Below the pieces are notes generated by a model. That model did not search any database. It was not told the DNA's origin and saw only the letters and a program-made list of their open reading frames with translations. Positions 1 through 59,710 of a stretch of DNA of 59,710 bases are shown here, piece after piece. Within the stretch, counting starts at the first letter, position 1; each line of letters opens with the position of its first letter. Position numbers and translations under genes: made by a program. The stretch comes from a virus (taxonomy: Duplodnaviria; Caudoviricetes), in the IMG/VR virus record IMGVR_UViG_3300022917_000001, positions 1-59,710 of that record. One strand, 5' to 3'.

Positions 1-127
1 CAGTCGATGTGGTTCTTCGCGTCAATCGCGGCGTTCGTGAACACCTGGCACTCGGTGTTCGAGGAGAAGGACCTGTTCGGTGGCCTGCTCCGTGGTGGCC
101 TGTCGCTGGCGGGCCCGTTCTTGGTGC
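1..127 (+). repeat. Terminal overlap, identical to 59584-59710 (circular assembly overlap)
   Basis: cagtcgatgtggttcttcgcg...ttcttggtgc at both ends; reading frame runs through the junction. Confidence 0.97.
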
Positions 128-1020
128 ACCTGTTCATCCTGTGGTGCCGCCACCTGCGGACCGGGCGGACGCTGGCGCAGGCCCGCATCGACACCGCGGT
201 CCGGTGGGCAAGCCTGCGTGGTGTGGCGGTCGGACTGGCGCTGCTGGTGGGCCGCCACGTGGCGCACCCCGTCATCGCCGGGCGGGCGCTGGGCTACCGG
301 CTCGGCGTCGGCAACTGGACCTACAGCGACGCGTGGGCGGCCGCGTCGCTGGGCTATCGGCGCCGGGTACAGGCCCGACTGGATGGGACCCACGTCGGCG
401 TGTTCGGCCGCTTCCGGTCGCGTGTTGTGAAGGCCACCCCGGTCGACGTCGACACCCCGGACGAGACGGCCCCGGATGCCCCGGAGGAGGCGGCCGAAGC
501 GCCCACCCCGTCGGTCGTGGCGACCGGGCTGCGGCCTGCGTTCACCGCCGAGGAAGCCGACCTGCTGGCGGCTCGTCTGGCCGATCCGAGCCTGACGGCC
601 GACGCGTTCGCTGACCAGCGGGAACAGGCGACCGACGCAAGCGACCGAGAGGCGACCGAGAGGCGACCGGCCGCCAACTCCACGGCGACCGACGAGCGAC
701 CGGACACGACCGGGCAGGCGACCGGCAGGCGACCGAAGGCCGTCGACAAGACGACCGAGACAGCGACCGAACCCCACCCGGCAGGCGACCGGAAGCGACC
801 GGTCGGCCGCGCCCAGAGGCGACCGAAGCCGCGGCCGGGGACGACCGACGTGGACGTCTCGGACCTCCTCCCGGTCGCCCGCGAACTGGCGACCGAACTA
901 GGCGACCGGCTCAGCCGCGACGCTCTGCTGGACGGGCTGCGCGACCGCGGACTCTCGGTCGGCGGGCGACGTCGGGCGGCGATCTACAGCGCCATCCAGA
1001 GCGAGCTGGGCAAGGCTTGA
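1..1020 (+). CDS. 3' part of Spd/DUF2637-like multi-TM membrane protein (true start 59155, ~482 aa across junction)
   Basis: In frame with ATG 59155; TM helices, low-complexity linker, C-terminal HTH-like segment LSRDALLDGLRDRGLSVG; last gene of traB operon. Confidence 0.7.
   Translation, partial: QSMWFFASIAAFVNTWHSVFEEKDLFGGLLRGGLSLAGPFLVHLFILWCRHLRTGRTLAQARIDTAVRWASLRGVAVGLALLVGRHVAHPVIAGRALGYRLGVGNWTYSDAWAAASLGYRRRVQARLDGTHVGVFGRFRSRVVKATPVDVDTPDETAPDAPEEAAEAPTPSVVATGLRPAFTAEEADLLAARLADPSLTADAFADQREQATDASDREATERRPAANSTATDERPDTTGQATGRRPKAVDKTTETATEPHPAGDRKRPVGRAQRRPKPRPGTTDVDVSDLLPVARELATELGDRLSRDALLDGLRDRGLSVGGRRRAAIYSAIQSELGKA
628..947 (+). repeat. Intragenic array of 18 RCGACCG motifs, mostly 10-13 or ~22 bp apart
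   Basis: Starts at 628,641,652,663,685,696,706,718,729,751,763,785,795,819,841,889,902,941. Confidence 0.9.
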
Positions 1021-1035
1021 ACGACCTGCCGAACG

Positions 1036-1072
1036 ACGAGGGCCCCGCACCATCCCGGTGCGGGGCCCTCGT
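1036..1072. terminator. Bidirectional hairpin terminator between convergent units
   Basis: Perfect 16-bp stem acgagggccccgcacc/ggtgcggggccctcgt, 5-nt loop. Confidence 0.85.
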
Positions 1073-1084
1073 GCTGTGCAGGGG

Positions 1085-1288
1085 TCAGGCGTCGACGCGC
1101 TTCCAGGTCGGCGAGTCCTCGAGGTCGTCGGCGGACACGATCGCTGGCGGCGTCCACTCGCCGGACGGCCGCTGGTAGTGGACGACCCGGTCGGGGGTGA
1201 CGTGCCAGGTGCCGGTGCCGCGGGTCTGGTCGACCAGGACGTAGGCGACGGCTCCGGTGAGGTCGGGTGCGGTGTCGGGGGTGGTCAC
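1085..1288 (-). CDS. Hypothetical protein (67 aa)
   Basis: GAGGAG RBS, GC-rich third positions. Confidence 0.7.
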   Translation of the reverse strand: MTTPDTAPDLTGAVAYVLVDQTRGTGTWHVTPDRVVHYQRPSGEWTPPAIVSADDLEDSPTWKRVDA

Positions 1289-1382
1289 GGGGTCTCCTCG
1301 GGAGGCTCTGGCGGGCGCTCGGATGCTACGTCCTGTGGACGTGGTGCTGCCCCTGGGTCAGCGAAGGACCCAGGGGCAGCGG

Positions 1383-1626
1383 TCACGAGCCGGAGAGGCG
1401 GGTGATGACGGCGGTGGAGTAGTCGACGCCGCCGCGAGTCCACGAGCCGACCACGCGCATGACCCGGACCCGGCACCCGGAAGCAGCGACGACCCCACGG
1501 GGCCGTGCCGCTGCGGCGGCTTCCAGGATGCCGGTGGGGCCGACGAGCAGCCAGCCGCGCCGTGAGTTCCAGAGGAACGACTGCCCGGCCCGGATCTCGT
1601 CCAGCTTCCGTGGGCAGGCCGCCCAT
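1383..1626 (-). pseudogene. Probable frameshifted small gene after whiB
   Basis: Coding-like frame (AACPRKLDEIRAGQSFLWNS...) is one base out of frame with the TGATG-coupled ATG at 1626. Confidence 0.4.
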
Positions 1627-1886
1627 CAGGCGTCGCTGTAGGTGCGGGTCCGGGATCGCGCGGCCCGACGCTTGGCCGCCTCACGCTCCTCCTCGGACTG
1701 CCCGCCCCACACCCCGAAGGCCACCCGGTTGTCGACCGCCCACTCCAGGCAGTCCTCCCTCACGGGGCAGCGGGCGCACACCTGCTTCGCTTCGGCGAGC
1801 TGTCGTGCAGCGGGCCCGGTCGACCCGACCGGGAAGAACAGCTCGTCGTCTTCGTTGCGGCAGATTGCGCGGTGTCGCCAGTCCAT
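1626..1886 (-). CDS. whiB: WhiB family Fe-S transcription factor (WhiB1/WblE-like)
   Basis: DWRHRAIC..ELFFP..CARCPVREDC..GVWGG; four conserved Cys. Confidence 0.95.
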   Translation of the reverse strand: MDWRHRAICRNEDDELFFPVGSTGPAARQLAEAKQVCARCPVREDCLEWAVDNRVAFGVWGGQSEEEREAAKRRAARSRTRTYSDA

Positions 1887-1903
1887 GATCGATGTCCTTC
1901 CTG

Positions 1904-2407
1904 TCAGACGAGGTGGCTGATGAGCGAGACGATGGCCATGACCAGGTAGACCAGTGCGCTGACCACCGCGACGGCGGCCAGGTACTGGACGGTCACGACG
2001 AACGAGCTGATGGCGCGCGGGACCTCGCGGTTCTTGGCGGCGGCGATCTTCGCCAACGACCACTCCTGCGCGGCCTTGATCTGCCTGGGGTCGGCGGAGT
2101 CGATGGCCGCCAGGACAGCGTCCCCGTCCTCCTGGCGATCGGCGTGCGGCCACGACGCGGGGGCCGCGTCCTCGCCGTCGTCGATCATGCGGGGGCGGAC
2201 GACCGCGAGCGCACGCCTGATGGTCACCGTGGCGGGGACGGCCGCGAAGGTCGCGGCGATGACGACGACACGGGGCAGGTCACCGGCGGCGTCGGCGATG
2301 ATGCCGCCGAGACCGAGGGTGAAGAAGATGATCGCGCCCGCGGTGGCGTCAGCGCGGCGGAGGTCGTCGCGGGTGTGGTCGATGGTCATGTCGAGCGGGT
2401 CGGTCAT
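1904..2407 (-). CDS. Membrane protein (3 TM)
   Basis: Hydrophobic segments, operon position. Confidence 0.7.
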   Translation of the reverse strand: MTDPLDMTIDHTRDDLRRADATAGAIIFFTLGLGGIIADAAGDLPRVVVIAATFAAVPATVTIRRALAVVRPRMIDDGEDAAPASWPHADRQEDGDAVLAAIDSADPRQIKAAQEWSLAKIAAAKNREVPRAISSFVVTVQYLAAVAVVSALVYLVMAIVSLISHLV

Positions 2408-2515
2408 GATGGGAAGTCCCTCTGTCGGGTTCGTGGGCAGTGGGTGTTGGGAGCCGGGCCCGGCGGCGGGCTGTCCAGGCGGAGCCGCCGGACCCGGTGC
2501 GCACAGAGCGCAGGG

Positions 2516-2989
2516 TTATCCCATGTACGAGACGAGCAGCCACTTCGGCGTGGCCTGCTTCGGCGTCATCCCGAGGACGCCGAGAGCGGCTGTCAACTTG
2601 GCATCCCACTCCTGCTCGACACGGGCCACTTCGAGCGCGGCGAAGTCGATCTCCTTCACTGAGCCGCGACCGACCGTGATCGCGTGCGCGGACAGCACGT
2701 ACATCGGGTAGTCGCCCGAGCAGTACGACGTCATCTCGACGCCGACGCGGGCCTCTGCCTCACGCTTGCGGTCGAAGTAGCCCGCGACCTCGTAGTCCGT
2801 CTCGGTGAACCCGGCGGCGGCGAGAAGCGCCAGTTCGGCCGCTTCGACCGGCCCCTCTTCGTCCTCGTCCTCGCCGAGCCACGACGGCGTCCACTCGCCG
2901 TATTCGCCAGCCTCTTCGATCTTCCATTCGCCGTCGTCGCCACCGAGGTCGTACCCGTAGGCGAGGATCCCGTCCGATGAAATGCCCAT
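2516..2989 (-). CDS. Hypothetical acidic protein (157 aa)
   Basis: Typical codon usage and composition. Confidence 0.8.
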   Translation of the reverse strand: MGISSDGILAYGYDLGGDDGEWKIEEAGEYGEWTPSWLGEDEDEEGPVEAAELALLAAAGFTETDYEVAGYFDRKREAEARVGVEMTSYCSGDYPMYVLSAHAITVGRGSVKEIDFAALEVARVEQEWDAKLTAALGVLGMTPKQATPKWLLVSYMG

Positions 2990-3081
2990 TGCCTGTGTTC
3001 GTCTCCTTGGTCGTGAGGATGGGTCGTAGGGTTTGGGGTGGGGACGGGCCAGGGATCAGCTGGCCCGTCCCCTTCCTCGTG

Positions 3082-3186
3082 TCAGGCCAGGACGCCCTCG
3101 CAGTGGGGGCAGATGACGGTGTCGCCGGTGATCTCGCCGCCGCAGCCGCCGCAGTTGACGGTGTAGGTGGGGGTGGTGGTGTCCAT
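3082..3186 (-). CDS. Tiny zinc-ribbon protein (34 aa)
   Basis: MDTTTPTYTVNCGGCGGEITGDTVICPHCEGVLA; two CxxC; GAGGAG RBS; absent from ORF track. Confidence 0.65.
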   Translation of the reverse strand: MDTTTPTYTVNCGGCGGEITGDTVICPHCEGVLA

Positions 3187-3208
3187 CTCGTTCTCCTCGC
3201 TGGTACCG

Positions 3209-3259
3209 GGTGGCTTGCCACCTAAGAATGGCACACAACTGGACGGGTGGCAAGCCACC
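3209..3259. promoter_or_regulatory. Pair of quasi-palindromic operators in divergent promoter region
   Basis: GGTGGCTTGCCACC (3209-3222) and its reverse complement GGTGGCAAGCCACC (3246-3259). Confidence 0.7.
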
Positions 3260-3274
3260 TGTCATCATGGGTTT

Positions 3275-3466
3275 ATGGCAAACCAGCACAAGCTCAAAGG
3301 CCGCTACCTCCGCGGCGTCACCGACGAGGACTGGGAGGCGTTCGGCGCCGCAGCAGCGACCACAGGTACCGACCGGAGCGCGATCGTGCGCAGCTTCATC
3401 GGCTGGTACCTCCGCCAAGCAGACGCCGTGCTTCCCGAACGCCCACCAGCAGCAACGGAAAGCTGA
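3275..3466 (+). CDS. Ribbon-helix-helix DNA-binding protein, probably leaderless
   Basis: RYLRGVTDEDWEAFGAAA..TDRSAIVRSFIGWYL; divergent orientation. Confidence 0.7.
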   Translation: MANQHKLKGRYLRGVTDEDWEAFGAAAATTGTDRSAIVRSFIGWYLRQADAVLPERPPAATES

Positions 3467-3509
3467 GAGCGCGTGGGCCCGGCAGCCACGGTTGCCGGGC
3501 CCTCGGCGT

Positions 3510-3908
3510 TCACGGGGCCGGTTCGTCGGGGACTTCGACCACGACCACCTGGGCGTCGGGCTTCATGTTGAACAGGTCCGTGATCGGGTCGTGCGTCCCC
3601 CACGAGTTCGGCACCGGGGTCAGTGGGTGCAGGAACCCATGCTCGGCACCCTGCTCTTCGACCCACGCCTTCACCTGCGGTTCGCCGCCCGTGAACTCGG
3701 GGGCAGTGATGTTCGCCAGCCACGGGTGCTGCTGGATCAGGTCGGGCCGGACGGCGTTGCAGGCGAGCGGCAACTGGTGGGTCATGAGGTTGTCGCCGGT
3801 GAGGTGGTTGAGGATCTTGTAGACGCCGCCGATGTGCTCGGGTGAGACGAGTGCGCCGGTGCTGATGGACAGCAGGTCGCCGATGTGGAAGGCCTGGGTG
3901 TCAGTCAT
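3510..3908 (-). CDS. Hypothetical phage protein (132 aa)
   Basis: FHIGDLLSISTG motif, coupled start. Confidence 0.8.
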   Translation of the reverse strand: MTDTQAFHIGDLLSISTGALVSPEHIGGVYKILNHLTGDNLMTHQLPLACNAVRPDLIQQHPWLANITAPEFTGGEPQVKAWVEEQGAEHGFLHPLTPVPNSWGTHDPITDLFNMKPDAQVVVVEVPDEPAP

Positions 3909-4102
3909 GGTGTAAGTCCTTCGTTGGGGTGGAGGCCGAGCATGTCGAGCAGGAGCGCGCAGTCCTCGGCGTCGAGCGCGCGGGTCGCGACCGCTCGTGC
4001 CGCATCTCGGCGACGGATCCGTTCGCGGGTCTTCTCGTCCGGGGTGCGCACGGAGGCGGGCCGGATCTGGGTTTGGGAATCGCGGTCGCCGCGGCCCATC
4101 AC
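3905..4102 (-). CDS. Hypothetical protein (65 aa)
   Basis: Overlapping start/stop coupling. Confidence 0.65.
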   Translation of the reverse strand: MMGRGDRDSQTQIRPASVRTPDEKTRERIRRRDAARAVATRALDAEDCALLLDMLGLHPNEGLTP

Positions 4103-4293
4103 GTGTCCCGTCTCGACGCGAGGATCAACCCCGTGTTGATGGTGTCGAGCACGGCCTGTGCCCGGTCTGCGTCCTGGAGAGCGAGCAGGGCGACGAGGCT
4201 GGGTACCACGTCGACGTCGCCAGCCCTGAGCGCGGTGCCGATGGTGTCCTCGATCTGGTCGGGGGTGAACTCGTGGACGGTTCGTTCAGGCAT
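4099..4293 (-). CDS. Hypothetical protein (64 aa)
   Basis: GGAGG RBS, coupling. Confidence 0.65.
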   Translation of the reverse strand: MPERTVHEFTPDQIEDTIGTALRAGDVDVVPSLVALLALQDADRAQAVLDTINTGLILASRRDT

Positions 4294-4498
4294 GCGGGAC
4301 CTCCAGCAGGTGGTGGCGGTAGAACCAGGCGACGGCGTGCGCTCGGTTCCGGGTTCCAAGCCGCGCGGATAGCCGTCGTAGCCGGGTTTTCACGCCGTCC
4401 TCGGTGAGTTTGAGTTGGCGGGCGATGGCGCGGTTGGTGTGGCCGTCTGCGACGAGGGCGATGATGCGGCGGTCGAGGTTGGGGATCGACGGTGTCAT
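4286..4498 (-). CDS. Stand-alone LuxR/GerE-type HTH regulator
   Basis: IIALVADGHTNRAIARQLKLTEDGVKTRLRRLSARLGTRNRAHAV. Confidence 0.88.
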   Translation of the reverse strand: MTPSIPNLDRRIIALVADGHTNRAIARQLKLTEDGVKTRLRRLSARLGTRNRAHAVAWFYRHHLLEVPHA

Positions 4499-4557
4499 CG
4501 GTTCCTCCGGTCTTCGCGCCACCGGGCCCACCACGTCCAGATCCGCCAGGCCATGGC

Positions 4558-4788
4558 TCACGTCTCCTCGGGTGCTGTCCCACCCGAGGGGGTGGGAGCG
4601 GGGGAATGCCCGTTCGAGAGCAGGCGCTTGAGGGTGTCGAACGCGGACTCGCCGAGCGCGTCCACCGAGCAGTCGTGGCCGCAGTAGCCGGGGATGCCCG
4701 CGTCGTTCAGCACGAGTGCGGTGCAGCCGCCGCAGAAGGCGCTGAGGTTGTGGCCGCAGGTCGGGCAGTCGGCCATCGGTCCGCTCAC
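4558..4788 (-). CDS. Cys-rich hypothetical protein
   Basis: CPTC, CGGC, CGHDC. Confidence 0.6.
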   Translation of the reverse strand: MSGPMADCPTCGHNLSAFCGGCTALVLNDAGIPGYCGHDCSVDALGESAFDTLKRLLSNGHSPAPTPSGGTAPEET

Positions 4789-4789
4789 C

Positions 4790-5071
4790 TCATCCCTCCT
4801 GTCGGGGAGGGGACGACACAGCGGCGCGCTCGTCCTCGCACCCGCACGTCGGGGTGCAGCGTGGACCGTCGCCGTGCTTGCCGTCCGGGCCGAGGGGGCG
4901 CTGCCGGTCGCAGTCGTCGATCAGCGCTTGGAGGCGGTCGATGTGCTCGCGGGTGCGGGCGTCGCCCAACGGGCCGTAGAACTGGCCGATCGCGGTCTGG
5001 GCCACGCAGAAGGTCTCGCGCAGCATCTTGATCGTGTCGTCCACGGTGAGGGTGGCGGGTTCGGTGCTCAC
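4790..5071 (-). CDS. Hypothetical protein (93 aa)
   Basis: GTG start with AAGG RBS; RPLGPDGKHGD..CTPTCGC. Confidence 0.7.
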   Translation of the reverse strand: MSTEPATLTVDDTIKMLRETFCVAQTAIGQFYGPLGDARTREHIDRLQALIDDCDRQRPLGPDGKHGDGPRCTPTCGCEDERAAVSSPPRQEG

Positions 5072-5376
5072 GCGTCGTTCCTTCCGGTGAGGGCCTGCGA
5101 TGGGACGGCGCGCAGCCACGCCCACTCGTTGTCGGTCTGCCGGACCGTGGCTGCATAGCCGTGCTTCATCGCTACGAGGTCGGCCTGCGCCGTGTTGGCC
5201 GCGTGGATGGTCTGCTCCAGCAGGAGGGGGCGCTCGTACTGGAGGCGGGCGTCGAGCTGGCCCATCTCCCAGCCGCAGACGTAGGCCTCATCGTCGTGCG
5301 GGCCGCCCTTGCTGGTGACGCTGACGAACGGCATCACGAGGCCGTAGCCGGGTTCGTCGCGGGGTTCGGTGCTCAC
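5068..5376 (-). CDS. Hypothetical protein (102 aa)
   Basis: YGLVMPFVSVTSKGGPHDDEAYVCGWEMG; coupled. Confidence 0.75.
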   Translation of the reverse strand: MSTEPRDEPGYGLVMPFVSVTSKGGPHDDEAYVCGWEMGQLDARLQYERPLLLEQTIHAANTAQADLVAMKHGYAATVRQTDNEWAWLRAVPSQALTGRNDA

Positions 5377-5636
5377 GGCTTGTCGGTCCTCTCGGTGGTG
5401 GGGTCGGGGGTCTCGGCCAGCAGCCAGTCGCGTATCTGGATGCCGAGGTCGGTGAGCCGGGGACACAGGTCGTCGCCCGGCGCCCACTCGGCGAGGCCTC
5501 GGCGGACGAGCCCGGTCTTCGTCGGGGCAGGGACATCGGCCTGGACGACCCCATCGCGGGCCCACCACTTCAGCGTCAAGGTCATCCCAGGGGGAAGCTC
5601 TCGCAGGACCGCGGCAACGTCCGGGGTTTCAGGCAT
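5373..5636 (-). CDS. Hypothetical protein (87 aa)
   Basis: GAGAGG RBS, coupling. Confidence 0.65.
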   Translation of the reverse strand: MPETPDVAAVLRELPPGMTLTLKWWARDGVVQADVPAPTKTGLVRRGLAEWAPGDDLCPRLTDLGIQIRDWLLAETPDPTTERTDKP

Positions 5637-6825
5637 CGGTGTCGGTCCTCTCGGTGGGGGCAGGCGGAGCGGGCAGGTCTTCGGTCAGCGGGCCGTGCAT
5701 CTCCAGCAGCCCCCAGAAACCCCAGCCGGTGCCAGTGGAGTTGGGTGCGCGCCACTGGTTCCCGTGCTGCTTCCACCGCTTCCCGGTCTTGTTGCGGACG
5801 GTGACGGGGTCGCCGTGCGGGTCCGGGCGGGGAGGGTTGTCGGCCCTGCCGTGGACCCACATGCGCGGCACACGGTCAGGCACGATCGCGTCGGCGGTCT
5901 CGCGGTCCTCGGCGTCTTCTCGTGCCTCCCGCTCCCTCTCGTCCTCGGTGTCGGCACCCCCAGCGGACGGGGCGGGGTCACGCGAGAGCCAGACCAGCGA
6001 GCGCGGGCACCACGGCTCACACCGCGAGCGGGCCACGCGAGGGCAGCAGCCGCACTGGTGGGCCGGGTGTGCGTCGTCCGCGCGCAGACGGGCAATGAGT
6101 TCCGCCTTGGTCCCTTCGGTGCTGAGTTTGCGGTGCTCCAGCCACTCCTTGATCTGCATGGGCGTGGAGCGCTCGTAGTTGCCGTGCGCCTCGTGGCAGA
6201 ACTCGGGCAGTTCGCCCGCCTGTGTGTCGGCGGGGGTGGCGACAGCCGACCCCCAACCCGGCGCGCGGGCGAGGATCTCGTAGACGTGCACGCCGTGCCG
6301 CATCTCGCCGTCGTCGGTCCGGAAGTCCACAAAGTTCCGTCCGGCCGGGCGGGATGCGACGACCACGCCTTCCTCGACCACGTCGTCGATATAGGTGACT
6401 CGGATGCGGTCGCCTGCGCCCGCGCTGTTCGGTGTTGCCAGCACGACGCCCGCCGCGTCTGCGGGGGTGTTGCCCCCCGACAGGCGGGCACGGTCCTTGC
6501 GGACGAGGTCGAGCAGCCACTCCCACACGGTGTCCAACGGGCGGTCAGGGAGCGAGGTGGCGCCGTCGAACTGGGCGGCGTGCAGGTCCCGGACCATCAG
6601 CGTGACGTCGGCGGTGCGCCCCTGGGCTTCAGCCTCGGCGGCACGCTTCCACTCGGCGGCCTCGCCGGTGAGGCGGGCCACCTCGGCCTCGATGAACCCG
6701 GCCAGCCCGAAGTACAGCTCGTCCTGGAGGTAGGTCTGGTAGCCGGACGCCGACTTCGGCATGGTGCGTTCGAGGTGCTCGGAGAGCCGGTCGCGGAGGT
6801 CGTCGGCGGAGGTGGGGTCGGTCAC
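5629..6825 (-). CDS. Mosaic protein with SAP DNA-binding motif (398 aa)
   Basis: TPMQIKEWLEHRKLSTEGTKAELIARLRA fits SAP consensus. Confidence 0.7.
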   Translation of the reverse strand: MTDPTSADDLRDRLSEHLERTMPKSASGYQTYLQDELYFGLAGFIEAEVARLTGEAAEWKRAAEAEAQGRTADVTLMVRDLHAAQFDGATSLPDRPLDTVWEWLLDLVRKDRARLSGGNTPADAAGVVLATPNSAGAGDRIRVTYIDDVVEEGVVVASRPAGRNFVDFRTDDGEMRHGVHVYEILARAPGWGSAVATPADTQAGELPEFCHEAHGNYERSTPMQIKEWLEHRKLSTEGTKAELIARLRADDAHPAHQCGCCPRVARSRCEPWCPRSLVWLSRDPAPSAGGADTEDEREREAREDAEDRETADAIVPDRVPRMWVHGRADNPPRPDPHGDPVTVRNKTGKRWKQHGNQWRAPNSTGTGWGFWGLLEMHGPLTEDLPAPPAPTERTDTDA

Positions 6826-7142
6826 CCGGTCACCGCCGCGAGGTCGATGCCCAGTTCGCGGGCGACGGCGGTGACGGTCGGGCAGTACACGCCGTCGCGG
6901 ACGTTGCCGCAGGTGCCGCACCGGCCGTACCTGGCGGCGGAGTCGTCCGTGGTCTCACGGCTGAACTCGTCGAGCAGCCGGTGCGGGTGCTCCTCCAGCA
7001 CGGCGAGGACGGCGTGGCCGAGCTGGTGCCAGGCGTCACCGGCCGACGGCCGGGTCAGCACATGGTCCAGGGCCCGGTGCTGGCGGATCTTCTGGTCGAG
7101 GTTCACAGCTCTGTCCTCTCGGTTTGGGGGTGCCGCGGTCAC
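6822..7142 (-). CDS. Hypothetical protein with CxxC motif
   Basis: HPH..CGTC..YCPTV; start may be 7106. Confidence 0.7.
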   Translation of the reverse strand: MTAAPPNREDRAVNLDQKIRQHRALDHVLTRPSAGDAWHQLGHAVLAVLEEHPHRLLDEFSRETTDDSAARYGRCGTCGNVRDGVYCPTVTAVARELGIDLAAVTG

Positions 7143-7173
7143 GCCGCGACCTCAGACAGGTGTGCGAGCGCGG

Positions 7174-7965
7174 TCATGGCTTCCCGCCATCCGCGGGCAC
7201 CTCGGACAGCGAGTGGACGGCCTGCCTCTCCAGTCGCCGCACGATCAGCTCGCAGTACGGCTCGTGACTCTCGATCCCGATCGCCCGCGCGCCGAATCGG
7301 TGTGCTGCCAGCAGGGTCGTGCCGGATCCGACGAACGGGTCGAGCAGGATCGCCCCAGGGTTGTGGTCAATCACCCGCGCCGGGAGGGACTCTGGCCAGG
7401 GCGCAGGGTGGTCTTCGTGGTCACGCCCGTGGGCCATGCCCAGGCGCCACACGTCGCCCGCGCCCGAGGCGGAATGCCGGATTTTCCAGCCCGGCTTGGC
7501 GAACAGGTAGAGGTCCTCACCGACGGCTGCGTAGTGGCGGGTGTTTACGCCGATGCCGGTGCCGCGGTCCCAGGTGATGCGCTGCCGTAGCGGCAGGCCG
7601 AAATCACCGCCGAGCGGCACGCGCAAGCGGCCGTGCTCGACGCGGTCGCGGTGGTTGTAGTAGATGGCGCCGGTGTCGGGGATTGCCTCCCAGCAGAGTT
7701 GGAGGACGTGGCGTTGCCAGGCGTCGTACTCGTGCTGGGGCATGGCGTCGTCGTGTCCGCCGTCGCCGTATCCTGCGCGGAACCGGCCGCCTTTGCGGGA
7801 TGCCGACGGCTGGTACATGCCGCGCCCGCCGCCGCCTGGTGTGAGGCCCATGTTGTAGGGCGGGCTGGTGAGCACGACGTCCGCGGTCACGGCTGGGAGG
7901 AGTTCGGCGTTGTCACCGTGGTAGAGGGTGATGGCGCCGTTGCTCCAATAGGGGGTCAGCGTCAC
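7174..7965 (-). CDS. Orphan N4-C/N6-A DNA methyltransferase (beta class)
   Basis: Catalytic TSPPY near N-terminus; HPAPWP; LDPFVGSGTT SAM motif. Confidence 0.92.
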   Translation of the reverse strand: MTLTPYWSNGAITLYHGDNAELLPAVTADVVLTSPPYNMGLTPGGGGRGMYQPSASRKGGRFRAGYGDGGHDDAMPQHEYDAWQRHVLQLCWEAIPDTGAIYYNHRDRVEHGRLRVPLGGDFGLPLRQRITWDRGTGIGVNTRHYAAVGEDLYLFAKPGWKIRHSASGAGDVWRLGMAHGRDHEDHPAPWPESLPARVIDHNPGAILLDPFVGSGTTLLAAHRFGARAIGIESHEPYCELIVRRLERQAVHSLSEVPADGGKP

Positions 7966-9257
7966 GGGGTCCCACCGCCGGCGGGGACCTCGGACAGCGG
8001 GCCGTAGGCGTCGGCGAGCAGTTCCTTCCAGGGCAGGCCGTGCCAGATCTCGGGTGACTCGTCCGGGCTCTTGACCCAGCACCACCGTCCGTCGGTGTTG
8101 CGGCGGGCGAACGGGAACGCACGGTGGCCGTCGTCTGTGTCGCGGAGGAGGTCGACGCCTTCGGGCTCGTCGTCTCCTTCCCGCCACACGCGGGGTGCTG
8201 GGGTGTCCTCGGCCAGCACGGTGACCACGTAGTCCGCTTCGGCGTCGGAGATGCGCCAGTCGCCAGCGAACGCGTCGGCATAGATCAGCACCTGCTCGCG
8301 AGTCGGCACGCCGTCGATGTCGCGGGCGAGGGTGTCGGCGTAGCGGCGAAGGAACGCGGTGTCGAGCGCGGGTGCTGGGGTGTCCGCCGGGGTGTCCTCG
8401 GAGGACGGGGCGAACTCGTCCATCTCCTCGGTCAGCTTGAGCAGGTGGTAGGCGAACTGGCGGATCTGCTCGCGGGTGGTGGACCGGCTGGAGAAGCCGT
8501 TGCGCAGGTCGTGGTCGGACAGATGCACCGACACGTAGGGCAACCCGTCGCGGTCCTGGACGACGTTGAGGCGGCAGCCGAAGCTGATGTCCCATCCGGC
8601 GGCGACCTCGGTCTTGGCGCCGTCCTCGTCGTACTCGTAGCCGAAGTCGGGGTCGGCGTGGACCGGGCGGCGCGGGGTCTGGTCTCCCTCGGTGGTGGTC
8701 GGGGCGGGGGTCTCGGCCAGCACGGCGTCCTTCCCGGCGGTGTTGGCGAGGTCGTCGATCTCCTGCACCACGTCGGAGTCCAGGCCGCTGCACTTCATCG
8801 CGGGCTTGGACACCAGCGAGGAGATGTCCCAGAGCCGGTCGGACAGGAGTTCGGCGTAGGCCTTCCACGCGGCGTCGCGGGCGCGGAGCTGCTCGGCGCG
8901 GGCGATGAGGTCGTCGAGCTGCATGGTCTTCAGGTCCAGCCCGAGGACGTCGGCGAGACGGCGGGCGGTGCGGCCGAGCAGCCTGTCGGAGTCCTCGACG
9001 GAGGCGCGGAGGCGGGTGATCTCCTCGCTCGGCTCGGCGATCCAGCCCTGTTCGATCGCCATGCCCAGCGCTTCCTCGGCGTGGCCGAACGTCCACATCA
9101 GCGAGTCGCGCCGGTAGTCGTCCCGCGACGCGCACGAGTCGGGGTAGGCGCGGCAGTTGCAGAGGCTCTCGTGCAGCCGATCGGTCATGGCGTGCAGCAC
9201 GCGGGTGACCGCCGGGTTGGGGGTCTCGTCAGCCACGGCGGGGGTCTGCTCGGTCAT
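7962..9257 (-). CDS. Mosaic hypothetical protein (431 aa)
   Basis: Coupled starts, coiled coil, C-terminal W..LL...GPLSE module. Confidence 0.75.
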   Translation of the reverse strand: MTEQTPAVADETPNPAVTRVLHAMTDRLHESLCNCRAYPDSCASRDDYRRDSLMWTFGHAEEALGMAIEQGWIAEPSEEITRLRASVEDSDRLLGRTARRLADVLGLDLKTMQLDDLIARAEQLRARDAAWKAYAELLSDRLWDISSLVSKPAMKCSGLDSDVVQEIDDLANTAGKDAVLAETPAPTTTEGDQTPRRPVHADPDFGYEYDEDGAKTEVAAGWDISFGCRLNVVQDRDGLPYVSVHLSDHDLRNGFSSRSTTREQIRQFAYHLLKLTEEMDEFAPSSEDTPADTPAPALDTAFLRRYADTLARDIDGVPTREQVLIYADAFAGDWRISDAEADYVVTVLAEDTPAPRVWREGDDEPEGVDLLRDTDDGHRAFPFARRNTDGRWCWVKSPDESPEIWHGLPWKELLADAYGPLSEVPAGGGTP

Positions 9258-9409
9258 CGCGTGTCCTTTGGGGCGGGGGGCATGGGCAGGTCGAGGTGTC
9301 CCTTTGCCCAAGCGGGCAGGACCTTGGGGGTGGGGTGGGTGGTCTCCGGGACCGGGACCGCGATGGGGGCGAGTCCGGCGGCTTCACGGAGGGCGTGGAG
9401 GGTGCTCAC
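9254..9409 (-). CDS. Hypothetical protein (51 aa)
   Basis: GTGA/ATGA coupling on both sides. Confidence 0.55.
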   Translation of the reverse strand: MSTLHALREAAGLAPIAVPVPETTHPTPKVLPAWAKGHLDLPMPPAPKDTR

Positions 9410-9699
9410 TGCGGGCCTTTCGGGGTGTCGGTGAGCGGGCGGGCGACGTCGGCGCGGGCGGCGGCGATGGTGGCGTGCGCTCGTCGGAAGGAGGCGATGA
9501 CGCGGATGACGGCCAGTACGCCGAGGACGGCGAGGGCGCCGATGCAGAGGACGATGAGGGCGACGCTGGGGGCGATGGCCCAGCCGGTGACGGGGTCGAG
9601 GGTGGCGTCGGCGGTGGCGGGCCAGGCGCAGGCGACGAGGAGGGTGAGGGCGGTACCGCACACTGCGGCGGCAGCGATCGCGACCTTCCAGGGGCTCAT
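9406..9699 (-). CDS. Small membrane protein (2 TM)
   Basis: Two hydrophobic helices. Confidence 0.7.
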   Translation of the reverse strand: MSPWKVAIAAAAVCGTALTLLVACAWPATADATLDPVTGWAIAPSVALIVLCIGALAVLGVLAVIRVIASFRRAHATIAAARADVARPLTDTPKGPQ

Positions 9700-9863
9700 C
9701 GGGTGCCTGCTTTCTTGGTGGCGGTTTCCCAGGCGAAGTACTTCTGCGGCCCGTACTTTTCGAGGAGCGCGGCCCCGTACTTGTCGGCGAGGTCTTGGGC
9801 GGTTCGGGCTTGCTCGCGGGCGAAGGCCTGCTGTTTCTGCTGGAGGGCTTCGTCGGCGGTCAT
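9696..9863 (-). CDS. Hypothetical protein (55 aa)
   Basis: MTADEALQQKQQ..; ATGA coupling. Confidence 0.6.
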   Translation of the reverse strand: MTADEALQQKQQAFAREQARTAQDLADKYGAALLEKYGPQKYFAWETATKKAGTR

Positions 9864-10096
9864 CGGTCGGCCCTCAGCGGCTCTGTGCGGTCCTGGGCGG
9901 GTCCAGTGGTCGTCGGGTCTACGGTGAGCAGCCACAGGAGCTCCACGCCCAACACGGCCGCGTACCGGACCACGTTGTGGGCACCCAGTTCGTCCTGGCT
10001 CATCCCGGCAGCGGTGCGGGCTTCCGCGATGCGCTGCCCGAGGGCGACGTAGAAGTCCGCGACCGCGATCGTCGACTGCTCGACGGAGGCGGTCAT
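9860..10096 (-). pseudogene. XRE HTH protein apparently lacking its recognition helix
   Basis: LGQRIAEARTAAGMSQDELG joined directly to HNVVRYAAVLGV. Confidence 0.5.
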
Positions 10097-10287
10097 CGGG
10101 TGACCTCGCGTACTCCGCCGTCCACAGTCGTCTGCCACGCGCTGTCCGGCGCGAACCGCCAACCATCCGCGCCGATCCGGTCCGCTCGTCGACCGGGTCG
10201 CTTCGGACCAGGTGCCTTCCCAGCGGCCATCGGACACGACCGTCGCTGACCGGTTCGACAAGTCCACGGACACCGTGCCGTGGGCGG

Positions 10288-10608
10288 TCACGACTCCGCG
10301 TCCTTCGCGGCACGCCGGGCGATGTCCCGCTCCCGCGCCTCCGCCGTCTCAGCGGCCGACTCCGCCCTGTTCTCACTGGCGATCTCTGCAACCACGAGAG
10401 CCCGCCACAGCAAACCGAGTGACGGCACCAGCAACCGGGCCTCGCGGTACAGGTCGACGAGCGCGGCTTCGGCGACGGCAAGGTCTCGGAAATACGCGGC
10501 CCGCACCTCAAGCGACCTCGGCTCCGGGACGCCGCGGTTGACCACGGCCTGCTTGGCCTCGTACGCCGCGGCGAACCGGTTTTCGAGGTCGTCGGGGATG
10601 AGGTTCAT
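10288..10608 (-). CDS. Hypothetical helical protein (106 aa)
   Basis: Coupled, typical codon usage. Confidence 0.7.
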   Translation of the reverse strand: MNLIPDDLENRFAAAYEAKQAVVNRGVPEPRSLEVRAAYFRDLAVAEAALVDLYREARLLVPSLGLLWRALVVAEIASENRAESAAETAEARERDIARRAAKDAES

Positions 10609-10769
10609 CGGGTCACGCGTCCGGTGCGGACGTTGGACACGACCTCGGCGGCGAGGGTGCGGGCCGTGGCCAGGGCGGTCTTCCGGTCGACGGCCAGCAG
10701 GGTCAGGCGGGTGTCCAGGACCGGGGTGGTGTCACCTGTGTCGAGGAGGGTGCGGTTGGTGTGGTGCAT
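10605..10769 (-). CDS. Hypothetical protein (54 aa)
   Basis: GGGAG RBS; first gene after the 10804 promoter. Confidence 0.55.
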   Translation of the reverse strand: MHHTNRTLLDTGDTTPVLDTRLTLLAVDRKTALATARTLAAEVVSNVRTGRVTR

Positions 10770-10803
10770 GGGTGGCTCCCGGAGTTCGGGGGTGACGTTC
10801 GCG

Positions 10804-10853
10804 TGGTTGTCACTGTACTGCCACTGCTTGTCACTGACAAGGCTTCAGTGACA
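10804..10853 (-). promoter_or_regulatory. Early promoter with three TGTCACTG operator boxes
   Basis: Minus strand TTGTCA-N17-TACAGT; near-copy of 18507-18556. Confidence 0.8.
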
Positions 10854-10929
10854 AATATCGGGCAGGCGACGGCCCCTTCTCGAACCACCAAACGAAGCCC
10901 CGCTACGCCCAGAGGTCACATAACAGGGC

Positions 10930-12270
10930 TCACATCGCTTCGAGATGCCTCACGGCCGCGTTGTCGATCCGCGAGTAGTGCCCACGCCACCGCAACGTCA
11001 CCGACCGCGTCGGCCCCTGCCGCTGCTTCGCCACGATCGCCTCGATATCCATCGGCGCCTCAGGTGTCCGATGCAGCAGGATCACCGTGTCCGCGTCCGC
11101 CTCGATCGACCCCGACTCCCGCAGGTCCGACATCGTCGGCTTCTTGTCCGCTCGCTGCTCCGACCCGCGGTTCACCTGGGAGATCGCCACCACCGGCACC
11201 TCCAGCTCCTTCGCCAGCAGCTTCAGGCCTCGAGTGAACGTGCCGATCTCCAGGTCCCGACGCTCGGACTTCCCGCCACCCGAGCCCAGTAGCTGCACGT
11301 AGTCGACGACCACGAGCGACAGACCGGCCTCAGTACGGGTGATGTCACGAGCCTTGGCGCGGATCGACGTCAGCGTCTGGTGCGGCCGCGGGTCGATGTG
11401 CAGCGGCCATTCCGACGCCCGCTCCTGGACCTCGGTGGCGCGGCGCCAGTCGTCCTGCGTCAGCTGGTGCTGCACCAGGCGGGTCAGTTCCACGCTGCCT
11501 TCGGCGGCGACCAGGCGGCGCATGCAGTCGCCGCGCGACATCTCCAGCGACGCGAACAGCGCGCCGCGGCCCATCTTCGCGGTGTGGATCGCCGTGCCGA
11601 GGCCCATCACGGACTTGCCGATGCCGGGGCGGGCGCCGATGACGACGAGCTGCCCGGCGTAGAGGCCGCCGGAGAGGACGTCGTCGAGGTCGTGCAGCCC
11701 GGTCGGCAGGGATGGTGGGGCGGGGCTGTCCAGTTCGTCGAGCAGACCGGCCAGCGCGCTGCCGAGGTCGAGGTCGTCGGTGGTCGACCGGCCCTCGTGG
11801 GCGACCTGGTCGATGGCTTGGCGGGCGTTCTCGATGACGTGGTCGATGTCCGCGCCACCGCCGGTGCGGCCGAGTTGGACGATGTGCTGCCCAGCCTCAA
11901 GCATTCTGCGGCGCTTGTAGTGCGTGAGCACGATGTCGGCGTAGTGGGTTGCCGCAGTGAAGGAAGGGCACGCCGCGAGCAGGGTGTGCAGGTACGGGAG
12001 CCCGCCGACCTTGGCCAGCAGGCCGAGGCGGTCGAGTTCGTTGTGCATCGTGACGATGTCGACCGGGTGGCCGGCGATGGTCAGGTCGATCGCGGTGGCG
12101 AAGATCTGCCCGTGGACGGGCTTGTAGAAGTGGTTGGCGGCCAGCATCTCGCCGACGTCCTCGCGGGCCGCTGGGGAACTGATGACCGCCCCCAGTACCG
12201 CCTGCTCCGCGCGCGGGTCGTGGGGTGGCATGTCGTCCTCGTAGGGGGACGGGTCGTGCTCGTGGTTCAC
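10930..12270 (-). CDS. dnaB: Replicative DNA helicase
   Basis: AEQAVLG N-domain, GARPGIGKS Walker A, VVVDYVQL, SQVNR, DLRESGSIEADAD. Confidence 0.97.
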   Translation of the reverse strand: MNHEHDPSPYEDDMPPHDPRAEQAVLGAVISSPAAREDVGEMLAANHFYKPVHGQIFATAIDLTIAGHPVDIVTMHNELDRLGLLAKVGGLPYLHTLLAACPSFTAATHYADIVLTHYKRRRMLEAGQHIVQLGRTGGGADIDHVIENARQAIDQVAHEGRSTTDDLDLGSALAGLLDELDSPAPPSLPTGLHDLDDVLSGGLYAGQLVVIGARPGIGKSVMGLGTAIHTAKMGRGALFASLEMSRGDCMRRLVAAEGSVELTRLVQHQLTQDDWRRATEVQERASEWPLHIDPRPHQTLTSIRAKARDITRTEAGLSLVVVDYVQLLGSGGGKSERRDLEIGTFTRGLKLLAKELEVPVVAISQVNRGSEQRADKKPTMSDLRESGSIEADADTVILLHRTPEAPMDIEAIVAKQRQGPTRSVTLRWRGHYSRIDNAAVRHLEAM

Positions 12271-13505
12271 GCGCTGCTCCGGTTCTGGTTCTGGCGGCGG
12301 ATCAGCGCACGGCGCGCTTCGACGACACGGGCGGCACGGTGCTCGGTGACTTGGTCGTCCATCCATGTGCGGAGGCCCGCGTCGGGGCCGTCTTCGATGT
12401 CGCGCGGCGGGACGGGCGGGGTCCAGTAGTCGGTGCCGAGGATGGCGTCGGGGTCGATGTCGTCGTCGGGGATCTGCTCGACGGGGATGGTCGGCTTGCC
12501 GTTGATGATTGAGGTCTTGGTGGCACCGGGGCGCTGGCTGTGGACGTGGTCGTCGACGAGGTGGGGGAGGAGTCCGGGTTTGGCGTCGGCGCGGCGGTCC
12601 CATTCGGCGAGGGCGGCGCGGATGGTGTCGGCGGTGTGGCCGTCGCGCAGGAGGGTGGCGACGTGCTTGCCGATGGCGGTGTAGGTGCCGCCGCTGTAGC
12701 GCGGGTCGTGGCTGTTGCGCCAGGCCCGCAGGATGGTGTCGGTGGTGGGGTCGACGGCGGTGTCGGCGAGTTCGCGGGCGGTTGGCCGTCTAGTGCTGCT
12801 TGCTGGCTGCTTAACCACGCTGGAACTAGAGATAACCCCTTCCCCTACCCCCTCCCCCTCCCCAGGGGGTTCGACGAAGGGTTCCCGGAACCCTTCGCGG
12901 AAGGGTTCCGGGAAGGGTTCCGGGAAGGGTTCGGCCGTGGTGGTTGACGTGGGGTTTTCCGGTGGGCGGAATTGATCACTGTCGGAAGGGTTCGGCGAAG
13001 GGTTCCGGGAAGGGTTCGGCGAACCCTTCGCATTCGGGTGAAACAGCAGGTCAGCGACCTTGAGAACACCCTCCCGGTTCGTCTCCTCGTCACGGCGGTC
13101 CGTCGGGATGAAGTCGATCAACTTCCGTAGCTCCTCGGCGAGGATTTCCCGCAGCTTCCGCGACTGCACCTGGCGCGCGGAGTTGAGCGCGTTCTTCAGG
13201 ACGTTCGGCTGCCGGACGATGCCGTCGTTGCGGATGAACGACCGCACCAGCAGTTCCTCGGTGTCGTCGTCGACGGCGACGAACCGGGCCGCGTCCAGCT
13301 CGCGCAGCGCCTTGTCGACGCTGGCGGTGGTGCTGTCGGCGGCGAGCCGCGCCCACCGGCGCGGGCGGAGGTCGAGGACCCCGGCGCGGTTGATGTGCTC
13401 TTGGGAGAGCAACAGGACGTAGAACCGCTGCGCGGCCTCGGTGAGCGTGGTGAAGTCGTCGTCCGCCCAGATGCGGATGAGGACTCGCGCGTGGTCCCGC
13501 GGCAT
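12267..13505 (-). CDS. Replication initiator (lambda O-like organisation)
   Basis: N-terminal IWADDDF/wHTH-like domain, internal iterons, coupled to dnaB. Confidence 0.8.
   Translation of the reverse strand: MPRDHARVLIRIWADDDFTTLTEAAQRFYVLLLSQEHINRAGVLDLRPRRWARLAADSTTASVDKALRELDAARFVAVDDDTEELLVRSFIRNDGIVRQPNVLKNALNSARQVQSRKLREILAEELRKLIDFIPTDRRDEETNREGVLKVADLLFHPNAKGSPNPSRNPSPNPSDSDQFRPPENPTSTTTAEPFPEPFPEPFREGFREPFVEPPGEGEGVGEGVISSSSVVKQPASSTRRPTARELADTAVDPTTDTILRAWRNSHDPRYSGGTYTAIGKHVATLLRDGHTADTIRAALAEWDRRADAKPGLLPHLVDDHVHSQRPGATKTSIINGKPTIPVEQIPDDDIDPDAILGTDYWTPPVPPRDIEDGPDAGLRTWMDDQVTEHRAARVVEARRALIRRQNQNRSSA
12864..13029. repeat. Iterons / probable replication origin
   Basis: GAAGGGTTC at 12876,12900,12912,12924,12985,12997,13009; inverted at 12888,13021; 12-bp period. 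Confidence 0.85.
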
Positions 13506-13532
13506 GTGGTGCTCCCTCGTGGTGACGGTGGC

Positions 13533-13718
13533 CTAGGGCCGATCGCGGGTGATGTCCCAGCGGCGGAGAATCGCGCTGAGTTCGTCGGCGACGTGGTCGA
13601 GTTCGTAGGCGATGTCGGGGTGGTGGTCGGGTGCTTCGGTTTTGAGGCGGGCGATGTAGTCGACGAGTTCGGCGCGGGCCGCGTGGGCGTCGAGCGCGCC
13701 TGCTTGGGGCGCGGTCAT
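13533..13718 (-). CDS. Hypothetical protein (61 aa)
   Basis: ATGA coupling. Confidence 0.6.
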   Translation of the reverse strand: MTAPQAGALDAHAARAELVDYIARLKTEAPDHHPDIAYELDHVADELSAILRRWDITRDRP

Positions 13719-14035
13719 TGCGGCACCCCCGCGGGGTGCGGGGAGGGGGCCCATTCGCGGAGGAGGACTCCGGCGAGGCGTTGTTCGTGGCGGCTGCCGC
13801 CGTGGTGGAGCGGCAAGGTGCACGTGGCGCGCAGCTCATCGGGGTTGCGGTCGCCGCAGGTCTTGATCCGCTGGGTGTGCCTGCCGACCTGGAGGGCGTG
13901 GAGTTCGTCGGTGCGGCCTTCCCAGCCGCGGTGTGGGGTGAGGCTGTGGCGGCCGGTGGCGGGTGCGAGGACAGTGCACCGGAGGACGAACCACGCTGCC
14001 GAGCCTGCGGCCAGGAGGATCACGAGGACGCTCAC
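13715..14035 (-). CDS. Hypothetical protein with N-terminal TM
   Basis: Hydrophobic N-terminus, C..C...H..H motif. Confidence 0.6.
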   Translation of the reverse strand: MSVLVILLAAGSAAWFVLRCTVLAPATGRHSLTPHRGWEGRTDELHALQVGRHTQRIKTCGDRNPDELRATCTLPLHHGGSRHEQRLAGVLLREWAPSPHPAGVPQ

Positions 14036-14619
14036 GGCGCACCGCCGGGGGCCTTCTTCGCCGGGGTGTACGGCAGCCCTTCATCTTCGGCCCGTAGCCG
14101 CGCAAGCGCTTCGGGGTCACGCGCGATGGCGAGGGTGTACGCCCGACGGCACCGGGTGCCCTTGACGGTGTGGTACCGCTGCACCGCCGGGCCGTCCGGG
14201 GTTTGCACGGTCACCTCGGCGCGCCGCCACCCCAGCCGCTTCTGGCAGACGCAGCACTGCTCGTCCATCGCGAGCCGGTGCATCAGCGTCTCCGAGTCGA
14301 GCACCTGCTCCTCGCAGGGCGTCAACTGCCCGCACTTGGCGCACACGTTGTAGTGCTCGCCGAGCAGGCCGAACCGGTGCTTGCCCGTCACGTGGTAGTG
14401 GGCTTCGCCTCTGCCGTTGAGGTCCGTGATGGTCAGGTAGGAGGGCTTGAGTGGGGCGCTGCGCTCGTCGTTGGTCCAGTCGACCTCGGGTACCGGCCGG
14501 ACCTCGACCACGAGCTTCGGCACGCAGATTTCCGCGTAGCTGATGCGGCGGATGCACCAGGAGATGGCCGTGCCGGGCTGGAGGTCTTCGACGGCGGCCG
14601 ACTTCATCTGGACCCTCAT
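14032..14619 (-). CDS. Zn-finger hypothetical protein (195 aa)
   Basis: CAKC..PC, CCVC; coupled. Confidence 0.7.
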   Translation of the reverse strand: MRVQMKSAAVEDLQPGTAISWCIRRISYAEICVPKLVVEVRPVPEVDWTNDERSAPLKPSYLTITDLNGRGEAHYHVTGKHRFGLLGEHYNVCAKCGQLTPCEEQVLDSETLMHRLAMDEQCCVCQKRLGWRRAEVTVQTPDGPAVQRYHTVKGTRCRRAYTLAIARDPEALARLRAEDEGLPYTPAKKAPGGAP

Positions 14620-15140
14620 GCCGCACCCGCTGTCTTCGTCACCGCGCGGAGCAGCGCGGCCAGTCGTGACCGGTCCATCAGCAGCGGCTCGCGCTTGACG
14701 GCCTGCCGGACGACGACGAGCCGCCCGGCCCGGACCGCCATCAGGCCCCAGCCGTCCGGGAGTTCGCCGGGTTTCACGTACGTCTCGTCGGAGACGACGA
14801 GCCACCAGTAGTCCATGTACGGCACGAACTCGGCGGCCTTCTCCGGGTGCTTCAGCTCGGTCAGCCAGTCCGACCGCGACACCTTGACCTCGTGGCCGTG
14901 GAGCGCGCAGCCCTTCGAGGGCCACAGGTCCATCGCGACGAAGTCGGCGGTGCGCCGGGCATCGAACCCGGCGTGCGACCGGACGTGCCGGGCGACCGCG
15001 TACCGGAAGCCGTTGCCGTACTGCTGGTCGTACCGCTTGGTCAGCAGGTCGAGCATGTCGCCCTCGCGCAGCGAGCGAACAGCGAGTTGAGCGCGGGTCG
15101 GCGGCTGGGGGAACAGCGGCTGCTCGGCGGGTGCGCTCAT
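14616..15140 (-). CDS. PD-(D/E)XK nuclease, MmcB-like
   Basis: RTADFVAMDLWPS..HEVKVSRSDWLTEL. Confidence 0.8.
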   Translation of the reverse strand: MSAPAEQPLFPQPPTRAQLAVRSLREGDMLDLLTKRYDQQYGNGFRYAVARHVRSHAGFDARRTADFVAMDLWPSKGCALHGHEVKVSRSDWLTELKHPEKAAEFVPYMDYWWLVVSDETYVKPGELPDGWGLMAVRAGRLVVVRQAVKREPLLMDRSRLAALLRAVTKTAGAA

Positions 15141-15511
15141 CAGCCGAACACCTCATCCCGGAAGGCACGGGCGACCGCGCGCGACGTCGACACGATCTGC
15201 GGCACCGGCGGATGCACGATCGTCCGCGCCCAATCCGACCGGTCGAACCACCACAACGCCGCCGCGATCGACGCCAACGCCCGCCGGTCAGCCCAAAACT
15301 CCGACTGCCACCGGCGCCGGTCAGCCGCCGCACGCACCCGCCAACCAGGAGACGCGGCCTCGCTGCTGATGCACAGCACACAGGTCGGGCACTCCGGGCA
15401 GCACGGCGAACAGTCCGCGATGTCGCAGCACCAGCCGAGTCCGCCCGGCGTGTGCGCCGCGCAGCACACCCGAACCTGCCGGTGCTGCGGAACCGCCACC
15501 ACCCCGGTCAC
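15140..15511 (-). CDS. Cys-rich hypothetical protein
   Basis: CCDIADCSPCCPECPTCVLC. Confidence 0.6.
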   Translation of the reverse strand: MTGVVAVPQHRQVRVCCAAHTPGGLGWCCDIADCSPCCPECPTCVLCISSEAASPGWRVRAAADRRRWQSEFWADRRALASIAAALWWFDRSDWARTIVHPPVPQIVSTSRAVARAFRDEVFG

Positions 15512-16518
15512 GACGCGTCCGCCGTCGGCTTCGCGACCAGCTTCAGTGTGGTCTTCGTGGTCGTCGTCATCGGCGGCTTCGCACCGGTCTTCGCGTACTC
15601 CGCCTTCACCGCCTTGCTGTCCAGCCGGTGCTCGTCGGACACCGTCCACTGGAGACACCGGTCGTCCAGGCCAACGTCCACAGGGTCGGACCGTCCGGTG
15701 AGGTTGGGGCGGATCGCGTCGAGCGCGCCCTTCGCCTGCTCCTCCAGCTTCTTCGCGTCGGCGATCACCTCGCGAGCCACCCGCAGCTGGTTGGCCCACT
15801 TCAGCGCATCGCCGTCCTCAACGAGCAGCACCGACCGCAGATCCCGATCCGGGACCGCACCGTCCCAGCACGTCGTGAAGAACGGGCAGTGCTTGCAGAA
15901 CCCCGACTCCGGGGCGTAGTCCCGGTTCAGCATTTCCAACGGCAGCGACCGGACGTTCTCCAGCCACGCCAACGCGTCCCGCACGTGCATTGGGTCGAAC
16001 GGCACGACGACCTGGTGGTCGCGGCCGGTGTCGCGGGCGAGGTAGTCGATGACGATGCGCCGCACCTTCCGCCCGCCCTGGATCAGCGCGGCGGCGTACA
16101 AGTGGGTCTGCCACAGGTGCGCCCGGTCCGCGCCGTGCAGCACGATGTGGTCCAACCAGAACTGGCTGGTGGTCTTCGTGTCGCGGACCGTGAAGGTGGC
16201 GGCCTCGTACCGGTCGAGGTGTCCGAGGACCCCGGCGAACTTCACCTCGTGCTCGACGAGGTCGTCGGCGGGGATGAGCCCGGCGGCCTGCATCTCGTGG
16301 AACACGTTCTCGACGGCGGCGTGGATCGCTGTGCCCATGACGGCCTGGACGCTGCCGCCCTGGTTGGTGGGCGGGGTTCCGGCGAGCCGGTAGCCGACGC
16401 GGCGCTTGCACCCGCCGACCTCGGACATGCCCAGTTCGGTCTGCTTCGAACGAGCTCGGCGCCGGTCCCACTCCAGGAGGAGTTGCGCAGTGGTGAGTTC
16501 AGCCTCGGTGGTGGTCAT
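15508..16518 (-). CDS. Cas4-like/RecE-type PD-(D/E)XK exonuclease
   Basis: SEVGGCKR, GTAIH, GHLD, DTKT, QTHLY, CKHCPFFTTC. Confidence 0.88.
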   Translation of the reverse strand: MTTTEAELTTAQLLLEWDRRRARSKQTELGMSEVGGCKRRVGYRLAGTPPTNQGGSVQAVMGTAIHAAVENVFHEMQAAGLIPADDLVEHEVKFAGVLGHLDRYEAATFTVRDTKTTSQFWLDHIVLHGADRAHLWQTHLYAAALIQGGRKVRRIVIDYLARDTGRDHQVVVPFDPMHVRDALAWLENVRSLPLEMLNRDYAPESGFCKHCPFFTTCWDGAVPDRDLRSVLLVEDGDALKWANQLRVAREVIADAKKLEEQAKGALDAIRPNLTGRSDPVDVGLDDRCLQWTVSDEHRLDSKAVKAEYAKTGAKPPMTTTTKTTLKLVAKPTADAS

Positions 16519-16775
16519 CGCTGGCCGCCTTCCTGCGTGGCGGTGTTCCAGCCGATCGCCTTGCCCCAATCGGTGATGCGGTCGCTGTCGCCGCACATCG
16601 CGAGCAGTGCCGGCGTCACGGCTGCCGCCGCGAGGGCAAGCGTGGCGTGGACCTGGGCGCGCGCGGTGATCTCGTTGGTGGCCTCGACCGACAGACGGAC
16701 GCCGTCCTGGAGTGCGCCGTCCTCGACGTACTCCATGAGCCGCGCGGCTTCGACGTAGTGCTCGTGCCCGTTCAC
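16515..16775 (-). CDS. Hypothetical protein (86 aa)
   Basis: EHYVEAARL..AQVHATLALAAA. Confidence 0.7.
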   Translation of the reverse strand: MNGHEHYVEAARLMEYVEDGALQDGVRLSVEATNEITARAQVHATLALAAAAVTPALLAMCGDSDRITDWGKAIGWNTATQEGGQR

Positions 16776-17542
16776 TGGGCACCGCCGGGCTGCTTGACCT
16801 CGGGCCACAGGCCCGCGGTGTCGTCCACGACCTCGGCGTCGAGCGCGTCGCCGTGCTCGGCGGCCAGCGCCGCGACCTGCTGCCGCATCTCCTCGTCGTC
16901 CACTTCAGCCACAGCCGGGGCGGAAGGGGTGGGCTGGTCGGTGCGCTCGGCGGCGACCTGCGCCAGCGACGGCCGGGGCGCCGGTTCCGACGCGTGCACC
17001 TCGTACTCGTCGGAGAACCCCATCGCGACCTCGGAGCACGCCCGGCGGCAGCACGTCGACGCCGCCCGCGCGTACAACATCGCCTTCGGGTTCTTCGTGT
17101 AGTTGCTGTTCGACAGCAACCCGGCGATCTTCGCGTCCTCGAGGGTGTACGTGACGATGTGCGGTTCCGGGTCGTCGTGGCGGGTGACCTGCACCGTGCA
17201 GGACGTCGGCGTCTCCTCGACCACGCGGACCTTGTGGCCGGCCTTGCGGGTGAGCGCGACCCACAGGTTCGCGCGCAGCGACGGGCGGCCCTTCATCACG
17301 TCGATGCTCTGGATGGCCTGCATCGGGGCGAGCCCCAGCTCCTGCCCGTACAGCAGGATCACGAGGACGTCGGACGCCTTGCCCTTCAGGTCCTGCGGGA
17401 TGAGGTTCGACGCGGCGAGGTTCTGCGACAGCCGGTATGCGGTGTCGAGGTCGGTTTGGCGGCCCTCGAGGCCGACAGGCAGCTTGCGCTCGGGGCGCGG
17501 CTGCACGGTGGCGACCTCGGCGTTGGGGGTGGCGGCAGTCAT
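16772..17542 (-). CDS. recT: RecT/Red-beta-like ssDNA annealing protein
   Basis: YGQELGLAPMQAIQSIDVMKGRP, PKAMLYARA; next to exonuclease. Confidence 0.85.
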   Translation of the reverse strand: MTAATPNAEVATVQPRPERKLPVGLEGRQTDLDTAYRLSQNLAASNLIPQDLKGKASDVLVILLYGQELGLAPMQAIQSIDVMKGRPSLRANLWVALTRKAGHKVRVVEETPTSCTVQVTRHDDPEPHIVTYTLEDAKIAGLLSNSNYTKNPKAMLYARAASTCCRRACSEVAMGFSDEYEVHASEPAPRPSLAQVAAERTDQPTPSAPAVAEVDDEEMRQQVAALAAEHGDALDAEVVDDTAGLWPEVKQPGGAQ

Positions 17543-17636
17543 GCTTCGGCTCCAGGTGAGTCGGTGGCTTCAGTGCGGATCAAGAACAGGCATCGCGTTC
17601 ACCCACAGGGCAACGCAAGGAAAAGGAGACGTGCGT

Positions 17637-17918
17637 TCAGCGCGTGGAAGGGTCCAGCTCGACACGGACCTGACGGCGCGACCTCGGGTCGTGCTTGGTG
17701 TGCGCGTCGTCGACGACCGCGGGCGCGCAGGCGCGGCAGCACTCACGCATCGGGAACTCGATCGTGTCTGGCTTGGCGTCCCAGGTGACACGGGCGACCG
17801 TCACCCGGCCGTGCAGGCTGCACACCTCGCACGGGTTTCGGTCGACCGGTGCTTCGGTGACGGAGGCCGACCAGGTGAGCGCGAGGAACGCGAGACTGGT
17901 CGACATCGCGGTGGTCAT
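17637..17918 (-). CDS. Zn-binding hypothetical protein
   Basis: CEVC, CCRAC. Confidence 0.6.
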   Translation of the reverse strand: MTTAMSTSLAFLALTWSASVTEAPVDRNPCEVCSLHGRVTVARVTWDAKPDTIEFPMRECCRACAPAVVDDAHTKHDPRSRRQVRVELDPSTR

Positions 17919-18190
17919 GCCGACTCGCGGTGGCCGTCGTTGCCGGCGAGGTAGTCCCGGATCGCTCCGCCAGAGATGAGCTTCAGCCGCTGGCCTCGGG
18001 CCCGGAGCTCGCCTTTGCGGATAAGGGTGTGGACCCTGTCCATGGCGTTCTTGCGAGCGGTGCCGGTGGTGCGAGCGTTCATGAATCCGAGCCAGATGGC
18101 GGTTTCGGCGACAGTGAACGCGACCTTGCAGGGGACGACCGAGTCCGGGTCGGGGATCTGGTCCTCGGCGCGGGGCAACCGGGCGTTCAT
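17915..18190 (-). CDS. xis: Excisionase-like HTH protein
   Basis: FTVAETAIWLG..VHTLIRKGELRA..ISGGAIRDYL; follows cro. Confidence 0.7.
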   Translation of the reverse strand: MNARLPRAEDQIPDPDSVVPCKVAFTVAETAIWLGFMNARTTGTARKNAMDRVHTLIRKGELRARGQRLKLISGGAIRDYLAGNDGHRESA

Positions 18191-18507
18191 GCCGCAGCCG
18201 CAGCGGTGACTTGGGCCCGGAGCGCGTTGAGGGCCGCGCCGAGTTCGGCGTGGTGGGCGGCGAGGATTTCGAGGGTGAGGCTCGCGTTGTCCTCAGCGGT
18301 GCCGGTGTCGACCAAGTCGGCGGGCGTGCAGCCGAGGGCGTTGGCGAGCGCGTAGATGACGGGCTTGGACGGGTTGGTCTTGACGCCGCGTTCGAGGAGA
18401 CCGAGGTACGTGACTCCGTAGCCGGTGCGGGCGGCGATGTCTGCGCGGGTGAGGCCTGCTGCTTGCCGCTTGCGGTACAGGCTGCGCCAGGGAGTGGGCT
18501 CGTTCAT
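18187..18507 (-). CDS. Cro-like XRE HTH regulator (leaderless)
   Basis: RQAAGLTRADIAARTGYGVTYLGLLERG..PS..LANALG; ATG 7 nt after -10. Confidence 0.9.
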   Translation of the reverse strand: MNEPTPWRSLYRKRQAAGLTRADIAARTGYGVTYLGLLERGVKTNPSKPVIYALANALGCTPADLVDTGTAEDNASLTLEILAAHHAELGAALNALRAQVTAAAAA

Positions 18508-18556
18508 GGTTGTCACTGTACTGGCACCACTTGTCACTGGCAATGATTCAGTGACA
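18507..18556 (-). promoter_or_regulatory. Lytic promoter/operator of the immunity switch
   Basis: TTGCCA-N17-TACAGT with three TGTCACTG boxes. Confidence 0.8.
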
Positions 18557-18618
18557 GATTCCGTGGTTGCAACAATCAGTCGCTGGCATGTAACGCTCCG
18601 ATGCGGGACCATGCGTCC

Positions 18619-19164
18619 ATGACCGACAGGGAGCGCGACCCTGCCGACTCTGGCGACTGGCCCCTGGGCAAGCTGTTCAGACAGGCGATGCAGGGGCGAA
18701 GCGTGAACGCGATTGCCACACTTTCCGCGACCCTGGGTCCGGACTACAAGTTCTCGCGGAACACGCTGCAGCACTACCTCGACGGCCGTCGCACTGACGA
18801 GCAGGGCGCGCTGGCGGTGACGGCCGACACCGTCCGTCGGATCGCCGCGGTCCTCGACGTCGATCCCCGCGAAGCGCTTCACGCCGCAGGGCTACACATC
18901 GAAGCGGAGCGCCAGCCCCCGCGGGGGAAGCCGGACGCCCCGCTCGACAGCGCGAAGGAACTCGCGGAGAAGGTCGTGCTGCTGGATCTCGACGACCGTG
19001 TGGCGGTTCAGCGGATCATCGACTCGCTTGCCGCGAAGGCGGCGGATCCTCGACCGGAGAAGCAGGTCCGGATCGCGTCGGTGTCAGGCGGGGAGGCCTG
19101 GGTAGGACACCGATCATCCGAGGGGAGCGGCTCACGTGCCCCGGCCGAGGAAGCGCGCGGCTAG
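18619..19164 (+). CDS. Immunity repressor (XRE-like)
   Basis: Divergent from cro; SRNTLQHYLDG..TVRRIAAVLDVDPREALHAAG. Confidence 0.75.
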   Translation: MTDRERDPADSGDWPLGKLFRQAMQGRSVNAIATLSATLGPDYKFSRNTLQHYLDGRRTDEQGALAVTADTVRRIAAVLDVDPREALHAAGLHIEAERQPPRGKPDAPLDSAKELAEKVVLLDLDDRVAVQRIIDSLAAKAADPRPEKQVRIASVSGGEAWVGHRSSEGSGSRAPAEEARG

Positions 19165-19466
19165 CGACCTTGGCGCTGCACGAACTGTCGACCGGAGTTG
19201 GCGTCGGACGTCGGATGCTGCTCGACACGGAGGTCCTCGGCGACATGCTGAACCAAGGACTCGATGATGCCGGGGTGTGTGCGGACGTCGGTGATGCGGA
19301 CGCGCCGGTAGCTCGGCGGCCGGTCGTCCTCGTAGTAGCGGACGACCTCGGCAAGGGTGACGACGTGGCTGACGCTCTCTCCGGGAGCGAGTTCGTGGCG
19401 GGTCAGGTATCTGGCGGTGGCGTCTTCGATGTCCTGTGCGGTCGGTTCGGCGTTCGGGTCGTACAC
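19161..19466 (-). CDS. Hypothetical protein (101 aa)
   Basis: GGGAGG RBS. Confidence 0.6.
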   Translation of the reverse strand: MYDPNAEPTAQDIEDATARYLTRHELAPGESVSHVVTLAEVVRYYEDDRPPSYRRVRITDVRTHPGIIESLVQHVAEDLRVEQHPTSDANSGRQFVQRQGR

Positions 19467-19784
19467 GGCGGATCAGCCTCCCCAGGCTCTGGTCAGAAGA
19501 TCCCACCCAATCAGACGAGCGCACACCTGTCGTGGAATCGGCGCGCGACTCGGCGATTACGCCCATATGAACTAGTCCGGATTCGGTGGTGCAGCGGAAT
19601 GCGCACGCTTGGTCGTCCATCTGGGCTTGCGGAACCACCGTAACGGATAGCCGAGGAACTCGTTTGGTTTGAAAGGCTTAGGAGTGGGTACAGCCGGTCG
19701 GGTGTCGCTCCGTGGCCGACCGTGACCCTGTGTTACTTGATCGTGAGACTACCTCGGTGGCCGTGAGATCGGGGTTCGGTCGCC

Positions 19785-20015
19785 GTTTACCCGCCGGGTT
19801 TACGGCCGGCGAAGCCGATTTTGCGCTGGCCTACGCGGGATCTCGGTGGTTCTGACGTGGCCGAACGCCGACTAGGCCCGCGTAGGCCAGCAAGTTCTGC
19901 ATATTTCACCGGAACGTGGTAGCTGCCGATCTTCAACGGTATAGACGCTGTTCAACGGCGTTGGACGGGCGACACTGTGCCGTTAGGATGGTGCGATCCG
20001 CCCTTTACTCGCCGG
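19785..20015. other. Candidate attP and int promoter region
   Basis: TTTAC(N)NGCCGG repeats, 15-bp inverted repeat, TTCAACGG x2, TTGGAC-N17-TAGGAT. Confidence 0.45.
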
Positions 20016-20032
20016 AAACGATCCGAGGCCCC

Positions 20033-21280
20033 ATGCCACGCCCAGCGCTCGACATCGGCACCTACGGCAAGATCCGCACCACCCGCAAGTCTGAGCCCGA
20101 CGAGAAGCCCGAACGCTGGGTCGCCGTTGCCTCCTACCGCGACACCGACGGCATCACCCGCCGCGTCGAACGACAGGGCAGCAGTGCGGGCCGCGCCGAG
20201 CGCGCACTCAAGGACGAGTTCAAAAAGCGCGCCGCCGCCGCCACCGTCGTCGACCGCACCACCCGGTTCGCTGCCCTCGCCGAGGACTACCTCGGGTGGG
20301 TCCGGGCCAACCGGGCCGGAACCACCGCACAGGCCTACGAGTGGATGATGCACAAGACCGTGCTCCCCGCGATCGGCCAACTCAAACTCCACGAGGTCAC
20401 CGTCGTCCGGCTCGAGCGGTTTCTCTCCGATTTCCAGAAGGCCGGCGCATCCGCGGGCACCCGACGTGTGGCGCGCAAAGTCATCAGCGGCGTCCTGCAA
20501 CTGGCCGTGTCCTACGGTGCGATCGACCACAACCCGGTCAGGTCGCTGCGGCAGATCGAGGGGAAGCCCGTGCGGCCCACCCATGCGCTCTCGCCCCAGG
20601 ACCTCGTGGCGTTCCTGTCGGCGGTCGACGCCGACGAAGAGGCCCGCAGGTGGGACCTCCCCGACCTGATGTGGTTCCTCTTCGGCACCGGCGTCCGACT
20701 TGGCGAGGCGTTCGCGATCCGGTGGCGCGAGGTCAACCTCACCGACGAGCCCGTCTACCTCGACGGCGACGTGATCCCGCCGAGGTCGGTGTGGATCAGC
20801 GGGAACATCGCCCACGTCAAAGGCGTCGGCCGGGTCCGGCACCCCGGTAAGACAGCGGCCGCGAACCGCAAGATCGAGCTGGCGCCGTTCCTGGTCACGA
20901 TGCTCGCGGCTCGACGAGCAGAGGTCGCCGAACTGGGCGACAGCAGACCGGTGTTCCCGAACCAAGCGGGAAAGTGGCACGACCAGTCGACCGTGCAGGC
21001 CAGGATCCGGGCGCGACGTGCGGAACTCGGGTTCCCGGCGTTCACATCTCACGTCGGCCGCAAGACCGCGATCACACTGCTTGACGAGGCCGGGCTGACC
21101 GCCCGGCAGATCGCCGACCTCGTCGGGCACCGGAAGGTGTCGACAACGCAGGACGTGTACATGGGCCGCGGGCGACCGAGCCCGGACGCTGCCCGCGCGC
21201 TGCAGGCCGCTCTGAAGAAGGAGCCGGTCGAGGCGGCGCCCGAGGTCGTCGACGGCGAGCTCGACGAGGAAGCCAGCTAG
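20033..21280 (+). CDS. int: Tyrosine integrase
   Basis: TGVRLGEA, K, SHVGRKT, LVGH, QDVY catalytic residues. Confidence 0.95.
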   Translation: MPRPALDIGTYGKIRTTRKSEPDEKPERWVAVASYRDTDGITRRVERQGSSAGRAERALKDEFKKRAAAATVVDRTTRFAALAEDYLGWVRANRAGTTAQAYEWMMHKTVLPAIGQLKLHEVTVVRLERFLSDFQKAGASAGTRRVARKVISGVLQLAVSYGAIDHNPVRSLRQIEGKPVRPTHALSPQDLVAFLSAVDADEEARRWDLPDLMWFLFGTGVRLGEAFAIRWREVNLTDEPVYLDGDVIPPRSVWISGNIAHVKGVGRVRHPGKTAAANRKIELAPFLVTMLAARRAEVAELGDSRPVFPNQAGKWHDQSTVQARIRARRAELGFPAFTSHVGRKTAITLLDEAGLTARQIADLVGHRKVSTTQDVYMGRGRPSPDAARALQAALKKEPVEAAPEVVDGELDEEAS

Positions 21281-21350
21281 GACGCGGCGCGGGGGTGGCC
21301 CGGCGAACACGCGAACGCCACCACCCCCGCGCCCACGATTCTGCCAGAGC

Positions 21351-21392
21351 AGCAGAAGGCCCCCGCAGCCAACGCCGCGGGGGCCTTCTGCT
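21351..21392. terminator. Bidirectional hairpin terminator
   Basis: 16-bp stem agcagaaggcccccgc/gcgggggccttctgct. Confidence 0.8.
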
Positions 21393-21400
21393 TGCTCGGC

Positions 21401-21586
21401 TCAGCCGAGCTGGTCGGTCTTCACCGCGTCCAGGAACCGGGTCGTCGCGCCGACCGGGAACCGCAATCGCGGGCCATCAGGGTTCTTCGAGTCCCGTACC
21501 CACCAGCCCGAGGGCTGGCACGCTACGGCGACGCAGCTACCCCCCTGGGCCTGCGAGTACGAGGCCGTTCTCCACACGAGCTCCAC
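21401..21586 (-). CDS. DUF397 protein
   Basis: WRTASYS..GSCVAVA..VRDSKNPDGPRL. Confidence 0.93.
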   Translation of the reverse strand: MELVWRTASYSQAQGGSCVAVACQPSGWWVRDSKNPDGPRLRFPVGATTRFLDAVKTDQLG

Positions 21587-21610
21587 GCTTGCACACCTCT
21601 CTACGCGTCC

Positions 21611-22477
21611 TCACGCATTGCCTGCCAGCGTAGAGATGTACGCAACGGATTGCTCAGGTGACCACGACATGCTGGTCAGACGCTCGAAGATGTCCAGGTA
21701 GTGGTGCAACTCGCCCTTGCGAGTGAGCTCGCGCCCCGTGCGATCGTTCTCCAAGTACACGGCATCCAGGCCCACGTGATCTGCCACCGTGATCGCGGTG
21801 AAGGGGACACCCATCGCCGGGTGCGGTCCGGCGCTGAATGGCAAGACGCGGATGTCGATCTCGGGCCTGGCCGCAGCCGCAAGCAGGGCCTCCAGCTGCT
21901 CGCGCCACACCGCGCTGCTGCCGACAGGGCGCAGCAAGACGGCCTCGTTGAGCACGAACCGGACACGCGGCATGCCGCCATCGGCCAGATGCTCCTGCCT
22001 GGCCAAACGGAAGTTGATCAGGCGGACGGTTTCCTCTTCCACCGGGTCAGGGATGGCAGCGGCGCGGAACGCCCGCAGATACCCAGGGGTCTGGAGCAAA
22101 CCGTGGATCAACTCGACCTCGAAGATGCGGATCTCGGAGCCGATGGCTTCACGGGCCAGCATCTCTCGGAACCACGGCTCGGCTCCGGCTTTGTACTTGG
22201 CCCACCACGTCGGCGCTGAGGCGCGTTCCGCGAGATCGACCAGCTCGTCGCGGATTTCGGGCACGCCGTAGAGGTCCGCCCACTTCCGCACGAAGGAGGT
22301 CTTCGCGCTCTGCTTGCCGTTCTCGATCCGTGACAGCGTCGATGTCGAGGTGCGGACGTGCTGGGCTGCGGACTTCATGTCGATGCCCGCGTGGTTGCGA
22401 AGCTTTTGCAGTCTCCCGCCGAGGTGAACGCGAAGGATCAGCTGGTCATCGTCGCTGCGCGCCTCAGTCCTGGTCAT
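21611..22477 (-). CDS. XRE HTH + DUF5753 regulator (Scr1/WhiJ-like)
   Basis: LGGRLQKLR..STLSRIENG, IHGLLQTPGY, RLARQ, LNEAVL, YLEN. Confidence 0.93.
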   Translation of the reverse strand: MTRTEARSDDDQLILRVHLGGRLQKLRNHAGIDMKSAAQHVRTSTSTLSRIENGKQSAKTSFVRKWADLYGVPEIRDELVDLAERASAPTWWAKYKAGAEPWFREMLAREAIGSEIRIFEVELIHGLLQTPGYLRAFRAAAIPDPVEEETVRLINFRLARQEHLADGGMPRVRFVLNEAVLLRPVGSSAVWREQLEALLAAAARPEIDIRVLPFSAGPHPAMGVPFTAITVADHVGLDAVYLENDRTGRELTRKGELHHYLDIFERLTSMSWSPEQSVAYISTLAGNA

Positions 22478-22528
22478 GGTGCCCAGTCTGCCAACTCGAT
22501 CAAGTGATGTCTCCGCGAGTCACCCATC

Positions 22529-22561
22529 AGATGCAATGCACGGATGCAATGCATCTACTAT
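22529..22561. promoter_or_regulatory. Operator-like repeat and -10 box in divergent region
   Basis: GATGCAATGCA x2 within AGATGCA...TGCATCT, then TACTAT. Confidence 0.55.
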
Positions 22562-22742
22562 GGTCGGTGCCTGCGGGTCTCGCGCCCCGCAGCCCCACCC
22601 CAGGTCTCGCGTCCTCACGCACCTGGGGTGGGGTCACTGAAGCCGCTGCCGCACCTGCCCCCCGACTCGGGTGCGGTAGCTCGCGCGGCTGGCCTCCACT
22701 CCCCTCCGGAGGTCGGCCGCGCACCCACCGCAAGGAGCTGTC

Positions 22743-22958
22743 ATGAGCGGATTAGTTCTCCCGCCGAGCGCGGTTCTCCGGCACGTCGACGCCGTCGAGA
22801 AAATCCTCCAGCAGGACAAGTCCGTCGAGGAACGCACCGACGAGGCCGACCGCTACATGACCCGAGTGCTCGAGGAGTCGGGGCAGCGTGTCTACGAAGC
22901 GGTGCTGGCCACGGTCGCCGCGGCGAAGGACATCCCGCCGAAGGACATGCCGCGCTGA
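22743..22958 (+). CDS. Hypothetical protein (71 aa)
   Basis: AAGGAG RBS. Confidence 0.7.
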   Translation: MSGLVLPPSAVLRHVDAVEKILQQDKSVEERTDEADRYMTRVLEESGQRVYEAVLATVAAAKDIPPKDMPR

Positions 22959-23015
22959 TCCCCTGATCGGGCGACCGGCCGTAACCCTGGGGGTGCCGCG
23001 GCCGACATGCACGTC

Positions 23016-23537
23016 ATGCGCATCCCTCTGCTCCTCGCCGCGGCCGCGGTCCTGTTAGCCGCGTGCGGCACCAGCACCCCAGCGTCGTCCGGCCCTACGA
23101 CTACCGCCGTGACCCCGCCGCCCGCCACCAGCCCCGCACCGTCCTCACCAGCTGGGACGGGTGTCCTCACGTGGGGCGGTGACGGCTCCAGCTCCGGCGT
23201 GTACATCAAGGTCGGCCAGCCGGTCACGATCAGCGAGCCCGTGACCGGCTCGGACGGGAAGCCGGATCCGGCGTTGCGGTTCGTGGAGGCCCCAGTGACT
23301 GCGGGCAACAAGACGCAGGACAAGGCGCGGTTGTCGTTCTCGGGTCGGGTCGGGTCGAAGGAGGCTCCGTGGACGGCGAACGACAGCGTGCCGGAGGCGC
23401 TGCCCGGTGAAACCGCTGAGCTGACGGCCCGGTTCAAGGTGCCGGTGGACGCGAAAGAGCTGATCGTGGAGGTGTACGCGAACGTCGGCGGCGCGGTGAC
23501 GTCGAACCGGTTGAACTTCAAGGGCCCGATCAGCTGA
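23016..23537 (+). CDS. Lipoprotein
   Basis: Signal peptide, LAAC lipobox, Ser/Thr/Pro linker, beta-rich domain. Confidence 0.88.
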   Translation: MRIPLLLAAAAVLLAACGTSTPASSGPTTTAVTPPPATSPAPSSPAGTGVLTWGGDGSSSGVYIKVGQPVTISEPVTGSDGKPDPALRFVEAPVTAGNKTQDKARLSFSGRVGSKEAPWTANDSVPEALPGETAELTARFKVPVDAKELIVEVYANVGGAVTSNRLNFKGPIS

Positions 23538-23552
23538 TTTCGGGGACGACGA

Positions 23553-23593
23553 AACGCCCCCAGCCCGCCGGATGACCGGGGGCTGGGGGCGTT
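23553..23593. terminator. Terminator between lipoprotein and lysis operon
   Basis: aacgcccccagccc/gggctgggggcgtt. Confidence 0.75.
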
Positions 23594-23659
23594 GTCGTGC
23601 TCGGCTGTCGGGGGTGCCGAGCCAGCCCGCCTGCGGGGAGGCTGCGGGCCGTCGAAGGG

Positions 23660-23992
23660 TCAGGCAGCGAGCGCGAACTGGGTCTTGTTCGGCACCACGT
23701 ACACCCCGGCCGAGGTGAGCACCGCGATGACGATGGTCCAGATCTCCTGCTGGGACACCCCGCCCACCATCGCGATCTCCAGGACGCCAGCCCCGACGAC
23801 GAGGGCACTGACCCAGGTCTTCGCCGCGACCAGCTTCGGGGTGTTCGGAACGAGCCACGTGGCGACGGCGGCGAGAACCATGCCGAGGGTCATGACGTAG
23901 TCCTGGGCGGACATGCCGCCATCGGTGAGGGCTCCTTGGACGGCGACCGCGACGGTGCCGAGGATGGCCCACAAGAGCTTGTTGATGGTCAT
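23660..23992 (-). CDS. Holin-like membrane protein (4 TM, internal duplication)
   Basis: Follows endolysin; repeated (W/Y)xVPN motif. Confidence 0.8.
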   Translation of the reverse strand: MTINKLLWAILGTVAVAVQGALTDGGMSAQDYVMTLGMVLAAVATWLVPNTPKLVAAKTWVSALVVGAGVLEIAMVGGVSQQEIWTIVIAVLTSAGVYVVPNKTQFALAA

Positions 23993-24028
23993 GGGTGGTC
24001 TCCTTGCGGTGGGGTGGGGGTCGAGCGT

Positions 24029-25051
24029 TCAGCCCGCCTCGTGGGGGTCGGGGACGACGGCGTCACGGAGCGACACTGGCTGGCCCTTGCGGACGAAGTC
24101 GGAGAACAGGCCGCTGGTGCGCATGACGCGCTCGACCTGGTCGTCGGTCGCGCCACCGTTCAGCTCGAGGTTCGTGATGGCCTCGATGACGCGGTTCACG
24201 TCGGCCTTCAGGTCGTCGTGGCAGGCCTGGGTCGTGTCGATCCCGCGCTCCACGATGTCGTGCACGGTCTCCGGCTTGCCCGGCCCGCCGCCCACGACGA
24301 GGCTCTTGTCCGACACCTGGAGGATCTCCAGGATCCGGTCGACGCTGGACCGCAGCGCGTCGAAATCTTCCTGCGAAACAGCCATGTCGCCGTCCTCCTC
24401 GTTGAGCAGGTCCGCGACGACGCGGCCCCGCAGTGTCACGTTTTTGTCCACCCGAGCAGAGATGCCGGGCACGATGCCGTCGCTGGTGTGCTGGTGCAGC
24501 ACGTCGTTCGGGTTCGACCAGCCCTGAAGGTTGCCGGGGTCGCCGTTGTAGACCGCCACCCAGTTGAGGAACTCGAACCCGGCGACATCCCAGTCGGACG
24601 GCGCGAGCATCGAGCCCCACCACGACAACGACCCGTACACCAGCCCACGGGTAACCCCGTTGTTATCGCGCAGGAACTCGGCCCACCCACAGATGTGGTC
24701 AGTGAGCTGAGCACGGCTGGACCACACCAGACCGCCCTCGGCCCAGTTCTCGGCGTCGAACATCGGCGCGAGCGCCTCGGCGGCAAACAGGCCGAGAGGC
24801 TGCGCAGCCATGGCGAAGAACCTGGCCTGCGCTTCGGGAGCGACCCGGGGGTCTCCGAAGTGGTAGCCGCCGGGGATGACACCGGCGCGGCGGGCGCCCT
24901 GCACTTGGGCGGCGCACGCCGGGTTCAGGTAGTTCGCGGCCTGGGAAACCTTGACGCTCGCGCCGACTATCCCGTTCGCGTGCACCGCGTTCCAGTCGTT
25001 GACGGCGTTGAAGACGGAGACGTCAATCAGGTGCTCTACGACATCAGCCAC
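24029..25051 (-). CDS. GH25 muramidase endolysin
   Basis: IDVS, VKVSQ, GGYHF, FDAE, HQHTSDG..VDKN. Confidence 0.92.
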   Translation of the reverse strand: MADVVEHLIDVSVFNAVNDWNAVHANGIVGASVKVSQAANYLNPACAAQVQGARRAGVIPGGYHFGDPRVAPEAQARFFAMAAQPLGLFAAEALAPMFDAENWAEGGLVWSSRAQLTDHICGWAEFLRDNNGVTRGLVYGSLSWWGSMLAPSDWDVAGFEFLNWVAVYNGDPGNLQGWSNPNDVLHQHTSDGIVPGISARVDKNVTLRGRVVADLLNEEDGDMAVSQEDFDALRSSVDRILEILQVSDKSLVVGGGPGKPETVHDIVERGIDTTQACHDDLKADVNRVIEAITNLELNGGATDDQVERVMRTSGLFSDFVRKGQPVSLRDAVVPDPHEAG

Positions 25052-25078
25052 GTGGTCACCTCGCGGGTGGTAAGCCGC

Positions 25079-25591
25079 TCACTCGCTGCACACATCGCGC
25101 GGCGCCGGCGGGTACGGGTTCTCCTGCTGCTGCTTCTTCGCCTCGGCCCGCTTCGCGAGGTACTCCGACAGCGACTTCCGGAACTGCTCACGCGCTTCCG
25201 GAGAGGCCTCCGTGCTGGCCAGCTTTCCGACGTTGGTCATCAGGTCGTCCAACGCGTTCTGCGACGCCGCCGACGCCGCGCTCCGGGCATCGATGGCGTC
25301 GGCGAACCCGTTGCTGTACGCCCGCGTGCAGTCCGCGATCCGGCGCGTCGCCGAGTCCTGGTAGATGCCTTGCGCGGCTGTGCCCAGGCCGAGCACGACC
25401 ACCACGACCCCCATCACCGCCTGGTACGACGGTCGACGGCGAGGCTCTTTGCTCTGCACGGGTTCCCCTTCGGTGATCACGTCGGCGATGCGTTGGGTGT
25501 CCCTGGTCATCCGGCCTAGCAGGAACCCGACGACGAAGCAGCACCCGCCCAAGAGCACCGACCTGGCGACGTACTCGAGCGCGGGGCTCAC
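25079..25591 (-). CDS. Membrane protein of lysis cassette
   Basis: Two TM, C-terminal PYPPAPRDVC. Confidence 0.75.
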   Translation of the reverse strand: MSPALEYVARSVLLGGCCFVVGFLLGRMTRDTQRIADVITEGEPVQSKEPRRRPSYQAVMGVVVVVLGLGTAAQGIYQDSATRRIADCTRAYSNGFADAIDARSAASAASQNALDDLMTNVGKLASTEASPEAREQFRKSLSEYLAKRAEAKKQQQENPYPPAPRDVCSE

Positions 25592-25866
25592 TGGTCATCA
25601 CCTCGTGGTGGCGTCTCGGTGTCCTCGGCTTCGGGTTCTTCGGCGGCCGGGTCGTCGCCCGCGATCCGGCGGGCGATCGCGGCACGCGCCCGGCGGGTGA
25701 TACCGGCCTTCGGGGTGAGGCCGAACACGGCGCCGACGATGATCGCGAAGAGGGCGCTGACGGTGGCGTCGCCGCGCTCGGGGTAGATGAGGCCGACGAC
25801 GACGTTCGCGGCCCAGACGATCGTGACGAGGATGGTGATCGCGATCGCCAGCGGTCTTGAAAGCAC
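25588..25866 (-). CDS. Small membrane protein (2 TM)
   Basis: Hydrophobic helices, coupling. Confidence 0.7.
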   Translation of the reverse strand: MLSRPLAIAITILVTIVWAANVVVGLIYPERGDATVSALFAIIVGAVFGLTPKAGITRRARAAIARRIAGDDPAAEEPEAEDTETPPRGDDQ

Positions 25867-25944
25867 AGCAACCCCCAGCGGGCCGGTGGCAGGATGCCAA
25901 GTGGTGAAAGGCTTCTGCCTGCCCGATCAGGCGCTGCTTGGGTA

Positions 25945-26259
25945 CTAGGCGGCGGCTGGCGGTACCCCGGCGATCGAGTCCCACACCGAGTTCACGGTGA
26001 ACTGCAGGTCCCCGTCGATCGACGTCGCGGTGATGACCGGGTTCGTCGACACCATGATCGAGAACACGTGCGTGTACTTCTCCACGTCCGCGAACACGTT
26101 CAACGCCAGCCCGCGCCGCTGCTGCGACCGCTGCGGGTCCTGCGGGTCGATCGCCTCCGCCGCGACGTCCTTCGCCGCCGAGATCATCGCCGCCCGCACC
26201 CGCCGCTGAAACGACGGCAACTCCGCCAGTTCCGCGCTCGCTTCCAACGTGGCAGCCAT
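25945..26259 (-). CDS. Tail-associated hypothetical protein
   Basis: DGDLQFTVNSVWDSIAG; AGAGGA RBS. Confidence 0.75.
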   Translation of the reverse strand: MAATLEASAELAELPSFQRRVRAAMISAAKDVAAEAIDPQDPQRSQQRRGLALNVFADVEKYTHVFSIMVSTNPVITATSIDGDLQFTVNSVWDSIAGVPPAAA

Positions 26260-26271
26260 GCTGGTCCTCTC

Positions 26272-26493
26272 CTACGCGGTCTTGCCCAGCACCAGATACG
26301 GCGCCGGGCCCAGAATGTTCACGACATCGGTGACCACCGGCGTGTACGAAGCGAGCCTCGGCAACGTCATCGACGCCCCGCCCACCGTCACGATCACCTT
26401 CGTGCCCGACGTCCCCGTCACCACACCGGTCTTCCGCAGCGACCGCAGCACCTCGGCGATCCGCTCCTCGATCGCGTCCTCAGGCTTCGCCAC
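26272..26493 (-). CDS. Small minor tail/spike-like protein
   Basis: LPRLASYTPVVTDVV; after Tal-like gene. Confidence 0.7.
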   Translation of the reverse strand: MAKPEDAIEERIAEVLRSLRKTGVVTGTSGTKVIVTVGGASMTLPRLASYTPVVTDVVNILGPAPYLVLGKTA

Positions 26494-26501
26494 CGTGCCC
26501 C

Positions 26502-27608
26502 CTACGACTCCGCCGGAAGATCCACCGCGCGCGACTCGATCGGCTGCGACTCCGCAGGCGTCCACGGAACCGTCACGCTGTCGAGGATGTGGGCCTGCAA
26601 CGTGCCGTCCTGCCGGTCCCGGCCGAGCACCACATCACCCGACTCCAACGCCGGGTTCACCACCGCGGTCAGCCTCGATTTCGCGTTCAAGCCCTTCACG
26701 CGCGCGAGCAGCGCGGCCCCGGCCGCCTGGCACTGCGGGACCGTGGTCAACTGCGGGTTCGCGTAGAACCGCGGCTTCTTCCCGAACGGCCCCAAGTAGT
26801 AGGTCGGGCTGGTGGGGTCGGTGTCCCACACCGTCGCCGTCATCGGCGCCGTCCCGTCCGCACGCTCGCCCAGCACGACGACACCGTTGTAGACCAGCTC
26901 ACGGGTCAGCGTGTCTTCCTTCGACAGCATGATCCCGCCCGGCCCCGACGACACCGTCCACACCGGCGTATCCGTGATCTGCGGCTGGGCCCGGATGACC
27001 GCGTTACCCTGCGGGTCGAAGAAACACTCGGCCGCGATGCTGTCAGCGAGCTTCTCGATGCCCTCGGCCCAACGCTCCCGCTCCATGTCCAGCACCGGAG
27101 CGACCTGCACCGAGCCCGTCCGGTCGACCACCAGCACGCCTACACCGAGGGTCTCCTGGATCAGCCGCCGGATCTCCACCACCGTCAGCGCCCCGGACAC
27201 GGTCTGCGTCGGCGCCGGGAACCGGTCCTCAGCGACCTTCGCGGCCCGGTCGACCAGCTTCAGCGGGAACGACCCGTTCGTCGGAATCGGCCGCGACCTG
27301 GTGGCTTCGGTGAGCTGGCCGCGGATCTGCGGCACCCACTCGATCACGCCGCCCGGCAGCCGGATCCCGTAGTCGACCTGAACCTCGGTGCCGAGCGGGG
27401 CAAGCACCGCCCGCGGATCCTTCGGCCAGTTCCCTAGGTTCGTCGTGGTCTGCGCGGTCCGGCGCACCTGCGACTTGGAGTCGCAGGTCATCCCGCCACC
27501 GTAGATCGGGAACTCCAGGGTGCCGAAGCTGCCGTAGGCGGTCGCTCGCATCTTCATGCCGTGCGACTGCACGAGCGCCAACTGAGCTTTCGCCGACAGC
27601 GGCCACAC
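26502..27608 (-). CDS. Minor tail protein (DUF5047/Tal-like hub)
   Basis: QVRRT, YNGVVV, GPFGKKPRFY, NPALESGDVV. Confidence 0.85.
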   Translation of the reverse strand: MWPLSAKAQLALVQSHGMKMRATAYGSFGTLEFPIYGGGMTCDSKSQVRRTAQTTTNLGNWPKDPRAVLAPLGTEVQVDYGIRLPGGVIEWVPQIRGQLTEATRSRPIPTNGSFPLKLVDRAAKVAEDRFPAPTQTVSGALTVVEIRRLIQETLGVGVLVVDRTGSVQVAPVLDMERERWAEGIEKLADSIAAECFFDPQGNAVIRAQPQITDTPVWTVSSGPGGIMLSKEDTLTRELVYNGVVVLGERADGTAPMTATVWDTDPTSPTYYLGPFGKKPRFYANPQLTTVPQCQAAGAALLARVKGLNAKSRLTAVVNPALESGDVVLGRDRQDGTLQAHILDSVTVPWTPAESQPIESRAVDLPAES

Positions 27609-27617
27609 GATGACCTC

Positions 27618-29042
27618 CTAGGCGACGAGAGCAGGGTTCGGTGGGTCGACCTCGTCGTACGGCGCGGTCAACAACCACGCGTCCATCCACGCCTTGCGGC
27701 CCTCCCGGTCCTCCGTGAGGTCGCCCAGCGACAGCCACTGCCCGGCCGGGTCGTAGTGGAACTCCGCGGGTGCCCGCAGCAGCACCGGCGACCCGTCGTC
27801 GAACATCGTCAGCAGCGCCTCGCGCTCGGCCTTGCTGATGGCGTTGAACGCGATCGTCCCGGTCGGCGCATAGCGGGCCGCGCCGGTCACGACGATCGGC
27901 CGCGACGCCCCCAGCGCGCGGAACACGCCACGCTCGATGCCGTAGGTCTGCGCCGGGACCGCGCGCAGGTCGACCACCACCGGGGCCGTGAAGTCCGGGT
28001 GCGTCAACCACGTCCGCCCGCTGGAGGCGAGCAGCACAGGGTCGGTGCGCATCCGGCCACCCGAGTACGCGGAGGTGAAGACCTCGTAGACGATCGGCAC
28101 GTCCAGCGGACACTCCGGGTCGTCGAGGATCTGCACCGGCGCGAGGATCGCGGACGACAGGTTCGGCACCCCGGCCCACTGGGCGTAGGGCGTCGCCCCG
28201 TCGAAGTAGCCGCCGCTCGTGGTGTCGGCCTCGAACATCACCGCGTCGAGGTAGACCGCGCTGGTCCCGGCCGTCACGCCGGTCGCGGTGAGCTGCGCCG
28301 TCCCGGACACCGCCGTCGACGGCGCCGAGAAGTTGAACGTGTGCCGTGTCGACTGGCCCAACGACGCGTTGAGCTGGTCCGCCGTCAACGCCAGCACCGT
28401 GCTCCCCGCCGACGTCCCAGCAAGGTTCAACCACGCGATCGTCACCTGCACTGCGGTGGGTTTCAGGTTGAACCCGAGGTTGAACGCCAACGTGTACGGG
28501 CCCGCGCCCGGCAGAGTGCCTGGGAACGTCGCGCCGGTCGTGGTCGACGCCGACGTCATCCGCAGCGCGTACGTGCCGTCGGCGACGTACGGGGCGGTCG
28601 TGACCTGCGTGAACGTCGTGTTGATGTCCAGCTGCACGTAGCCGTTCAGCCCAGCCTCGAAGCTGGGGTTCGGGCACAGGTTGCGGCGAGTCTTCTGCGA
28701 CACCACCCGCGGGAACGCCCGACGCACCGGCGAACGGTTGCCGTCCTGGTCGATCCGCACGATCTGCAGGTTCGCCGCGTCCGGCCACCACGCCCAGATC
28801 CGCACCAAGCCCTGATCCGGCAGCGGCGCAACGCTGATACCGCCACCAGGGAACACCGGGGTCGCCTGCGCGCCCGCCCACGAACGGGTCGACCACGCCG
28901 CCGCGCCGTTCTGCGTCAGGTAGGTGTAGCTCGACGTCGCCGCCGGGATCGGCGGCGGCACCGGCTGGATGCCCGGCGGGATGACGTTCGGGATGACCTC
29001 GGCGGCCCACGGCGCCGACGCGTAGGCGACGCGCCCCCACAT
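27618..29042 (-). CDS. Distal tail-like protein with carbohydrate-binding insertion
   Basis: NLCPNPSFE..YLDAVMFE..YFDG; DPECPLDVPIVY. Confidence 0.8.
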   Translation of the reverse strand: MWGRVAYASAPWAAEVIPNVIPPGIQPVPPPIPAATSSYTYLTQNGAAAWSTRSWAGAQATPVFPGGGISVAPLPDQGLVRIWAWWPDAANLQIVRIDQDGNRSPVRRAFPRVVSQKTRRNLCPNPSFEAGLNGYVQLDINTTFTQVTTAPYVADGTYALRMTSASTTTGATFPGTLPGAGPYTLAFNLGFNLKPTAVQVTIAWLNLAGTSAGSTVLALTADQLNASLGQSTRHTFNFSAPSTAVSGTAQLTATGVTAGTSAVYLDAVMFEADTTSGGYFDGATPYAQWAGVPNLSSAILAPVQILDDPECPLDVPIVYEVFTSAYSGGRMRTDPVLLASSGRTWLTHPDFTAPVVVDLRAVPAQTYGIERGVFRALGASRPIVVTGAARYAPTGTIAFNAISKAEREALLTMFDDGSPVLLRAPAEFHYDPAGQWLSLGDLTEDREGRKAWMDAWLLTAPYDEVDPPNPALVA

Positions 29043-29045
29043 CGG

Positions 29046-29780
29046 CTAGTACCCGTCCGCGCCCCACCAGCACGTCACCGACGTGCTCGTGGAGGGCAGG
29101 CCGTCGGAGCATCGGTAGGCGACGATGTTGAACCCGGACGCGGTGATGTCGGTCGCGCCGAGCACCACGGACGCGCTGGCGTCGATGATCGTCACGTGTG
29201 GCGCGACCGTGGCGTTCGCGAACGCGGCCGGGTACGCGACCGCGATCTTCCCGCTGCCGTTGGTGGTGCCGGACTTGTAGCCCGCGCGCCGCGTGAACAC
29301 CGCGCCAGCGGGGATGCTGCCGCTGATCCGAGGCCCCATCTCCGCCGGTTGCGCGGTGCCGACCGATGGGCCGATGCCACCGAGGATCTTCTCCACCACG
29401 AGGTTCTCGTCCGACAACGAGAACCGGGCACCGAGGTGCGCGTCCGAGGGGATCGTGGCGCGCGTGACGACCGACAGGACGTCACGGATGGTGGGGGCAC
29501 ACAGCACCTGGGTGCCCGCCCCCCACGCTCGTGCGACCGTGCTCTCCTTCGCGCGGGTCACGGTCACCGAGGACGACGCCGCGACGTGAGCGGTGACCCA
29601 CACGACTTCCTTCACCTTCAGCGCCGGGTCGTGCAGCGTGAGCGGAAGAAACCTGCCGGTCGTGTAGAGGGTCGGGAGGTTCGCGAAGTCCGCACACGAG
29701 ATGGACGTGTCCGAGATGGACGCTGCCACCGACAACTGCCCGAACAAGTAGTCCTGGACGTCTCGGAATTCGTTGGCCAT
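29046..29780 (-). CDS. Minor tail / receptor-binding-like protein
   Basis: EVVWVT..VTRAKEST.ARAW; lectin-like C-terminus. Confidence 0.7.
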   Translation of the reverse strand: MANEFRDVQDYLFGQLSVAASISDTSISCADFANLPTLYTTGRFLPLTLHDPALKVKEVVWVTAHVAASSSVTVTRAKESTVARAWGAGTQVLCAPTIRDVLSVVTRATIPSDAHLGARFSLSDENLVVEKILGGIGPSVGTAQPAEMGPRISGSIPAGAVFTRRAGYKSGTTNGSGKIAVAYPAAFANATVAPHVTIIDASASVVLGATDITASGFNIVAYRCSDGLPSTSTSVTCWWGADGY

Positions 29781-32700
29781 CAGATCCTCCGCCGTTGCAG
29801 CACCGCGGTGCCTGTGGACTCGCTTGCCGTGGTGATGCGGCCGTCGACGAACCGCATGAGCCCGTCATCCGCGACCTCGACGACAGCGCCGACGAGGGAC
29901 ATGCCGTCCATGTCGGAGCGGCCCATCGCCGCCCACTGGTCGTCGGTCAAGATCCGCTCGGGTCGGCCGGTGCCGTTGTAGACCTGGGTGATCCCCGGAG
30001 GCAGCCAGCCGCCGTTGTCGTACCCGAGGGGTGCCGCGTTCGGGTCGGCCTGCTGCACGTTCTGGATGCCGCCGTAGCGGGCCATGATGTAGTTGATCCC
30101 GGCCACGATGTTCGCGACCGGGTTCGTGATGTCGTTCGGCAGCCGCGGGTCGCGGTAGGCGGCGAACGTCTGCGGGATCGTCTGCATCAGGCCCTGCGAC
30201 GGGTAGCCGGCCTGCGCGTTGGAGTCCCACAGGTTGATCGCGTTCGGGTTACCGCCCGACTCCCGCATGATCAGCGTCGACAACGGCCCGAACCACGCGG
30301 CCTGATCGACACCAGCGATCTTGATCGCCGCGTTGATCCACCCAGCGAGATCGCCCGTGATCGCACCGCCCCCGCCGAGGCTGAGGAAGCTGTCGATCTT
30401 CTCCATCAGCCAGTCCGCGGCCTTGCCGATCAGGTTCTCCGGGATCGTCGCGAGCATGTCGACCCAGCCGCCCGACCCGCCGATGCGGGCCTTCACCCAC
30501 GACTTCGGGTCCTCCCACAGGGCCACGATGTCGTCGCCGATGCCCGGCACCCAGCCGAGGAGATCACCGACCACGCCACCGCCCGCGAACTTGGGGACGA
30601 CACCGCCGCCGGAGAAGCCCGCCGTGCCGCTGCCGACGACCGTTCCCGGCCTGCCGGACGCCGCCGCGTTCGCCGCGAGGATGTTCTGCGGGCCGATCTG
30701 CCGCACCAACTCCGGCACCAGCACCGCCTCGCCGGGTGACACCAGCGCATGGATACTGTCCGTGCCGGGCGCGTAACCAGGGAAGATGCCGCCGCCCGCG
30801 AACTTCACCGGCGACGCCTCCGGCAACAACCCGAGGCCGAGGAAGTCGGCGATCCCGTTCCACACCTTGCGGATGCCGTTGTTGTAGACCTCGTTGATCA
30901 CGAAGTTCACCGGTACCGCGGCGATCTCCTTGACCTTGTTCCACACCGACTCGATGAAGCTGACGGCCTTGTCGAACGCCTCACCGACCAGCCCCACGCC
31001 GGTCTTGATGCCCTCGAAAATCGGGGAGATCACGTTGTCCCACACGAACCCGATCGCAGCCCCCAGCGCCTCCCACACGGGCTTGATCACGTTCTCGTAC
31101 ACCGACACGAAGAACCCGCCGAGCGCCGTCAGCGAGTCACCGATGTAGGTGAAGACGGGCTGAACGATGTTCGTCCACAGCCAGCTGATCACGTCCCCGA
31201 TGAACCCGATCGTCGGCTGGATCACGTCGGTCCACAGCCACGTGAAGATCGCCGCCCACGTCTTGATCCCGGCGACGATGAAGTCCACCACCGGCATGAT
31301 CACGTTCGTCCACAGCCAGGTGAAGAAGTCGCCGATCGCCGAGATCGTCGGCGACAGCACCTCGCTCCACAGCCACGCGAAGATGTCGCCCCACGTCTTG
31401 ACCGCGCCGACGATGAAGTCCACCACCGGGCTGATCACGTTCTGCCACAGCCACGTCAGCAGCGCCGCCGTCGCCTCGAACACCGGCTTCAGCACGTTCT
31501 CCCACAGGAACGTCGCGGCCGCCGCAATCACCTTGAACGCCAACACCAGCGGCACCACGAGCACCGTGTAGATGACCGCCGCCACGATCCGGAAGATCAG
31601 GCTGATCGCGTCGAACACCGGCCTCAACACGTTGTCCCACAACCAGGTCGCCGCAGTCGCGATCCCGGTCATCGCCGTCAGGAACGCGTCCTTCAGCCAC
31701 ACTGCGGCGTCCGCGACCCACAGCGCCGCCGCGACGATCGCGTCCCACGTCGGCTTCAAGACGTTGTCCCACGCCCACGCCGCGGCCTTCTGGATCGCCT
31801 CCCACAAGCCGATCCAGAAGTTCCGGAAACCCTCGACGTTGTTCCACAGGTAGATGAACCCCGCGACCAACGCCACCACCGCAGCGATGATCAAGCCAAT
31901 GGGGTTCGCCGACATCGCCGCGTTCAGCGCCCACTGCGCCGCCGCCCAACCCCTGAAAAACCCGATGATGGACTGGACGATGCTGAAACCCTTGAGTGCC
32001 AACACAAACCCGGCGAACCCGACCGCGATCGTCGGCAGCGCCGGAGCCAGCCACGAAATCAGATCCGCCAACGGTGGCAGGATGTCCGCGACCAGACCAG
32101 CCAGATCCGTGATCAACGGAGCGACTGCGGTCGCCACATCCGAGAACGCGGGGGCCAGCGTCGCCACCGACGGCGCGAGCTTCACGACCCCGTCCAGGAT
32201 CGCTCCGCCGATCGCCTGCACGCCCGGCATCAGGTCCGCGACGACCTGCTTCAACGACGAGAACAGCGTCGTCAGCGCTGTCTGCCCCTGCGCCGAGTCC
32301 AGCAGGTTCGCGACCATGCCGGTGATCTGGCCGATCGTGTCCAGCACGTCCCCGCCGGACTCCGCCGCCGCGTAGTAGACGCTCTTGAAGATCGAGCCGA
32401 CGTGCCCGAGCACCTCGCCGAGCTGATCCAGCGTCTGCAACCCACCCAAGATCCACTGCTTGAGCTGGCCCGTCTCGCGAGCCTCCGAGATGAACGTCGC
32501 CCACGACGCCGCCGTCGTGTCCGCGCCCATCGTCAGATCCGCGAGCACCTCCGAGCCGACCGCGACGATGTCCCGCAGGATCGACAGCAGCGGCTCCACC
32601 GCACCCGTCAGGTGCGACACCGCGATGTTCGAGTTGTCGAAGATCGTCGGCAGGTCGGACAGCGTCTGCTGCTGCGCCGCGAACCCCGCCGCACCCTTCA

Positions 32701-33664
32701 TGGCGTCGTTGAAATTGCCCGCCATGTCCGCCAGACCACGGCGCACGATCGGCAGATAGTCCTCGCCGAGCGCCCGAACCTCCGACCCCACACCCGCGAA
32801 CAGGCGCGACTGCACATCCAGCTTCAGCGCGTCCAACGCGGGCTTGAAGTCGACGTACGCGCGCACCAACTCACGCGCCTCAGGGGCGAGCTTCACCATC
32901 GCCTCGTCGAGCTTCTTCGCATCACCCTCAGCCGCGGCCTTCATCGCGTCACCGAGACCCGACACGCCCACCTTCAGCGCCGCGACCGCGATCCCGCCCG
33001 CCACCAACGCAGCCGGAAGCACAAGGCCCGCGCCCGACGCGGTCTGCAAGACGCTCACCAGCGACGCCACCGCCGGGACCGCGGTACCGATCGCGACCAC
33101 ACCAGACGCCGCCCGGAACGCGCTGGAACCCAGCGTCAGCGCCTTCAGCCCGGCGCCCGTCAGCGACTTCTCGAGCTTGTCGCTGCCCTCACCCTGCTGC
33201 CACAACCGGGCCAGCGCCGACGAGCCGCGCTTCGCGGACGCCTCGAAGTCATCGACCGCCTTGGTGTGGCGAATCGTCGCCGACTCCAGCGCCTTCGACG
33301 ACTGCGCCGCTGCCTTCTGTGCCGACTCCGACGCGCGCGTCGCGGACGCCAACCGCTCCTCCGCGGCCGCCAGCTGCGCCGCGGTCGCCTTGCCGCTGTT
33401 CCGGAGTGCCTGGAGCTTTTCCTCGGCGACCCGGACCTTCCCGACCGAGTCCGCTTCCTTGTCGCGCGCCTTGGCGAGCTTCTCTGTCAGCGCCTTGACA
33501 TCGTCCTCGGCCTTGGTCGCCGCAGCCTTATCGAGTTCAGGGACGACCCGCGCGGTCGCCTTGATGTCGATCGTCTTCAGCTCGGTTGCAGCGACCCGTT
33601 GAAACCCGGTGAGCTTCGGCAACACCTGAATCAACGCCGTGCCAGCGAGATAGCGGGCAGCCAC
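29780..33664 (-). CDS. Tape measure protein with C-terminal lytic transglycosylase
   Basis: 1294 aa, periodic W/F repeats, RESGGNPNAINLWDSN..SQGLMQ. Confidence 0.95.
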   Translation of the reverse strand: MAARYLAGTALIQVLPKLTGFQRVAATELKTIDIKATARVVPELDKAAATKAEDDVKALTEKLAKARDKEADSVGKVRVAEEKLQALRNSGKATAAQLAAAEERLASATRASESAQKAAAQSSKALESATIRHTKAVDDFEASAKRGSSALARLWQQGEGSDKLEKSLTGAGLKALTLGSSAFRAASGVVAIGTAVPAVASLVSVLQTASGAGLVLPAALVAGGIAVAALKVGVSGLGDAMKAAAEGDAKKLDEAMVKLAPEARELVRAYVDFKPALDALKLDVQSRLFAGVGSEVRALGEDYLPIVRRGLADMAGNFNDAMKGAAGFAAQQQTLSDLPTIFDNSNIAVSHLTGAVEPLLSILRDIVAVGSEVLADLTMGADTTAASWATFISEARETGQLKQWILGGLQTLDQLGEVLGHVGSIFKSVYYAAAESGGDVLDTIGQITGMVANLLDSAQGQTALTTLFSSLKQVVADLMPGVQAIGGAILDGVVKLAPSVATLAPAFSDVATAVAPLITDLAGLVADILPPLADLISWLAPALPTIAVGFAGFVLALKGFSIVQSIIGFFRGWAAAQWALNAAMSANPIGLIIAAVVALVAGFIYLWNNVEGFRNFWIGLWEAIQKAAAWAWDNVLKPTWDAIVAAALWVADAAVWLKDAFLTAMTGIATAATWLWDNVLRPVFDAISLIFRIVAAVIYTVLVVPLVLAFKVIAAAATFLWENVLKPVFEATAALLTWLWQNVISPVVDFIVGAVKTWGDIFAWLWSEVLSPTISAIGDFFTWLWTNVIMPVVDFIVAGIKTWAAIFTWLWTDVIQPTIGFIGDVISWLWTNIVQPVFTYIGDSLTALGGFFVSVYENVIKPVWEALGAAIGFVWDNVISPIFEGIKTGVGLVGEAFDKAVSFIESVWNKVKEIAAVPVNFVINEVYNNGIRKVWNGIADFLGLGLLPEASPVKFAGGGIFPGYAPGTDSIHALVSPGEAVLVPELVRQIGPQNILAANAAASGRPGTVVGSGTAGFSGGGVVPKFAGGGVVGDLLGWVPGIGDDIVALWEDPKSWVKARIGGSGGWVDMLATIPENLIGKAADWLMEKIDSFLSLGGGGAITGDLAGWINAAIKIAGVDQAAWFGPLSTLIMRESGGNPNAINLWDSNAQAGYPSQGLMQTIPQTFAAYRDPRLPNDITNPVANIVAGINYIMARYGGIQNVQQADPNAAPLGYDNGGWLPPGITQVYNGTGRPERILTDDQWAAMGRSDMDGMSLVGAVVEVADDGLMRFVDGRITTASESTGTAVLQRRRI

Positions 33665-33671
33665 CAGGGAG

Positions 33672-34143
33672 TCACCTCCCCGGCAAGACCTGCTTCACGA
33701 TGGCCAGATGGGTTTCGTAGTCCGCGCGTCGATCCGCGCGCTGCGCCGCCGTCAGTGGCCGTGGCGTCGGCCTCGGCTTGACCGGCTGCGAACCCTTCTT
33801 GCGGTTGCTGTTCGCGATCGCTGCCTCAAGCCGTGCGAACCCGTCACGCAGCTCGGCGGCCAACTCGCGGTTCGGGTCCCACTCGGCGAGCTTCGGCCGC
33901 CGCGTCTCCGACGCCCCGCCGCTCTGCTGGGCCCGGGACGCCTCGGCGTACTCGTCATCATCGGCCAGCAGCAGCTTGTACTTCGACCACCATGGCAGCT
34001 GGCCGATGAGCCGGTAGAGCTTGTCCCACGGGTAGACCCCCCGGAAGAAGTCCAGGAGGTCCATCCCGAGGTGTTCATGCAGGTCGTACTCGATGGCCTC
34101 GCCCGCGTGCTCGATCAGCGCCGCGAGGCCCTCGAACCCCCCC
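33672..34143 (-). CDS. Tail assembly chaperone, -1 frameshift extension
   Basis: G GGG GGT slippery site (34136-34143) leads into FEGLAALIEHAGEAIEYDL. Confidence 0.8.
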
Positions 34144-34429
34144 GCGGCGCCTGCTCGGGGGCGAGCCCGAAGTGCTTCGACATGTCCTTCGCCAGCGCGC
34201 GGATGACGGTGCCGTTCTCCGGTCCGATCAGCTCGAACACGGCGTCGGCCTGTTCGCCGCACATCAGGGTGAGCATCTCGCGAGAGGTGCTGGCTTCTTC
34301 GATCTCGAACGTGGTGTCGCCGTCGGGGACCGGGATGCTGATGACGCTGCCGTCCTCGAGTTCGAGGTCGAACGGCGGCCGGTCAGCCTCGGCGCGGTAC
34401 TTGCTGAACTTGAACGTGCTGTTGCCCAC
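34115..34429 (-). CDS. Tail assembly chaperone (gpG-like)
   Basis: Position between major tail and tape measure. Confidence 0.85.
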   Translation of the reverse strand: MGNSTFKFSKYRAEADRPPFDLELEDGSVISIPVPDGDTTFEIEEASTSREMLTLMCGEQADAVFELIGPENGTVIRALAKDMSKHFGLAPEQAPRGGSRASRR

Positions 34430-34457
34430 GGGGTTCCTCCGGGTGGTGTGGGGTCGG

Positions 34458-34799
34458 TCAGGTGGTGCTCGGCGCGCCCGTCGCGGGCTTGCCGGAACTC
34501 TTCGAGGTGGACGGCGCCGACGGCTTCGCGTCGGCGGGCGGGGCAGCGCTGGCTGCGGTCTGTGTGCCGGTTGCGGCACCCGCAGGCTCAGCCGTCACCG
34601 GCTGCTGGCCGGCCTCCGGGGCAGCGGCCTTGGCTGCGGCCTCCGGGTCGGCGTTGCCCTTGAGCCGGTAGCCCTTGCCGTAGACCAGATCGTTGATCGT
34701 CACAGGGGTCGAGGCCTCGACCTCGACGCCCTCAGGCGACACGAGGATCACGGTCCCCTCATCGGCGGGCTCGGTGCTGCTGGTGATGTCGTCGACCAT
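34458..34799 (-). CDS. Small virion-associated protein
   Basis: GGAGG RBS; LVYGKGYR then Ala/Pro tail. Confidence 0.7.
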   Translation of the reverse strand: MVDDITSSTEPADEGTVILVSPEGVEVEASTPVTINDLVYGKGYRLKGNADPEAAAKAAAPEAGQQPVTAEPAGAATGTQTAASAAPPADAKPSAPSTSKSSGKPATGAPSTT

Positions 34800-34895
34800 G
34801 ACTGCTGGACCTCCGCGGAAGACGGGACAGGACCGGGCGGCAGAAGAAGGGCGGGGCAGAGCGCGGCCACCCGGTCCGCGCCCCACCCCACGTCA

Positions 34896-35558
34896 TCAGG
34901 CCAGCGCCGGGAAATCCATCTTCACCAGCAGCGACCGCCAGCCGGGCCCACCGAAGAAGTGGCGCACCGAGTAGCCCGCGGTGGAGTCGACCGACGCGGA
35001 CATCGTCATCGGGTAGCCGACCGCGTCGTCGCCGTCCGTCCACGTCTGGTCGCCGCGCTCCGTCACCGACGCCCGCGGCATCAGTCGCGCCACGTAGATC
35101 GCGTCCGCACCCGACCCGTCCACGAAGATCCCGTACGCCCGGTAGTACTTCGTGGACGGCCGGGTCGGCTGGGAGAACGCGATCTCACCGGTGATCGCCG
35201 TCGGTGTCGCCGCCGACAGGTCGACGTTGTTGTACAGCTCCAGGGTGAGCCGCTTGGTTTCCTGGGCCGTGAAGTTCAGGCCGGTCATGTCGGCGTTGAT
35301 GTCGCGGCGCGTCGGGTCGAACGAACCCCACGACGTCACCTCCGACACCTCGGTCGACCTGCTCCAGGTGAGGCCGTCGTCCTTCGTGACCCAGCCGATG
35401 TCGTCGAAATCGGCGGGCAGCGCGGTCAGGTCGGCGCCCGCGCCAGTGGTCAACGTGGCGGGCAGCGTCGCCGACATCGGCGCCAAGAACAGCGACCCGG
35501 CCAACGCCTTCCGGATCAGCTCGACCTGCTTGTTCGCAAGGGCTTCGTAAGCGGGCAT
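34896..35558 (-). CDS. Major tail protein
   Basis: IGWVTKDDG, SWG..PTRRDI, FFGGPGW. Confidence 0.92.
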   Translation of the reverse strand: MPAYEALANKQVELIRKALAGSLFLAPMSATLPATLTTGAGADLTALPADFDDIGWVTKDDGLTWSRSTEVSEVTSWGSFDPTRRDINADMTGLNFTAQETKRLTLELYNNVDLSAATPTAITGEIAFSQPTRPSTKYYRAYGIFVDGSGADAIYVARLMPRASVTERGDQTWTDGDDAVGYPMTMSASVDSTAGYSVRHFFGGPGWRSLLVKMDFPALA

Positions 35559-35633
35559 CCCGCGTCCTCCTAGGTTCGGGGCGTGATGAAACGGCCCCGT
35601 GAACAGCGGGGCTGAAAGGGAACCGGGTGGTGG

Positions 35634-36044
35634 TCAGACAGTCCGCGGGCGACGCCACACGAACCGGTACGTGCCGATCTTGCGAGCCAAGTCCGGATTG
35701 TCGTACGGCACCCGCACCGGTGAGGTAGCCGTCTCCGCCAAGTCGATCAAGACCCCGCCGGGGAAGTCCTCCGTCACGACTCGCGTCGCCGCCGACGCCA
35801 AGATCGTGACCGCGCAGTCACGCGCGAGCTTCCGCGCCACGTCGTACGACTTCGCGAAGCACGCCACCTCCACCAGCGGCCGATCGCTGATGCCGTCATC
35901 GACACCACCAACCCGCGTCACCTGGATGACCGGCGCGTCCTCCTCCAGCTGCTCGTCCGTGGTGGTCGTCGTCGGCGCCCGCCCTGCGAGCAGCGCCATC
36001 ACCACGTCCTCCGCGTCAGGGAACGGCGGCAGCGCTGTCCCCAT
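35634..36044 (-). CDS. Tail terminator
   Basis: FPDAED, VTRVGG; position. Confidence 0.82.
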   Translation of the reverse strand: MGTALPPFPDAEDVVMALLAGRAPTTTTTDEQLEEDAPVIQVTRVGGVDDGISDRPLVEVACFAKSYDVARKLARDCAVTILASAATRVVTEDFPGGVLIDLAETATSPVRVPYDNPDLARKIGTYRFVWRRPRTV

Positions 36045-36361
36045 CAGCCGCGCTCGATGATCGGGATCGATGAGCGCAGCGCATGGTCGCCGGAACGCTT
36101 CCGACTGCCGAACTCCACCGACGCCGAGTGGTCCGCGTCAGCGACGATCTCCGCGCCCACCCGGTCCTTCTTCACTCCGACGGCCGTGACCCGCTCGACG
36201 TGAATCGACCGCATGTGCTCGCCGGTGTCCTCCCGCGTACGTGCACGGGCGAAGTCCGCGCCCAGTTCCGCGCGCTCTGCGCACAGGTCCGCGAGCTCAC
36301 CGGACATCAGCAGCGGCTTTAGCCCGACGGAGTTGGGCCGGTAGTCGGTGATCTTGGCCAT
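36044..36361 (-). CDS. Neck protein (HK97 gp10-like)
   Basis: DTGEHMRSI, VEFG. Confidence 0.8.
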   Translation of the reverse strand: MAKITDYRPNSVGLKPLLMSGELADLCAERAELGADFARARTREDTGEHMRSIHVERVTAVGVKKDRVGAEIVADADHSASVEFGSRKRSGDHALRSSIPIIERG

Positions 36362-36735
36362 CAGCCCTTCACATCCTTCAGCGCCGTCTGCATACCCGGC
36401 GCCCAGCCGGTGAAAGGGGACTGCCACGAACCCGGCTCGCCGTCGACCTTGTACCGCTTCCCGCGGTACTGGGCAGGCACCAAAGCGACCGCGGGCAGCT
36501 GCACCTCGTCAGTCGCCTTCAGGTCCGAACCGGGCGGGGACAGCAGCACCAGACCCTCGGTGATCGTCACCCGCGCGTCCAACTGCTCGCGCGACACGTT
36601 CCCCGAGCTCGCCGGGTAGACCGCGCACCCGCTGATCGTGTGGTGCGGGGCCGACGTCGAGTCACCCCACCGGTCCTTCGGCGCGACGTCCCGGTACACC
36701 TCGACCGTGAACCCGAACGCGAACCCCGCGGTCAC
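36361..36735 (-). CDS. Head-to-tail stopper
   Basis: DRWGD, YKVDGEPGSWQSPFTG. Confidence 0.85.
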   Translation of the reverse strand: MTAGFAFGFTVEVYRDVAPKDRWGDSTSAPHHTISGCAVYPASSGNVSREQLDARVTITEGLVLLSPPGSDLKATDEVQLPAVALVPAQYRGKRYKVDGEPGSWQSPFTGWAPGMQTALKDVKG

Positions 36736-37181
36736 CAGCAGTCCCGGCGCTCGAAGTCGTCCTCCCGGTCGACCAGCACCGGCTTGCGCAGCACGTGCGG
36801 CAGGGCGTCGTCGACCATCTCGATCGACACCGGCCCGGACCGCAATCCGAGGCGCCGCCGATCGTCGCGGGTGAGGTACAGCTTCCCGCTGGCCACCGTC
36901 TGGTCGACCGTGACCGCGAACGGCCCGGCCGTCTGCGAACTCGCGCCCGCAGTGTTGCGGCGGACCCGCAGCACCATGTCGCACACGACCATCCGCACCA
37001 GCTTCGCGGTCGTGCGACCTGCGGCGATGTGCGCGGCCAAGTCCCGGTTGCGCACATAGCCCGCGATGATTTCCTCTGCGTTGTCCAGCTTTCGCTGCAG
37101 GTGCGCGTCGAGACTGTCGGGCAGGTCGCCCTCGAACTCGGCGCGAAGGTCTGCCAGGGAGGCGTACGTCGACACGATCAA
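36732..37181 (-). CDS. Head-to-tail adaptor
   Basis: YASLADL, MVLRVRRN..QTAGPF. Confidence 0.85.
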   Translation of the reverse strand: MIVSTYASLADLRAEFEGDLPDSLDAHLQRKLDNAEEIIAGYVRNRDLAAHIAAGRTTAKLVRMVVCDMVLRVRRNTAGASSQTAGPFAVTVDQTVASGKLYLTRDDRRRLGLRSGPVSIEMVDDALPHVLRKPVLVDREDDFERRDCW

Positions 37182-37203
37182 CCTCCCTGGCAGACGAGCA
37201 CGG

Positions 37204-37467
37204 TCAGGACGAGAGCGGCTTCCACGCCTTGCGCGTGTCGTCCGCCGCCGACGACGGAGGCGTGTCGTTCGCCTTCGCCGTGCCGCCGGTGACCCCTGCG
37301 ACGGTGTAGTCGTCGTTGTTCTTCTCCGGGTGCACCTGGCCGATGTACCCGTGCTCCGTGCCGTCCTCCGGAGCGACGTAGTTCGGGGCCGCAGACTCGG
37401 CTGCCTTCGCCGTGCCGCCGTCCTTCGCGGGCTCGGCTGCCTTGTCGGTACTGCGCTGCGTTGCCAT
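37204..37467 (-). CDS. Small capsid-region protein (87 aa)
   Basis: GYIG..NDDYTVAGV; AGAGGA RBS. Confidence 0.65.
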   Translation of the reverse strand: MATQRSTDKAAEPAKDGGTAKAAESAAPNYVAPEDGTEHGYIGQVHPEKNNDDYTVAGVTGGTAKANDTPPSSAADDTRKAWKPLSS

Positions 37468-37481
37468 CAGGACAGGTCCTC

Positions 37482-37892
37482 TCAGCTCGACGCCGTGCGG
37501 GACAGGGTCACCCTGGCGAGACCGCCGGGGTCGGCGATACCGGTGCCGACCGCAACCGACCGCCACTGCAGGACGTCGCCCTCGGCCACCAGCAGGTCCG
37601 CCGCGGTGGCGGACAGCGGGATCGTCTTCTGGTCGTTCGCCGCCGCGTTGACCCCGGACGCGAAGTTCAGGGTCGCGATGACCGTGGTCCCCGCACCGGC
37701 CTGGCCCTTGTTGACCAGGCTGACGGTGCGGTTGTTGGTCGCCGCACCGGTGATCGCGGACTCGGGGATGTACTCCACCGCCGTCACGGTCCCCCCGAAG
37801 GGAGCTTGCGTGAGCACGGTGTCGTCGGAGTTGCCCGCCGTCGACACCGCGGGGACATCGGCCTCGATCGGCCGGACGAAAGGTGCGCTCAT
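37482..37892 (-). CDS. Putative capsid decoration protein
   Basis: 136 aa beta-rich, right after capsid gene. Confidence 0.7.
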   Translation of the reverse strand: MSAPFVRPIEADVPAVSTAGNSDDTVLTQAPFGGTVTAVEYIPESAITGAATNNRTVSLVNKGQAGAGTTVIATLNFASGVNAAANDQKTIPLSATAADLLVAEGDVLQWRSVAVGTGIADPGGLARVTLSRTASS

Positions 37893-37912
37893 GATCGCTG
37901 TGTCTCCTACGC

Positions 37913-38869
37913 TCAGAAGATCATGGCCGCAGCGGGGTACCGCGTGGCCTCGGTCGGGTTGTCGTCGTTCAGGGTGTTCGCGACCTGCCAGCCCACACGG
38001 AACTTGACCCGCATCGCGACCATGTCCTGCTGCGCCAGGTTGAACACGATCGCGCCCGTGTTGTCCTGGATCACGGCCTGGTCGAGCATCTTGAAGCTGA
38101 TGTCCTCGCGGACACCGACCACGAACTCGTTGCGGAAGTCCCCGGCGAACATGCGCACGTTCGTACCCGCGCCGCCGCTGGTGCCCCACGCGCCCCGCAT
38201 CGGGTACGCGATCGGCGCGCCGTCGATGGTCGCCAGGTCACCGCCCACGCGGCCGACGTCGAGCTTGCGGCCCTGCGTGTCACGCGCGGCCCGCAGCTTC
38301 CGGCGGGCACCACGGGACGCGACGAACCCGGTGACGTCGAATCCGTCCTCCTCGACCGCGCCGATGAGGTTGTCCAGGTCGCCCATGTAGCCGCCCGCGG
38401 CGGCCGTGGCCGTGCCCTCGGTGACCGTGTTGCCCGCGGCGATCGCCGCGGCCAGGACGTTCGTCGGGAACGACGACGGGGCGTTGCTGCCGAAGAACAC
38501 CGCCGTGTCCAACGCCTTGTGGAACGCCTCGACGATGTAGGGCTCCGAGGTGTCCCAGATGTCCATGTCCATGTCCGCGACCACGTTCTCGGGGACCGGC
38601 ATGATGATCGCCAGCTCCTCGATGGTCATGTACTTGTTGTTCCACGCCATCTCGGTGGTCTGCTTGAGGCCGGTGTCGCCGGTGACCCACTGCGCGACGG
38701 GCAGCGCCGACAGGATCGGGAAGCGGACCTGCTTGCGCGACACGGGGATGCGGCGGAACAGGTCGAGCACCGCGGAGCCCTGCGTGTCCTTGCCGAGCAT
38801 CTCCCGCGAGACCTCTTCGGGGATCGTCGCCTCGACGTCTCCGCGGGTCGTGATGTTGTTGTACGGCAC
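37913..38869 (-). CDS. Major capsid protein (HK97 fold)
   Basis: EELAIIMPVPE, NLAQQDMVAMR. Confidence 0.95.
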   Translation of the reverse strand: MPYNNITTRGDVEATIPEEVSREMLGKDTQGSAVLDLFRRIPVSRKQVRFPILSALPVAQWVTGDTGLKQTTEMAWNNKYMTIEELAIIMPVPENVVADMDMDIWDTSEPYIVEAFHKALDTAVFFGSNAPSSFPTNVLAAAIAAGNTVTEGTATAAAGGYMGDLDNLIGAVEEDGFDVTGFVASRGARRKLRAARDTQGRKLDVGRVGGDLATIDGAPIAYPMRGAWGTSGGAGTNVRMFAGDFRNEFVVGVREDISFKMLDQAVIQDNTGAIVFNLAQQDMVAMRVKFRVGWQVANTLNDDNPTEATRYPAAAMIF

Positions 38870-38919
38870 GGTCTACCTCCAGATTCTGCGCACAGCGGTC
38901 CGGCCGTGCCGCTGGCTGA

Positions 38920-39528
38920 TCAGCCGATCCCGACGGAACGTCGGATCAGCGCGTTCATGTCCGAGGGGGCCTTACTGCCCGTCTTCCCTTGGTCGGGGTC
39001 GGGCGTGGGCCGTCCTGCGGCCTTGCGGAGGGCGCCGACGATGCGAGCGATCGCTTTCTCGTCGGGGTCGCCGTCCTTGAGCAGGCGTTTCGGGTCGAGC
39101 TCGTCGAGGAGTTCCTTGACGTCGTCCGCCTTGATGCCCGCATCGGCGAGCCCGGAACGGACGTCGGCGAGCGCGAGCCGCTCGGCGCGCTTGGCGTCCC
39201 GCTCGTCACGGGCGGCCTGCTCCTGCTTCAGCTCCTCGACCTGCTCCTGCAGCGTCTTGGCCTGGTCGGCAGCGCCCTTGTTCTCCTTGGCACGCTGCTC
39301 CCACGTGCGGGAGTGGTCGAGCTTCTTCTTCAGCTCGGTGACGCTCAGCCCCGTCTCGGCGGCGAACGCCTTCCACTCCGCCGAGCCCCAGTCGTCCGTC
39401 GTGGTCGTGGTGGTGGTTCCCGTTCCGGTCCCCGCCGCGCCCGACCCATCGGTCACTGTGCTCGTGGTCGTGTCGGTGCCTGCCTGGCCGCCGTCTGCGG
39501 GCGCGCCAGTACCAGCGTCACTGCTCAT
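38920..39528 (-). CDS. Scaffolding protein
   Basis: HSRTWEQRAKEN, coiled coil, DMNALIRR. Confidence 0.88.
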   Translation of the reverse strand: MSSDAGTGAPADGGQAGTDTTTSTVTDGSGAAGTGTGTTTTTTTDDWGSAEWKAFAAETGLSVTELKKKLDHSRTWEQRAKENKGAADQAKTLQEQVEELKQEQAARDERDAKRAERLALADVRSGLADAGIKADDVKELLDELDPKRLLKDGDPDEKAIARIVGALRKAAGRPTPDPDQGKTGSKAPSDMNALIRRSVGIG

Positions 39529-39535
39529 TGGTGTG

Positions 39536-39569
39536 CTCCCGTTTCGGGATGGACCGCGCCCGTTCCGGG
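39536..39569 (-). promoter_or_regulatory. Twin-hairpin leader motif over scaffold RBS
   Basis: 31/34 identical to 44157-44190. Confidence 0.7.
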
Positions 39570-39580
39570 CACGGAGGCTT

Positions 39581-40384
39581 CTAGGAGGCGAGATCCGCCT
39601 GGGCGGTGAACCGGTCACGCGGCCGCACCAGCAGCGGCCCCAACTCGCCGTGCTCCGGGGTCATCTGCACCAGCAGATCCCGGTAGTCCGGGGCCCGGCC
39701 GCCGCGGTCCGCCTGCCCGGTCAGTTGCTCGACTGCGGTGTGGACCTGCTCCAGCAGTTCCGGCGCGATCACCTGGCCAGGGTCGCGGCCGAAGATCGGC
39801 GACACGAAGCAGTCGCAGTTGCCGTGGATCGGGTTCAGGTCCTCGACCGTGTACCGCTGGGTCGACGCGAGCACGCACAACCCGCAGTTCTCCAGCCCGG
39901 ACAGCTCCCGACGCCAGAACCGCGGACGCGCATGCGTGGGCAGGCCGCGCATGGCCGCGCGCGAAGCGCGCGCGTAGGTCTGCTGCAGGTCCATCTCGGC
40001 GATCTCGCCCAGCCGCACCTCGCCGAGCCGGATGGCCTCGGTGAGCGACTTGCCCTGCGACAGCGCGTTGTAGATCGTCACGAACGGCCGCCTGTACACC
40101 TCGGCGACGTCGATCCCGGCCCTCAGGTCGACCGCGTCACCCGCGGGGATACCGGGAGGGCCGACCGGGCGCCGCAGCGCCGCACCGGCCTGCTCAGCGG
40201 TGAACGCCGCGACCAGAGCCGCCAGCGCCTGCTGGGTGCCGCCGACCAGCGGCACCACCTGCGCTACGAACCGGTCAGCGTCCCGATCCCGCCACGACCC
40301 GAGCCCGGTGAACAGCTTCACCAGCGTCGCGACGAGCCGGATCGACATCGTCCGGCGCGTTCGCGCGAACTGGTCCGGGGTCAC
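39581..40384 (-). CDS. Minor head / capsid maturation protein (MuF-like)
   Basis: WRR..CGLCVLAS..PIHGNCDC; HGELGP. Confidence 0.85.
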   Translation of the reverse strand: MTPDQFARTRRTMSIRLVATLVKLFTGLGSWRDRDADRFVAQVVPLVGGTQQALAALVAAFTAEQAGAALRRPVGPPGIPAGDAVDLRAGIDVAEVYRRPFVTIYNALSQGKSLTEAIRLGEVRLGEIAEMDLQQTYARASRAAMRGLPTHARPRFWRRELSGLENCGLCVLASTQRYTVEDLNPIHGNCDCFVSPIFGRDPGQVIAPELLEQVHTAVEQLTGQADRGGRAPDYRDLLVQMTPEHGELGPLLVRPRDRFTAQADLAS

Positions 40385-41850
40385 GGCGTGGCCGGTTCAC
40401 CCGGCGCCTGGAACGCGGGCGGCTGCGGAGCGGCCGGTTGAGGCGCAGGGGCAGACGACGGCGGAGCGGCGAACGCGGCCATTGCCGACGCCGACGCCAT
40501 CTCCGACCGCAACCGATCCACCCGTTGCGGAGACCAGCCGACCTCTTCCACCGCCATCGGCAGCGGAATCCCCGCGTCCTTCATCTTCGACAGGTAGTCG
40601 CCGATCTGGGACGGCACGAAGTTCTCCGGCCGCGCCCACACCATCTCGCTGTCCGACAGGTCCCGGTCCAGTTCGGCGGCGAGCGCCATGAGCTGCAGCA
40701 CCTCTTCGAGGCCTTCGCCCCACAGTGCGCTGTTCTGCCGCACCTGGGCGTTGTGCCCCGCGTCCAGAGCGGCGATCGCCTCCGCGCCGATGTTCGTGAT
40801 GTCGCCTGGCAGGTAGTAGACCGGCGTCAACGTGACCGCGGCGAACGCCCGCATGTCCGACTCGACACCACGCAACATCCCCGACGTGTCGGTCTGCTGC
40901 AGCTGCACCAGTTGGATAGCGGGGTCGCCGGGCTCGTCCGGCGGCGGGATCGTGCCGATCTGCGTGACACCGGGCTTCCACGGCGCGATCGGCTCGCCCG
41001 TCACCGGGTCCTCATCGACCTTGTAGTTCAACAGGATCGCTTGACGGAACGCCGCGTACCGCTCGGACGACAACCGGTTGAGCAGGGTCAGGTTCAGCCG
41101 GTTCTGGTCGTCGATTCCGGCGTCGAACGCGGAGACCGGCTCGTCGCCCTCGTCGCCGTTGAGGAACCCGATGACCGGCACGCCGCGGAGGGTTTTGCCT
41201 TCCGGCTCGCGTTCCTCCCAGTCCTCGGGTTTGAACGAGATCCTGCCGCCCGCGCGTTTCTTCCCGACCTGCTGCCTCGACTGCCAGTGCAGCCGCCGAC
41301 CAGGCCCGGTGTCCGTCGTGCCGAGCAGGTAGAGGGTGGCCATCCACCGCTTCGCGATGTCGTCGTGCCACAGCCGCAGCGCCGCCAACCGCCGGCTCGA
41401 GTCAGCCGGGTCGGTCTCGACGATCACCGTCTCCGGACCCTCGATCGTGACCCGCGGCTTCTTCGACACCTTCGGGTCCACGCCGACGATCACATACGCG
41501 CCCGAGCGGGAGTAGGCCTTGCGCCAGATCCCGAACTGGCGAGCGTCCAGGCGTTGCCGCTGCCACAGCTTCCACACCGGGTCCGGTTCGCTGGACGTCC
41601 ACGCCGGGTCGCGAAACCCGATCGCGTTCGTCCGATGCACCCGTGACTCCACGCACAGCTTGCACAGGTTCGTGCGCGCCATCTTCTGGAACCGTCGGTA
41701 GGCCGCCGCGTGCTGGTTCGGGCCTGCGGGGAGGTCGTGGTTGCCGTCGTAGTAGCGGCGCCAGAACCGGACTGCCGGTTGCCGGTCGATCAGCTTCTGA
41801 CCCAGGCGAGCCAGCCACTCGAACGGCTCCAGGTCGGCGGCCTCAGCCAA
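40381..41850 (-). CDS. Portal protein (SPP1 gp6-like)
   Basis: YYDGNH, RTNLCKLCV, ERYAAFRQ; TTG start after AAGGGGG. Confidence 0.93.
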   Translation of the reverse strand: MAEAADLEPFEWLARLGQKLIDRQPAVRFWRRYYDGNHDLPAGPNQHAAAYRRFQKMARTNLCKLCVESRVHRTNAIGFRDPAWTSSEPDPVWKLWQRQRLDARQFGIWRKAYSRSGAYVIVGVDPKVSKKPRVTIEGPETVIVETDPADSSRRLAALRLWHDDIAKRWMATLYLLGTTDTGPGRRLHWQSRQQVGKKRAGGRISFKPEDWEEREPEGKTLRGVPVIGFLNGDEGDEPVSAFDAGIDDQNRLNLTLLNRLSSERYAAFRQAILLNYKVDEDPVTGEPIAPWKPGVTQIGTIPPPDEPGDPAIQLVQLQQTDTSGMLRGVESDMRAFAAVTLTPVYYLPGDITNIGAEAIAALDAGHNAQVRQNSALWGEGLEEVLQLMALAAELDRDLSDSEMVWARPENFVPSQIGDYLSKMKDAGIPLPMAVEEVGWSPQRVDRLRSEMASASAMAAFAAPPSSAPAPQPAAPQPPAFQAPGEPATP

Positions 41851-41883
41851 CAGGCCACCCCCTTGGATCACGTGTGGTGGTGG

Positions 41884-43560
41884 TCAGAACGCTGCCGACC
41901 TGCGCTTCTTGCGGGGCCGGTTCAGGCCCTTGGCCACCGCGTCGCCGCGGCACTGAAATGCGAGAACCGCCGCCATCGCCGCATCGATCTTCTTCGGCGA
42001 CTTCGCGTACTCCTTACCGATCGTGACGCCGACCTTCCCCGCCAGCCTCCGCCGCGCGTGCAGCACGTGCTGCGTCAGCACCATGTCGCCGCTGTGCGAG
42101 GCCTGCTTCGACTTCACCGCCTCGTACAAGCGAGAGACCGCCTGAACCACCGCGGACGGCCGGGTCGTCCACCACTCGATCGGCTTCGCTTGCGTCGCCC
42201 GCACACGCATCCGGCGGCCGTACAACGACCCCCAGCGGTCCACGTAGGTCTGCCAGTACGGCGGATCCGCGTAGAACCCCACGACCTCGTACCGCTTCAT
42301 CACGGCTGCCACCGCGGCGTCGACAACCTCGCCGTCGACACTCCAGTCTTTGCCCGCCGGACCGACAGGCTTCTGCCAGATCGTCGGTGCGCCGTCGTAC
42401 TCAGGGACGAACAGGTGCCCGTCAGAGACGCGGCACGCAACCAGCGCGGTGGAGTCCTCGCTGACCGCACCGTCGAAGCCGAGCACGATCCGTTCGCCGT
42501 CGAGCACGTGGATCGTGGTGTCCCTGACCGCTTCCCACTTCTCGACCGGCATCCACGCATCGCCAGCGGACGTGCGCGCGTTGAGGAAGAACCGGCGCGA
42601 GTCCTCAGGGTCTTTCCGCGGGTCGTAGAACTCGTCGACGGTGCCGTCGAGGTCGTTCCACTCGATCGTCTCGCCGAACGCTTCGAGGATCGCCGCGCGC
42701 AGCATGTCCTCGGCGGAGAGGTCGTCGCACTCGCCCCACCGGTGGTCGTACAGCAACCGCTGCCGCCGCGCCCGGCCCTGCGCGATCGCTTCCGCGAGGG
42801 TGTAGGTGTTCTCCGCCACCGAGTCCTCGCCCGGCGCGAACATCGTCGTCGTCTCCAGGTACCAAGTGCCCGCGGTCTTCTTTCGCTTCCGCAGGTTCCG
42901 GGTGACTGTGTTGTACATGCGCCGCAGCTCAGGCTGGTTGTACAGGTGCGTTTCGTCGAAGACGACGAAGGTCTCCAGGCCACCGTCCTTCGACGCGCTG
43001 CTCGCGGTGGACGGGAGGATCTCTCCGCCGTCGGGCAAGTTCGTGCGGGTCAAGCCCGCGTCCGCGCCCACCGCAGACAGTGGCGCGTCCTCGTCCGTCA
43101 GGTTGTAGAAGATCGAGTCGTAGACGTTCCCGGTCTGGCCCTCCTCAGTGGCCATCGCCCGGATCATCGGGTTCTTGACGTGCCGACCCATCGGCTCGCC
43201 CGGCTCGTACACGTACCGGAACCCCAGGCCCCACGGGTCCTCGTAGACCTCGCCACCCTGCGCCCAACCAGCGAACCGGCACGGCCCCAACGCCTCGAAC
43301 AGGCCGAAGCGCGCGCCGAGCCCGGACTTGTCCGCACCCTTCGGCCTCGAGTAGAACGCCGAGTCGTACGACATGCGGCCGTTCTCGTCCAGCGCGTAGC
43401 AGTCCGCGATGAACCCGGCCACCTCGTCGCCGTGCGAGACGGCCATCCCGGCGGCGTCACCGCGGCCGTGGACGACGAAGAACTCCATCCACGCGTTCGC
43501 CAGCCAGCCGAGGGACCGCATCCGGTCGTGGCCTGGAGCCCGCACCAGCGTGCGGGGCAC
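41884..43560 (-). CDS. Terminase large subunit
   Basis: RPKGADKS, FDETH, GFDG..DSTAL, KIDAAMA. Confidence 0.96.
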   Translation of the reverse strand: MPRTLVRAPGHDRMRSLGWLANAWMEFFVVHGRGDAAGMAVSHGDEVAGFIADCYALDENGRMSYDSAFYSRPKGADKSGLGARFGLFEALGPCRFAGWAQGGEVYEDPWGLGFRYVYEPGEPMGRHVKNPMIRAMATEEGQTGNVYDSIFYNLTDEDAPLSAVGADAGLTRTNLPDGGEILPSTASSASKDGGLETFVVFDETHLYNQPELRRMYNTVTRNLRKRKKTAGTWYLETTTMFAPGEDSVAENTYTLAEAIAQGRARRQRLLYDHRWGECDDLSAEDMLRAAILEAFGETIEWNDLDGTVDEFYDPRKDPEDSRRFFLNARTSAGDAWMPVEKWEAVRDTTIHVLDGERIVLGFDGAVSEDSTALVACRVSDGHLFVPEYDGAPTIWQKPVGPAGKDWSVDGEVVDAAVAAVMKRYEVVGFYADPPYWQTYVDRWGSLYGRRMRVRATQAKPIEWWTTRPSAVVQAVSRLYEAVKSKQASHSGDMVLTQHVLHARRRLAGKVGVTIGKEYAKSPKKIDAAMAAVLAFQCRGDAVAKGLNRPRKKRRSAAF

Positions 43561-43566
43561 CGCGGG

Positions 43567-44148
43567 CTACCCGGACAGCCGCTGGCGACGCGACGCGATG
43601 TCCGTGACCGGCGCCGTGCTGGGCTCGGTCGGCTTCACCGCCTGCTGCACGGCCGGGGCGATCTCCCAGCGGAGCCGCAGCAACGCCATCGGCGACAACC
43701 CGAGCCGGTCAGCGTGCTGACGGGCCTCCCGCGCGTGGTCCAGGTCGCCGTTCTCCGCGAGCACCTTGTGCCGCACGAACTGCGCCACCTCGCGCGCCCA
43801 CCGCAGCAGATGCCACTGGGCGGCCTGCGGCGTCCGCCACAACTCCCGCCACAGTGCGACCTCGGCGTCATGCTGGATCTCCACGACGTGCTCCAGAACG
43901 ACAACCTTCTCCTTGGCGCGAGTGAGCGCGCTCTCGGAGACGTTCAGGCCCTCGTCGCGCTTCCACTCCAACTCGGATAGCTTCTCGCGCGCGACCTGGA
44001 GCTTCGCCTGCGTGACGATGTCCGTGCCGAGCGGCCATTCAGGGGCCTTGCCCCTGAAGCCCTCGCCGGGCAGTTGGGTGATACCGGGCGTCGCGTTCCG
44101 CCTGCGCCGCGCTGCCGCGTCCTTCGGCGGTGGTCCCATTCCAGCCAT
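43567..44148 (-). CDS. Terminase small subunit
   Basis: GPPPK..RRN, LWRTPQA..W, LGLSPMALLRLRW. Confidence 0.9.
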   Translation of the reverse strand: MAGMGPPPKDAAARRRRNATPGITQLPGEGFRGKAPEWPLGTDIVTQAKLQVAREKLSELEWKRDEGLNVSESALTRAKEKVVVLEHVVEIQHDAEVALWRELWRTPQAAQWHLLRWAREVAQFVRHKVLAENGDLDHAREARQHADRLGLSPMALLRLRWEIAPAVQQAVKPTEPSTAPVTDIASRRQRLSG

Positions 44149-44156
44149 CGTGATCA

Positions 44157-44190
44157 CTCCCGTTTCGGGATGCAGCGCACCCCGTTCCGG
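44157..44190 (-). promoter_or_regulatory. Twin-hairpin leader motif over terS RBS
   Basis: CCCGGAACGGG-N7-CATCCCGAAACGGGAG. Confidence 0.7.
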
Positions 44191-44196
44191 GAGGCG

Positions 44197-44751
44197 CTAG
44201 GTCAACAGCCAGTCCAGAACCCCGGACAGGTCCGCCAACGTTGAGGGGCAGCGGCCGAACCGCGTGCCGGTGACCGCGATGAAGCGGCCGGTGCCGTAGC
44301 ACTCCACGCCGTCCAACCGGCGCCCGTGCTCAACCCGTCCGCGCCCCCACACGTGCAGGCCCGTCCCCGACTGCGAAATCTCGGTGTACGTACTCGGGCA
44401 GCGCGCCAGGATCTCCCGGCCGCGCGCCGTCAGCGCGCCGTCGACGAGGCAGTGGTCAAGGTCTAGGCAGATGATGCCGTCGCCGTTCAGGACGAACCCG
44501 CGGCGCGGCAGCGGCTTCACCGCCGAGAACGGCGACCAGGTGGCCGGGTCGGTCGACTTCGCCGGACGCCCCTTCGGGGTCAACGGCACCTTCGACGGCG
44601 AATGCGTCACCCACCGGTCCAGCCCGCGCAGTCGCGCCGGGATCGAGTTCCGGTGCGCCCGCGCGCGACACGCACCGGAGCAGAACCGCGCGTGCGCCCG
44701 AGCCGTCACCGGCAGGTCGCTCCCGCACTGCTCGCAAGGCCGTCGCTGCAT
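44197..44751 (-). CDS. Zn-finger + minimal primase-polymerase (NrS-1-like AEP) domain
   Basis: CEQC..FCSGAC; STDPATWS, CLDLDHC, EISQSGTGLH, RFIAVTG. Confidence 0.82.
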   Translation of the reverse strand: MQRRPCEQCGSDLPVTARAHARFCSGACRARAHRNSIPARLRGLDRWVTHSPSKVPLTPKGRPAKSTDPATWSPFSAVKPLPRRGFVLNGDGIICLDLDHCLVDGALTARGREILARCPSTYTEISQSGTGLHVWGRGRVEHGRRLDGVECYGTGRFIAVTGTRFGRCPSTLADLSGVLDWLLT

Positions 44752-44988
44752 GGCCCAAGTCTACCGGCCGCGTACGTTTTTAGGTCGCTGAGCAGGTAGA
44801 ACGCAGGTCTCGATCCGATGACCGGCTCAGTGTCCGCCTGCTGTCGACGGGGATCAAAACGCGGCATCCTAGGCCCGACGGGTGGCTGATTCGGTGCCTC
44901 AACCCCAGGTATCGCGCCCCAGAGCGGAATCCCCAGACCCGTACGCACCGCGAGGCCCAGCAACTTCCCGGTAATCCGGGGTGGTACC

Positions 44989-45007
44989 CCAGGGGGGACC
45001 CCCCTGG
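44989..45007. repeat. Palindrome in candidate cos/packaging region
   Basis: CCAGGGGGG-A-CCCCCCTGG. Confidence 0.6.
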
Positions 45008-45013
45008 TAGGGA

Positions 45014-45781
45014 CTACCCGATGAGCGCGAGTTGATCTCCTGTGAGCCTGTCGCCCTTGCGTGAGTTGCACAGGAAGTGTGCTGCTTGGGCATTCACTGG
45101 TTCGTGGGTGCCGCCCTGTGCCAACGGGATGATGTGGTCCACGGTGGGTGCGAGCGGATGCGGTACGACGACGTCTCGCTTGAGCTTCTTCGTGCACAGC
45201 TTGCAGCGCCAGCCGTCGCGTTCATAGATCTGCTCGGGGCTGACGTTGGCTACGAACTGTCCGCGCTTGCAAGCGTCGCGTCTGCTGCTGTGTGCCCGTT
45301 GCTTGCAGACCAGCGTGCAGTATCGCTGGCCTTGGCGTTGTGCGAAGTAGGTCGAGTTGCACCGTACGCATGTGGCCTTGCGTGCGGCGTGTTGGTCGGG
45401 CAGTTGGGTTGATCGGCTCGGATGCCTGTCGGGTACTGGTGTGCTTGGCCAGGTGCCGTGGTTGAGGTACTGCTTGCACCTACCGCTGCATGCTGTACGC
45501 CGATAACTGGTGTGGTGTCCGCGCTCTACCTCTGTGCCGCAGACGATGCATGCGGTGACCTTGCGCTGTTGCTCGCGCCATGTGGCCATGTAGTTGGCCC
45601 GCTGGGCTGCGCTGTCCTTCACCTGCTGGGCGATCCTGCCGTCGGCCTTGCGCTGGGCGTTGTAGCCGCGGCTTGCGCAGAGGGGCGTGCAGTACTTCGC
45701 CTTGCTGGTGCGTGAGCTGAAGGGCGTACTGCACATGGTGCAGATGCACGTCTTGAGCGGTGAGGCTTTAGGCTTGGTCAC
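45014..45781 (-). CDS. HNH endonuclease with multiple Zn fingers
   Basis: IYERDGWRCKLC, TVDHIIPLAQGGTH..N..AHFLCNSRK. Confidence 0.92.
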   Translation of the reverse strand: MTKPKASPLKTCICTMCSTPFSSRTSKAKYCTPLCASRGYNAQRKADGRIAQQVKDSAAQRANYMATWREQQRKVTACIVCGTEVERGHHTSYRRTACSGRCKQYLNHGTWPSTPVPDRHPSRSTQLPDQHAARKATCVRCNSTYFAQRQGQRYCTLVCKQRAHSSRRDACKRGQFVANVSPEQIYERDGWRCKLCTKKLKRDVVVPHPLAPTVDHIIPLAQGGTHEPVNAQAAHFLCNSRKGDRLTGDQLALIG

Positions 45782-45849
45782 GTCGGTCTGCTTTCATCAG
45801 ATCGGCCATGCCCCGGGAGTGTTAGCGCACTCGCCGGGGTCTGTTCATT

Positions 45850-46209
45850 CTACTTGGGACTGATCAGTCCGGGGTGTGGTTCGGTGGGTCTCTTGGTGCT
45901 GATGCGGACGCGTGCGGCGTTGCCTTGTTTGCTGCTGCGTCGGTCGTGGTGCCAGGAGCAGAGGGTGCGTGCGTTGTTGGGGCTGTGGTCGTGTGGGTCG
46001 CCGACGTGGTCGACGTCTGCTCCTCGCTCGCTGCACCTGTCGCTCAGCGCGTAGGCGCCTGCGAGGTAGGCAGGGAAGCCGCCGTCATCTTGGTTCTCGA
46101 GCCATGTGCATGCGTGGCCGTCGCGCTTGAGGACGGTGGGTCTGGTGTGCGCACGCCACTCGGGTGGGAGTTGGTCGCGTCTGTTGCTGTCTGCCCATCC
46201 GCCTGGCAT
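45850..46209 (-). CDS. Packaging-associated HNH endonuclease
   Basis: LPPEW..VLKRDGHAC, DVDH..DHS..N..LCSWHH. Confidence 0.85.
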   Translation of the reverse strand: MPGGWADSNRRDQLPPEWRAHTRPTVLKRDGHACTWLENQDDGGFPAYLAGAYALSDRCSERGADVDHVGDPHDHSPNNARTLCSWHHDRRSSKQGNAARVRISTKRPTEPHPGLISPK

Positions 46210-46216
46210 GGCTACC

Positions 46217-46468
46217 TCAGTCGATGTCTGCTGCCTGGCAGGCCGCCACTGCTGTGGACTGGAGTGCCTCGCAGCCCTGCACAGCGTCGTGGTCGAGTCG
46301 CTGTGGCCCTTCACTGCCGAGGATGAGCCAGGGGTACTGCTCGTCCATGTCGTTGACGGGAGCCCAGCGGATGGCGATCTCGCGGGGGTGGTTCCTGTTC
46401 TGCCAGCGTGGGAACACGACCAGCGTTCCGAGTGGTGCGGATGCGGGGTCGCTGAGCGGGTTGGCGAT
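46217..46468 (-). CDS. Hypothetical protein, apparent ATC start
   Basis: GAGGTAGCC leader followed by ATC; fills gap exactly. Confidence 0.5.
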   Translation of the reverse strand: MANPLSDPASAPLGTLVVFPRWQNRNHPREIAIRWAPVNDMDEQYPWLILGSEGPQRLDHDAVQGCEALQSTAVAACQAADID

Positions 46469-46470
46469 GG

Positions 46471-46743
46471 CTACCTCGGCTGGTGCCGGGTCGGCTTGGC
46501 CCACACCAGAGCGGCCCATTCGTTCGCTGAGCATGTGCGTCCTCGCGTCTCTGCTTCGGCGGCGTCGTCCCAGGTGCCCGTATGCACGGGCCATACGTCC
46601 CACAGGACTGGGTTGTCGTGGTCGTGCTCGATGAGGACGCCTGCCTGTGCGGGCTTGTTGTCTGGGCTGAGGTAGCGCGTGGCGCGCAGGGTGTTGCGGA
46701 ACTGGTTGATGCCCTCGGGTGTGGTGTTGGTGAGGGCGGTCAT
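46471..46743 (-). CDS. Hypothetical protein (90 aa)
   Basis: Operon position. Confidence 0.65.
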   Translation of the reverse strand: MTALTNTTPEGINQFRNTLRATRYLSPDNKPAQAGVLIEHDHDNPVLWDVWPVHTGTWDDAAEAETRGRTCSANEWAALVWAKPTRHQPR

Positions 46744-46745
46744 GG

Positions 46746-47027
46746 CTACTCAACTGCCTCGTAGGTGGCGGCGAAGATGTCGGGCTTGCAGGGGTACAGC
46801 TCACCTTGGACGCCACGGATCAGCATGTCGTCGGCCTGCGCGGTCATGGTGCCTTCGAGCGTCTTGATCGCGATGTGGTCGTTGAAGAACACGACCTTGC
46901 CGTTCTCGTAGCCGTCGTTCAGCCACGTGGGCAGCTCTCCCCAGTAGTCAGTTGCCAGCTGGATGGCTTCCTGTACGGGGATGGCCTGGATCTCGACGAG
47001 CTTCTTGCGGTACGTGGCGGCGGTCAT
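46746..47027 (-). CDS. Conserved phage protein (PGDYG-like)
   Basis: IKTLEGTM..IRGVQGELYPCKPDIFAATYE. Confidence 0.85.
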   Translation of the reverse strand: MTAATYRKKLVEIQAIPVQEAIQLATDYWGELPTWLNDGYENGKVVFFNDHIAIKTLEGTMTAQADDMLIRGVQGELYPCKPDIFAATYEAVE

Positions 47028-47034
47028 GGTGCTC

Positions 47035-47844
47035 CTAGGCGAGGGTGTGGGCGAGAGCGAGTACTCCGGAGCCGAGGGCTACGGCGAGCACGGCCTTCAC
47101 GGTCAGGACGCACCCGGCGGCGGTCTGGGACTTCACCGTGACGGTGACCTTCCCGAGGATCGCGGTGTCGGGGCTGGTGCGGATGTCGTAGGTCGCCGAC
47201 GGCATCGGGGTGTCCCAGGTGATCGGCAGGTCCACGCTCGCGTTCAAGGCCAAGAGCGGGACGGCGACGCGGCCGAGGCGTTCGACGGTCTGACGGGCGG
47301 CCAGCGCCGTGACCTGAGCTGCCAGCGCGGCGTTCGCGGCTTCGAGAGCCACCAAGCGGGCTGTGAGCGCCGTAACGGCCGCAGTGGCGGTGTTGGCTGT
47401 CCCGGTGGCGGTTGCGGCTTCGCTGCGGGCGCTGGCGGCTCGTGAGGCGGCGTCAGCGGCGGTGTCGCGGGCTTGGAGCGCGGTCGCGTTCGCACTGGCG
47501 ATTCCTGCGGCCGTCGAGGTCTGGGCGGCGGCGAGCTGGTCGAGCCGGGCGGCCTGCGCCGCATGGTCAGCTTGCTCGGCGGTCCGTGTGTCGGCGACCG
47601 CCTGCCGTAGCGCTTCGTGCTCGGCTGCGGCTGCCTGCTGGAACGGGGTCAGCTGCGCGGCGACTTGGTCGAGTTGGGACAGCTTGGTGTTGACCGCGGC
47701 GTTGGCCTGTTCCATCGCGGCCTTTTGGGCGGCGAGGTTCGCGGCGACTTGCTGCTGGTCGGCAGGCAGCGTTGAGGCGAGCGTGTCGAGTGCGGCACGG
47801 GTTGCCGGGTCGGGGAGGGTCGGCACCCACGCGATGAGCTTCAT
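47035..47844 (-). CDS. Ala-rich coiled-coil protein with C-terminal beta domain
   Basis: Long heptad region then ITWDTPMPSATY. Confidence 0.75.
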   Translation of the reverse strand: MKLIAWVPTLPDPATRAALDTLASTLPADQQQVAANLAAQKAAMEQANAAVNTKLSQLDQVAAQLTPFQQAAAAEHEALRQAVADTRTAEQADHAAQAARLDQLAAAQTSTAAGIASANATALQARDTAADAASRAASARSEAATATGTANTATAAVTALTARLVALEAANAALAAQVTALAARQTVERLGRVAVPLLALNASVDLPITWDTPMPSATYDIRTSPDTAILGKVTVTVKSQTAAGCVLTVKAVLAVALGSGVLALAHTLA

Positions 47845-48137
47845 GAGGTGCGCTCCACGGACACGGTGGCTGCTGCGGCGCTGATGAGGCGCACGGTGGT
47901 GCCGCCGGCGGTGTCGGGTTCGACGTCTTCGCGGGCGGAGTTGGGTGGGATGACGTGGGTGTTCGACCCGCCGATGGTGGCTGCGCTGCCGTCGACGGTG
48001 AAGTACACCGGCTGGGTGGCGGCGAGCACGATGATGGCGACTGCTTCGCAGTCGTCGGCGAATTCGACCGTGGTGGCTTGTCCGGCGGTGAGGGTGATGT
48101 TGTGGGCTGCGACGTTTCCGGCTTCGACGTGGACCAC
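47841..48137 (-). CDS. Small beta-sandwich protein
   Basis: VYFTVDGSAAT; coupled. Confidence 0.75.
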   Translation of the reverse strand: MVHVEAGNVAAHNITLTAGQATTVEFADDCEAVAIIVLAATQPVYFTVDGSAATIGGSNTHVIPPNSAREDVEPDTAGGTTVRLISAAAATVSVERTS

Positions 48138-48150
48138 GTGCCTCTCCTTG

Positions 48151-48300
48151 TCAGCGGTCGACGGGGCAGCGCGGGTGGTGCCAGGCGAGGACTTCGGCGG
48201 GGCGCGCGCGGAGGGGCGCGGTGTCGAGGTTTTGCTGGCACCAGGGGCAGGTCATGTGGAGCCAGATGAGGCGTCGGAGCAGCGCGCGGATCCGGGTCAC
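48151..48300 (-). CDS. Small Cys/His protein (49 aa)
   Basis: CPWC..HHPRC; GTGA coupling. Confidence 0.45.
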
Positions 48301-49418
48301 ACGGGCGTGCCGAGGTTGGTGAGCTCGATCTCGGATGGGTAGGCGGCGGAGCCGATGGTGATGCCGGTCCCGGCCCGGTAGAGCAGGGCGAGGGTGACGT
48401 TGCCGCTGACGATGTCTCCGGCTTCGACGACCCAGGTTTGGCCGCGCATGGTGCGGGAGTAGGCGCCGCCGAGGTACATGCCGCCGTGCCCGTTGGGGGA
48501 TTGGGTGCTGGTGCGGGAGGAGGCGTAGCGGATCGGGGTGGCGCTGCCGTTGATGGCGGCGAGGTCGAACTCGTATCCGCTGTCGCCGGGGTTGGCGATG
48601 AGCGCGGGTTCCCACCGGAGGATGTTGCCTGCGGCGGCGGGGATGGTGACGCGGTAGGCGGCGGGGCAGACGGTCCATGCGCCGCCTGAGCCGCTGCTGG
48701 TGGTGAAGCTGGTGAGGATGAGGCCGGTGTTGGCGCGGCGGGTGGCTGCGCTTGTTCCGGCGGGGCCGGTTGCTCCGGTCGCTCCGGCTGGCCCTTGGGC
48801 ACCAGTAGCGCCGGTGGCTCCGGGTGCGCCGTCGTTGCCTGCGGGGCCTTGTGGGCCTGTCGCGCCGGTGGCGCCTGCTGGTCCGGTCGTTCCTGTGGTT
48901 CCTGCCGGGCCTTGCGCGCCGGTGGGGCCTGTTGGGCCCTGCGCGCCGGTGGGGCCTGCGGGGCCTTGGGGTCCGGTTGGGCCGGTGCCGCCTGCGCCTC
49001 CGTGTTCGGCGAGGTACTCGGCCACAAACTCCTCGAGGCCGGTGATGTCGCCGGTGGTGTGGAGGTGGTGCAGGAGGGCGAAGAACTCGACCTGGGCGAT
49101 GCTGCCTGCGGTGCCGTATGTGGCCGCGAAGGTGAGTGGCCCGGCGCCAGCTTCTACGGGGAGGAGGTAGACGTCGTTGAGGACGTCGGTGGTGATGCGG
49201 ACGATGTAGGCCCAGGGGGCGATGGGGAGCGCGATGCTGAACGCCCCGGCGGTGACCGGGGCGGTGAGGTGCTTGTCGTTGCCGACCACCACGTTGTCGT
49301 CGAGGTCGCGCAACACGTGGGGGAGCCGGAATTCGAGGGTGCCTGTTCCGGCTGCGCCGTCGAGTCCGGTGATGGTGCCGGTGTAGGTGCGGGTGGTGAT
49401 GCCGTTGGGGAGGGCCAC
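48297..49418 (-). CDS. Collagen-like fibre protein
   Basis: About 28 contiguous G-X-Y triplets between beta-rich domains; GGAGG RBS before GTG 49418. Confidence 0.88.
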
Positions 49419-49575
49419 GTTCGTCCTCCCTGCGGGTGGGGTTGCCACGGCTCCCCGGTTGCAGCCGCCGCCGGTCTGGGTTCCGGGGTGCCGTGGCGTT
49501 CTCGACCCCGCCGCACCAGCAGGGGAGTTGGGGCCCGACGTGGCGCGCCAGGGCTCGGGAGTCCTGCACGTCGGG

Positions 49576-49652
49576 TGGTGGCGACGGCCGGATTTGAACC
49601 GGCGACCTACGGGTTATGAGCCCGCCGAGCTACCGGACTGCTCTACGTCGCT
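49576..49652 (-). tRNA. tRNA-fMet (CAT), initiator type
   Basis: 77-nt cloverleaf, CAT anticodon, GGG/CCC anticodon stem, unpaired A1:C72, TTCAAATCC, encoded CCA. Confidence 0.93.
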
Positions 49653-49704
49653 GTGACATGCGGAAGCCCCGGCCGCCTCGCAAGCAGTCGGGGCTTCGTG
49701 TGGA

Positions 49705-49841
49705 CTGAATCTCGGTCAGGGTGAGGGGAACCACTGCCAACGGTTCCCGCCGGGGTCTAGACCGGTGTTGCAGCTGTTGGCTGGCCGCGAGCCGGTGTGC
49801 CTCCCGCCACCCGTTCGGGACCCACCCTGATCGAGATTCAG
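49705..49841 (-). ncRNA. Candidate structured RNA
   Basis: 19-bp closing stem (1 mismatch) enclosing further hairpins; intergenic. Confidence 0.5.
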
Positions 49842-49908
49842 GCCGGTTATGCCGTGTGCGGGCATACCTCTGGATGGGTGGGATCATGAACTGTCACGCC
49901 GGGATTCG

Positions 49909-50292
49909 TCAAGCGGAGCGGTGTCGTTGGGCGCGTCGCCTGCGTTGGGCGGCGATGTGATCGAGGACGTCGCCGAGCCGGTAGACGGTGCGGTTGTCGT
50001 CGGTGGTGTGCCGGGGGATGTGTCCGCGGGCAGCCCATTGGCGGATTTGTTCGGCGCGGAGGGCTCCGGCGAAGTGCTCGACGAGTTGGGGCGCGGTGAG
50101 CACGGCGTTGAGGTCGACCGGTCCGCTGGCAGGGATGATCCAGGGTTGGCCGACGTCGATGGCGCGCTGGTCGAGGGCTGCGCACGCGGTGGGGTCGACG
50201 GCGAGCAGCGCGCTCCGGTAGTCGCGGGCGGTGGTGCGGGCCTGGTCGAGCGGGCTGTCGCCAGCGACGGGCCAGCGGCGGGGCTTCTTCAT
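49909..50292 (-). CDS. HTH DNA-binding protein, candidate late regulator
   Basis: EQIRQWAARGHI..VYRLGDV; last gene before late region. Confidence 0.75.
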   Translation of the reverse strand: MKKPRRWPVAGDSPLDQARTTARDYRSALLAVDPTACAALDQRAIDVGQPWIIPASGPVDLNAVLTAPQLVEHFAGALRAEQIRQWAARGHIPRHTTDDNRTVYRLGDVLDHIAAQRRRRAQRHRSA

Positions 50293-50549
50293 GGGCGGCC
50301 CGCCTTCGCGTAGTGCTCGTTGATCAGTGGGGCGATGACGTGGATGGACTCCCAGATCCAGATGCCGAGGATGCTGGCGCGGCAGTCGTAGCACTCGCGG
50401 GCCAGCCATTTGTTCGGCTTCCAGGAGCCCTCGCGGTAGCGGCGCACCCAGTACTGGCAGCGTTCGGACGGCTGTGGGGGTGGCTCGGTCCAGTAGGTCT
50501 CTAGGTTGCCGACGGGCGGCGGCTTGTGGCCCCACGGCGGGGTGGTCAA
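50289..50549 (-). CDS. Hypothetical protein (86 aa)
   Basis: TTG start with GAGG RBS, coupled. Confidence 0.55.
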   Translation of the reverse strand: MTTPPWGHKPPPVGNLETYWTEPPPQPSERCQYWVRRYREGSWKPNKWLARECYDCRASILGIWIWESIHVIAPLINEHYAKAGRP

Positions 50550-50713
50550 ATCCGTTCCTCCCCCTTGGCCAGGGGCTCTAGGGCCCTGAGCGATTCCCAG
50601 GAGACGTCGTCGTCTGCCCACCAGACTTGGGCTTGGTTGCCCTCGATCCGCTGGATCTCGCCCTCCAGTCCGATGGCGGGGCACCACACGAGGTCCTTGA
50701 CGTTGAGGGTCAT
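50546..50713 (-). CDS. Small SH3-like protein
   Basis: LNVKDLV..GEIQRIEGNQAQVWW. Confidence 0.55.
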   Translation of the reverse strand: MTLNVKDLVWCPAIGLEGEIQRIEGNQAQVWWADDDVSWESLRALEPLAKGEERI

Positions 50714-50820
50714 GGCCATCCCAGTGCAGCCCGGATGATGGTGAGGACGACGGCGACGGCGAGGAGCACAACGAACGCCCATAGGCCGAGTCCCAATGCA
50801 AACTCCCGCAGCGCGCTCAC
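50710..50820 (-). CDS. Single-TM peptide (36 aa)
   Basis: MSALREFALGLGLWAFVVLLAVAVVLTIIRAALGWP; coupled both sides. Confidence 0.5.
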   Translation of the reverse strand: MSALREFALGLGLWAFVVLLAVAVVLTIIRAALGWP

Positions 50821-51122
50821 CAGCTTCGCTCCCACGGCCGCCGGTCGCCGACCTCTGCTGCCGCGTCACGTGCCCCGTCGACCAGCCGGGCGAGGATTCC
50901 CTTGAGTCGGTCTCGCTCGGTTTCGGCTGCTGCGGCCCGTTTGATGGTTTCCGTCAGCTGTTCGGTCAGGGTGGCGTCCGCACCGCGACGTCGGGCGGCC
51001 GTGATCTCGTCGGCTGTTTCTGGGGCGAGCCCGCAGGTCCGGCAGGGCCGTCCGTGCTGGTAGTCGGCGGTGACGTTCGAGCCGACCGTGTGGCAGCCGG
51101 GGCACTCCATCTTGTTGCTCAT
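50817..51122 (-). CDS. Zn-ribbon + coiled-coil protein
   Basis: CPGC..CRTC. Confidence 0.7.
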   Translation of the reverse strand: MSNKMECPGCHTVGSNVTADYQHGRPCRTCGLAPETADEITAARRRGADATLTEQLTETIKRAAAAETERDRLKGILARLVDGARDAAAEVGDRRPWERSW

Positions 51123-51889
51123 GCGTTGACCTCGGCTCCGTAGGCGCGGGCGAGGACACCGGCCAGCGCCTCGTATTCCTCGAGGCTCATCCGGTGCCCG
51201 CACCGGACGCAGTCGACTTTGGGTCCGCCTTCGGGGTGTTCGAGGGAGAGCCGTTCGCACCTCGGGCACGGGGTCCAGAGTCGTCGGGTGTGCTGGGTGC
51301 GCCCGGCCAACTCGGTGACCTGGTCGTGCAACCCGATCAACGCGATCGCGCCCGCCACCCCGTCCTCTTCGGAGTGGACGATCGGGTTGCGGCCGGAGAG
51401 GGTTTCCTCGCGGCCGTCGACCCGCGCCACCGCCATGCTCGGCAGGGAGAGCAGGACGGGCCACCGGCCGGTGATCCACCCGGACGCCGACCGAACCCTG
51501 TCCCCTGGGCGGGCGGTCTCGAAGTAGCCGAACCCGCTGGCTTCGGCGACCGGGGCGGCCCACAGGTCGAGTTCGAACACGATCGCGGCCTGGAGGGCTT
51601 CGACGTTGAGGCGGATGGGGACGGGGAGTTCGCGGGTGCCGCCGATGGGTGCGTCGTTGCTGCGCGATGTCTTCCCGAGCAGTTCCGACAGCTCCGTGTA
51701 GTCCGCAGGCAACTGCTCGACGGCGCGTTTCGCGAGGGTGGTGTCCATGCGGCACAACCCACCCGGCGTGGTGGCCCATGCGGCGACGTGGACGGTGCCC
51801 GTGGTGTGGGCGTCGAGTTGGATGGTTTCGCGACGGGCGTCGGCACAGCGGGGGCCCCGGCGGCAGCGCAGCGCGGTCTCGTCGGTCAT
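51119..51889 (-). CDS. Zn-binding protein, possible transcription factor
   Basis: N-terminal Cys cluster, C-terminal CPRC..CVRC. Confidence 0.75.
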   Translation of the reverse strand: MTDETALRCRRGPRCADARRETIQLDAHTTGTVHVAAWATTPGGLCRMDTTLAKRAVEQLPADYTELSELLGKTSRSNDAPIGGTRELPVPIRLNVEALQAAIVFELDLWAAPVAEASGFGYFETARPGDRVRSASGWITGRWPVLLSLPSMAVARVDGREETLSGRNPIVHSEEDGVAGAIALIGLHDQVTELAGRTQHTRRLWTPCPRCERLSLEHPEGGPKVDCVRCGHRMSLEEYEALAGVLARAYGAEVNA

Positions 51890-52311
51890 GGCTGCCTCCC
51901 TGGCACGGTCATCTCGATCGGTGGACGGCTGCTGAACGTCACCCCGTAGTGCTCGGCGACGAGTTGGTAGGTGCTGCACGGCCAGCCGGGCTGGTCGGGT
52001 TCGTAGCCGCTGACGTCGCACCCGTCGCAGTCGCCGTCGACGTACTGGTGGTGTTCGAGGACCTGACGGGACGGTTCGTCGACGAGGGCTAGCAACGCGG
52101 TGTGCTGCTGCCCTACAGCGGCTTGGTACCGGTCGTGCTCGGCCTGCCGGTCGGCCATGAACTGGTTGATGCGCTCTTGGCGGATCCGTTCGTCGGCCTG
52201 TCGGCGGAGCTTGGCCTGCCGGTTGGCTTGCAGTTCGAAGGCAAGGTCGAGCGGTACACCGAGCAGAGTGCTGGGCGTGGGCCGGTACGGCTGAGTCCAC
52301 GGGGTGTTCAT
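51886..52311 (-). CDS. Hypothetical protein (141 aa)
   Basis: H..CDGC..WPCSTY. Confidence 0.7.
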   Translation of the reverse strand: MNTPWTQPYRPTPSTLLGVPLDLAFELQANRQAKLRRQADERIRQERINQFMADRQAEHDRYQAAVGQQHTALLALVDEPSRQVLEHHQYVDGDCDGCDVSGYEPDQPGWPCSTYQLVAEHYGVTFSSRPPIEMTVPGRQP

Positions 52312-52313
52312 GG

Positions 52314-52526
52314 CTACACGTTCTCGGCGCGGTCGAAGCCGAGCTTGGTGATGCAACTCCCGATCGGGTTGCCGAGGTCGGCCAGCTTGAACGGGATGGC
52401 CGCGCCTCGAACGATCGCGTCGTCGGGGAGGCCGAGCGCGGTGGCGGCGTCGACGAGTTCGCGGAGTTCGGCGAGGGTGAGCGTGCGGTGGTCGCTGGCG
52501 GCGTGGACCGAGGGAAGGGCGATCAT
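52314..52526 (-). CDS. Hypothetical protein (70 aa)
   Basis: Coupled. Confidence 0.65.
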   Translation of the reverse strand: MIALPSVHAASDHRTLTLAELRELVDAATALGLPDDAIVRGAAIPFKLADLGNPIGSCITKLGFDRAENV

Positions 52527-53332
52527 CGGGTGCTCCGGGGGTTGATGGCGCGGGGTGCGCGCCGCTGCTGTTGGGGGCCGGTGTTCCGCCGCTTCCGCAA
52601 TGCCAACGCCCGGGCCTGCGGATCAGCGGGAAGCGGCTTCTCCACCACACCCGCCTCAACGAACGCGGTGATGTTCGCGGCTGCCGCCTGCCATGCCGAC
52701 CGGATCGCAGCGGCCGTGCCGTTCAGCGCGGGGGTGAGGTCCTGGACCGTCGCGTTGACACGGCTGATGAGGATGTCGTAGCTGGCTCGCACGAACTCTT
52801 GGGCGGCCAGCAGATCAGCAGGACTCGGCGTGCCGAGCGCAGCAGTCCAGTCCTCGGTGGGCACCCACCGGTCGCCGTTGAACGTGACCCTTTCCGGCTC
52901 GCCAGCGCCACGGACCTCCATGTGCTGACCACGACGGGGCCTGCGCAGGTCGGGCATGATGTCGACGTAGACCACGCCGTCGACGTTGTAGGCGACGCTC
53001 GCTGTGGCGATGTCGTCTGTGAGGTCCATGCCCATCGTCACGGGGGCGTCGGCGGTGCCGAGCCGTGACCAGTCGCCGCCTCCGGGCGACGTGTCAACGG
53101 GCGCGACGAACACCTCGGCGCGCGACGACAGTGGCCACAGGTCTCCGGATGGGTGGAAGCGCGGAGGGAAGTGCTCGAACGGCGACACCGGCTCGACGGC
53201 CGCGCCGACCCTCCGTGCGGCCCACGCCTTCTGGCACTTCTCACGGCAGAACAGGTCCGACACGCTGTCGCCCATCGGGCCCTCACAGAAGTGACACCCC
53301 GTCGCACGATCGATCGCCTCGAAGATGTCCAC
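52523..53332 (-). CDS. Zn-finger hypothetical protein (269 aa)
   Basis: CHFC..FCREKCQ; RNTGP. Confidence 0.7.
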   Translation of the reverse strand: MDIFEAIDRATGCHFCEGPMGDSVSDLFCREKCQKAWAARRVGAAVEPVSPFEHFPPRFHPSGDLWPLSSRAEVFVAPVDTSPGGGDWSRLGTADAPVTMGMDLTDDIATASVAYNVDGVVYVDIMPDLRRPRRGQHMEVRGAGEPERVTFNGDRWVPTEDWTAALGTPSPADLLAAQEFVRASYDILISRVNATVQDLTPALNGTAAAIRSAWQAAAANITAFVEAGVVEKPLPADPQARALALRKRRNTGPQQQRRAPRAINPRSTR

Positions 53333-53334
53333 GG

Positions 53335-53520
53335 TCAGTGCACCGCCCTGTGGAAGGCCAGGCAGTGCGACCCGACGGACACGGTCACCCCGGCGAGGTG
53401 CTCGAACCGGTCGAACACCGGTCCGATCGCGAACCACGGTGGCGTCCCGTACACGCGGGACATCTCGAACGGCGTGATCCACTGACGGATTCTGCTGTCA
53501 CTGCGTAGCAAGCTGATCAT
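53335..53520 (-). CDS. Hypothetical protein (61 aa)
   Basis: GGGGAG RBS. Confidence 0.45.
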   Translation of the reverse strand: MISLLRSDSRIRQWITPFEMSRVYGTPPWFAIGPVFDRFEHLAGVTVSVGSHCLAFHRAVH

Positions 53521-53599
53521 GGCGGCGGCTCCCCCTGGGCGCTGGAGGGTGTACGACACCGGGAGACCCGGTGCACGCGAGTATGCCACCTGAAATGCG

Positions 53600-53646
53600 A
53601 AAACCCGAGACACCCGCCAGTCGCAGGCACCGGCAGGCCTCGGGTC
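53600..53646 (-). terminator. Probable terminator of the GntR operon
   Basis: Imperfect stem acccgag..ctcgggt followed by TTTT on minus strand. Confidence 0.55.
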
Positions 53647-53666
53647 AGCGAATTGTCACTGGACTG

Positions 53667-53915
53667 CTACTCGTCACCCCAGGCGCCGAGCCGCCGCATC
53701 GGCGTCACCGTCACCGGCGCGACCCCCAGAAACCGCCGATGCGCGCCAGCGTTAGCCGCCGCGTAGTTGTCGCGGCACGCCACCGCACCCGGAACACGGC
53801 CAGCGGCGTGCTCGGCTTCCTCGCGAGTCTCGAACTCCCCGCCGAGCCACCGTCCGGACGCGTCACGGACGATCCACGGCAACACCTCAGTGGGGCTCGG
53901 GTACCTCGTCGTCAC
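53667..53915 (-). CDS. Hypothetical protein coupled to GntR gene
   Basis: GTGA overlap, GGAGGAG RBS. Confidence 0.65.
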   Translation of the reverse strand: MTTRYPSPTEVLPWIVRDASGRWLGGEFETREEAEHAAGRVPGAVACRDNYAAANAGAHRRFLGVAPVTVTPMRRLGAWGDE

Positions 53916-54748
53916 GGCTCCTCCTCCTGGTCGTCCTCGCCAGTGTCCGTCACCTGCGGCGACTCCACCGCCGGATCAGGCGGCCACCCCGCCGACGCGT
54001 CCCGCCCGAGCACGATCACCGTCTCGAACCGCGCGCCGTCCATGCGGGTGTCGTTCACCTCGACCGGCCGCCCGTCCTCAAGCGACGCCGTCCGCGCGAT
54101 CCGGACCAGCGCCGCCCCCGCTGGAACGTTCAAGCGTTTCGCCTCTGCGGCCGTTGCGCTGACCGCGCCCTGCGCCTCCACCGGATCCGCGAGAGGCCGG
54201 CCGAAGTGCTCCTCGATCCGGTCGTAGATCCCGCCCGGCCCGGTGATCGGCTCGCCGATGATCGGCAGTTCGCTGTGGAGCCAGCCGGGCAGGTAGCTGG
54301 TTGCGATCTGCAGCGGCGTCGGCCGCGTCCGCTTCGTCCCAGGCTTGCCCAACACCCGGTCCCGCACGACCACCGGCGACCCCGGCGGCACCTGCAGGCG
54401 GAGAGCGATGTCCGGGGACGCGGGCAACACCTCGACCGTCGGTTTCCCGACCAGCCGCAGGCCTTGGCCTTCGGGGTCGAAGTAGTAGCCGAACCGGTCG
54501 CGGAACATCGCCCGGTGTCGTGCGATCCGGATCAGGGCGGGGCCGAGTACGACCGTGCCGCGGCCGTGTGACCCGCGGACCAAGCCCTCGGCGGCCAGTG
54601 TGCGGTAGGCGGTCCGGACGGCGGACTCGCCGACACGCCAGAGTTCTTGGGCGGCTTTGACGGTGGGCAGGCGGTCCCCTGGAGCGAGCTCACCTGTGGT
54701 GATCCGCTCCCGCAGGTGTGCGGTGAGGTCGTCGGCCGGTTGCGTCAT
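53912..54748 (-). CDS. GntR/HutC-family repressor with UTRA domain (KorA/TraR/KorSA-like)
   Basis: GELAPGDRLPT..AYRTLAAEGLV..GRGTVV; ATSYLP, GPGGIYDRIEE, GRPVEVND; divergent from traB operon. Confidence 0.92.
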   Translation of the reverse strand: MTQPADDLTAHLRERITTGELAPGDRLPTVKAAQELWRVGESAVRTAYRTLAAEGLVRGSHGRGTVVLGPALIRIARHRAMFRDRFGYYFDPEGQGLRLVGKPTVEVLPASPDIALRLQVPPGSPVVVRDRVLGKPGTKRTRPTPLQIATSYLPGWLHSELPIIGEPITGPGGIYDRIEEHFGRPLADPVEAQGAVSATAAEAKRLNVPAGAALVRIARTASLEDGRPVEVNDTRMDGARFETVIVLGRDASAGWPPDPAVESPQVTDTGEDDQEEEP

Positions 54749-54855
54749 CGCCATCCTTCTGGTCAACTCGTGGCACCATACTTGCAGGCGCACCGCTAAG
54801 TCTGCAATCCTAGCCCGGGCACACACCGCCACCGCTTAACCACGCAGGGGGACCC

Positions 54856-55005
54856 GTGACCAGCGCAACCGCAACGTGCACCCACCCCTCGACAACCACC
54901 AGCCACGTCAACACCCCACACGGCCCCGCCATCTACACCCAGTGCACGAACAACGCCTGCAACCACCTCGTCAGCGCCGAATACGCCACGAACCAGCGAC
55001 GCTGA
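54856..55005 (+). CDS. Small Cys/His protein (49 aa), first gene of transfer operon
   Basis: AGGGGG RBS; CTH..CTNNACNH; absent from ORF track. Confidence 0.5.
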   Translation: MTSATATCTHPSTTTSHVNTPHGPAIYTQCTNNACNHLVSAEYATNQRR

Positions 55006-55030
55006 CCCAGCGGAACCGGAGAACACCACA

Positions 55031-55186
55031 ATGGGCACCGCCCGCCAGAAGACCGCCAAGCAGATGAAGGCCGCGCTCGACCGCGGTGACCTCGACACCG
55101 CCCAGAAAGCCCTCCACCAGGCTGGCAAGCAGGACCCCACCCTCGCCGCCGACATCGCCAACCACTTCAAGGAGCAGCGCCGATGA
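55031..55186 (+). CDS. Small helical protein (51 aa)
   Basis: GGAG RBS, ATGA coupling; absent from ORF track. Confidence 0.65.
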   Translation: MGTARQKTAKQMKAALDRGDLDTAQKALHQAGKQDPTLAADIANHFKEQRR

Positions 55187-55428
55187 CCACCGACGACCTC
55201 ATGGACCCCTACGGTGCCGCCAAGCGCGCAGACACCTACCTGCTGGAAATCGCGGCCCAGCCGCCGGTCACCCGCAAGGAGCACACCCAGGCCTCGATGG
55301 CCATCCTCGCCCTCGCCTCGGTCCTGCTGACCGGGTTCGAGGAGTGGCAGAAGCAGAGGTCCCGTGACCTGACCCAGGTCGCCGGTGTGCACGCGGCTCT
55401 CGCCCTCGTGGCGCCGGACGTCCACTAG
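55183..55428 (+). CDS. Hypothetical protein (81 aa)
   Basis: AAGGAG RBS. Confidence 0.7.
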   Translation: MTTDDLMDPYGAAKRADTYLLEIAAQPPVTRKEHTQASMAILALASVLLTGFEEWQKQRSRDLTQVAGVHAALALVAPDVH

Positions 55429-55521
55429 CCCCCGGTCGGGGCGGGTGACCTCCCGCCAAGAAGAACCCCCGCCCCGACCGGGCCCTCAACCCAGCCAACA
55501 CCTGACCAGAGAGGTCCGCCC

Positions 55522-55833
55522 ATGCTCCCGGGTACCGGCCGCGCACTCAAACGCGCAGCCACCCTCGCCGTCCTCCTCGGCACCTCGCTCGCCCCTGCTG
55601 CCGTCGACTCCCACCCGGCGCTGGTCATCTGGCACGACGGGCCCTCCGTATCCGGACGCGGACCCGACCAGCAGCACTACGTCCTCTGCGTGCCCGCGGC
55701 GGACCCGGTCGACGGTCCGCTGACCGAGGTCCGCGTTGCCGCGGCCGACGCCCACCCGGTACCTGACCCGGCTACCGGGCTGCACCGGTACAGCGAAGGC
55801 CGCCCGTGCCCCGACCCGTCGAACGAGGACTAG
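55522..55833 (+). CDS. Secreted/membrane-anchored small protein
   Basis: Signal-peptide-like N-terminus, GAGG RBS. Confidence 0.7.
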   Translation: MLPGTGRALKRAATLAVLLGTSLAPAAVDSHPALVIWHDGPSVSGRGPDQQHYVLCVPAADPVDGPLTEVRVAAADAHPVPDPATGLHRYSEGRPCPDPSNED

Positions 55834-55835
55834 CC

Positions 55836-56306
55836 ATGGGCACCAGCACCGTCGAGCTCACCGACGCCATCGACACCCTCGGCCTCGCCTACCACGAAGT
55901 CGGGCACGGTCTCGTCGCCCGCGCCAGCGGCATGGCCGTGCGACGACTGCGACTCGAACGCTCCTGGAGCGGCCGAGTCACCTGCGGCTACACCCTGCTC
56001 AAGCAGCCCGAACCCGACGCGGCCACCACGGTGTGGCGCGGGTACGCGGTGATGCTGTTCGCCGGGGTCACCGCCCAAGCCCGCTACCTCGACCAAGTCG
56101 GGGCTCTCACCAGCCGAGTCCAAGCCGTCCTCGACAAGAACACCGGCGACTTCGAGGACTGGCTGCAGCACCGCCACCTGTGCGGCATCACCGAATCCGC
56201 CGCCCGCCGAGCCGCCGCCGCGTACTGCGACACCCACTGGCCGCGGATGACCCGCCTCGCCGAACGCCTCGCCACCAACTTCCAGCTGTCGGGGAGCGCA
56301 CTGTGA
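55836..56306 (+). CDS. Stand-alone HExxH Zn peptidase (M41/FtsH protease-like domain)
   Basis: AYHEVGH, LFAG, GDFE. Confidence 0.75.
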   Translation: MGTSTVELTDAIDTLGLAYHEVGHGLVARASGMAVRRLRLERSWSGRVTCGYTLLKQPEPDAATTVWRGYAVMLFAGVTAQARYLDQVGALTSRVQAVLDKNTGDFEDWLQHRHLCGITESAARRAAAAYCDTHWPRMTRLAERLATNFQLSGSAL

Positions 56307-56569
56307 CCAGCCTCTGGATCGCCGCACGTCGGGCGTGGTGGTGGGCCAGTTACCGCCTGATCCTGCTGGTGCTGTCGCTGCTGGCACTGCTGCGGTGGGT
56401 GCTGTTCGGGCTAGCCGTGCTGGCGCACCGCTGCCACTCGCGGCTCGCCGCTCACGGCCAGGTCGTCGCCGACACCCTCGGCGCCACCGCCTACAGCAAC
56501 CAGACCAAGCCGAACAACGACCGCTACGCGCGCGTCGTCTACTCCCTCCTCGACCCCAAGGACCTCTGA
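56303..56569 (+). CDS. Small membrane protein (88 aa)
   Basis: Coupled both sides; hydrophobic N-half. Confidence 0.7.
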   Translation: MTSLWIAARRAWWWASYRLILLVLSLLALLRWVLFGLAVLAHRCHSRLAAHGQVVADTLGATAYSNQTKPNNDRYARVVYSLLDPKDL

Positions 56570-56922
56570 TGGCCAAGCCCAACCCGTTCGACGAGCTCAC
56601 CGAGATGGAACTGCGGGACCCCGACGCGCTCTACGAGTTCTGCGACATCGTCCGCAACCTGTCTCGCGACTTGTCGTTCGCGTTGCAGTTCCAGGCCGAG
56701 ATGCTGCAGGCCGACCTGGGCACCGTGAAGGTCACCGAAGGCCGTTTCGGGGCGCTGTCGTCCAAGGCGCGCGCCAAGACCGTCGCGTCCTGCCTGCGGC
56801 TCGGCGCGGAGGCCGTGACCCACGCCGGGCGACTGTCGGTGAAGTGCTACTCGCTGTTCAAGCGCTACTACCTGACCGAAGAGCCGACCGAGAGCAAGCC
56901 CCGTTTCAAGCTGCCTGCCTGA
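56569..56922 (+). CDS. traA: TraA-like plasmid transfer protein (117 aa)
   Basis: Helical, KARAKTVA..L motif, immediately upstream of traB as in Streptomyces plasmids. Confidence 0.6.
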   Translation: MAKPNPFDELTEMELRDPDALYEFCDIVRNLSRDLSFALQFQAEMLQADLGTVKVTEGRFGALSSKARAKTVASCLRLGAEAVTHAGRLSVKCYSLFKRYYLTEEPTESKPRFKLPA

Positions 56923-56947
56923 CCACCCCTGATCGGAGGAGCACGTC

Positions 56948-58909
56948 GTGTCGAAGAACCTGGTGGCCGCAGCCAAGGATCGGGCGGTGAAGCAGGCCGC
57001 CAGCCGGGCGTCTGTCGTGGTGCGCCCGGCGGCGGCGTTGACCGGCGAGCTGGGTCTGTCGGTGGCGCTGTGGGCGGCCGCCGGGCCGGAGTCGCTGCCG
57101 TGGATGACCCCCGCCCTGTCGCTGTCCACTGCGGGGTTGACCGCGATGGTGTGGCACATCGGCCGTGACCGCACCCCGGTTGGTCGGATCCTGGGCGTCG
57201 GCACCACGGCGCTGACCGGGGCGCACCTGATCGCCGCGTCCATCGTGGGCCCGTTCACGTCGCCGTTGATCGGGATGTGGGGGTGGCTGGGCGGGACCGC
57301 GGTCGCGGCGTGGGTGGTGCGGCTGTGGGTGGCCCGCGACGACGCCACCGTGCAGGGCGCCAAGGACCGGGCGTCGGGGTGGGACGACATCGCCGGGCGC
57401 ACCGGCGGCGCCCTGCAAGGTTCGCTGTTCCGCCCCAAGGAGGTCACGGCAGACAGCATGAAGGGCCCGTTGCAGTTGGAGCCGGGCGCCACGGTCAAGG
57501 ACGCCCAGACCTCGGGGGCGACACTCGCGTCGGTGCTGAAGTTGCCGCCGGGCGGGGTGACCATCACTCCCGACCCGACCGACGCGTCCAAGGGCGAACT
57601 GACCCTGGTGCGGGTTGACGTGCTACGAGACCTCGTCTCGTATGCGGGCCCCTCCGCGTTAGGCGGCACCCCGGTGCAGCCGTACCGGATCGGCCGGTAC
57701 CGCACCGCCAAGACCGCGCTCCTGCCGCTGCACATCCCGAAGTTCGGCGAGATCCACCTGCTGATCATGGGCATGACCGGCGCGGGGAAAACCTACGGCG
57801 CGTACATGCTGTTCGCCGAAGAGTTCACCCGCACCGACACCTACACGATCTACGTCGACACCGTGAAGGGCGCCCAGAGCTTGGGGCCGATCGCGGGCGG
57901 GATCCGGTGGGCGATGCGCACCGAGGCCGAAGCGCTCGCCTTGATGAAGGCGCTTCAGGACCGGGTGATCCCCGGCCGTGCCCAGTACCTCGGTAAGCGG
58001 AAGCTCAAGGTGTGGGAGCCGGGTTGCGGCCTGGTGCGGTTGCGTATCCACGTCGAGGAGGGCGCTGGCCTGTTCCTCGGGAACAAGGCGTTCACCCGCG
58101 TGCTGGAGCGGGCACGCTCTGTCGGTGTTCAGCTGACCGTGTCCTTGCAGCGCCCCTCCTACACCACGCTCGACGTGTCCGCGCGCTCCCAGTTCGGTGC
58201 GGTGTGGTGCTTCGGCGTGGCCGAGACCGAGGACGCCCGGTTCGCGATGCCCGAGGAGGTGCTCAATGCCGGCGCGGACCCGAGCGTGTGGAAGAACAAG
58301 CTGCCGGGTTGCTCCTACGTGGTAGCTCCGCAGATCGACGACGACGACCACGTGGTGCCGCTGCGCGCCGAGCTCCCCGCCGACGACGAGTTGGAGATGC
58401 TCGCCGAGTACGCGCGGATCAACGGCGACGAGTTGGACGCGGTCACCGCCGGCCTGTTCGGCGAGCTCTACACCTCGAGGATTCCGGTGGCGGACATGCT
58501 GGCCGACGACACCACGCCGATCGTGATCGACCTCGACGACGAGGACGACGCCCTGTTCGGTGACGAGAACGACGAGCCTGAGGCATGGGTGCCGTCGGAG
58601 GCGGATCCGGAGCCGAACGTGCAGCCCGACATCGACGATCCGATGGAGCGCCCGGCCAGCACGCTGACGTTCGGCGAGCGCGGCAAGGCCACGCCGGAGG
58701 AGGCCGCGGAGTTGTTCGAGACTCGGCTTCTGGGGCTGCAGCGGGCCGGGCAAGAGGAGGTCCGGGCCGCGGACATGGTCGAGGTCGCCCGCGCGGCGGG
58801 CCGGTCTCCGGCGTGGGTCTACAAGCAGCTCAAGCAGCGGGTGGCGTCGGGTCACCTGGTTCGCACGGACACCGGGTTCCGGTTCGCCCGAGCCCTCACC
58901 CCAGCATGA
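56948..58909 (+). CDS. traB: TraB-type FtsK/SpoIIIE conjugative DNA translocase
   Basis: N-terminal TMs, HLLIMGMTGAGKT Walker A, IHVEE Walker B, ARSVGV..SLQRPS, C-terminal wHTH GRSPAWVYKQL. Confidence 0.88.
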   Translation: MSKNLVAAAKDRAVKQAASRASVVVRPAAALTGELGLSVALWAAAGPESLPWMTPALSLSTAGLTAMVWHIGRDRTPVGRILGVGTTALTGAHLIAASIVGPFTSPLIGMWGWLGGTAVAAWVVRLWVARDDATVQGAKDRASGWDDIAGRTGGALQGSLFRPKEVTADSMKGPLQLEPGATVKDAQTSGATLASVLKLPPGGVTITPDPTDASKGELTLVRVDVLRDLVSYAGPSALGGTPVQPYRIGRYRTAKTALLPLHIPKFGEIHLLIMGMTGAGKTYGAYMLFAEEFTRTDTYTIYVDTVKGAQSLGPIAGGIRWAMRTEAEALALMKALQDRVIPGRAQYLGKRKLKVWEPGCGLVRLRIHVEEGAGLFLGNKAFTRVLERARSVGVQLTVSLQRPSYTTLDVSARSQFGAVWCFGVAETEDARFAMPEEVLNAGADPSVWKNKLPGCSYVVAPQIDDDDHVVPLRAELPADDELEMLAEYARINGDELDAVTAGLFGELYTSRIPVADMLADDTTPIVIDLDDEDDALFGDENDEPEAWVPSEADPEPNVQPDIDDPMERPASTLTFGERGKATPEEAAELFETRLLGLQRAGQEEVRAADMVEVARAAGRSPAWVYKQLKQRVASGHLVRTDTGFRFARALTPA

Positions 58910-58951
58910 TCAACAGAGCGGGGCGGGGCCCGCTCGCCCATCCCCCAGACC

Positions 58952-59127
58952 TGTCACCCCCACAGTCAGCCCGAGAGTGTGCGGTCAGAGGGGGTGAGAC
59001 GGGGGTGAATCACCCCCGTGACAACCAGGGTGAGACGGGGGTGACAAGGGGTGAATCCAGGGTGACACCGCAGGTGACAGGGGTGACAACCAGGGTGAAT
59101 CACCCCCACGTCACCCCGTCTCACCCC
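58952..59127. repeat. clt-like array of GGGTGA(CA) repeats (candidate TraB recognition sites)
   Basis: 9 forward GGTGA cores mostly 9-12 bp apart plus 5 reverse copies, directly after traB. Confidence 0.8.
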
Positions 59128-59154
59128 ACCACGACCACGCGAAAGGACCGCACC

Positions 59155-59710
59155 ATGACCACCGCCCTCACCGCGCCTGACGGAGGCTGGAAGAGTCGCC
59201 GCGCCCGCCGTCGGGCGGAACTCGCGCAAGCCATGAACCTCCTCACCGACGCCCGCCGCAAGCGGGCCACCCAGTCTGCGGCGGAGCGCGCCGCCGGGCA
59301 GTCCGAAGACCCGATGAGCTGGCCACTCCGCATCCTCGCCGGACTGGTCGCGCTGATCGTGCTCGCCGTCGCCGCCGTCATCGGTGTCGTCATCATCGGC
59401 GCCCAGATCGGCTTCTACCAGGCGAACCTCACCGTCAAGACCATCAGCTTCGCCGCCCTCGGCGTCGACACCCCGCTGGACCTGCCGACGTTCACCCCGA
59501 TCGCGACCGAGGGCGTGGTGTGGGCGACCACCCTGCTCGCGGTAGTGATGGTCCTGCTCAACCGCACCGCCACGCTGTGGACCCAGTCGATGTGGTTCTT
59601 CGCGTCAATCGCGGCGTTCGTGAACACCTGGCACTCGGTGTTCGAGGAGAAGGACCTGTTCGGTGGCCTGCTCCGTGGTGGCCTGTCGCTGGCGGGCCCG
59701 TTCTTGGTGC
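59155..59710 (+). CDS. 5' part of Spd/DUF2637-like membrane protein (continues to 1020)
   Basis: GAAAGGA RBS, ATG 59155, open through junction, several TM helices; missed by ORF track. Confidence 0.8.
   Translation, partial: MTTALTAPDGGWKSRRARRRAELAQAMNLLTDARRKRATQSAAERAAGQSEDPMSWPLRILAGLVALIVLAVAAVIGVVIIGAQIGFYQANLTVKTISFAALGVDTPLDLPTFTPIATEGVVWATTLLAVVMVLLNRTATLWTQSMWFFASIAAFVNTWHSVFEEKDLFGGLLRGGLSLAGPFLV

Follow-up and report, generated by a model that had tools for sequence, protein, structure and literature searches.

A temperate siphophage genome from a leaf-litter actinomycete carries a plasmid-type TraB module that may serve conjugation-type transfer

Introduction

Can a temperate tailed phage of a mycelial actinomycete carry the double-stranded DNA transfer module of Streptomyces plasmids and AICEs, and does it use this module for conjugation-type transfer? 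The question is raised by a 59,710-nt IMG/VR virus record, IMGVR_UViG_3300022917_000001 (Duplodnaviria; Caudoviricetes), analysed here over its whole length and referred to as the window. According to the available part of Ghinet et al. (2011), 139 AICEs were predicted from clusters holding one integrase, one replication and one FtsK-like Tra component each; prophages were named among the elements possibly carrying such hits, and chromosomal fragments with just one or two of these components were excluded as probable remnants, prophages or islands of other kinds. Our literature search found no paper describing a TraB-clt transfer module within an integrase-type phage.

Results

The window is the complete genome of a temperate tailed phage originating from a leaf-litter actinomycete, probably a member of the Pseudonocardiaceae. 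Its ends are identical over 127 bp, which implies a circle of 59,583 bp, and the CheckV completeness given with the record is 100%. From TerL onwards to the end of the window, read depth stays within 37.6-41.6x except in a single bin located at a tRNA, although the reads come from the probable source sample and are therefore not independent of this short-read metagenome assembly. A Logan contig of 12,652 bp covers positions 46186-58837, including the left border of the transfer unit described below, with 0 differences, and a second contig of 7,877 bp continues from 58808 past the window end. The transfer unit and the virion genes lie on one molecule; at the cassette border, where the first-pass annotation had called for a check on coverage, depth is unbroken and contigs span the border. 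None of the RNA-type sequencing runs on record contains the stretch.

A full siphophage gene set together with a tyrosine integrase was identified by Pfam scan and annotation (Table 1). All expected head, neck, tail, packaging and lysis genes are present and uninterrupted over 20 kb of the same strand, and the earlier suggestion of intact virion genes is borne out by gene content, the sole measure of intactness applied; particle production may be expected of such a set. The phage integrase and initiator/DnaB genes previously proposed are likewise present. Replication is encoded by genes of phage type (initiator, DnaB, RecT/exonuclease), the integrase is the only one in the window, and Rep and Int are absent inside the transfer unit. 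The Pfam scan found no Par genes in the window.

Table 1 Features of the window, in order of position (strand given as + or -; a full stop marks features without strand)
Feature	Position	Strand	Remarks
Terminal overlap	1..127	.	Identical to 59584-59710
SpdB-like gene, 3' part, including C-terminal HTH	1..1020	+	HTH common to DUF2637-annotated proteins
Right border hairpin, between convergent genes	1036..1072	.	16-bp perfect G+C stem
Phage replication initiator and DnaB-type helicase	10933..13505	-	
Tyrosine integrase of the phage	19916..21277	+	Pfam-type scan
Late module	23663..44157	-	TerS, TerL, portal, protease, scaffold, major head protein, adaptors, tail terminator, major tail protein, chaperones, tape measure, tail proteins, GH25 endolysin
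Left border hairpin	53602..53646	-	-34.1 kcal/mol, z -3.7, 0/200 shuffles as good, U-rich tail
82-aa ORF, 3' of GntR gene	53667..53915	-	Family search: none found
GntR/HutC-type regulator, GntR HTH and UTRA	53912..54832	-	GntR E 1.6e-14, UTRA E 1.4e-18
Divergent intergenic region, regulator / + operon	54833..55030	.	
Two small ORFs, 51 and 81 aa, stop/start overlapping	55031..55428	+	Family search: none found
Internal hairpin, 15-bp perfect stem	55431..55482	+	z -4.3
103-aa ORF	55522..55833	+	Family search: none found
166-aa protein, HEVGH motif	55806..56306	+	Weak Peptidase_M50B-like match, E 2.5e-5, below cut-off
88-aa protein, one hydrophobic helix	56303..56569	+	Stop overlaps traA start
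TraA-like protein	56569..56922	+	NF041213 E 7.8e-13, below cut-off; phrog_38590
TraB, FtsK-like dsDNA translocase, C-terminal wHTH	56948..58909	+	NF041214
clt candidate, 13 GGGTGA copies (8 +, 5 -)	58940..59135	.	Flanked by inverted copies
SpdB-like membrane protein gene, 5' part	59155..59710	+	ATG 59155; continues at base 128

The transfer unit measures ~7.0 kb from hairpin to hairpin, running from 53602 over the junction to 1072 on the opposite strand. Its components are a GntR/UTRA regulator, a TraA-like protein, TraB, a GGGTGA array and a 4-TM protein. The first-pass annotation had drawn a cassette of ~6.9 kb crossing the junction with a hairpin at both ends, in which a GntR-UTRA repressor diverges from an operon holding a traA-like gene, a traB-like gene with intact Walker A/B motifs and wHTH, a phased repeat array and a multi-TM gene; all of these elements were recovered at or near the places it gave, the plus-strand gene string extending from 55031 to 1020 and the traA-like gene preceding traB. 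The left hairpin is likely the terminator of the GntR transcript and the right one likely a two-way terminator, with z -6.0 on the plus and -7.9 on the minus strand (0/200 shuffles as good). The regulator, a candidate Kor/TraR, has a 54% identical homologue at the equivalent position in a Lentzea cavernae prophage, and inspection of the divergent intergenic sequence identified no GntR operator. The HEVGH protein is kept at 62% in Lentzea, and the 88-aa protein adjoins traA in the elements G002, G005 and L080 also. The TraA-like protein, whose start is likely the ATG at 56569, scored 48.8 bits against an NF041213 cut-off of 80. One relative, L080/L081, has the phage genes of the left flank in synteny with the cassette, and none was found in which the site of the transfer unit is empty; recent insertion of the unit is at most a possibility.

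By profile, predicted fold and phylogeny, the ATPase is identified as a TraB homologue. It matched NCBIfam NF041214 (E 4.7e-115, residues 20-643 on model positions 5-627 of 639) with 385 bits, under the equivalog cut-off of 800, and at E <= 0.01 this was its sole NCBIfam match; neither Pfam FtsK_SpoIIIE nor a profile search of PDB sequences recognised it. Walker A (G275..GKT282) and a Walker B-like motif (H368-V-E370-E371) are invariant in 29 relatives. The AlphaFold model has a pLDDT of 76 overall and of 84-90 in the C-terminal wHTH, and the structures it resembles most are FtsK motor domains (E 5e-15 to 3e-13). Among the 51 PLSDB actinomycete plasmids matching this TraB, 24, including pJV1 and pWTY27, are ~30% identical over at least 80% of its length. 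The tree places it among plasmid and chromosomal TraBs and apart from host FtsK, within a distinct clade of 30 members (45-95% identity, all full length, stem 0.47). Assignment to FtsK or EccC, the other families against which an earlier check had been proposed, was rejected, since only the NCBIfam TraB was matched and the tree separates host FtsK. TraB homologues occur in 34 of 401 Pseudonocardiaceae genomes and are mostly of the ordinary chromosomal type.

Directly 3' of traB, 13 of the 75 genome copies of GGGTGA/TCACCC fall within 196 bp, a ~53-fold enrichment, and the plus-strand copies follow at spacings of 11, 25, 11, 10, 11, 12, 9 and 12 bp, which amounts to ~11-bp phasing. Repeat arrays lie directly 3' of traB in all six elements read, with GGGTGA in G000, G001, G005 and L080, CCGTGAC in G002 and CCTGACAC in G003. 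The wHTH helix RSPAWVYK is kept in the four GGGTGA elements and reads MTAAWLYK in G002, despite the window TraB being closer to that of G002 (65%) than to that of G001 (57%). Array and helix thus appear to change together, and the array is a candidate clt that looks cognate to TraB.

The circular join restores the SpdB-like protein as 482 aa colinear with its G002 homologue (75% identity, 100% coverage). It has four hydrophobic helices (Kyte-Doolittle) and no significant Pfam match, DUF2637 included; alignment with DUF2637-annotated proteins is confined to the last 75 residues.

All five members of the window TraB clade with fetched context lie inside or beside phage genomes, and the survey of prophages suggested by the first-pass annotation found traB linked to capsid or terminase genes in others. 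The module separates lysin from early genes in G002 and early from late genes in the Lentzea cavernae prophage, while L080/L081 display the order TerL-TerS...GntR and then the module, as in the window. Virion gene sets are likewise present in G002, G003 and G005. G001/G346 have tail genes (45-61% identity) and an integrase in common with the window; with the ends of the prophage uncertain there, the module may fall beyond them. In G129, an AICE flanked by two tRNA-Leu copies adjoins a prophage, showing that an AICE can merely sit beside one. A second TraB lineage was located in a podovirus-like contig, again with repeats immediately 3' of traB. In G001, G002 and L080 the module has NUDIX genes beside it, the class to which the pSAM2 immunity factor belongs. 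Searched by tblastn, 50,697 isolated phage genomes gave no match to TraB or to the SpdB-like protein.

Discussion

We propose, with a probability of roughly 60%, that the window is a single circular genome of a temperate siphophage with a mycelial actinomycete host, which carries a Streptomyces-plasmid/AICE-type dsDNA transfer module as a terminator-insulated unit and uses it for conjugation-type transfer. The sequence-level parts of this reading, which the first-pass annotation had put forward, all stood up to testing. The most likely mechanism would be that established for pSVH1, pWTY27 and pJV1. The GntR protein would keep the operon off; upon expression, TraB hexamers would form in the membrane, and the C-terminal wHTH would recognise the phased GGGTGA repeats, carried in cis by the phage DNA in its circular form, whether excised or replicating. 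The FtsK-like motor may then pump unprocessed dsDNA through septal cross-walls or into an adjacent hypha, with help from the 4-TM SpdB-like protein and from the small co-translated proteins, after which the phage integrase would establish the genome in the recipient. If so, the phage would possess a virion-free, contact-dependent route alongside particle infection, and the occurrence of the transfer kit in this and several other prophages suggests that such phages may spread through mycelium without particles. A lytic phage that kills its donor would gain less from conjugation, which we count against this reading.

An unlikely alternative is that the module serves not mating but the passage of phage DNA, either replicating or just injected, across septa within one mycelium, allowing a single infection or induction event to reach many compartments. 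Available accounts of plasmids, in which TraB and Spd proteins drive intramycelial spreading, favour it, as do a portal closest to those of VWB, SF1 and SF3 (34% identity) and an SpdB-like protein that is better conserved than TraB when the window is compared with G002 (74% versus 65%); the plasmid TraB-clt pair, however, performs the inter-mycelial step too, and the two uses look alike in sequence. Nor does regulation hint at timing, since it varies among elements, G002 and G003 having no GntR/UTRA gene nearby. We consider it improbable that the module is a passenger captured from an AICE or plasmid, neutral or repurposed, with the phage genome not transferred. The NUDIX genes beside the module, its moron-like insulation and the phage capsid gene that adjoins clt in pWTY27, described in the available source and pointing to gene traffic between plasmids and phages, would suit a passenger; yet all ORFs are intact, the long-stemmed TraB clade consists of full-length members, and the array is kept beside traB in every element while co-varying with the wHTH helix. 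With a clt on it, phage DNA would also be the obvious substrate. Other roles that a repurposed module might have are exclusion of related elements and mobilisation of the host chromosome via clt-like sites.

It is very improbable that the virion genes are dead and the circle is an excised large AICE-like element: a circular assembly at 38-41x suits an excised episome and virion DNA equally, and gene content was the measure of intactness, but the uninterrupted virion set, the CheckV value and the likewise complete sets of G002, G003 and G005 argue otherwise. Least credible of all is a chimeric assembly, or an AICE adjacent to a prophage taken as one element. Short-read metagenome data and the G129 case are what speak for it; against it stand the flat depth, the independent contig over the left border, the conserved gene restored at the junction, the single integrase with Rep and Int absent from the unit, and a gene order that recurs in an isolate genome and a second metagenome.

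The proposed conjugation-type use draws on likeness to known systems. In pJV1, GntR is annotated as divergent from traA-traB, and the kinds and order of genes match those of the window. TraBs of the pJV1/pWTY27/pSVH1 type combine an FtsK-like motor with a wHTH, as does the window TraB. In the available description of pWTY27, clt was mapped directly after traB, with TGACACC as the bound repeat; the window has a related repeat, GGGTGA(C/A/G)A, at the equivalent position. That plasmid also has an annotated DUF2637 protein close to traA-traB, and the SpdB-like protein of the window has a DUF2637-type C-terminus. Stop and start codons overlap in spd operons, as far as the accessible part of Thoma (2015) describes them, and do so in the window operon. 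By contrast, the window TraB forms a separate clade at ~30% identity to those of Streptomyces plasmids, the SpdB-like gene follows clt rather than preceding traA, and the plasmids are 11-14 kb whereas the window, a phage of 59.6 kb, has genes for the virion, lysis and an integrase.

The AICEs pSAM2, SLP1 and pMEA300 resemble the window in having an integrase, replication genes and a single FtsK-like Tra module. They lack virion genes, whereas the window has 20 kb of its circle taken up by genes for head, tail and lysis, has phage-type replication genes and would present a 59.6-kb substrate, larger than typical AICEs. Closer in kind, pZL12 (and pSLE1) is described in available accounts as an actinomycete replicon that is both phage and tra-transferable; pZL12 replicates autonomously as a plasmid-prophage and has ParA/ParB, whereas the window encodes an integrase and no Par detected by Pfam scan. 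It was not among the 51 PLSDB plasmids matching the window TraB, through absence from the collection or through distance. Like the window, the temperate Streptomyces phages phiC31 and VWB carry a spread-type membrane protein: the accounts at hand describe SpdB2 homologues, suggested to aid the spread of phage DNA, and report neither TraB nor clt, whereas the window has TraB and a candidate clt. Finally, prophage DNA is moved by cell contact in the streptococcal 'conjugative prophage' Phi1207.3 and in phage-ICE tandems; in the available descriptions these involve single-strand relaxase/T4SS or undefined systems, with two elements in tandem, whereas the window is one element with a predicted one-protein dsDNA pump and a cis site.

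Circular phage genome and integrity of the assembly

The first 127 bases of the window recur at its end, indicating that the 59,710-base record was assembled from a circle of 59,583 bp, whose G+C content is approximately 69%. Pfam and PHROGs scans of a GC3-based ORF set (84 and 69 ORFs, respectively) identified a full temperate siphophage gene set. Together with TerL, portal, HK97-type capsid, tail tube, a tape measure of 1,294 aa and lysin, the presence of an integrase points to a temperate tailed phage of the siphovirus type. The portal has its nearest relatives in Streptomyces phages VWB, SF1 and SF3, at an identity of just 34%. When the virion region was compared with 50,697 phage records by megablast, nothing matched except 130-160 bp of the tape measure, in 13 Gordonia phages. 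With the TerL and capsid proteins as queries, no relatives were detected in the comparison elements G001-G005, for which family-level searches were then used. No attB was found in 401 genomes using positions 19440-19930, on one side of int.

Within this circle lies a cassette that is transcribed against the minus-strand stream of the phage and bounded by two strong hairpins. In X1, a leaf-litter sequencing run and the probable source, the separate Logan assembly tiles positions 42000-59710 at 37.6-41.6x, except for one bin at the tRNA. A 12,652-bp Logan contig covers 46186-58837 with 0 differences, thereby spanning the left cassette border, and a 7,877-bp contig extends from 58808 past the window end. 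The circular join restores a protein that is colinear with its homologue in G002, an IMG/VR contig, over 100% of its length. The window has a single integrase, and neither Int nor Rep lies within the cassette. Two further runs, X2 and X3, contain only short or diverged parts of the window. Given the flat depth, the zero-difference contig over the left border, the rebuilding of a conserved protein at the join and the single integrase, it is very improbable that the cassette was brought together with the phage by chimeric assembly. Every element of the cassette was located where the first-pass annotation had placed it, and coverage, which it had proposed to check across the borders, shows no break. 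Depth rises at the phage tRNA-Met to approximately 194x in X1 and 219x in X2, owing to short contigs of other organisms.

Features of the window and of related TraB-bearing elements
Feature	Location	Strand	Evidence or detail
Left border hairpin	53602-53646	-	z -3.7, U-rich tail
GntR/UTRA regulator, then 82-aa ORF	cassette	-	Pfam for the regulator
Small ORFs with overlapping stops and starts; 166-aa HEVGH protein; 88-aa single-helix protein	cassette (HEVGH protein, 55806-56306)	+
Repeat array, candidate clt	58940-59135		GGGTGA
Right border hairpin	1036-1072		16-bp perfect stem, z -6 to -8
Three-helix membrane protein, 167 aa	1907-2407	-	sub-threshold PycTM match
Tyrosine integrase	19916-21277	+	Pfam/PHROGs
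HTH_31/DUF5753 gene	21404-22477	-
TerS, TerL, portal, protease, scaffold, major head protein, adaptors, tail terminator, major tail protein, two chaperone ORFs, tape measure, tail proteins, GH25 endolysin	44157 down to 23663	-	Pfam/PHROGs
Tandem duplication of 135 bp in the tape-measure gene	31169-31495	-	~2 copies, 80-82% matches
Early region: RecT, exonuclease, replication initiator, DnaB	window		Pfam/PHROGs
Primase-polymerase, two HNH genes, collagen-like fibre gene, tRNA-Met block	44200-53613
tRNA-Met (CAT)	49576-49652	-
G002: NUDIX, TraA, TraB, clt, SpdB-like gene	74-kb IMG/VR contig		array CCGTGA(C), 15 copies
G005: GntR, HTH_17, TraA, TraB, clt, SpdB-like gene, YdjM	Lentzea cavernae chromosome		array GGGTGA, 9 copies
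L080/L081: portal-TerL-TerS, homologues of window 47844-53482, GntR, TraB	single 231-kb metagenome contig		array GGGTGA, copies not counted
G001 (= G346): TraB	5 kb from HTH_31/DUF5753 gene, 20 kb from TerS		array GGGTGA, 8 copies
G003: TraB-like ORF	L023:7430-10405		array CCTGACAC, 4 copies

Organization of the transfer cassette

The terminators on both flanks make the cassette an independent transcription unit, which could be active in the lysogen. Its regulator, with a GntR helix-turn-helix and a UTRA domain, diverges from the tra operon, a layout also annotated in pJV1, and is consistent with the GntR/HutC transfer regulators (TraR/KorA), with a putative operator-binding and kil-kor role. 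On the plus strand, the small ORFs are followed by a TraA-like protein (NF041213, E 7.8e-13, under the cut-off), TraB, the repeat array and a 482-aa membrane protein across the junction. The protein with the HEVGH zinc-protease motif, which is 62% conserved in the Lentzea prophage, could be a protease that acts on the regulator, in the manner of ImmA in ICEBs1. A promoter/terminator consensus scan, ill-suited to DNA of 70% G+C, returned no promoter and only a hairpin in a coding region. Megablast of the cassette gave no match among the 50,697 phage records, and the stretch was absent from every run recorded as RNA.

The 653-aa TraB matches the NCBIfam model 'plasmid transfer protein TraB' (NF041214) at E 4.7e-115, with residues 20-643 aligned to positions 5-627 of 639, and matches no further NCBIfam model at E <= 0.01. 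Its score of 385 bits does not reach the equivalog cut-off of 800, which makes it a divergent homologue and not an equivalog. Among PHROGs, the unnamed phrog_24831 also matches (2e-96), and the match to phrog_1358 reaches only 6.6e-6; FtsK/SpoIIIE-like genes of another family have been reported in lytic Streptomyces phages. Fifty-one actinomycete plasmids have a TraB region with approximately 30% identity to the protein; 24 of them, including pJV1 and pWTY27, cover at least 80% of the query. Pfam FtsK_SpoIIIE gave no match to it, DUF87 being found only below threshold; in the Lentzea genome PF01580 finds FtsK and EccC but misses the TraBs, and a profile search of the PDB gave 0 matches. By contrast with the sequence HMMs, the fold argues for an FtsK/SpoIIIE-like motor with Walker A and B motifs: in an AlphaFold model built from 29 relatives (pLDDT 76), the top 10 Foldseek matches are FtsK motor domains (E 5e-15 to 3e-13; TM by target 0.52-0.62), with TcpA, EccC and HerA ranking behind. 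All 29 relatives retain the Walker A motif G275..GKT282 and H368-V-E370-E371 unchanged. At the C-terminus, residues 583-646 form three helices and two strands (pLDDT 84-90), and the last 70 residues are a confident winged helix that aligns with the C-termini of pWTY27 and pJV1 TraB and is predicted to bind DNA. In the N-terminal part, the putative site of membrane association, residues 3-132 are modelled as long helices of pLDDT 45-64, with no segment over the Kyte-Doolittle threshold of 1.6.

The joined membrane-protein ORF of 482 aa equals the stored protein P0043. From a basic N-terminus the protein continues with four hydrophobic helices (63-81, 116-134, 172-190 and 218-236 by Kyte-Doolittle) and a long stretch that is disordered and basic, and it ends in a helix-turn-helix. 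Pfam returned nothing for it at E <= 10, and the Lentzea homologue matches DUF2637 at E 0.13. A phmmer search retrieved four DUF2637-annotated proteins (E 2e-13 to 2e-9), to which hhalign aligned the last 75 residues alone with 99.6% probability and 63% identity. An Atlas feature search placed it near DUF2637, HTH_SpdB_C and SpdB_N clusters (0.91-0.92), which serves as a lead only, and tblastn returned one plasmid and no phages. Its architecture and C-terminal domain suggest an SpdB-like protein, short of proven family membership.

A candidate clt and the TraB winged helix

Directly 3' of traB, a 196-bp segment (58940-59135) holds 13 of the 75 GGGTGA/TCACCC copies of the circle, and all 12 of the richest 200-bp GGGTGA windows overlap it. 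The eight plus-strand copies are spaced 9-12 bp apart, save for one 25-bp gap, with inverted copies on the flanks. In published work, the mapped clt of pWTY27 takes in the final 16 bp of the tra gene and 159 bp beyond, and four TGACACC repeats are footprinted by the Tra protein of this plasmid; nine 9-bp repeats make up the clt of pJV1, and in pSVH1 8-bp repeats are read by TraB through its winged helix-turn-helix. By repeat content and position, the window array is a candidate cognate clt.

Arrays lie directly 3' of traB in all five other elements read. The helix RSPAWVYK is kept in the four GGGTGA elements, the window among them, although their TraBs are just 57-64% identical to that of the window, whereas the G002 TraB, at 65% overall identity, has MTAAWLYK at this helix. 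This single contrast is suggestive of repeat and helix co-evolving as protein-site pairs.

Recurrence of the module in other phages

In a large protein set, we detected 38 TraB homologues, 29 of them full length, at 45-94% identity; two are named, from Lentzea cavernae and Saccharothrix violaceirubra. A single-protein TraB query of viral contigs gave no loci, an alignment query being needed to find them, and scans identified one locus in genome contigs and one in metagenome contigs. Genomic context is described here for five clade members, namely the window, G002, G005, L080/L081 and G001/G346. The G002 module sits between the lysin end of the plus-strand late operon and a minus-strand early operon ending in RecT/YqaJ, xis, cI and int, and the Lentzea module, in a prophage on NZ_BNAR01000018.1 at ~45-108 kb, lies between 26 kb of early-type genes on one side and a late module (lysin, tail, capsid, ClpP, portal, TerL) on the other. 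L080/L081 has the same gene order as the window; its IMG/VR provirus call (IMGVR_UViG_3300020181_000318 in Ga0196958_10000003) stops just before traA/traB, so that phage-borne TraB may be systematically under-counted. A search for cassette-free relatives with an empty site returned only L081, the same contig as L080. In G001/G346, the Saccharothrix genome, tail genes are 45-61% identical to those of the window and the integrase 41%. A candidate att repeat there (26 bp, 92%, E 0.002) is insufficient evidence for the prophage limits, the left one included. In G001 (L015-L016, ~17.5-28.5 kb), the TraB module is separated from phage-like genes by Type I-E CRISPR-Cas genes (Cas6e-type, Cas7-type, Cse1), which may or may not belong to the prophage.

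Outside this clade, G003 (L023-L025) is a 45-kb podovirus-like contig with Terminase_6N, P22/SU10 portal, SU10 capsid and adaptor, ERF and a DnaB-like gene. The TraB-like ORF of this contig, which is 32% identical and has its own CCTGACAC repeats, precedes TerL by 2 kb, and a search for an integrase gave nothing at E <= 1e-4.

Of 401 Pseudonocardiaceae genomes searched with a clade profile, 34 have TraB homologues (a count that includes the unpublished G067, used in that count only), with scores above 1,000 bits in only G005 and G346 and at most 366 in the others. A quick maximum-likelihood phylogeny (73 rows; LG+G4, with SH-aLRT as the sole support measure and a single long FtsK branch as root) unites the 30 clade members with a support of 99 on a stem of 0.47, places pJV1, pWTY27 and 27 chromosomal TraBs together in a second group (support 93) and sets G003 apart. 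The five rows for the window, G001/G346, G002 and G005 are scattered over deep splits of the clade.

An AICE merely adjacent to a prophage could produce the same linkage, and such adjacency does occur. Among 31 TraB-bearing genomes (the 34 less the three weakest) surveyed for the HK97-type capsid family, G005 and G129 alone have a capsid gene within 50 kb of TraB on the same contig, at 20 kb and 34 kb, respectively. In G129 (L067-L069, C2), an AICE-type TraB between two tRNA-Leu(CAA) copies adjoins a prophage with capsid and tape-measure genes, an arrangement that resembles a phage-AICE tandem sharing a single tRNA site, the AICE being parked beside the prophage. The window, G002 and G005, however, have phage genes on both sides of the TraB module. 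The first-pass annotation had called for the ATPase to be placed against FtsK and for traB-capsid linkage to be surveyed in prophages: with FtsK as outgroup, the ATPase groups with the plasmid and chromosomal TraBs, and traB is linked to capsid or terminase genes in other prophages. In pSGRIFU2, a large plasmid with a TraB-like gene, no phage genes lie within 20 kb on either side.

Relation to known mobile elements

The window resembles an AICE in carrying integrase, initiator/DnaB and TraB on one circle, as AICEs combine Int, Rep and an FtsK-like Tra in one integrative element. AICEs, however, lack virion and lysis genes, whereas in the window a full module encodes head, tail, packaging and lysis functions; we therefore file it as a phage working like an AICE, and not as an AICE. 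It differs from phage-plasmids of the pZL12/P1 kind, which carry ParA/ParB and a plasmid Rep, in having a tyrosine integrase and no Par or plasmid Rep families (Pfam, 84 ORFs). The earlier reading of AICE modules beside apparently intact virion genes holds. The plasmid-phage pZL12, which it named as a partial precedent, is the nearest one. A full-text search of the literature outside subscription journals returned no account of TraB and clt on an integrative phage, and tblastn of the window TraB against 50,697 phage genomes gave nothing at E <= 1e-5. The closest reports found are the streptococcal 'conjugative prophage' Phi1207.3 and phage-ICE tandems, and the Ghinet AICE screen set prophage-like clusters aside. 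A TraB-clt-Spd module on temperate phages of mycelial actinomycetes is real, recurrent and apparently undescribed.

Proposed mechanism

Beyond the observed identity and fold of TraB, its cis site, and the linkage and recurrence of the module, we infer expression, binding, transfer and particle formation, the transfer steps by analogy with pSVH1, pWTY27 and pJV1. The operon would be repressed by the GntR regulator. Once expressed, TraB hexamers would bind the phased repeats on the circular phage DNA and, aided by the SpdB-like and small membrane proteins, pump it in double-stranded form into a neighbouring hypha or compartment, and the integrase would then fix the phage DNA in the recipient. 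Tentatively, at a probability of roughly 0.3, the whole TraB lineage of 30 proteins may reside on phages and not on plasmids or AICEs, with a second, independent lineage on a podovirus-like phage, providing a particle-free dsDNA route from hypha to hypha and across septa that would resemble plant-virus movement and merge conjugation and infection in one replicon.

Phages and conjugative elements have been treated as separate routes of gene flow, and tools calling one usually discard the other. If the proposed route exists, prophages could spread in soil mycelia independently of receptors and of donor killing, host range and resistance by receptor loss would need rethinking, and the 'missing' transduction in Streptomyces-like bacteria would be partly explained. 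As relatives are present in two cultured strains, Lentzea cavernae CGMCC 4.7367 and a Saccharothrix (genome G346/P0021), the question is directly testable.

Accessory genes near the modules

The HTH_31/DUF5753 gene of the window also occurs in G001, G002 and G005 (four of four annotated elements), and forms a WhiJ-like pair with a DUF397 partner, which is present in the window and was also detected in G001/G346 by tblastn. Homologues of Tad3 (anti-Thoeris) are present in G001 (L017:10893-11303) and G002 (L020:1323-2018), and the Lentzea prophage encodes a cytosine-5 DNA methylase with an intein (Hint and LAGLIDADG; L028:16993-19998). In the 14-kb plasmid pWTY27 (L070, 4169-4842), a 'phage major capsid protein' is annotated 0.8 kb past traB-clt, a gene that its authors also noted. 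The three-helix membrane protein with the PycTM (Pycsar effector) match lies 0.9 kb past the cassette, and the annotation of pSGRIFU2, a linear plasmid, also has a 'Pycsar system effector family protein', located 4 kb downstream of TraB-like coding sequence; members of the family may be components of transfer modules and not of defence.

Follow-up and report, generated by a model that had tools for sequence, protein, structure and literature searches.

The analysed DNA, here called the window, is a stretch of 59,710 nucleotides with a G+C content of 69%. Its first 127 bases are identical to its last 127 (1-127 = 59584-59710), and it therefore represents a closed circle of 59,583 bp; the exact overlap falls within the gene that follows the repeat array described below. 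The IMG/VR record carries direct terminal repeats and a CheckV completeness of 100%. The window is a circular, complete siphovirus-type contig, for which the full gene set of a temperate siphovirus was found by PHROG matches:

19886-21280, integrase
41884-43566, large terminase (TerL)
tape measure protein of 1,304 amino acids
RecT, replication initiator and DnaB helicase
endolysin, tail proteins, major tail protein, capsid, scaffold, protease and portal

A plasmid-type cassette sits between the packaging side and the early genes. It comprises the following features, of which the last ones belong to a repeat array in the gap downstream of traB:

53912..54754, minus strand, regulator of the GntR/UTRA family in a TraR/KorA-like position (Pfam GntR 1.6e-14, UTRA 1.4e-18)
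55806..56306, plus strand, small HExxH protein (weak Peptidase_M50B-like match, 2.5e-05, below the cut-off)
56569..56922, plus strand, traA-like gene (NCBIfam plasmid_TraA, 7.8e-13, below the cut-off)
56948..58909, plus strand, traB, membrane-anchored FtsK-like translocase of double-stranded DNA with a C-terminal winged helix
59155..59710 and, across the junction, 128-1020, plus strand, downstream membrane protein of about 482 amino acids in the position of a spread protein
58952..59127, both strands, array of 14 (G)GGTGA cores with the consensus GGGTGA[C/G/A]A
58952..58959, minus strand, lone reversed copy GGGTGACA, 45 nt after the traB stop
58992..59101, plus strand, forward block of nine cores and one decayed copy with a period of about 11.2 bp
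59003..59015, palindromic node 1, GGGTGAATCACCC, present in L027 and L001 and absent from L004
59093..59105, palindromic node 2, GGGTGAATCACCC, present among the relatives in L027 only
59100..59126, minus strand, reversed block of three cores just 5′ of the ribosome-binding site of the next gene

Flanking DNA of close TraB relatives was available for three loci:

L001, Lentzea cavernae, TraB 63% identical
L004, genome G342, TraB 57% identical
L027, metagenome record, TraB 64% identical

Virion genes, an integrase and the traA-traB-array group all lie on one circular contig, as expected of a phage-plasmid. Logan contigs of run X1, which may be the source sample, tile positions 44000-59710 with an even depth of 38-41. 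One of them (12,652 nt) covers 46186-58837 with zero differences, and a second one (7,877 nt) spans from 58808 over the array to beyond the end of the window. These contigs, an independent assembly of the same reads, join the cassette to phage genes, which argues against a chimeric join. Among the public runs listed for the sequence, none is from RNA. A complete tRNA-Met gene (49576-49652, minus strand) is located between the packaging side and the conjugation cassette and is possibly a phage tRNA or the mark of an old junction. The read depth at this gene is inflated in all runs, since the tRNA is common to other organisms.

The traA-like protein is 76-78% identical in L001 and L027 and 42% identical in L004. 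Its start codon overlaps the stop codon of an ORF for a small membrane protein (ATGA, 56567-56571), which suggests translational coupling. The small HExxH protein is 62% identical in L001. The gene downstream of the array is preceded by AAGGA, located 8 nt upstream of its ATG at 59155, and its ORF reads through the 127-bp end overlap. The encoded membrane protein has no match in Pfam or PHROG and is unrelated to the corresponding protein of L027. Its C-terminal 56 amino acids are 64-65% identical to a domain encoded in the distant TraB loci L003, L005, L024 and L026, where the domain sits upstream of traB according to the coordinates, and this shared domain looks like a shuffled module of such cassettes. 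In addition, the region between the GntR gene and traA was analyzed for an operator of the regulator. The only 12-mer common to this region in three loci is CGACACCCTCGG, with two copies here, and it was dropped since both copies lie inside coding sequence, where they encode D-T-L-G. No perfect palindromes with arms of 7-8 nt were found in 54701-56600.

The TraB protein matches the NCBIfam profile plasmid_TraB (NF041214) with an E-value of 4.7e-115 and 385.5 bits over the profile positions 5-627 of 639. The score lies below the curated cut-off of 800 bits; judged by this alignment, the protein falls outside the equivalog range and is a clear full-length homologue. Its identity to the TraB proteins of Streptomyces plasmids such as pJV1 and pWTY27 amounts to 29-35%. 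The AlphaFold model based on 29 homologues (pLDDT 76) consists of N-terminal helices (residues 3-132), the motor (about 145-520), a disordered linker and a C-terminal helix-helix-helix-hairpin fold forming the winged helix (583-646). The best Foldseek matches of the motor are FtsK motor domains (6t8o, E 4.6e-15). The ORF contains the Walker A motif GMTGAGKT, and G278, G280, K281 and T282 are invariant. All the parts of an FtsK-like translocase were thus found, namely the N-terminal membrane helices, a motor of the FtsK type that contains Walker A, and the winged helix at the C-terminus, and TraB is intact as judged by its profile match and its model.

The last 79 amino acids of TraB were also modelled alone (pLDDT 85). 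They match the winged-helix domains of CRP/FNR and GntR-type regulators (Z 8.8/8.6/8.1, VIA), and the Foldseek rows for this domain are weak with a best E-value of 0.043. No Pfam match to the FtsK gamma domain (PF09397) was obtained up to E 10, and the lists of fold matches likewise contain generic winged helices and no FtsK gamma domain. In its model, the C-terminal domain thus resembles generic winged helices only. The predicted recognition helix comprises about the residues 621-634 (PAWVYKQLKQRVAS); it is invariant in alignment A3 and nearly so in alignment A1 (29 sequences).

The traB gene stops at 58907-58909 and the next ATG is at 59155, so the array fills the 245-bp gap between the two genes. 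The preliminary description, made from the letters of the sequence, had listed forward GGTGA cores at 58993, 59004, 59029, 59040, 59050, 59061, 59073, 59082 and 59094 as well as reverse cores at 58954, 59010, 59100, 59111 and 59121, and every one of them was recovered. It had also placed two palindromes, which proved to be GGGTGAATCACCC at the centres 59009 and 59099 as it gave them, and a degenerate copy near 59017, which is present as CCGTGACA at 59016-59023. The latter looks like a decayed copy, since the corresponding offset in L027 is occupied by a complete GGTGACA. The longer form GGGTGA is found in 13 of the 14 cores. After (G)GGGTGA, the 14 copies continue with C, G, A or T (6, 3, 3 and 2 copies) and then with A, T or G (8, 5 and 1 copies). 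Four of the five copies of GGGTGACA in the window fall in the array. The region has, in addition, a large inverted symmetry, with 81% complementarity between the arms 58979-59015 and 59093-59129.

The accumulation of the cores was compared with a Poisson mean derived from the rest of the circle. The 176 bp of the array contain 14 GGTGA cores with 0.77 being expected (P = 1.4e-13), and for GGGTGA the numbers are 13 and 0.18 (P = 3.7e-20, Poisson). In sliding windows of 200 bp the array reaches 14 cores, whereas the best stretch clear of the array and its flanks has 5.

The forward cores are spaced by 11, 25, 11, 10, 11, 12, 9 and 12 bp, with the 25 bp corresponding to two units across the decayed copy. 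Periods of 11.0-11.25 bp give a vector strength of 0.80-0.84, compared to 0.48 at 10.5 bp. The array had been called helically phased, and of this the rough periodicity stands; the period, however, is about 11.2 bp and not 10.5 bp, and the sites therefore drift around the helix instead of lying on one face.

A word-indexed protein search with TraB yielded 38 proteins at E <= 1e-10, of which 29 are 45-94% identical. The named species among these 29 close relatives are Lentzea cavernae and Saccharothrix violaceirubra. In 401 genomes of the family of Lentzea and Saccharothrix, 23 have a TraB match at E <= 1e-60, and 21 of these matches are distant (30-35% identity). Searches of genome contigs and of metagenome contigs yielded one locus each. 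A protein search of viral contigs retrieved no TraB relative, and the phage collection contained no TraB match. Around the traB gene of L001, no phage structural family was detected among the ORFs scanned with Pfam within 6 kb on each side.

A GGGTGA array directly after traB was identified in all three close relatives, with 15 (L027), 9 (L001) and 8 (L004) copies of GGGTGA in the 300 bp after the gene, and its place is identical in these loci, next to traB on the same element. Counted from the traB stop, the forward cores of L027 have the offsets 86, 97, 110, 122, 133, 143, 154, 166, 176 and 188, those of the window 86, 97, 110 (decayed), 122, 133, 143, 154, 166, 175 and 187. The offsets of the reverse cores are 47, 103, 194, 206, 216 and 228 in L027 and 47, 103, 193, 204 and 214 in the window. 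The layouts of both arrays are almost in the same register. A TCACC core at the offset of the lone reversed copy (+47) is found in L004 as well as in L027. In the reversed block, L027 has four TCACC cores, L004 three and L001 one, which according to a reading of its sequence is followed by decayed copies. Within the first 196 nt after the traB stop, the window and L027 differ at 52 positions; 10 of these differences affect the 60 positions of the cores and 42 the remaining 136 positions.

In the 9.7-Mb genome of L001 and in the 7.4-Mb genome of L004, the pattern GGGTGAN{3,7}GGGTGAN{3,7}GGGTGA is restricted to the traB site; the same pattern read backwards as a control gave one and zero matches, respectively. 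Pairs of the form GGGTGAN{3,7}GGGTGA are found 23 times in L001 and 22 times in L004, of which three and four are at the traB site; the backwards control, which ignores codon usage, gave 3 and 2, and the estimate from the composition is about 11 per genome. In viral DNA, the triple pattern was found at at least 120 loci, and no TraB relative is encoded among the matches listed. Four high-GC viral loci with the triple pattern were read individually and consist of unrelated repeats. In an unrelated viral contig (L040, about 1780-2080), repeats of GGGGTGACAC/GTGTCACCCC are clustered in both orientations within AT-richer DNA, and no TraB was found in the DNA of this contig that was examined.

A further relative was found in run X2 from a soil metagenome, in which traB and the array are about 93% identical. 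Its contig matches 56915-59166 with 162 differences and diverges at 59166, which is 11 nt into the downstream gene, so that a different gene follows the array. In its alignment to the window at 50814-59166, the stretch 53676-55424 with the GntR gene is replaced by 785 other letters. Judged from these sequences, the array is retained next to divergent or exchanged versions of the downstream gene, the GntR gene and traA.

The repeat words in the 300 bp after traB were counted in 26 loci; two of these, L005 and L026, are duplicates within a single genome. Each of the four loci whose helix reads SPAWVYK(Q/S)L contains 8-15 copies of GGGTGA, compared to 0-2 copies in the remaining 22. CGTCAG is found 3-6 times in each of the 15 loci with W(V/L/I)SG.L and five times in L024, whose C-terminus is unreadable. 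GTGTGC is present 3-4 times in the five loci with SW(A/S/V)SREL, while L018 with the helix SWTYKVL has eight copies of GTGACA and L023 uses yet another repeat word. Among the 26 loci, every one with a readable C-terminus has the word class that goes with its helix class. Such a correlation would be expected from a winged helix that recognises the word. It does not completely set TraB apart from the remaining cassette proteins; TraA is 76-78% identical in L001 and L027.

Clt regions hold direct 8-bp repeats that are recognised by TraB (PMC4447253, PMC4170104). In pWTY27 of Streptomyces sp. Y27, Tra binds a clt of 175 bp which overlaps the 3′ end of tra and contains four TGACACC, as described on the basis of EMSA and footprint, a requirement in cis and deletion (PMC3583192). 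In the locus of this plasmid (L153), four direct copies of TGACACC plus one inverted copy were found. Both sites have their repeats at the 3′ end of the transfer gene or immediately downstream of it, with direct as well as inverted copies, and the pWTY27 Tra is a full-length homologue with 31% identity that has the C-terminal ALTPA in common with TraB. They differ in the word (four direct copies of TGACACC versus 14 copies of GGGTGA[C/G/A]A), in the recognition helix (RPWVSARL versus PAWVYKQL) and in the setting, as the clt of pWTY27 lies on a plasmid and starts inside tra, whereas the array lies on a phage and starts only after the stop codon.

The clt of pJV1 consists of nine 9-bp direct repeats CCGCACA[C/G][C/G] and two pairs of inverted repeats (PMC3583192). 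It is similar in the number of repeats (nine) and in the mixture of direct and inverted copies, and its TraB is a homologue (H2, 32% identity). The clt of pIJ101 has a length of 54 bp and is located near korB and not after tra (PMC3583192). Both pJV1 and pIJ101 have a repeat word other than the one found here. For TraB of pSVH1, helix alpha-3 of the winged helix is described to read the 8-bp repeats of clt (PMC3583192, PMC4170104, PMC4447253). This system, with a hexameric FtsK-like TraB and a winged helix on 8-bp repeats, provides the mechanistic model used here, although its word and helix are different and it is a plasmid. The mixed orientation of the copies, which had been considered notable, is conserved here yet not unusual, since the clt loci of pJV1 and pWTY27 also have inverted repeats (PMC3583192).

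With the plasmid-phages pZL12/PhiZL12 of Streptomyces and PhiNon1 of Nonomuraea (PMC5431353, PMC3583192) no sequence relation of this phage was found, and no clt array is described for them in the available parts of these two papers. 

The KOPS of FtsK and the SRS of SpoIIIE are G-rich, polar 8-bp words which are read by the winged helix of the pump. KOPS are spread along the chromosome and set the direction. The array resembles them in having a G-rich word for a winged helix of the FtsK family and differs in forming one local cluster.

Taken together, a full-length TraB precedes the array, its anatomy corresponds to the published clt loci with several copies of a 7-9 bp word in direct plus inverted orientation, and it is kept with traB in three of three close relatives. 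The interpretation as clt, already proposed in the preliminary description, is supported by these points and further by the repeat word that tracks the TraB recognition helix in the 26 loci. The array is most likely the docking site of TraB, as predicted with considerable confidence from the comparison of sequences. Such sites are of a known kind, and this one is found within the genome of a complete tailed phage. In analogy to the plasmid systems, the C-terminal winged helices of membrane-bound TraB hexamers would dock on the repeats via the recognition helix PAWVYKQL. Docking would place the FtsK-like motor on the circular, double-stranded DNA of the element, which it would then pump into a neighbouring hypha or cell. 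The convergent orientation, in which the forward block is closed by reversed copies, may have some role in this; binding, loading, transfer and this role are what we infer from the arrangement.

Alternatively, the repeats could be an operator array, through which the GntR protein or some other repressor of the cassette controls the read-through from traB or a promoter of the downstream gene. In favour of this, only about 30 nt separate the end of the array from the next start codon, and the reversed cores are located at about -30 to -55. A dimeric regulator would match the palindromic nodes, and GntR repressors of tra operons are known (traR/korA, PMC4447253). However, the GntR protein is 54% identical in L001 and only 33% in L027, was not found in L004 with the query used and is replaced in X2, and its recognition helix differs among the loci (ESAVRTAY in the window, AQTTQNAF in L001 and RQTVQNAL in L027), yet the cores stay the same. 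L027 and X2 have unrelated downstream genes, no sigma-70-like promoter was detected in 58700-59300, and nine to ten copies in the same direction would be unusual for an operator. This regulation is therefore considered unlikely.

About ten direct repeats at a spacing of 11 bp are typical of plasmid centromeres and iterons. The style of the array would therefore also fit a site at which a partition or replication protein of a plasmid-like prophage binds repeats spaced by about 11 bp. The element is circular, and pWTY27 has such iterons elsewhere on the plasmid (PMC3583192). Against this, no partition gene was recognised in the cassette, the Rep and DnaB genes of the phage are about 12 kb away across the junction, and the array always travels with traB, with its word tracking the TraB helix, which makes such a function very unlikely.

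Even less probable is an element acting on the RNA level, with termination or stabilisation of the traB transcript by a long hairpin of the inverted copies. The potential for such a structure exists: there is a perfect inverted pair of 14 nt (58991-59004 / 59114-59127), and the RNA fold of 58940-59160 has -103.2 kcal/mol (z = -3.08). But the scan of 58700-59300 revealed neither a T-run nor a terminator-like site, and it is the core word that is conserved and not the pairing. Both palindromic nodes are missing from L004 and the second one from L001, and most forward cores are without a partner, as there are nine forward and five reverse copies. A hairpin would also leave the ten copies in the same direction unexplained.

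Finally, the least probable explanation is a translated array that forms a repetitive N-terminal extension of the downstream protein. In its favour, the downstream reading frame has zero stops across the array in all four loci (58909-59155 here, L027, L001 and L004), compared to 4-7 in each of the other two frames. Against it, all the downstream genes are preceded by a site of the AAGGA/GGAAG type located 7-9 nt from the start codon, the mismatches between the window and L027 show no bias for the third codon position (14, 20 and 18 at positions 1, 2 and 3) and the downstream proteins are unrelated. The open frame is not accounted for by the interpretation as clt.

If TraB binds the array, GGGTGA[C/G/A]A and PAWVYKQL would constitute a new specificity pair beside the few characterised ones, which are those of pJV1, pSVH1 and pIJ101 (PMC9513070) plus pWTY27 (PMC3583192). 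It would come from the clade of Lentzea and Saccharothrix and not from Streptomyces. The word and helix classes would then form a small table towards a recognition code of the TraB winged helix.

The phage setting matters more than the site itself. A complete phage with an apparently working pump and its address label would support a second, capsid-free route of spread in some actinophages, for which pZL12 is a published precedent in spirit. In a wider reading, a temperate siphovirus of an actinomycete other than Streptomyces, the nearest named TraB relatives being from Lentzea and Saccharothrix, would move its circular genome between hyphae or cells without virions by means of TraB and the clt array, and the convergent layout and the palindromic nodes would set the loading site and the direction of the pump as KOPS do for FtsK. 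As a whole, this scenario is tentative and rather doubtful.

Besides the cassette, an ORF at 1904-2515 on the minus strand has a weak match to a Pycsar effector (PycTM, 7e-05, below the cut-off). Together with the adjoining ORF at 2516-3055 on the same strand, for which no match was found, it may represent a defence-type gene pair of the phage.
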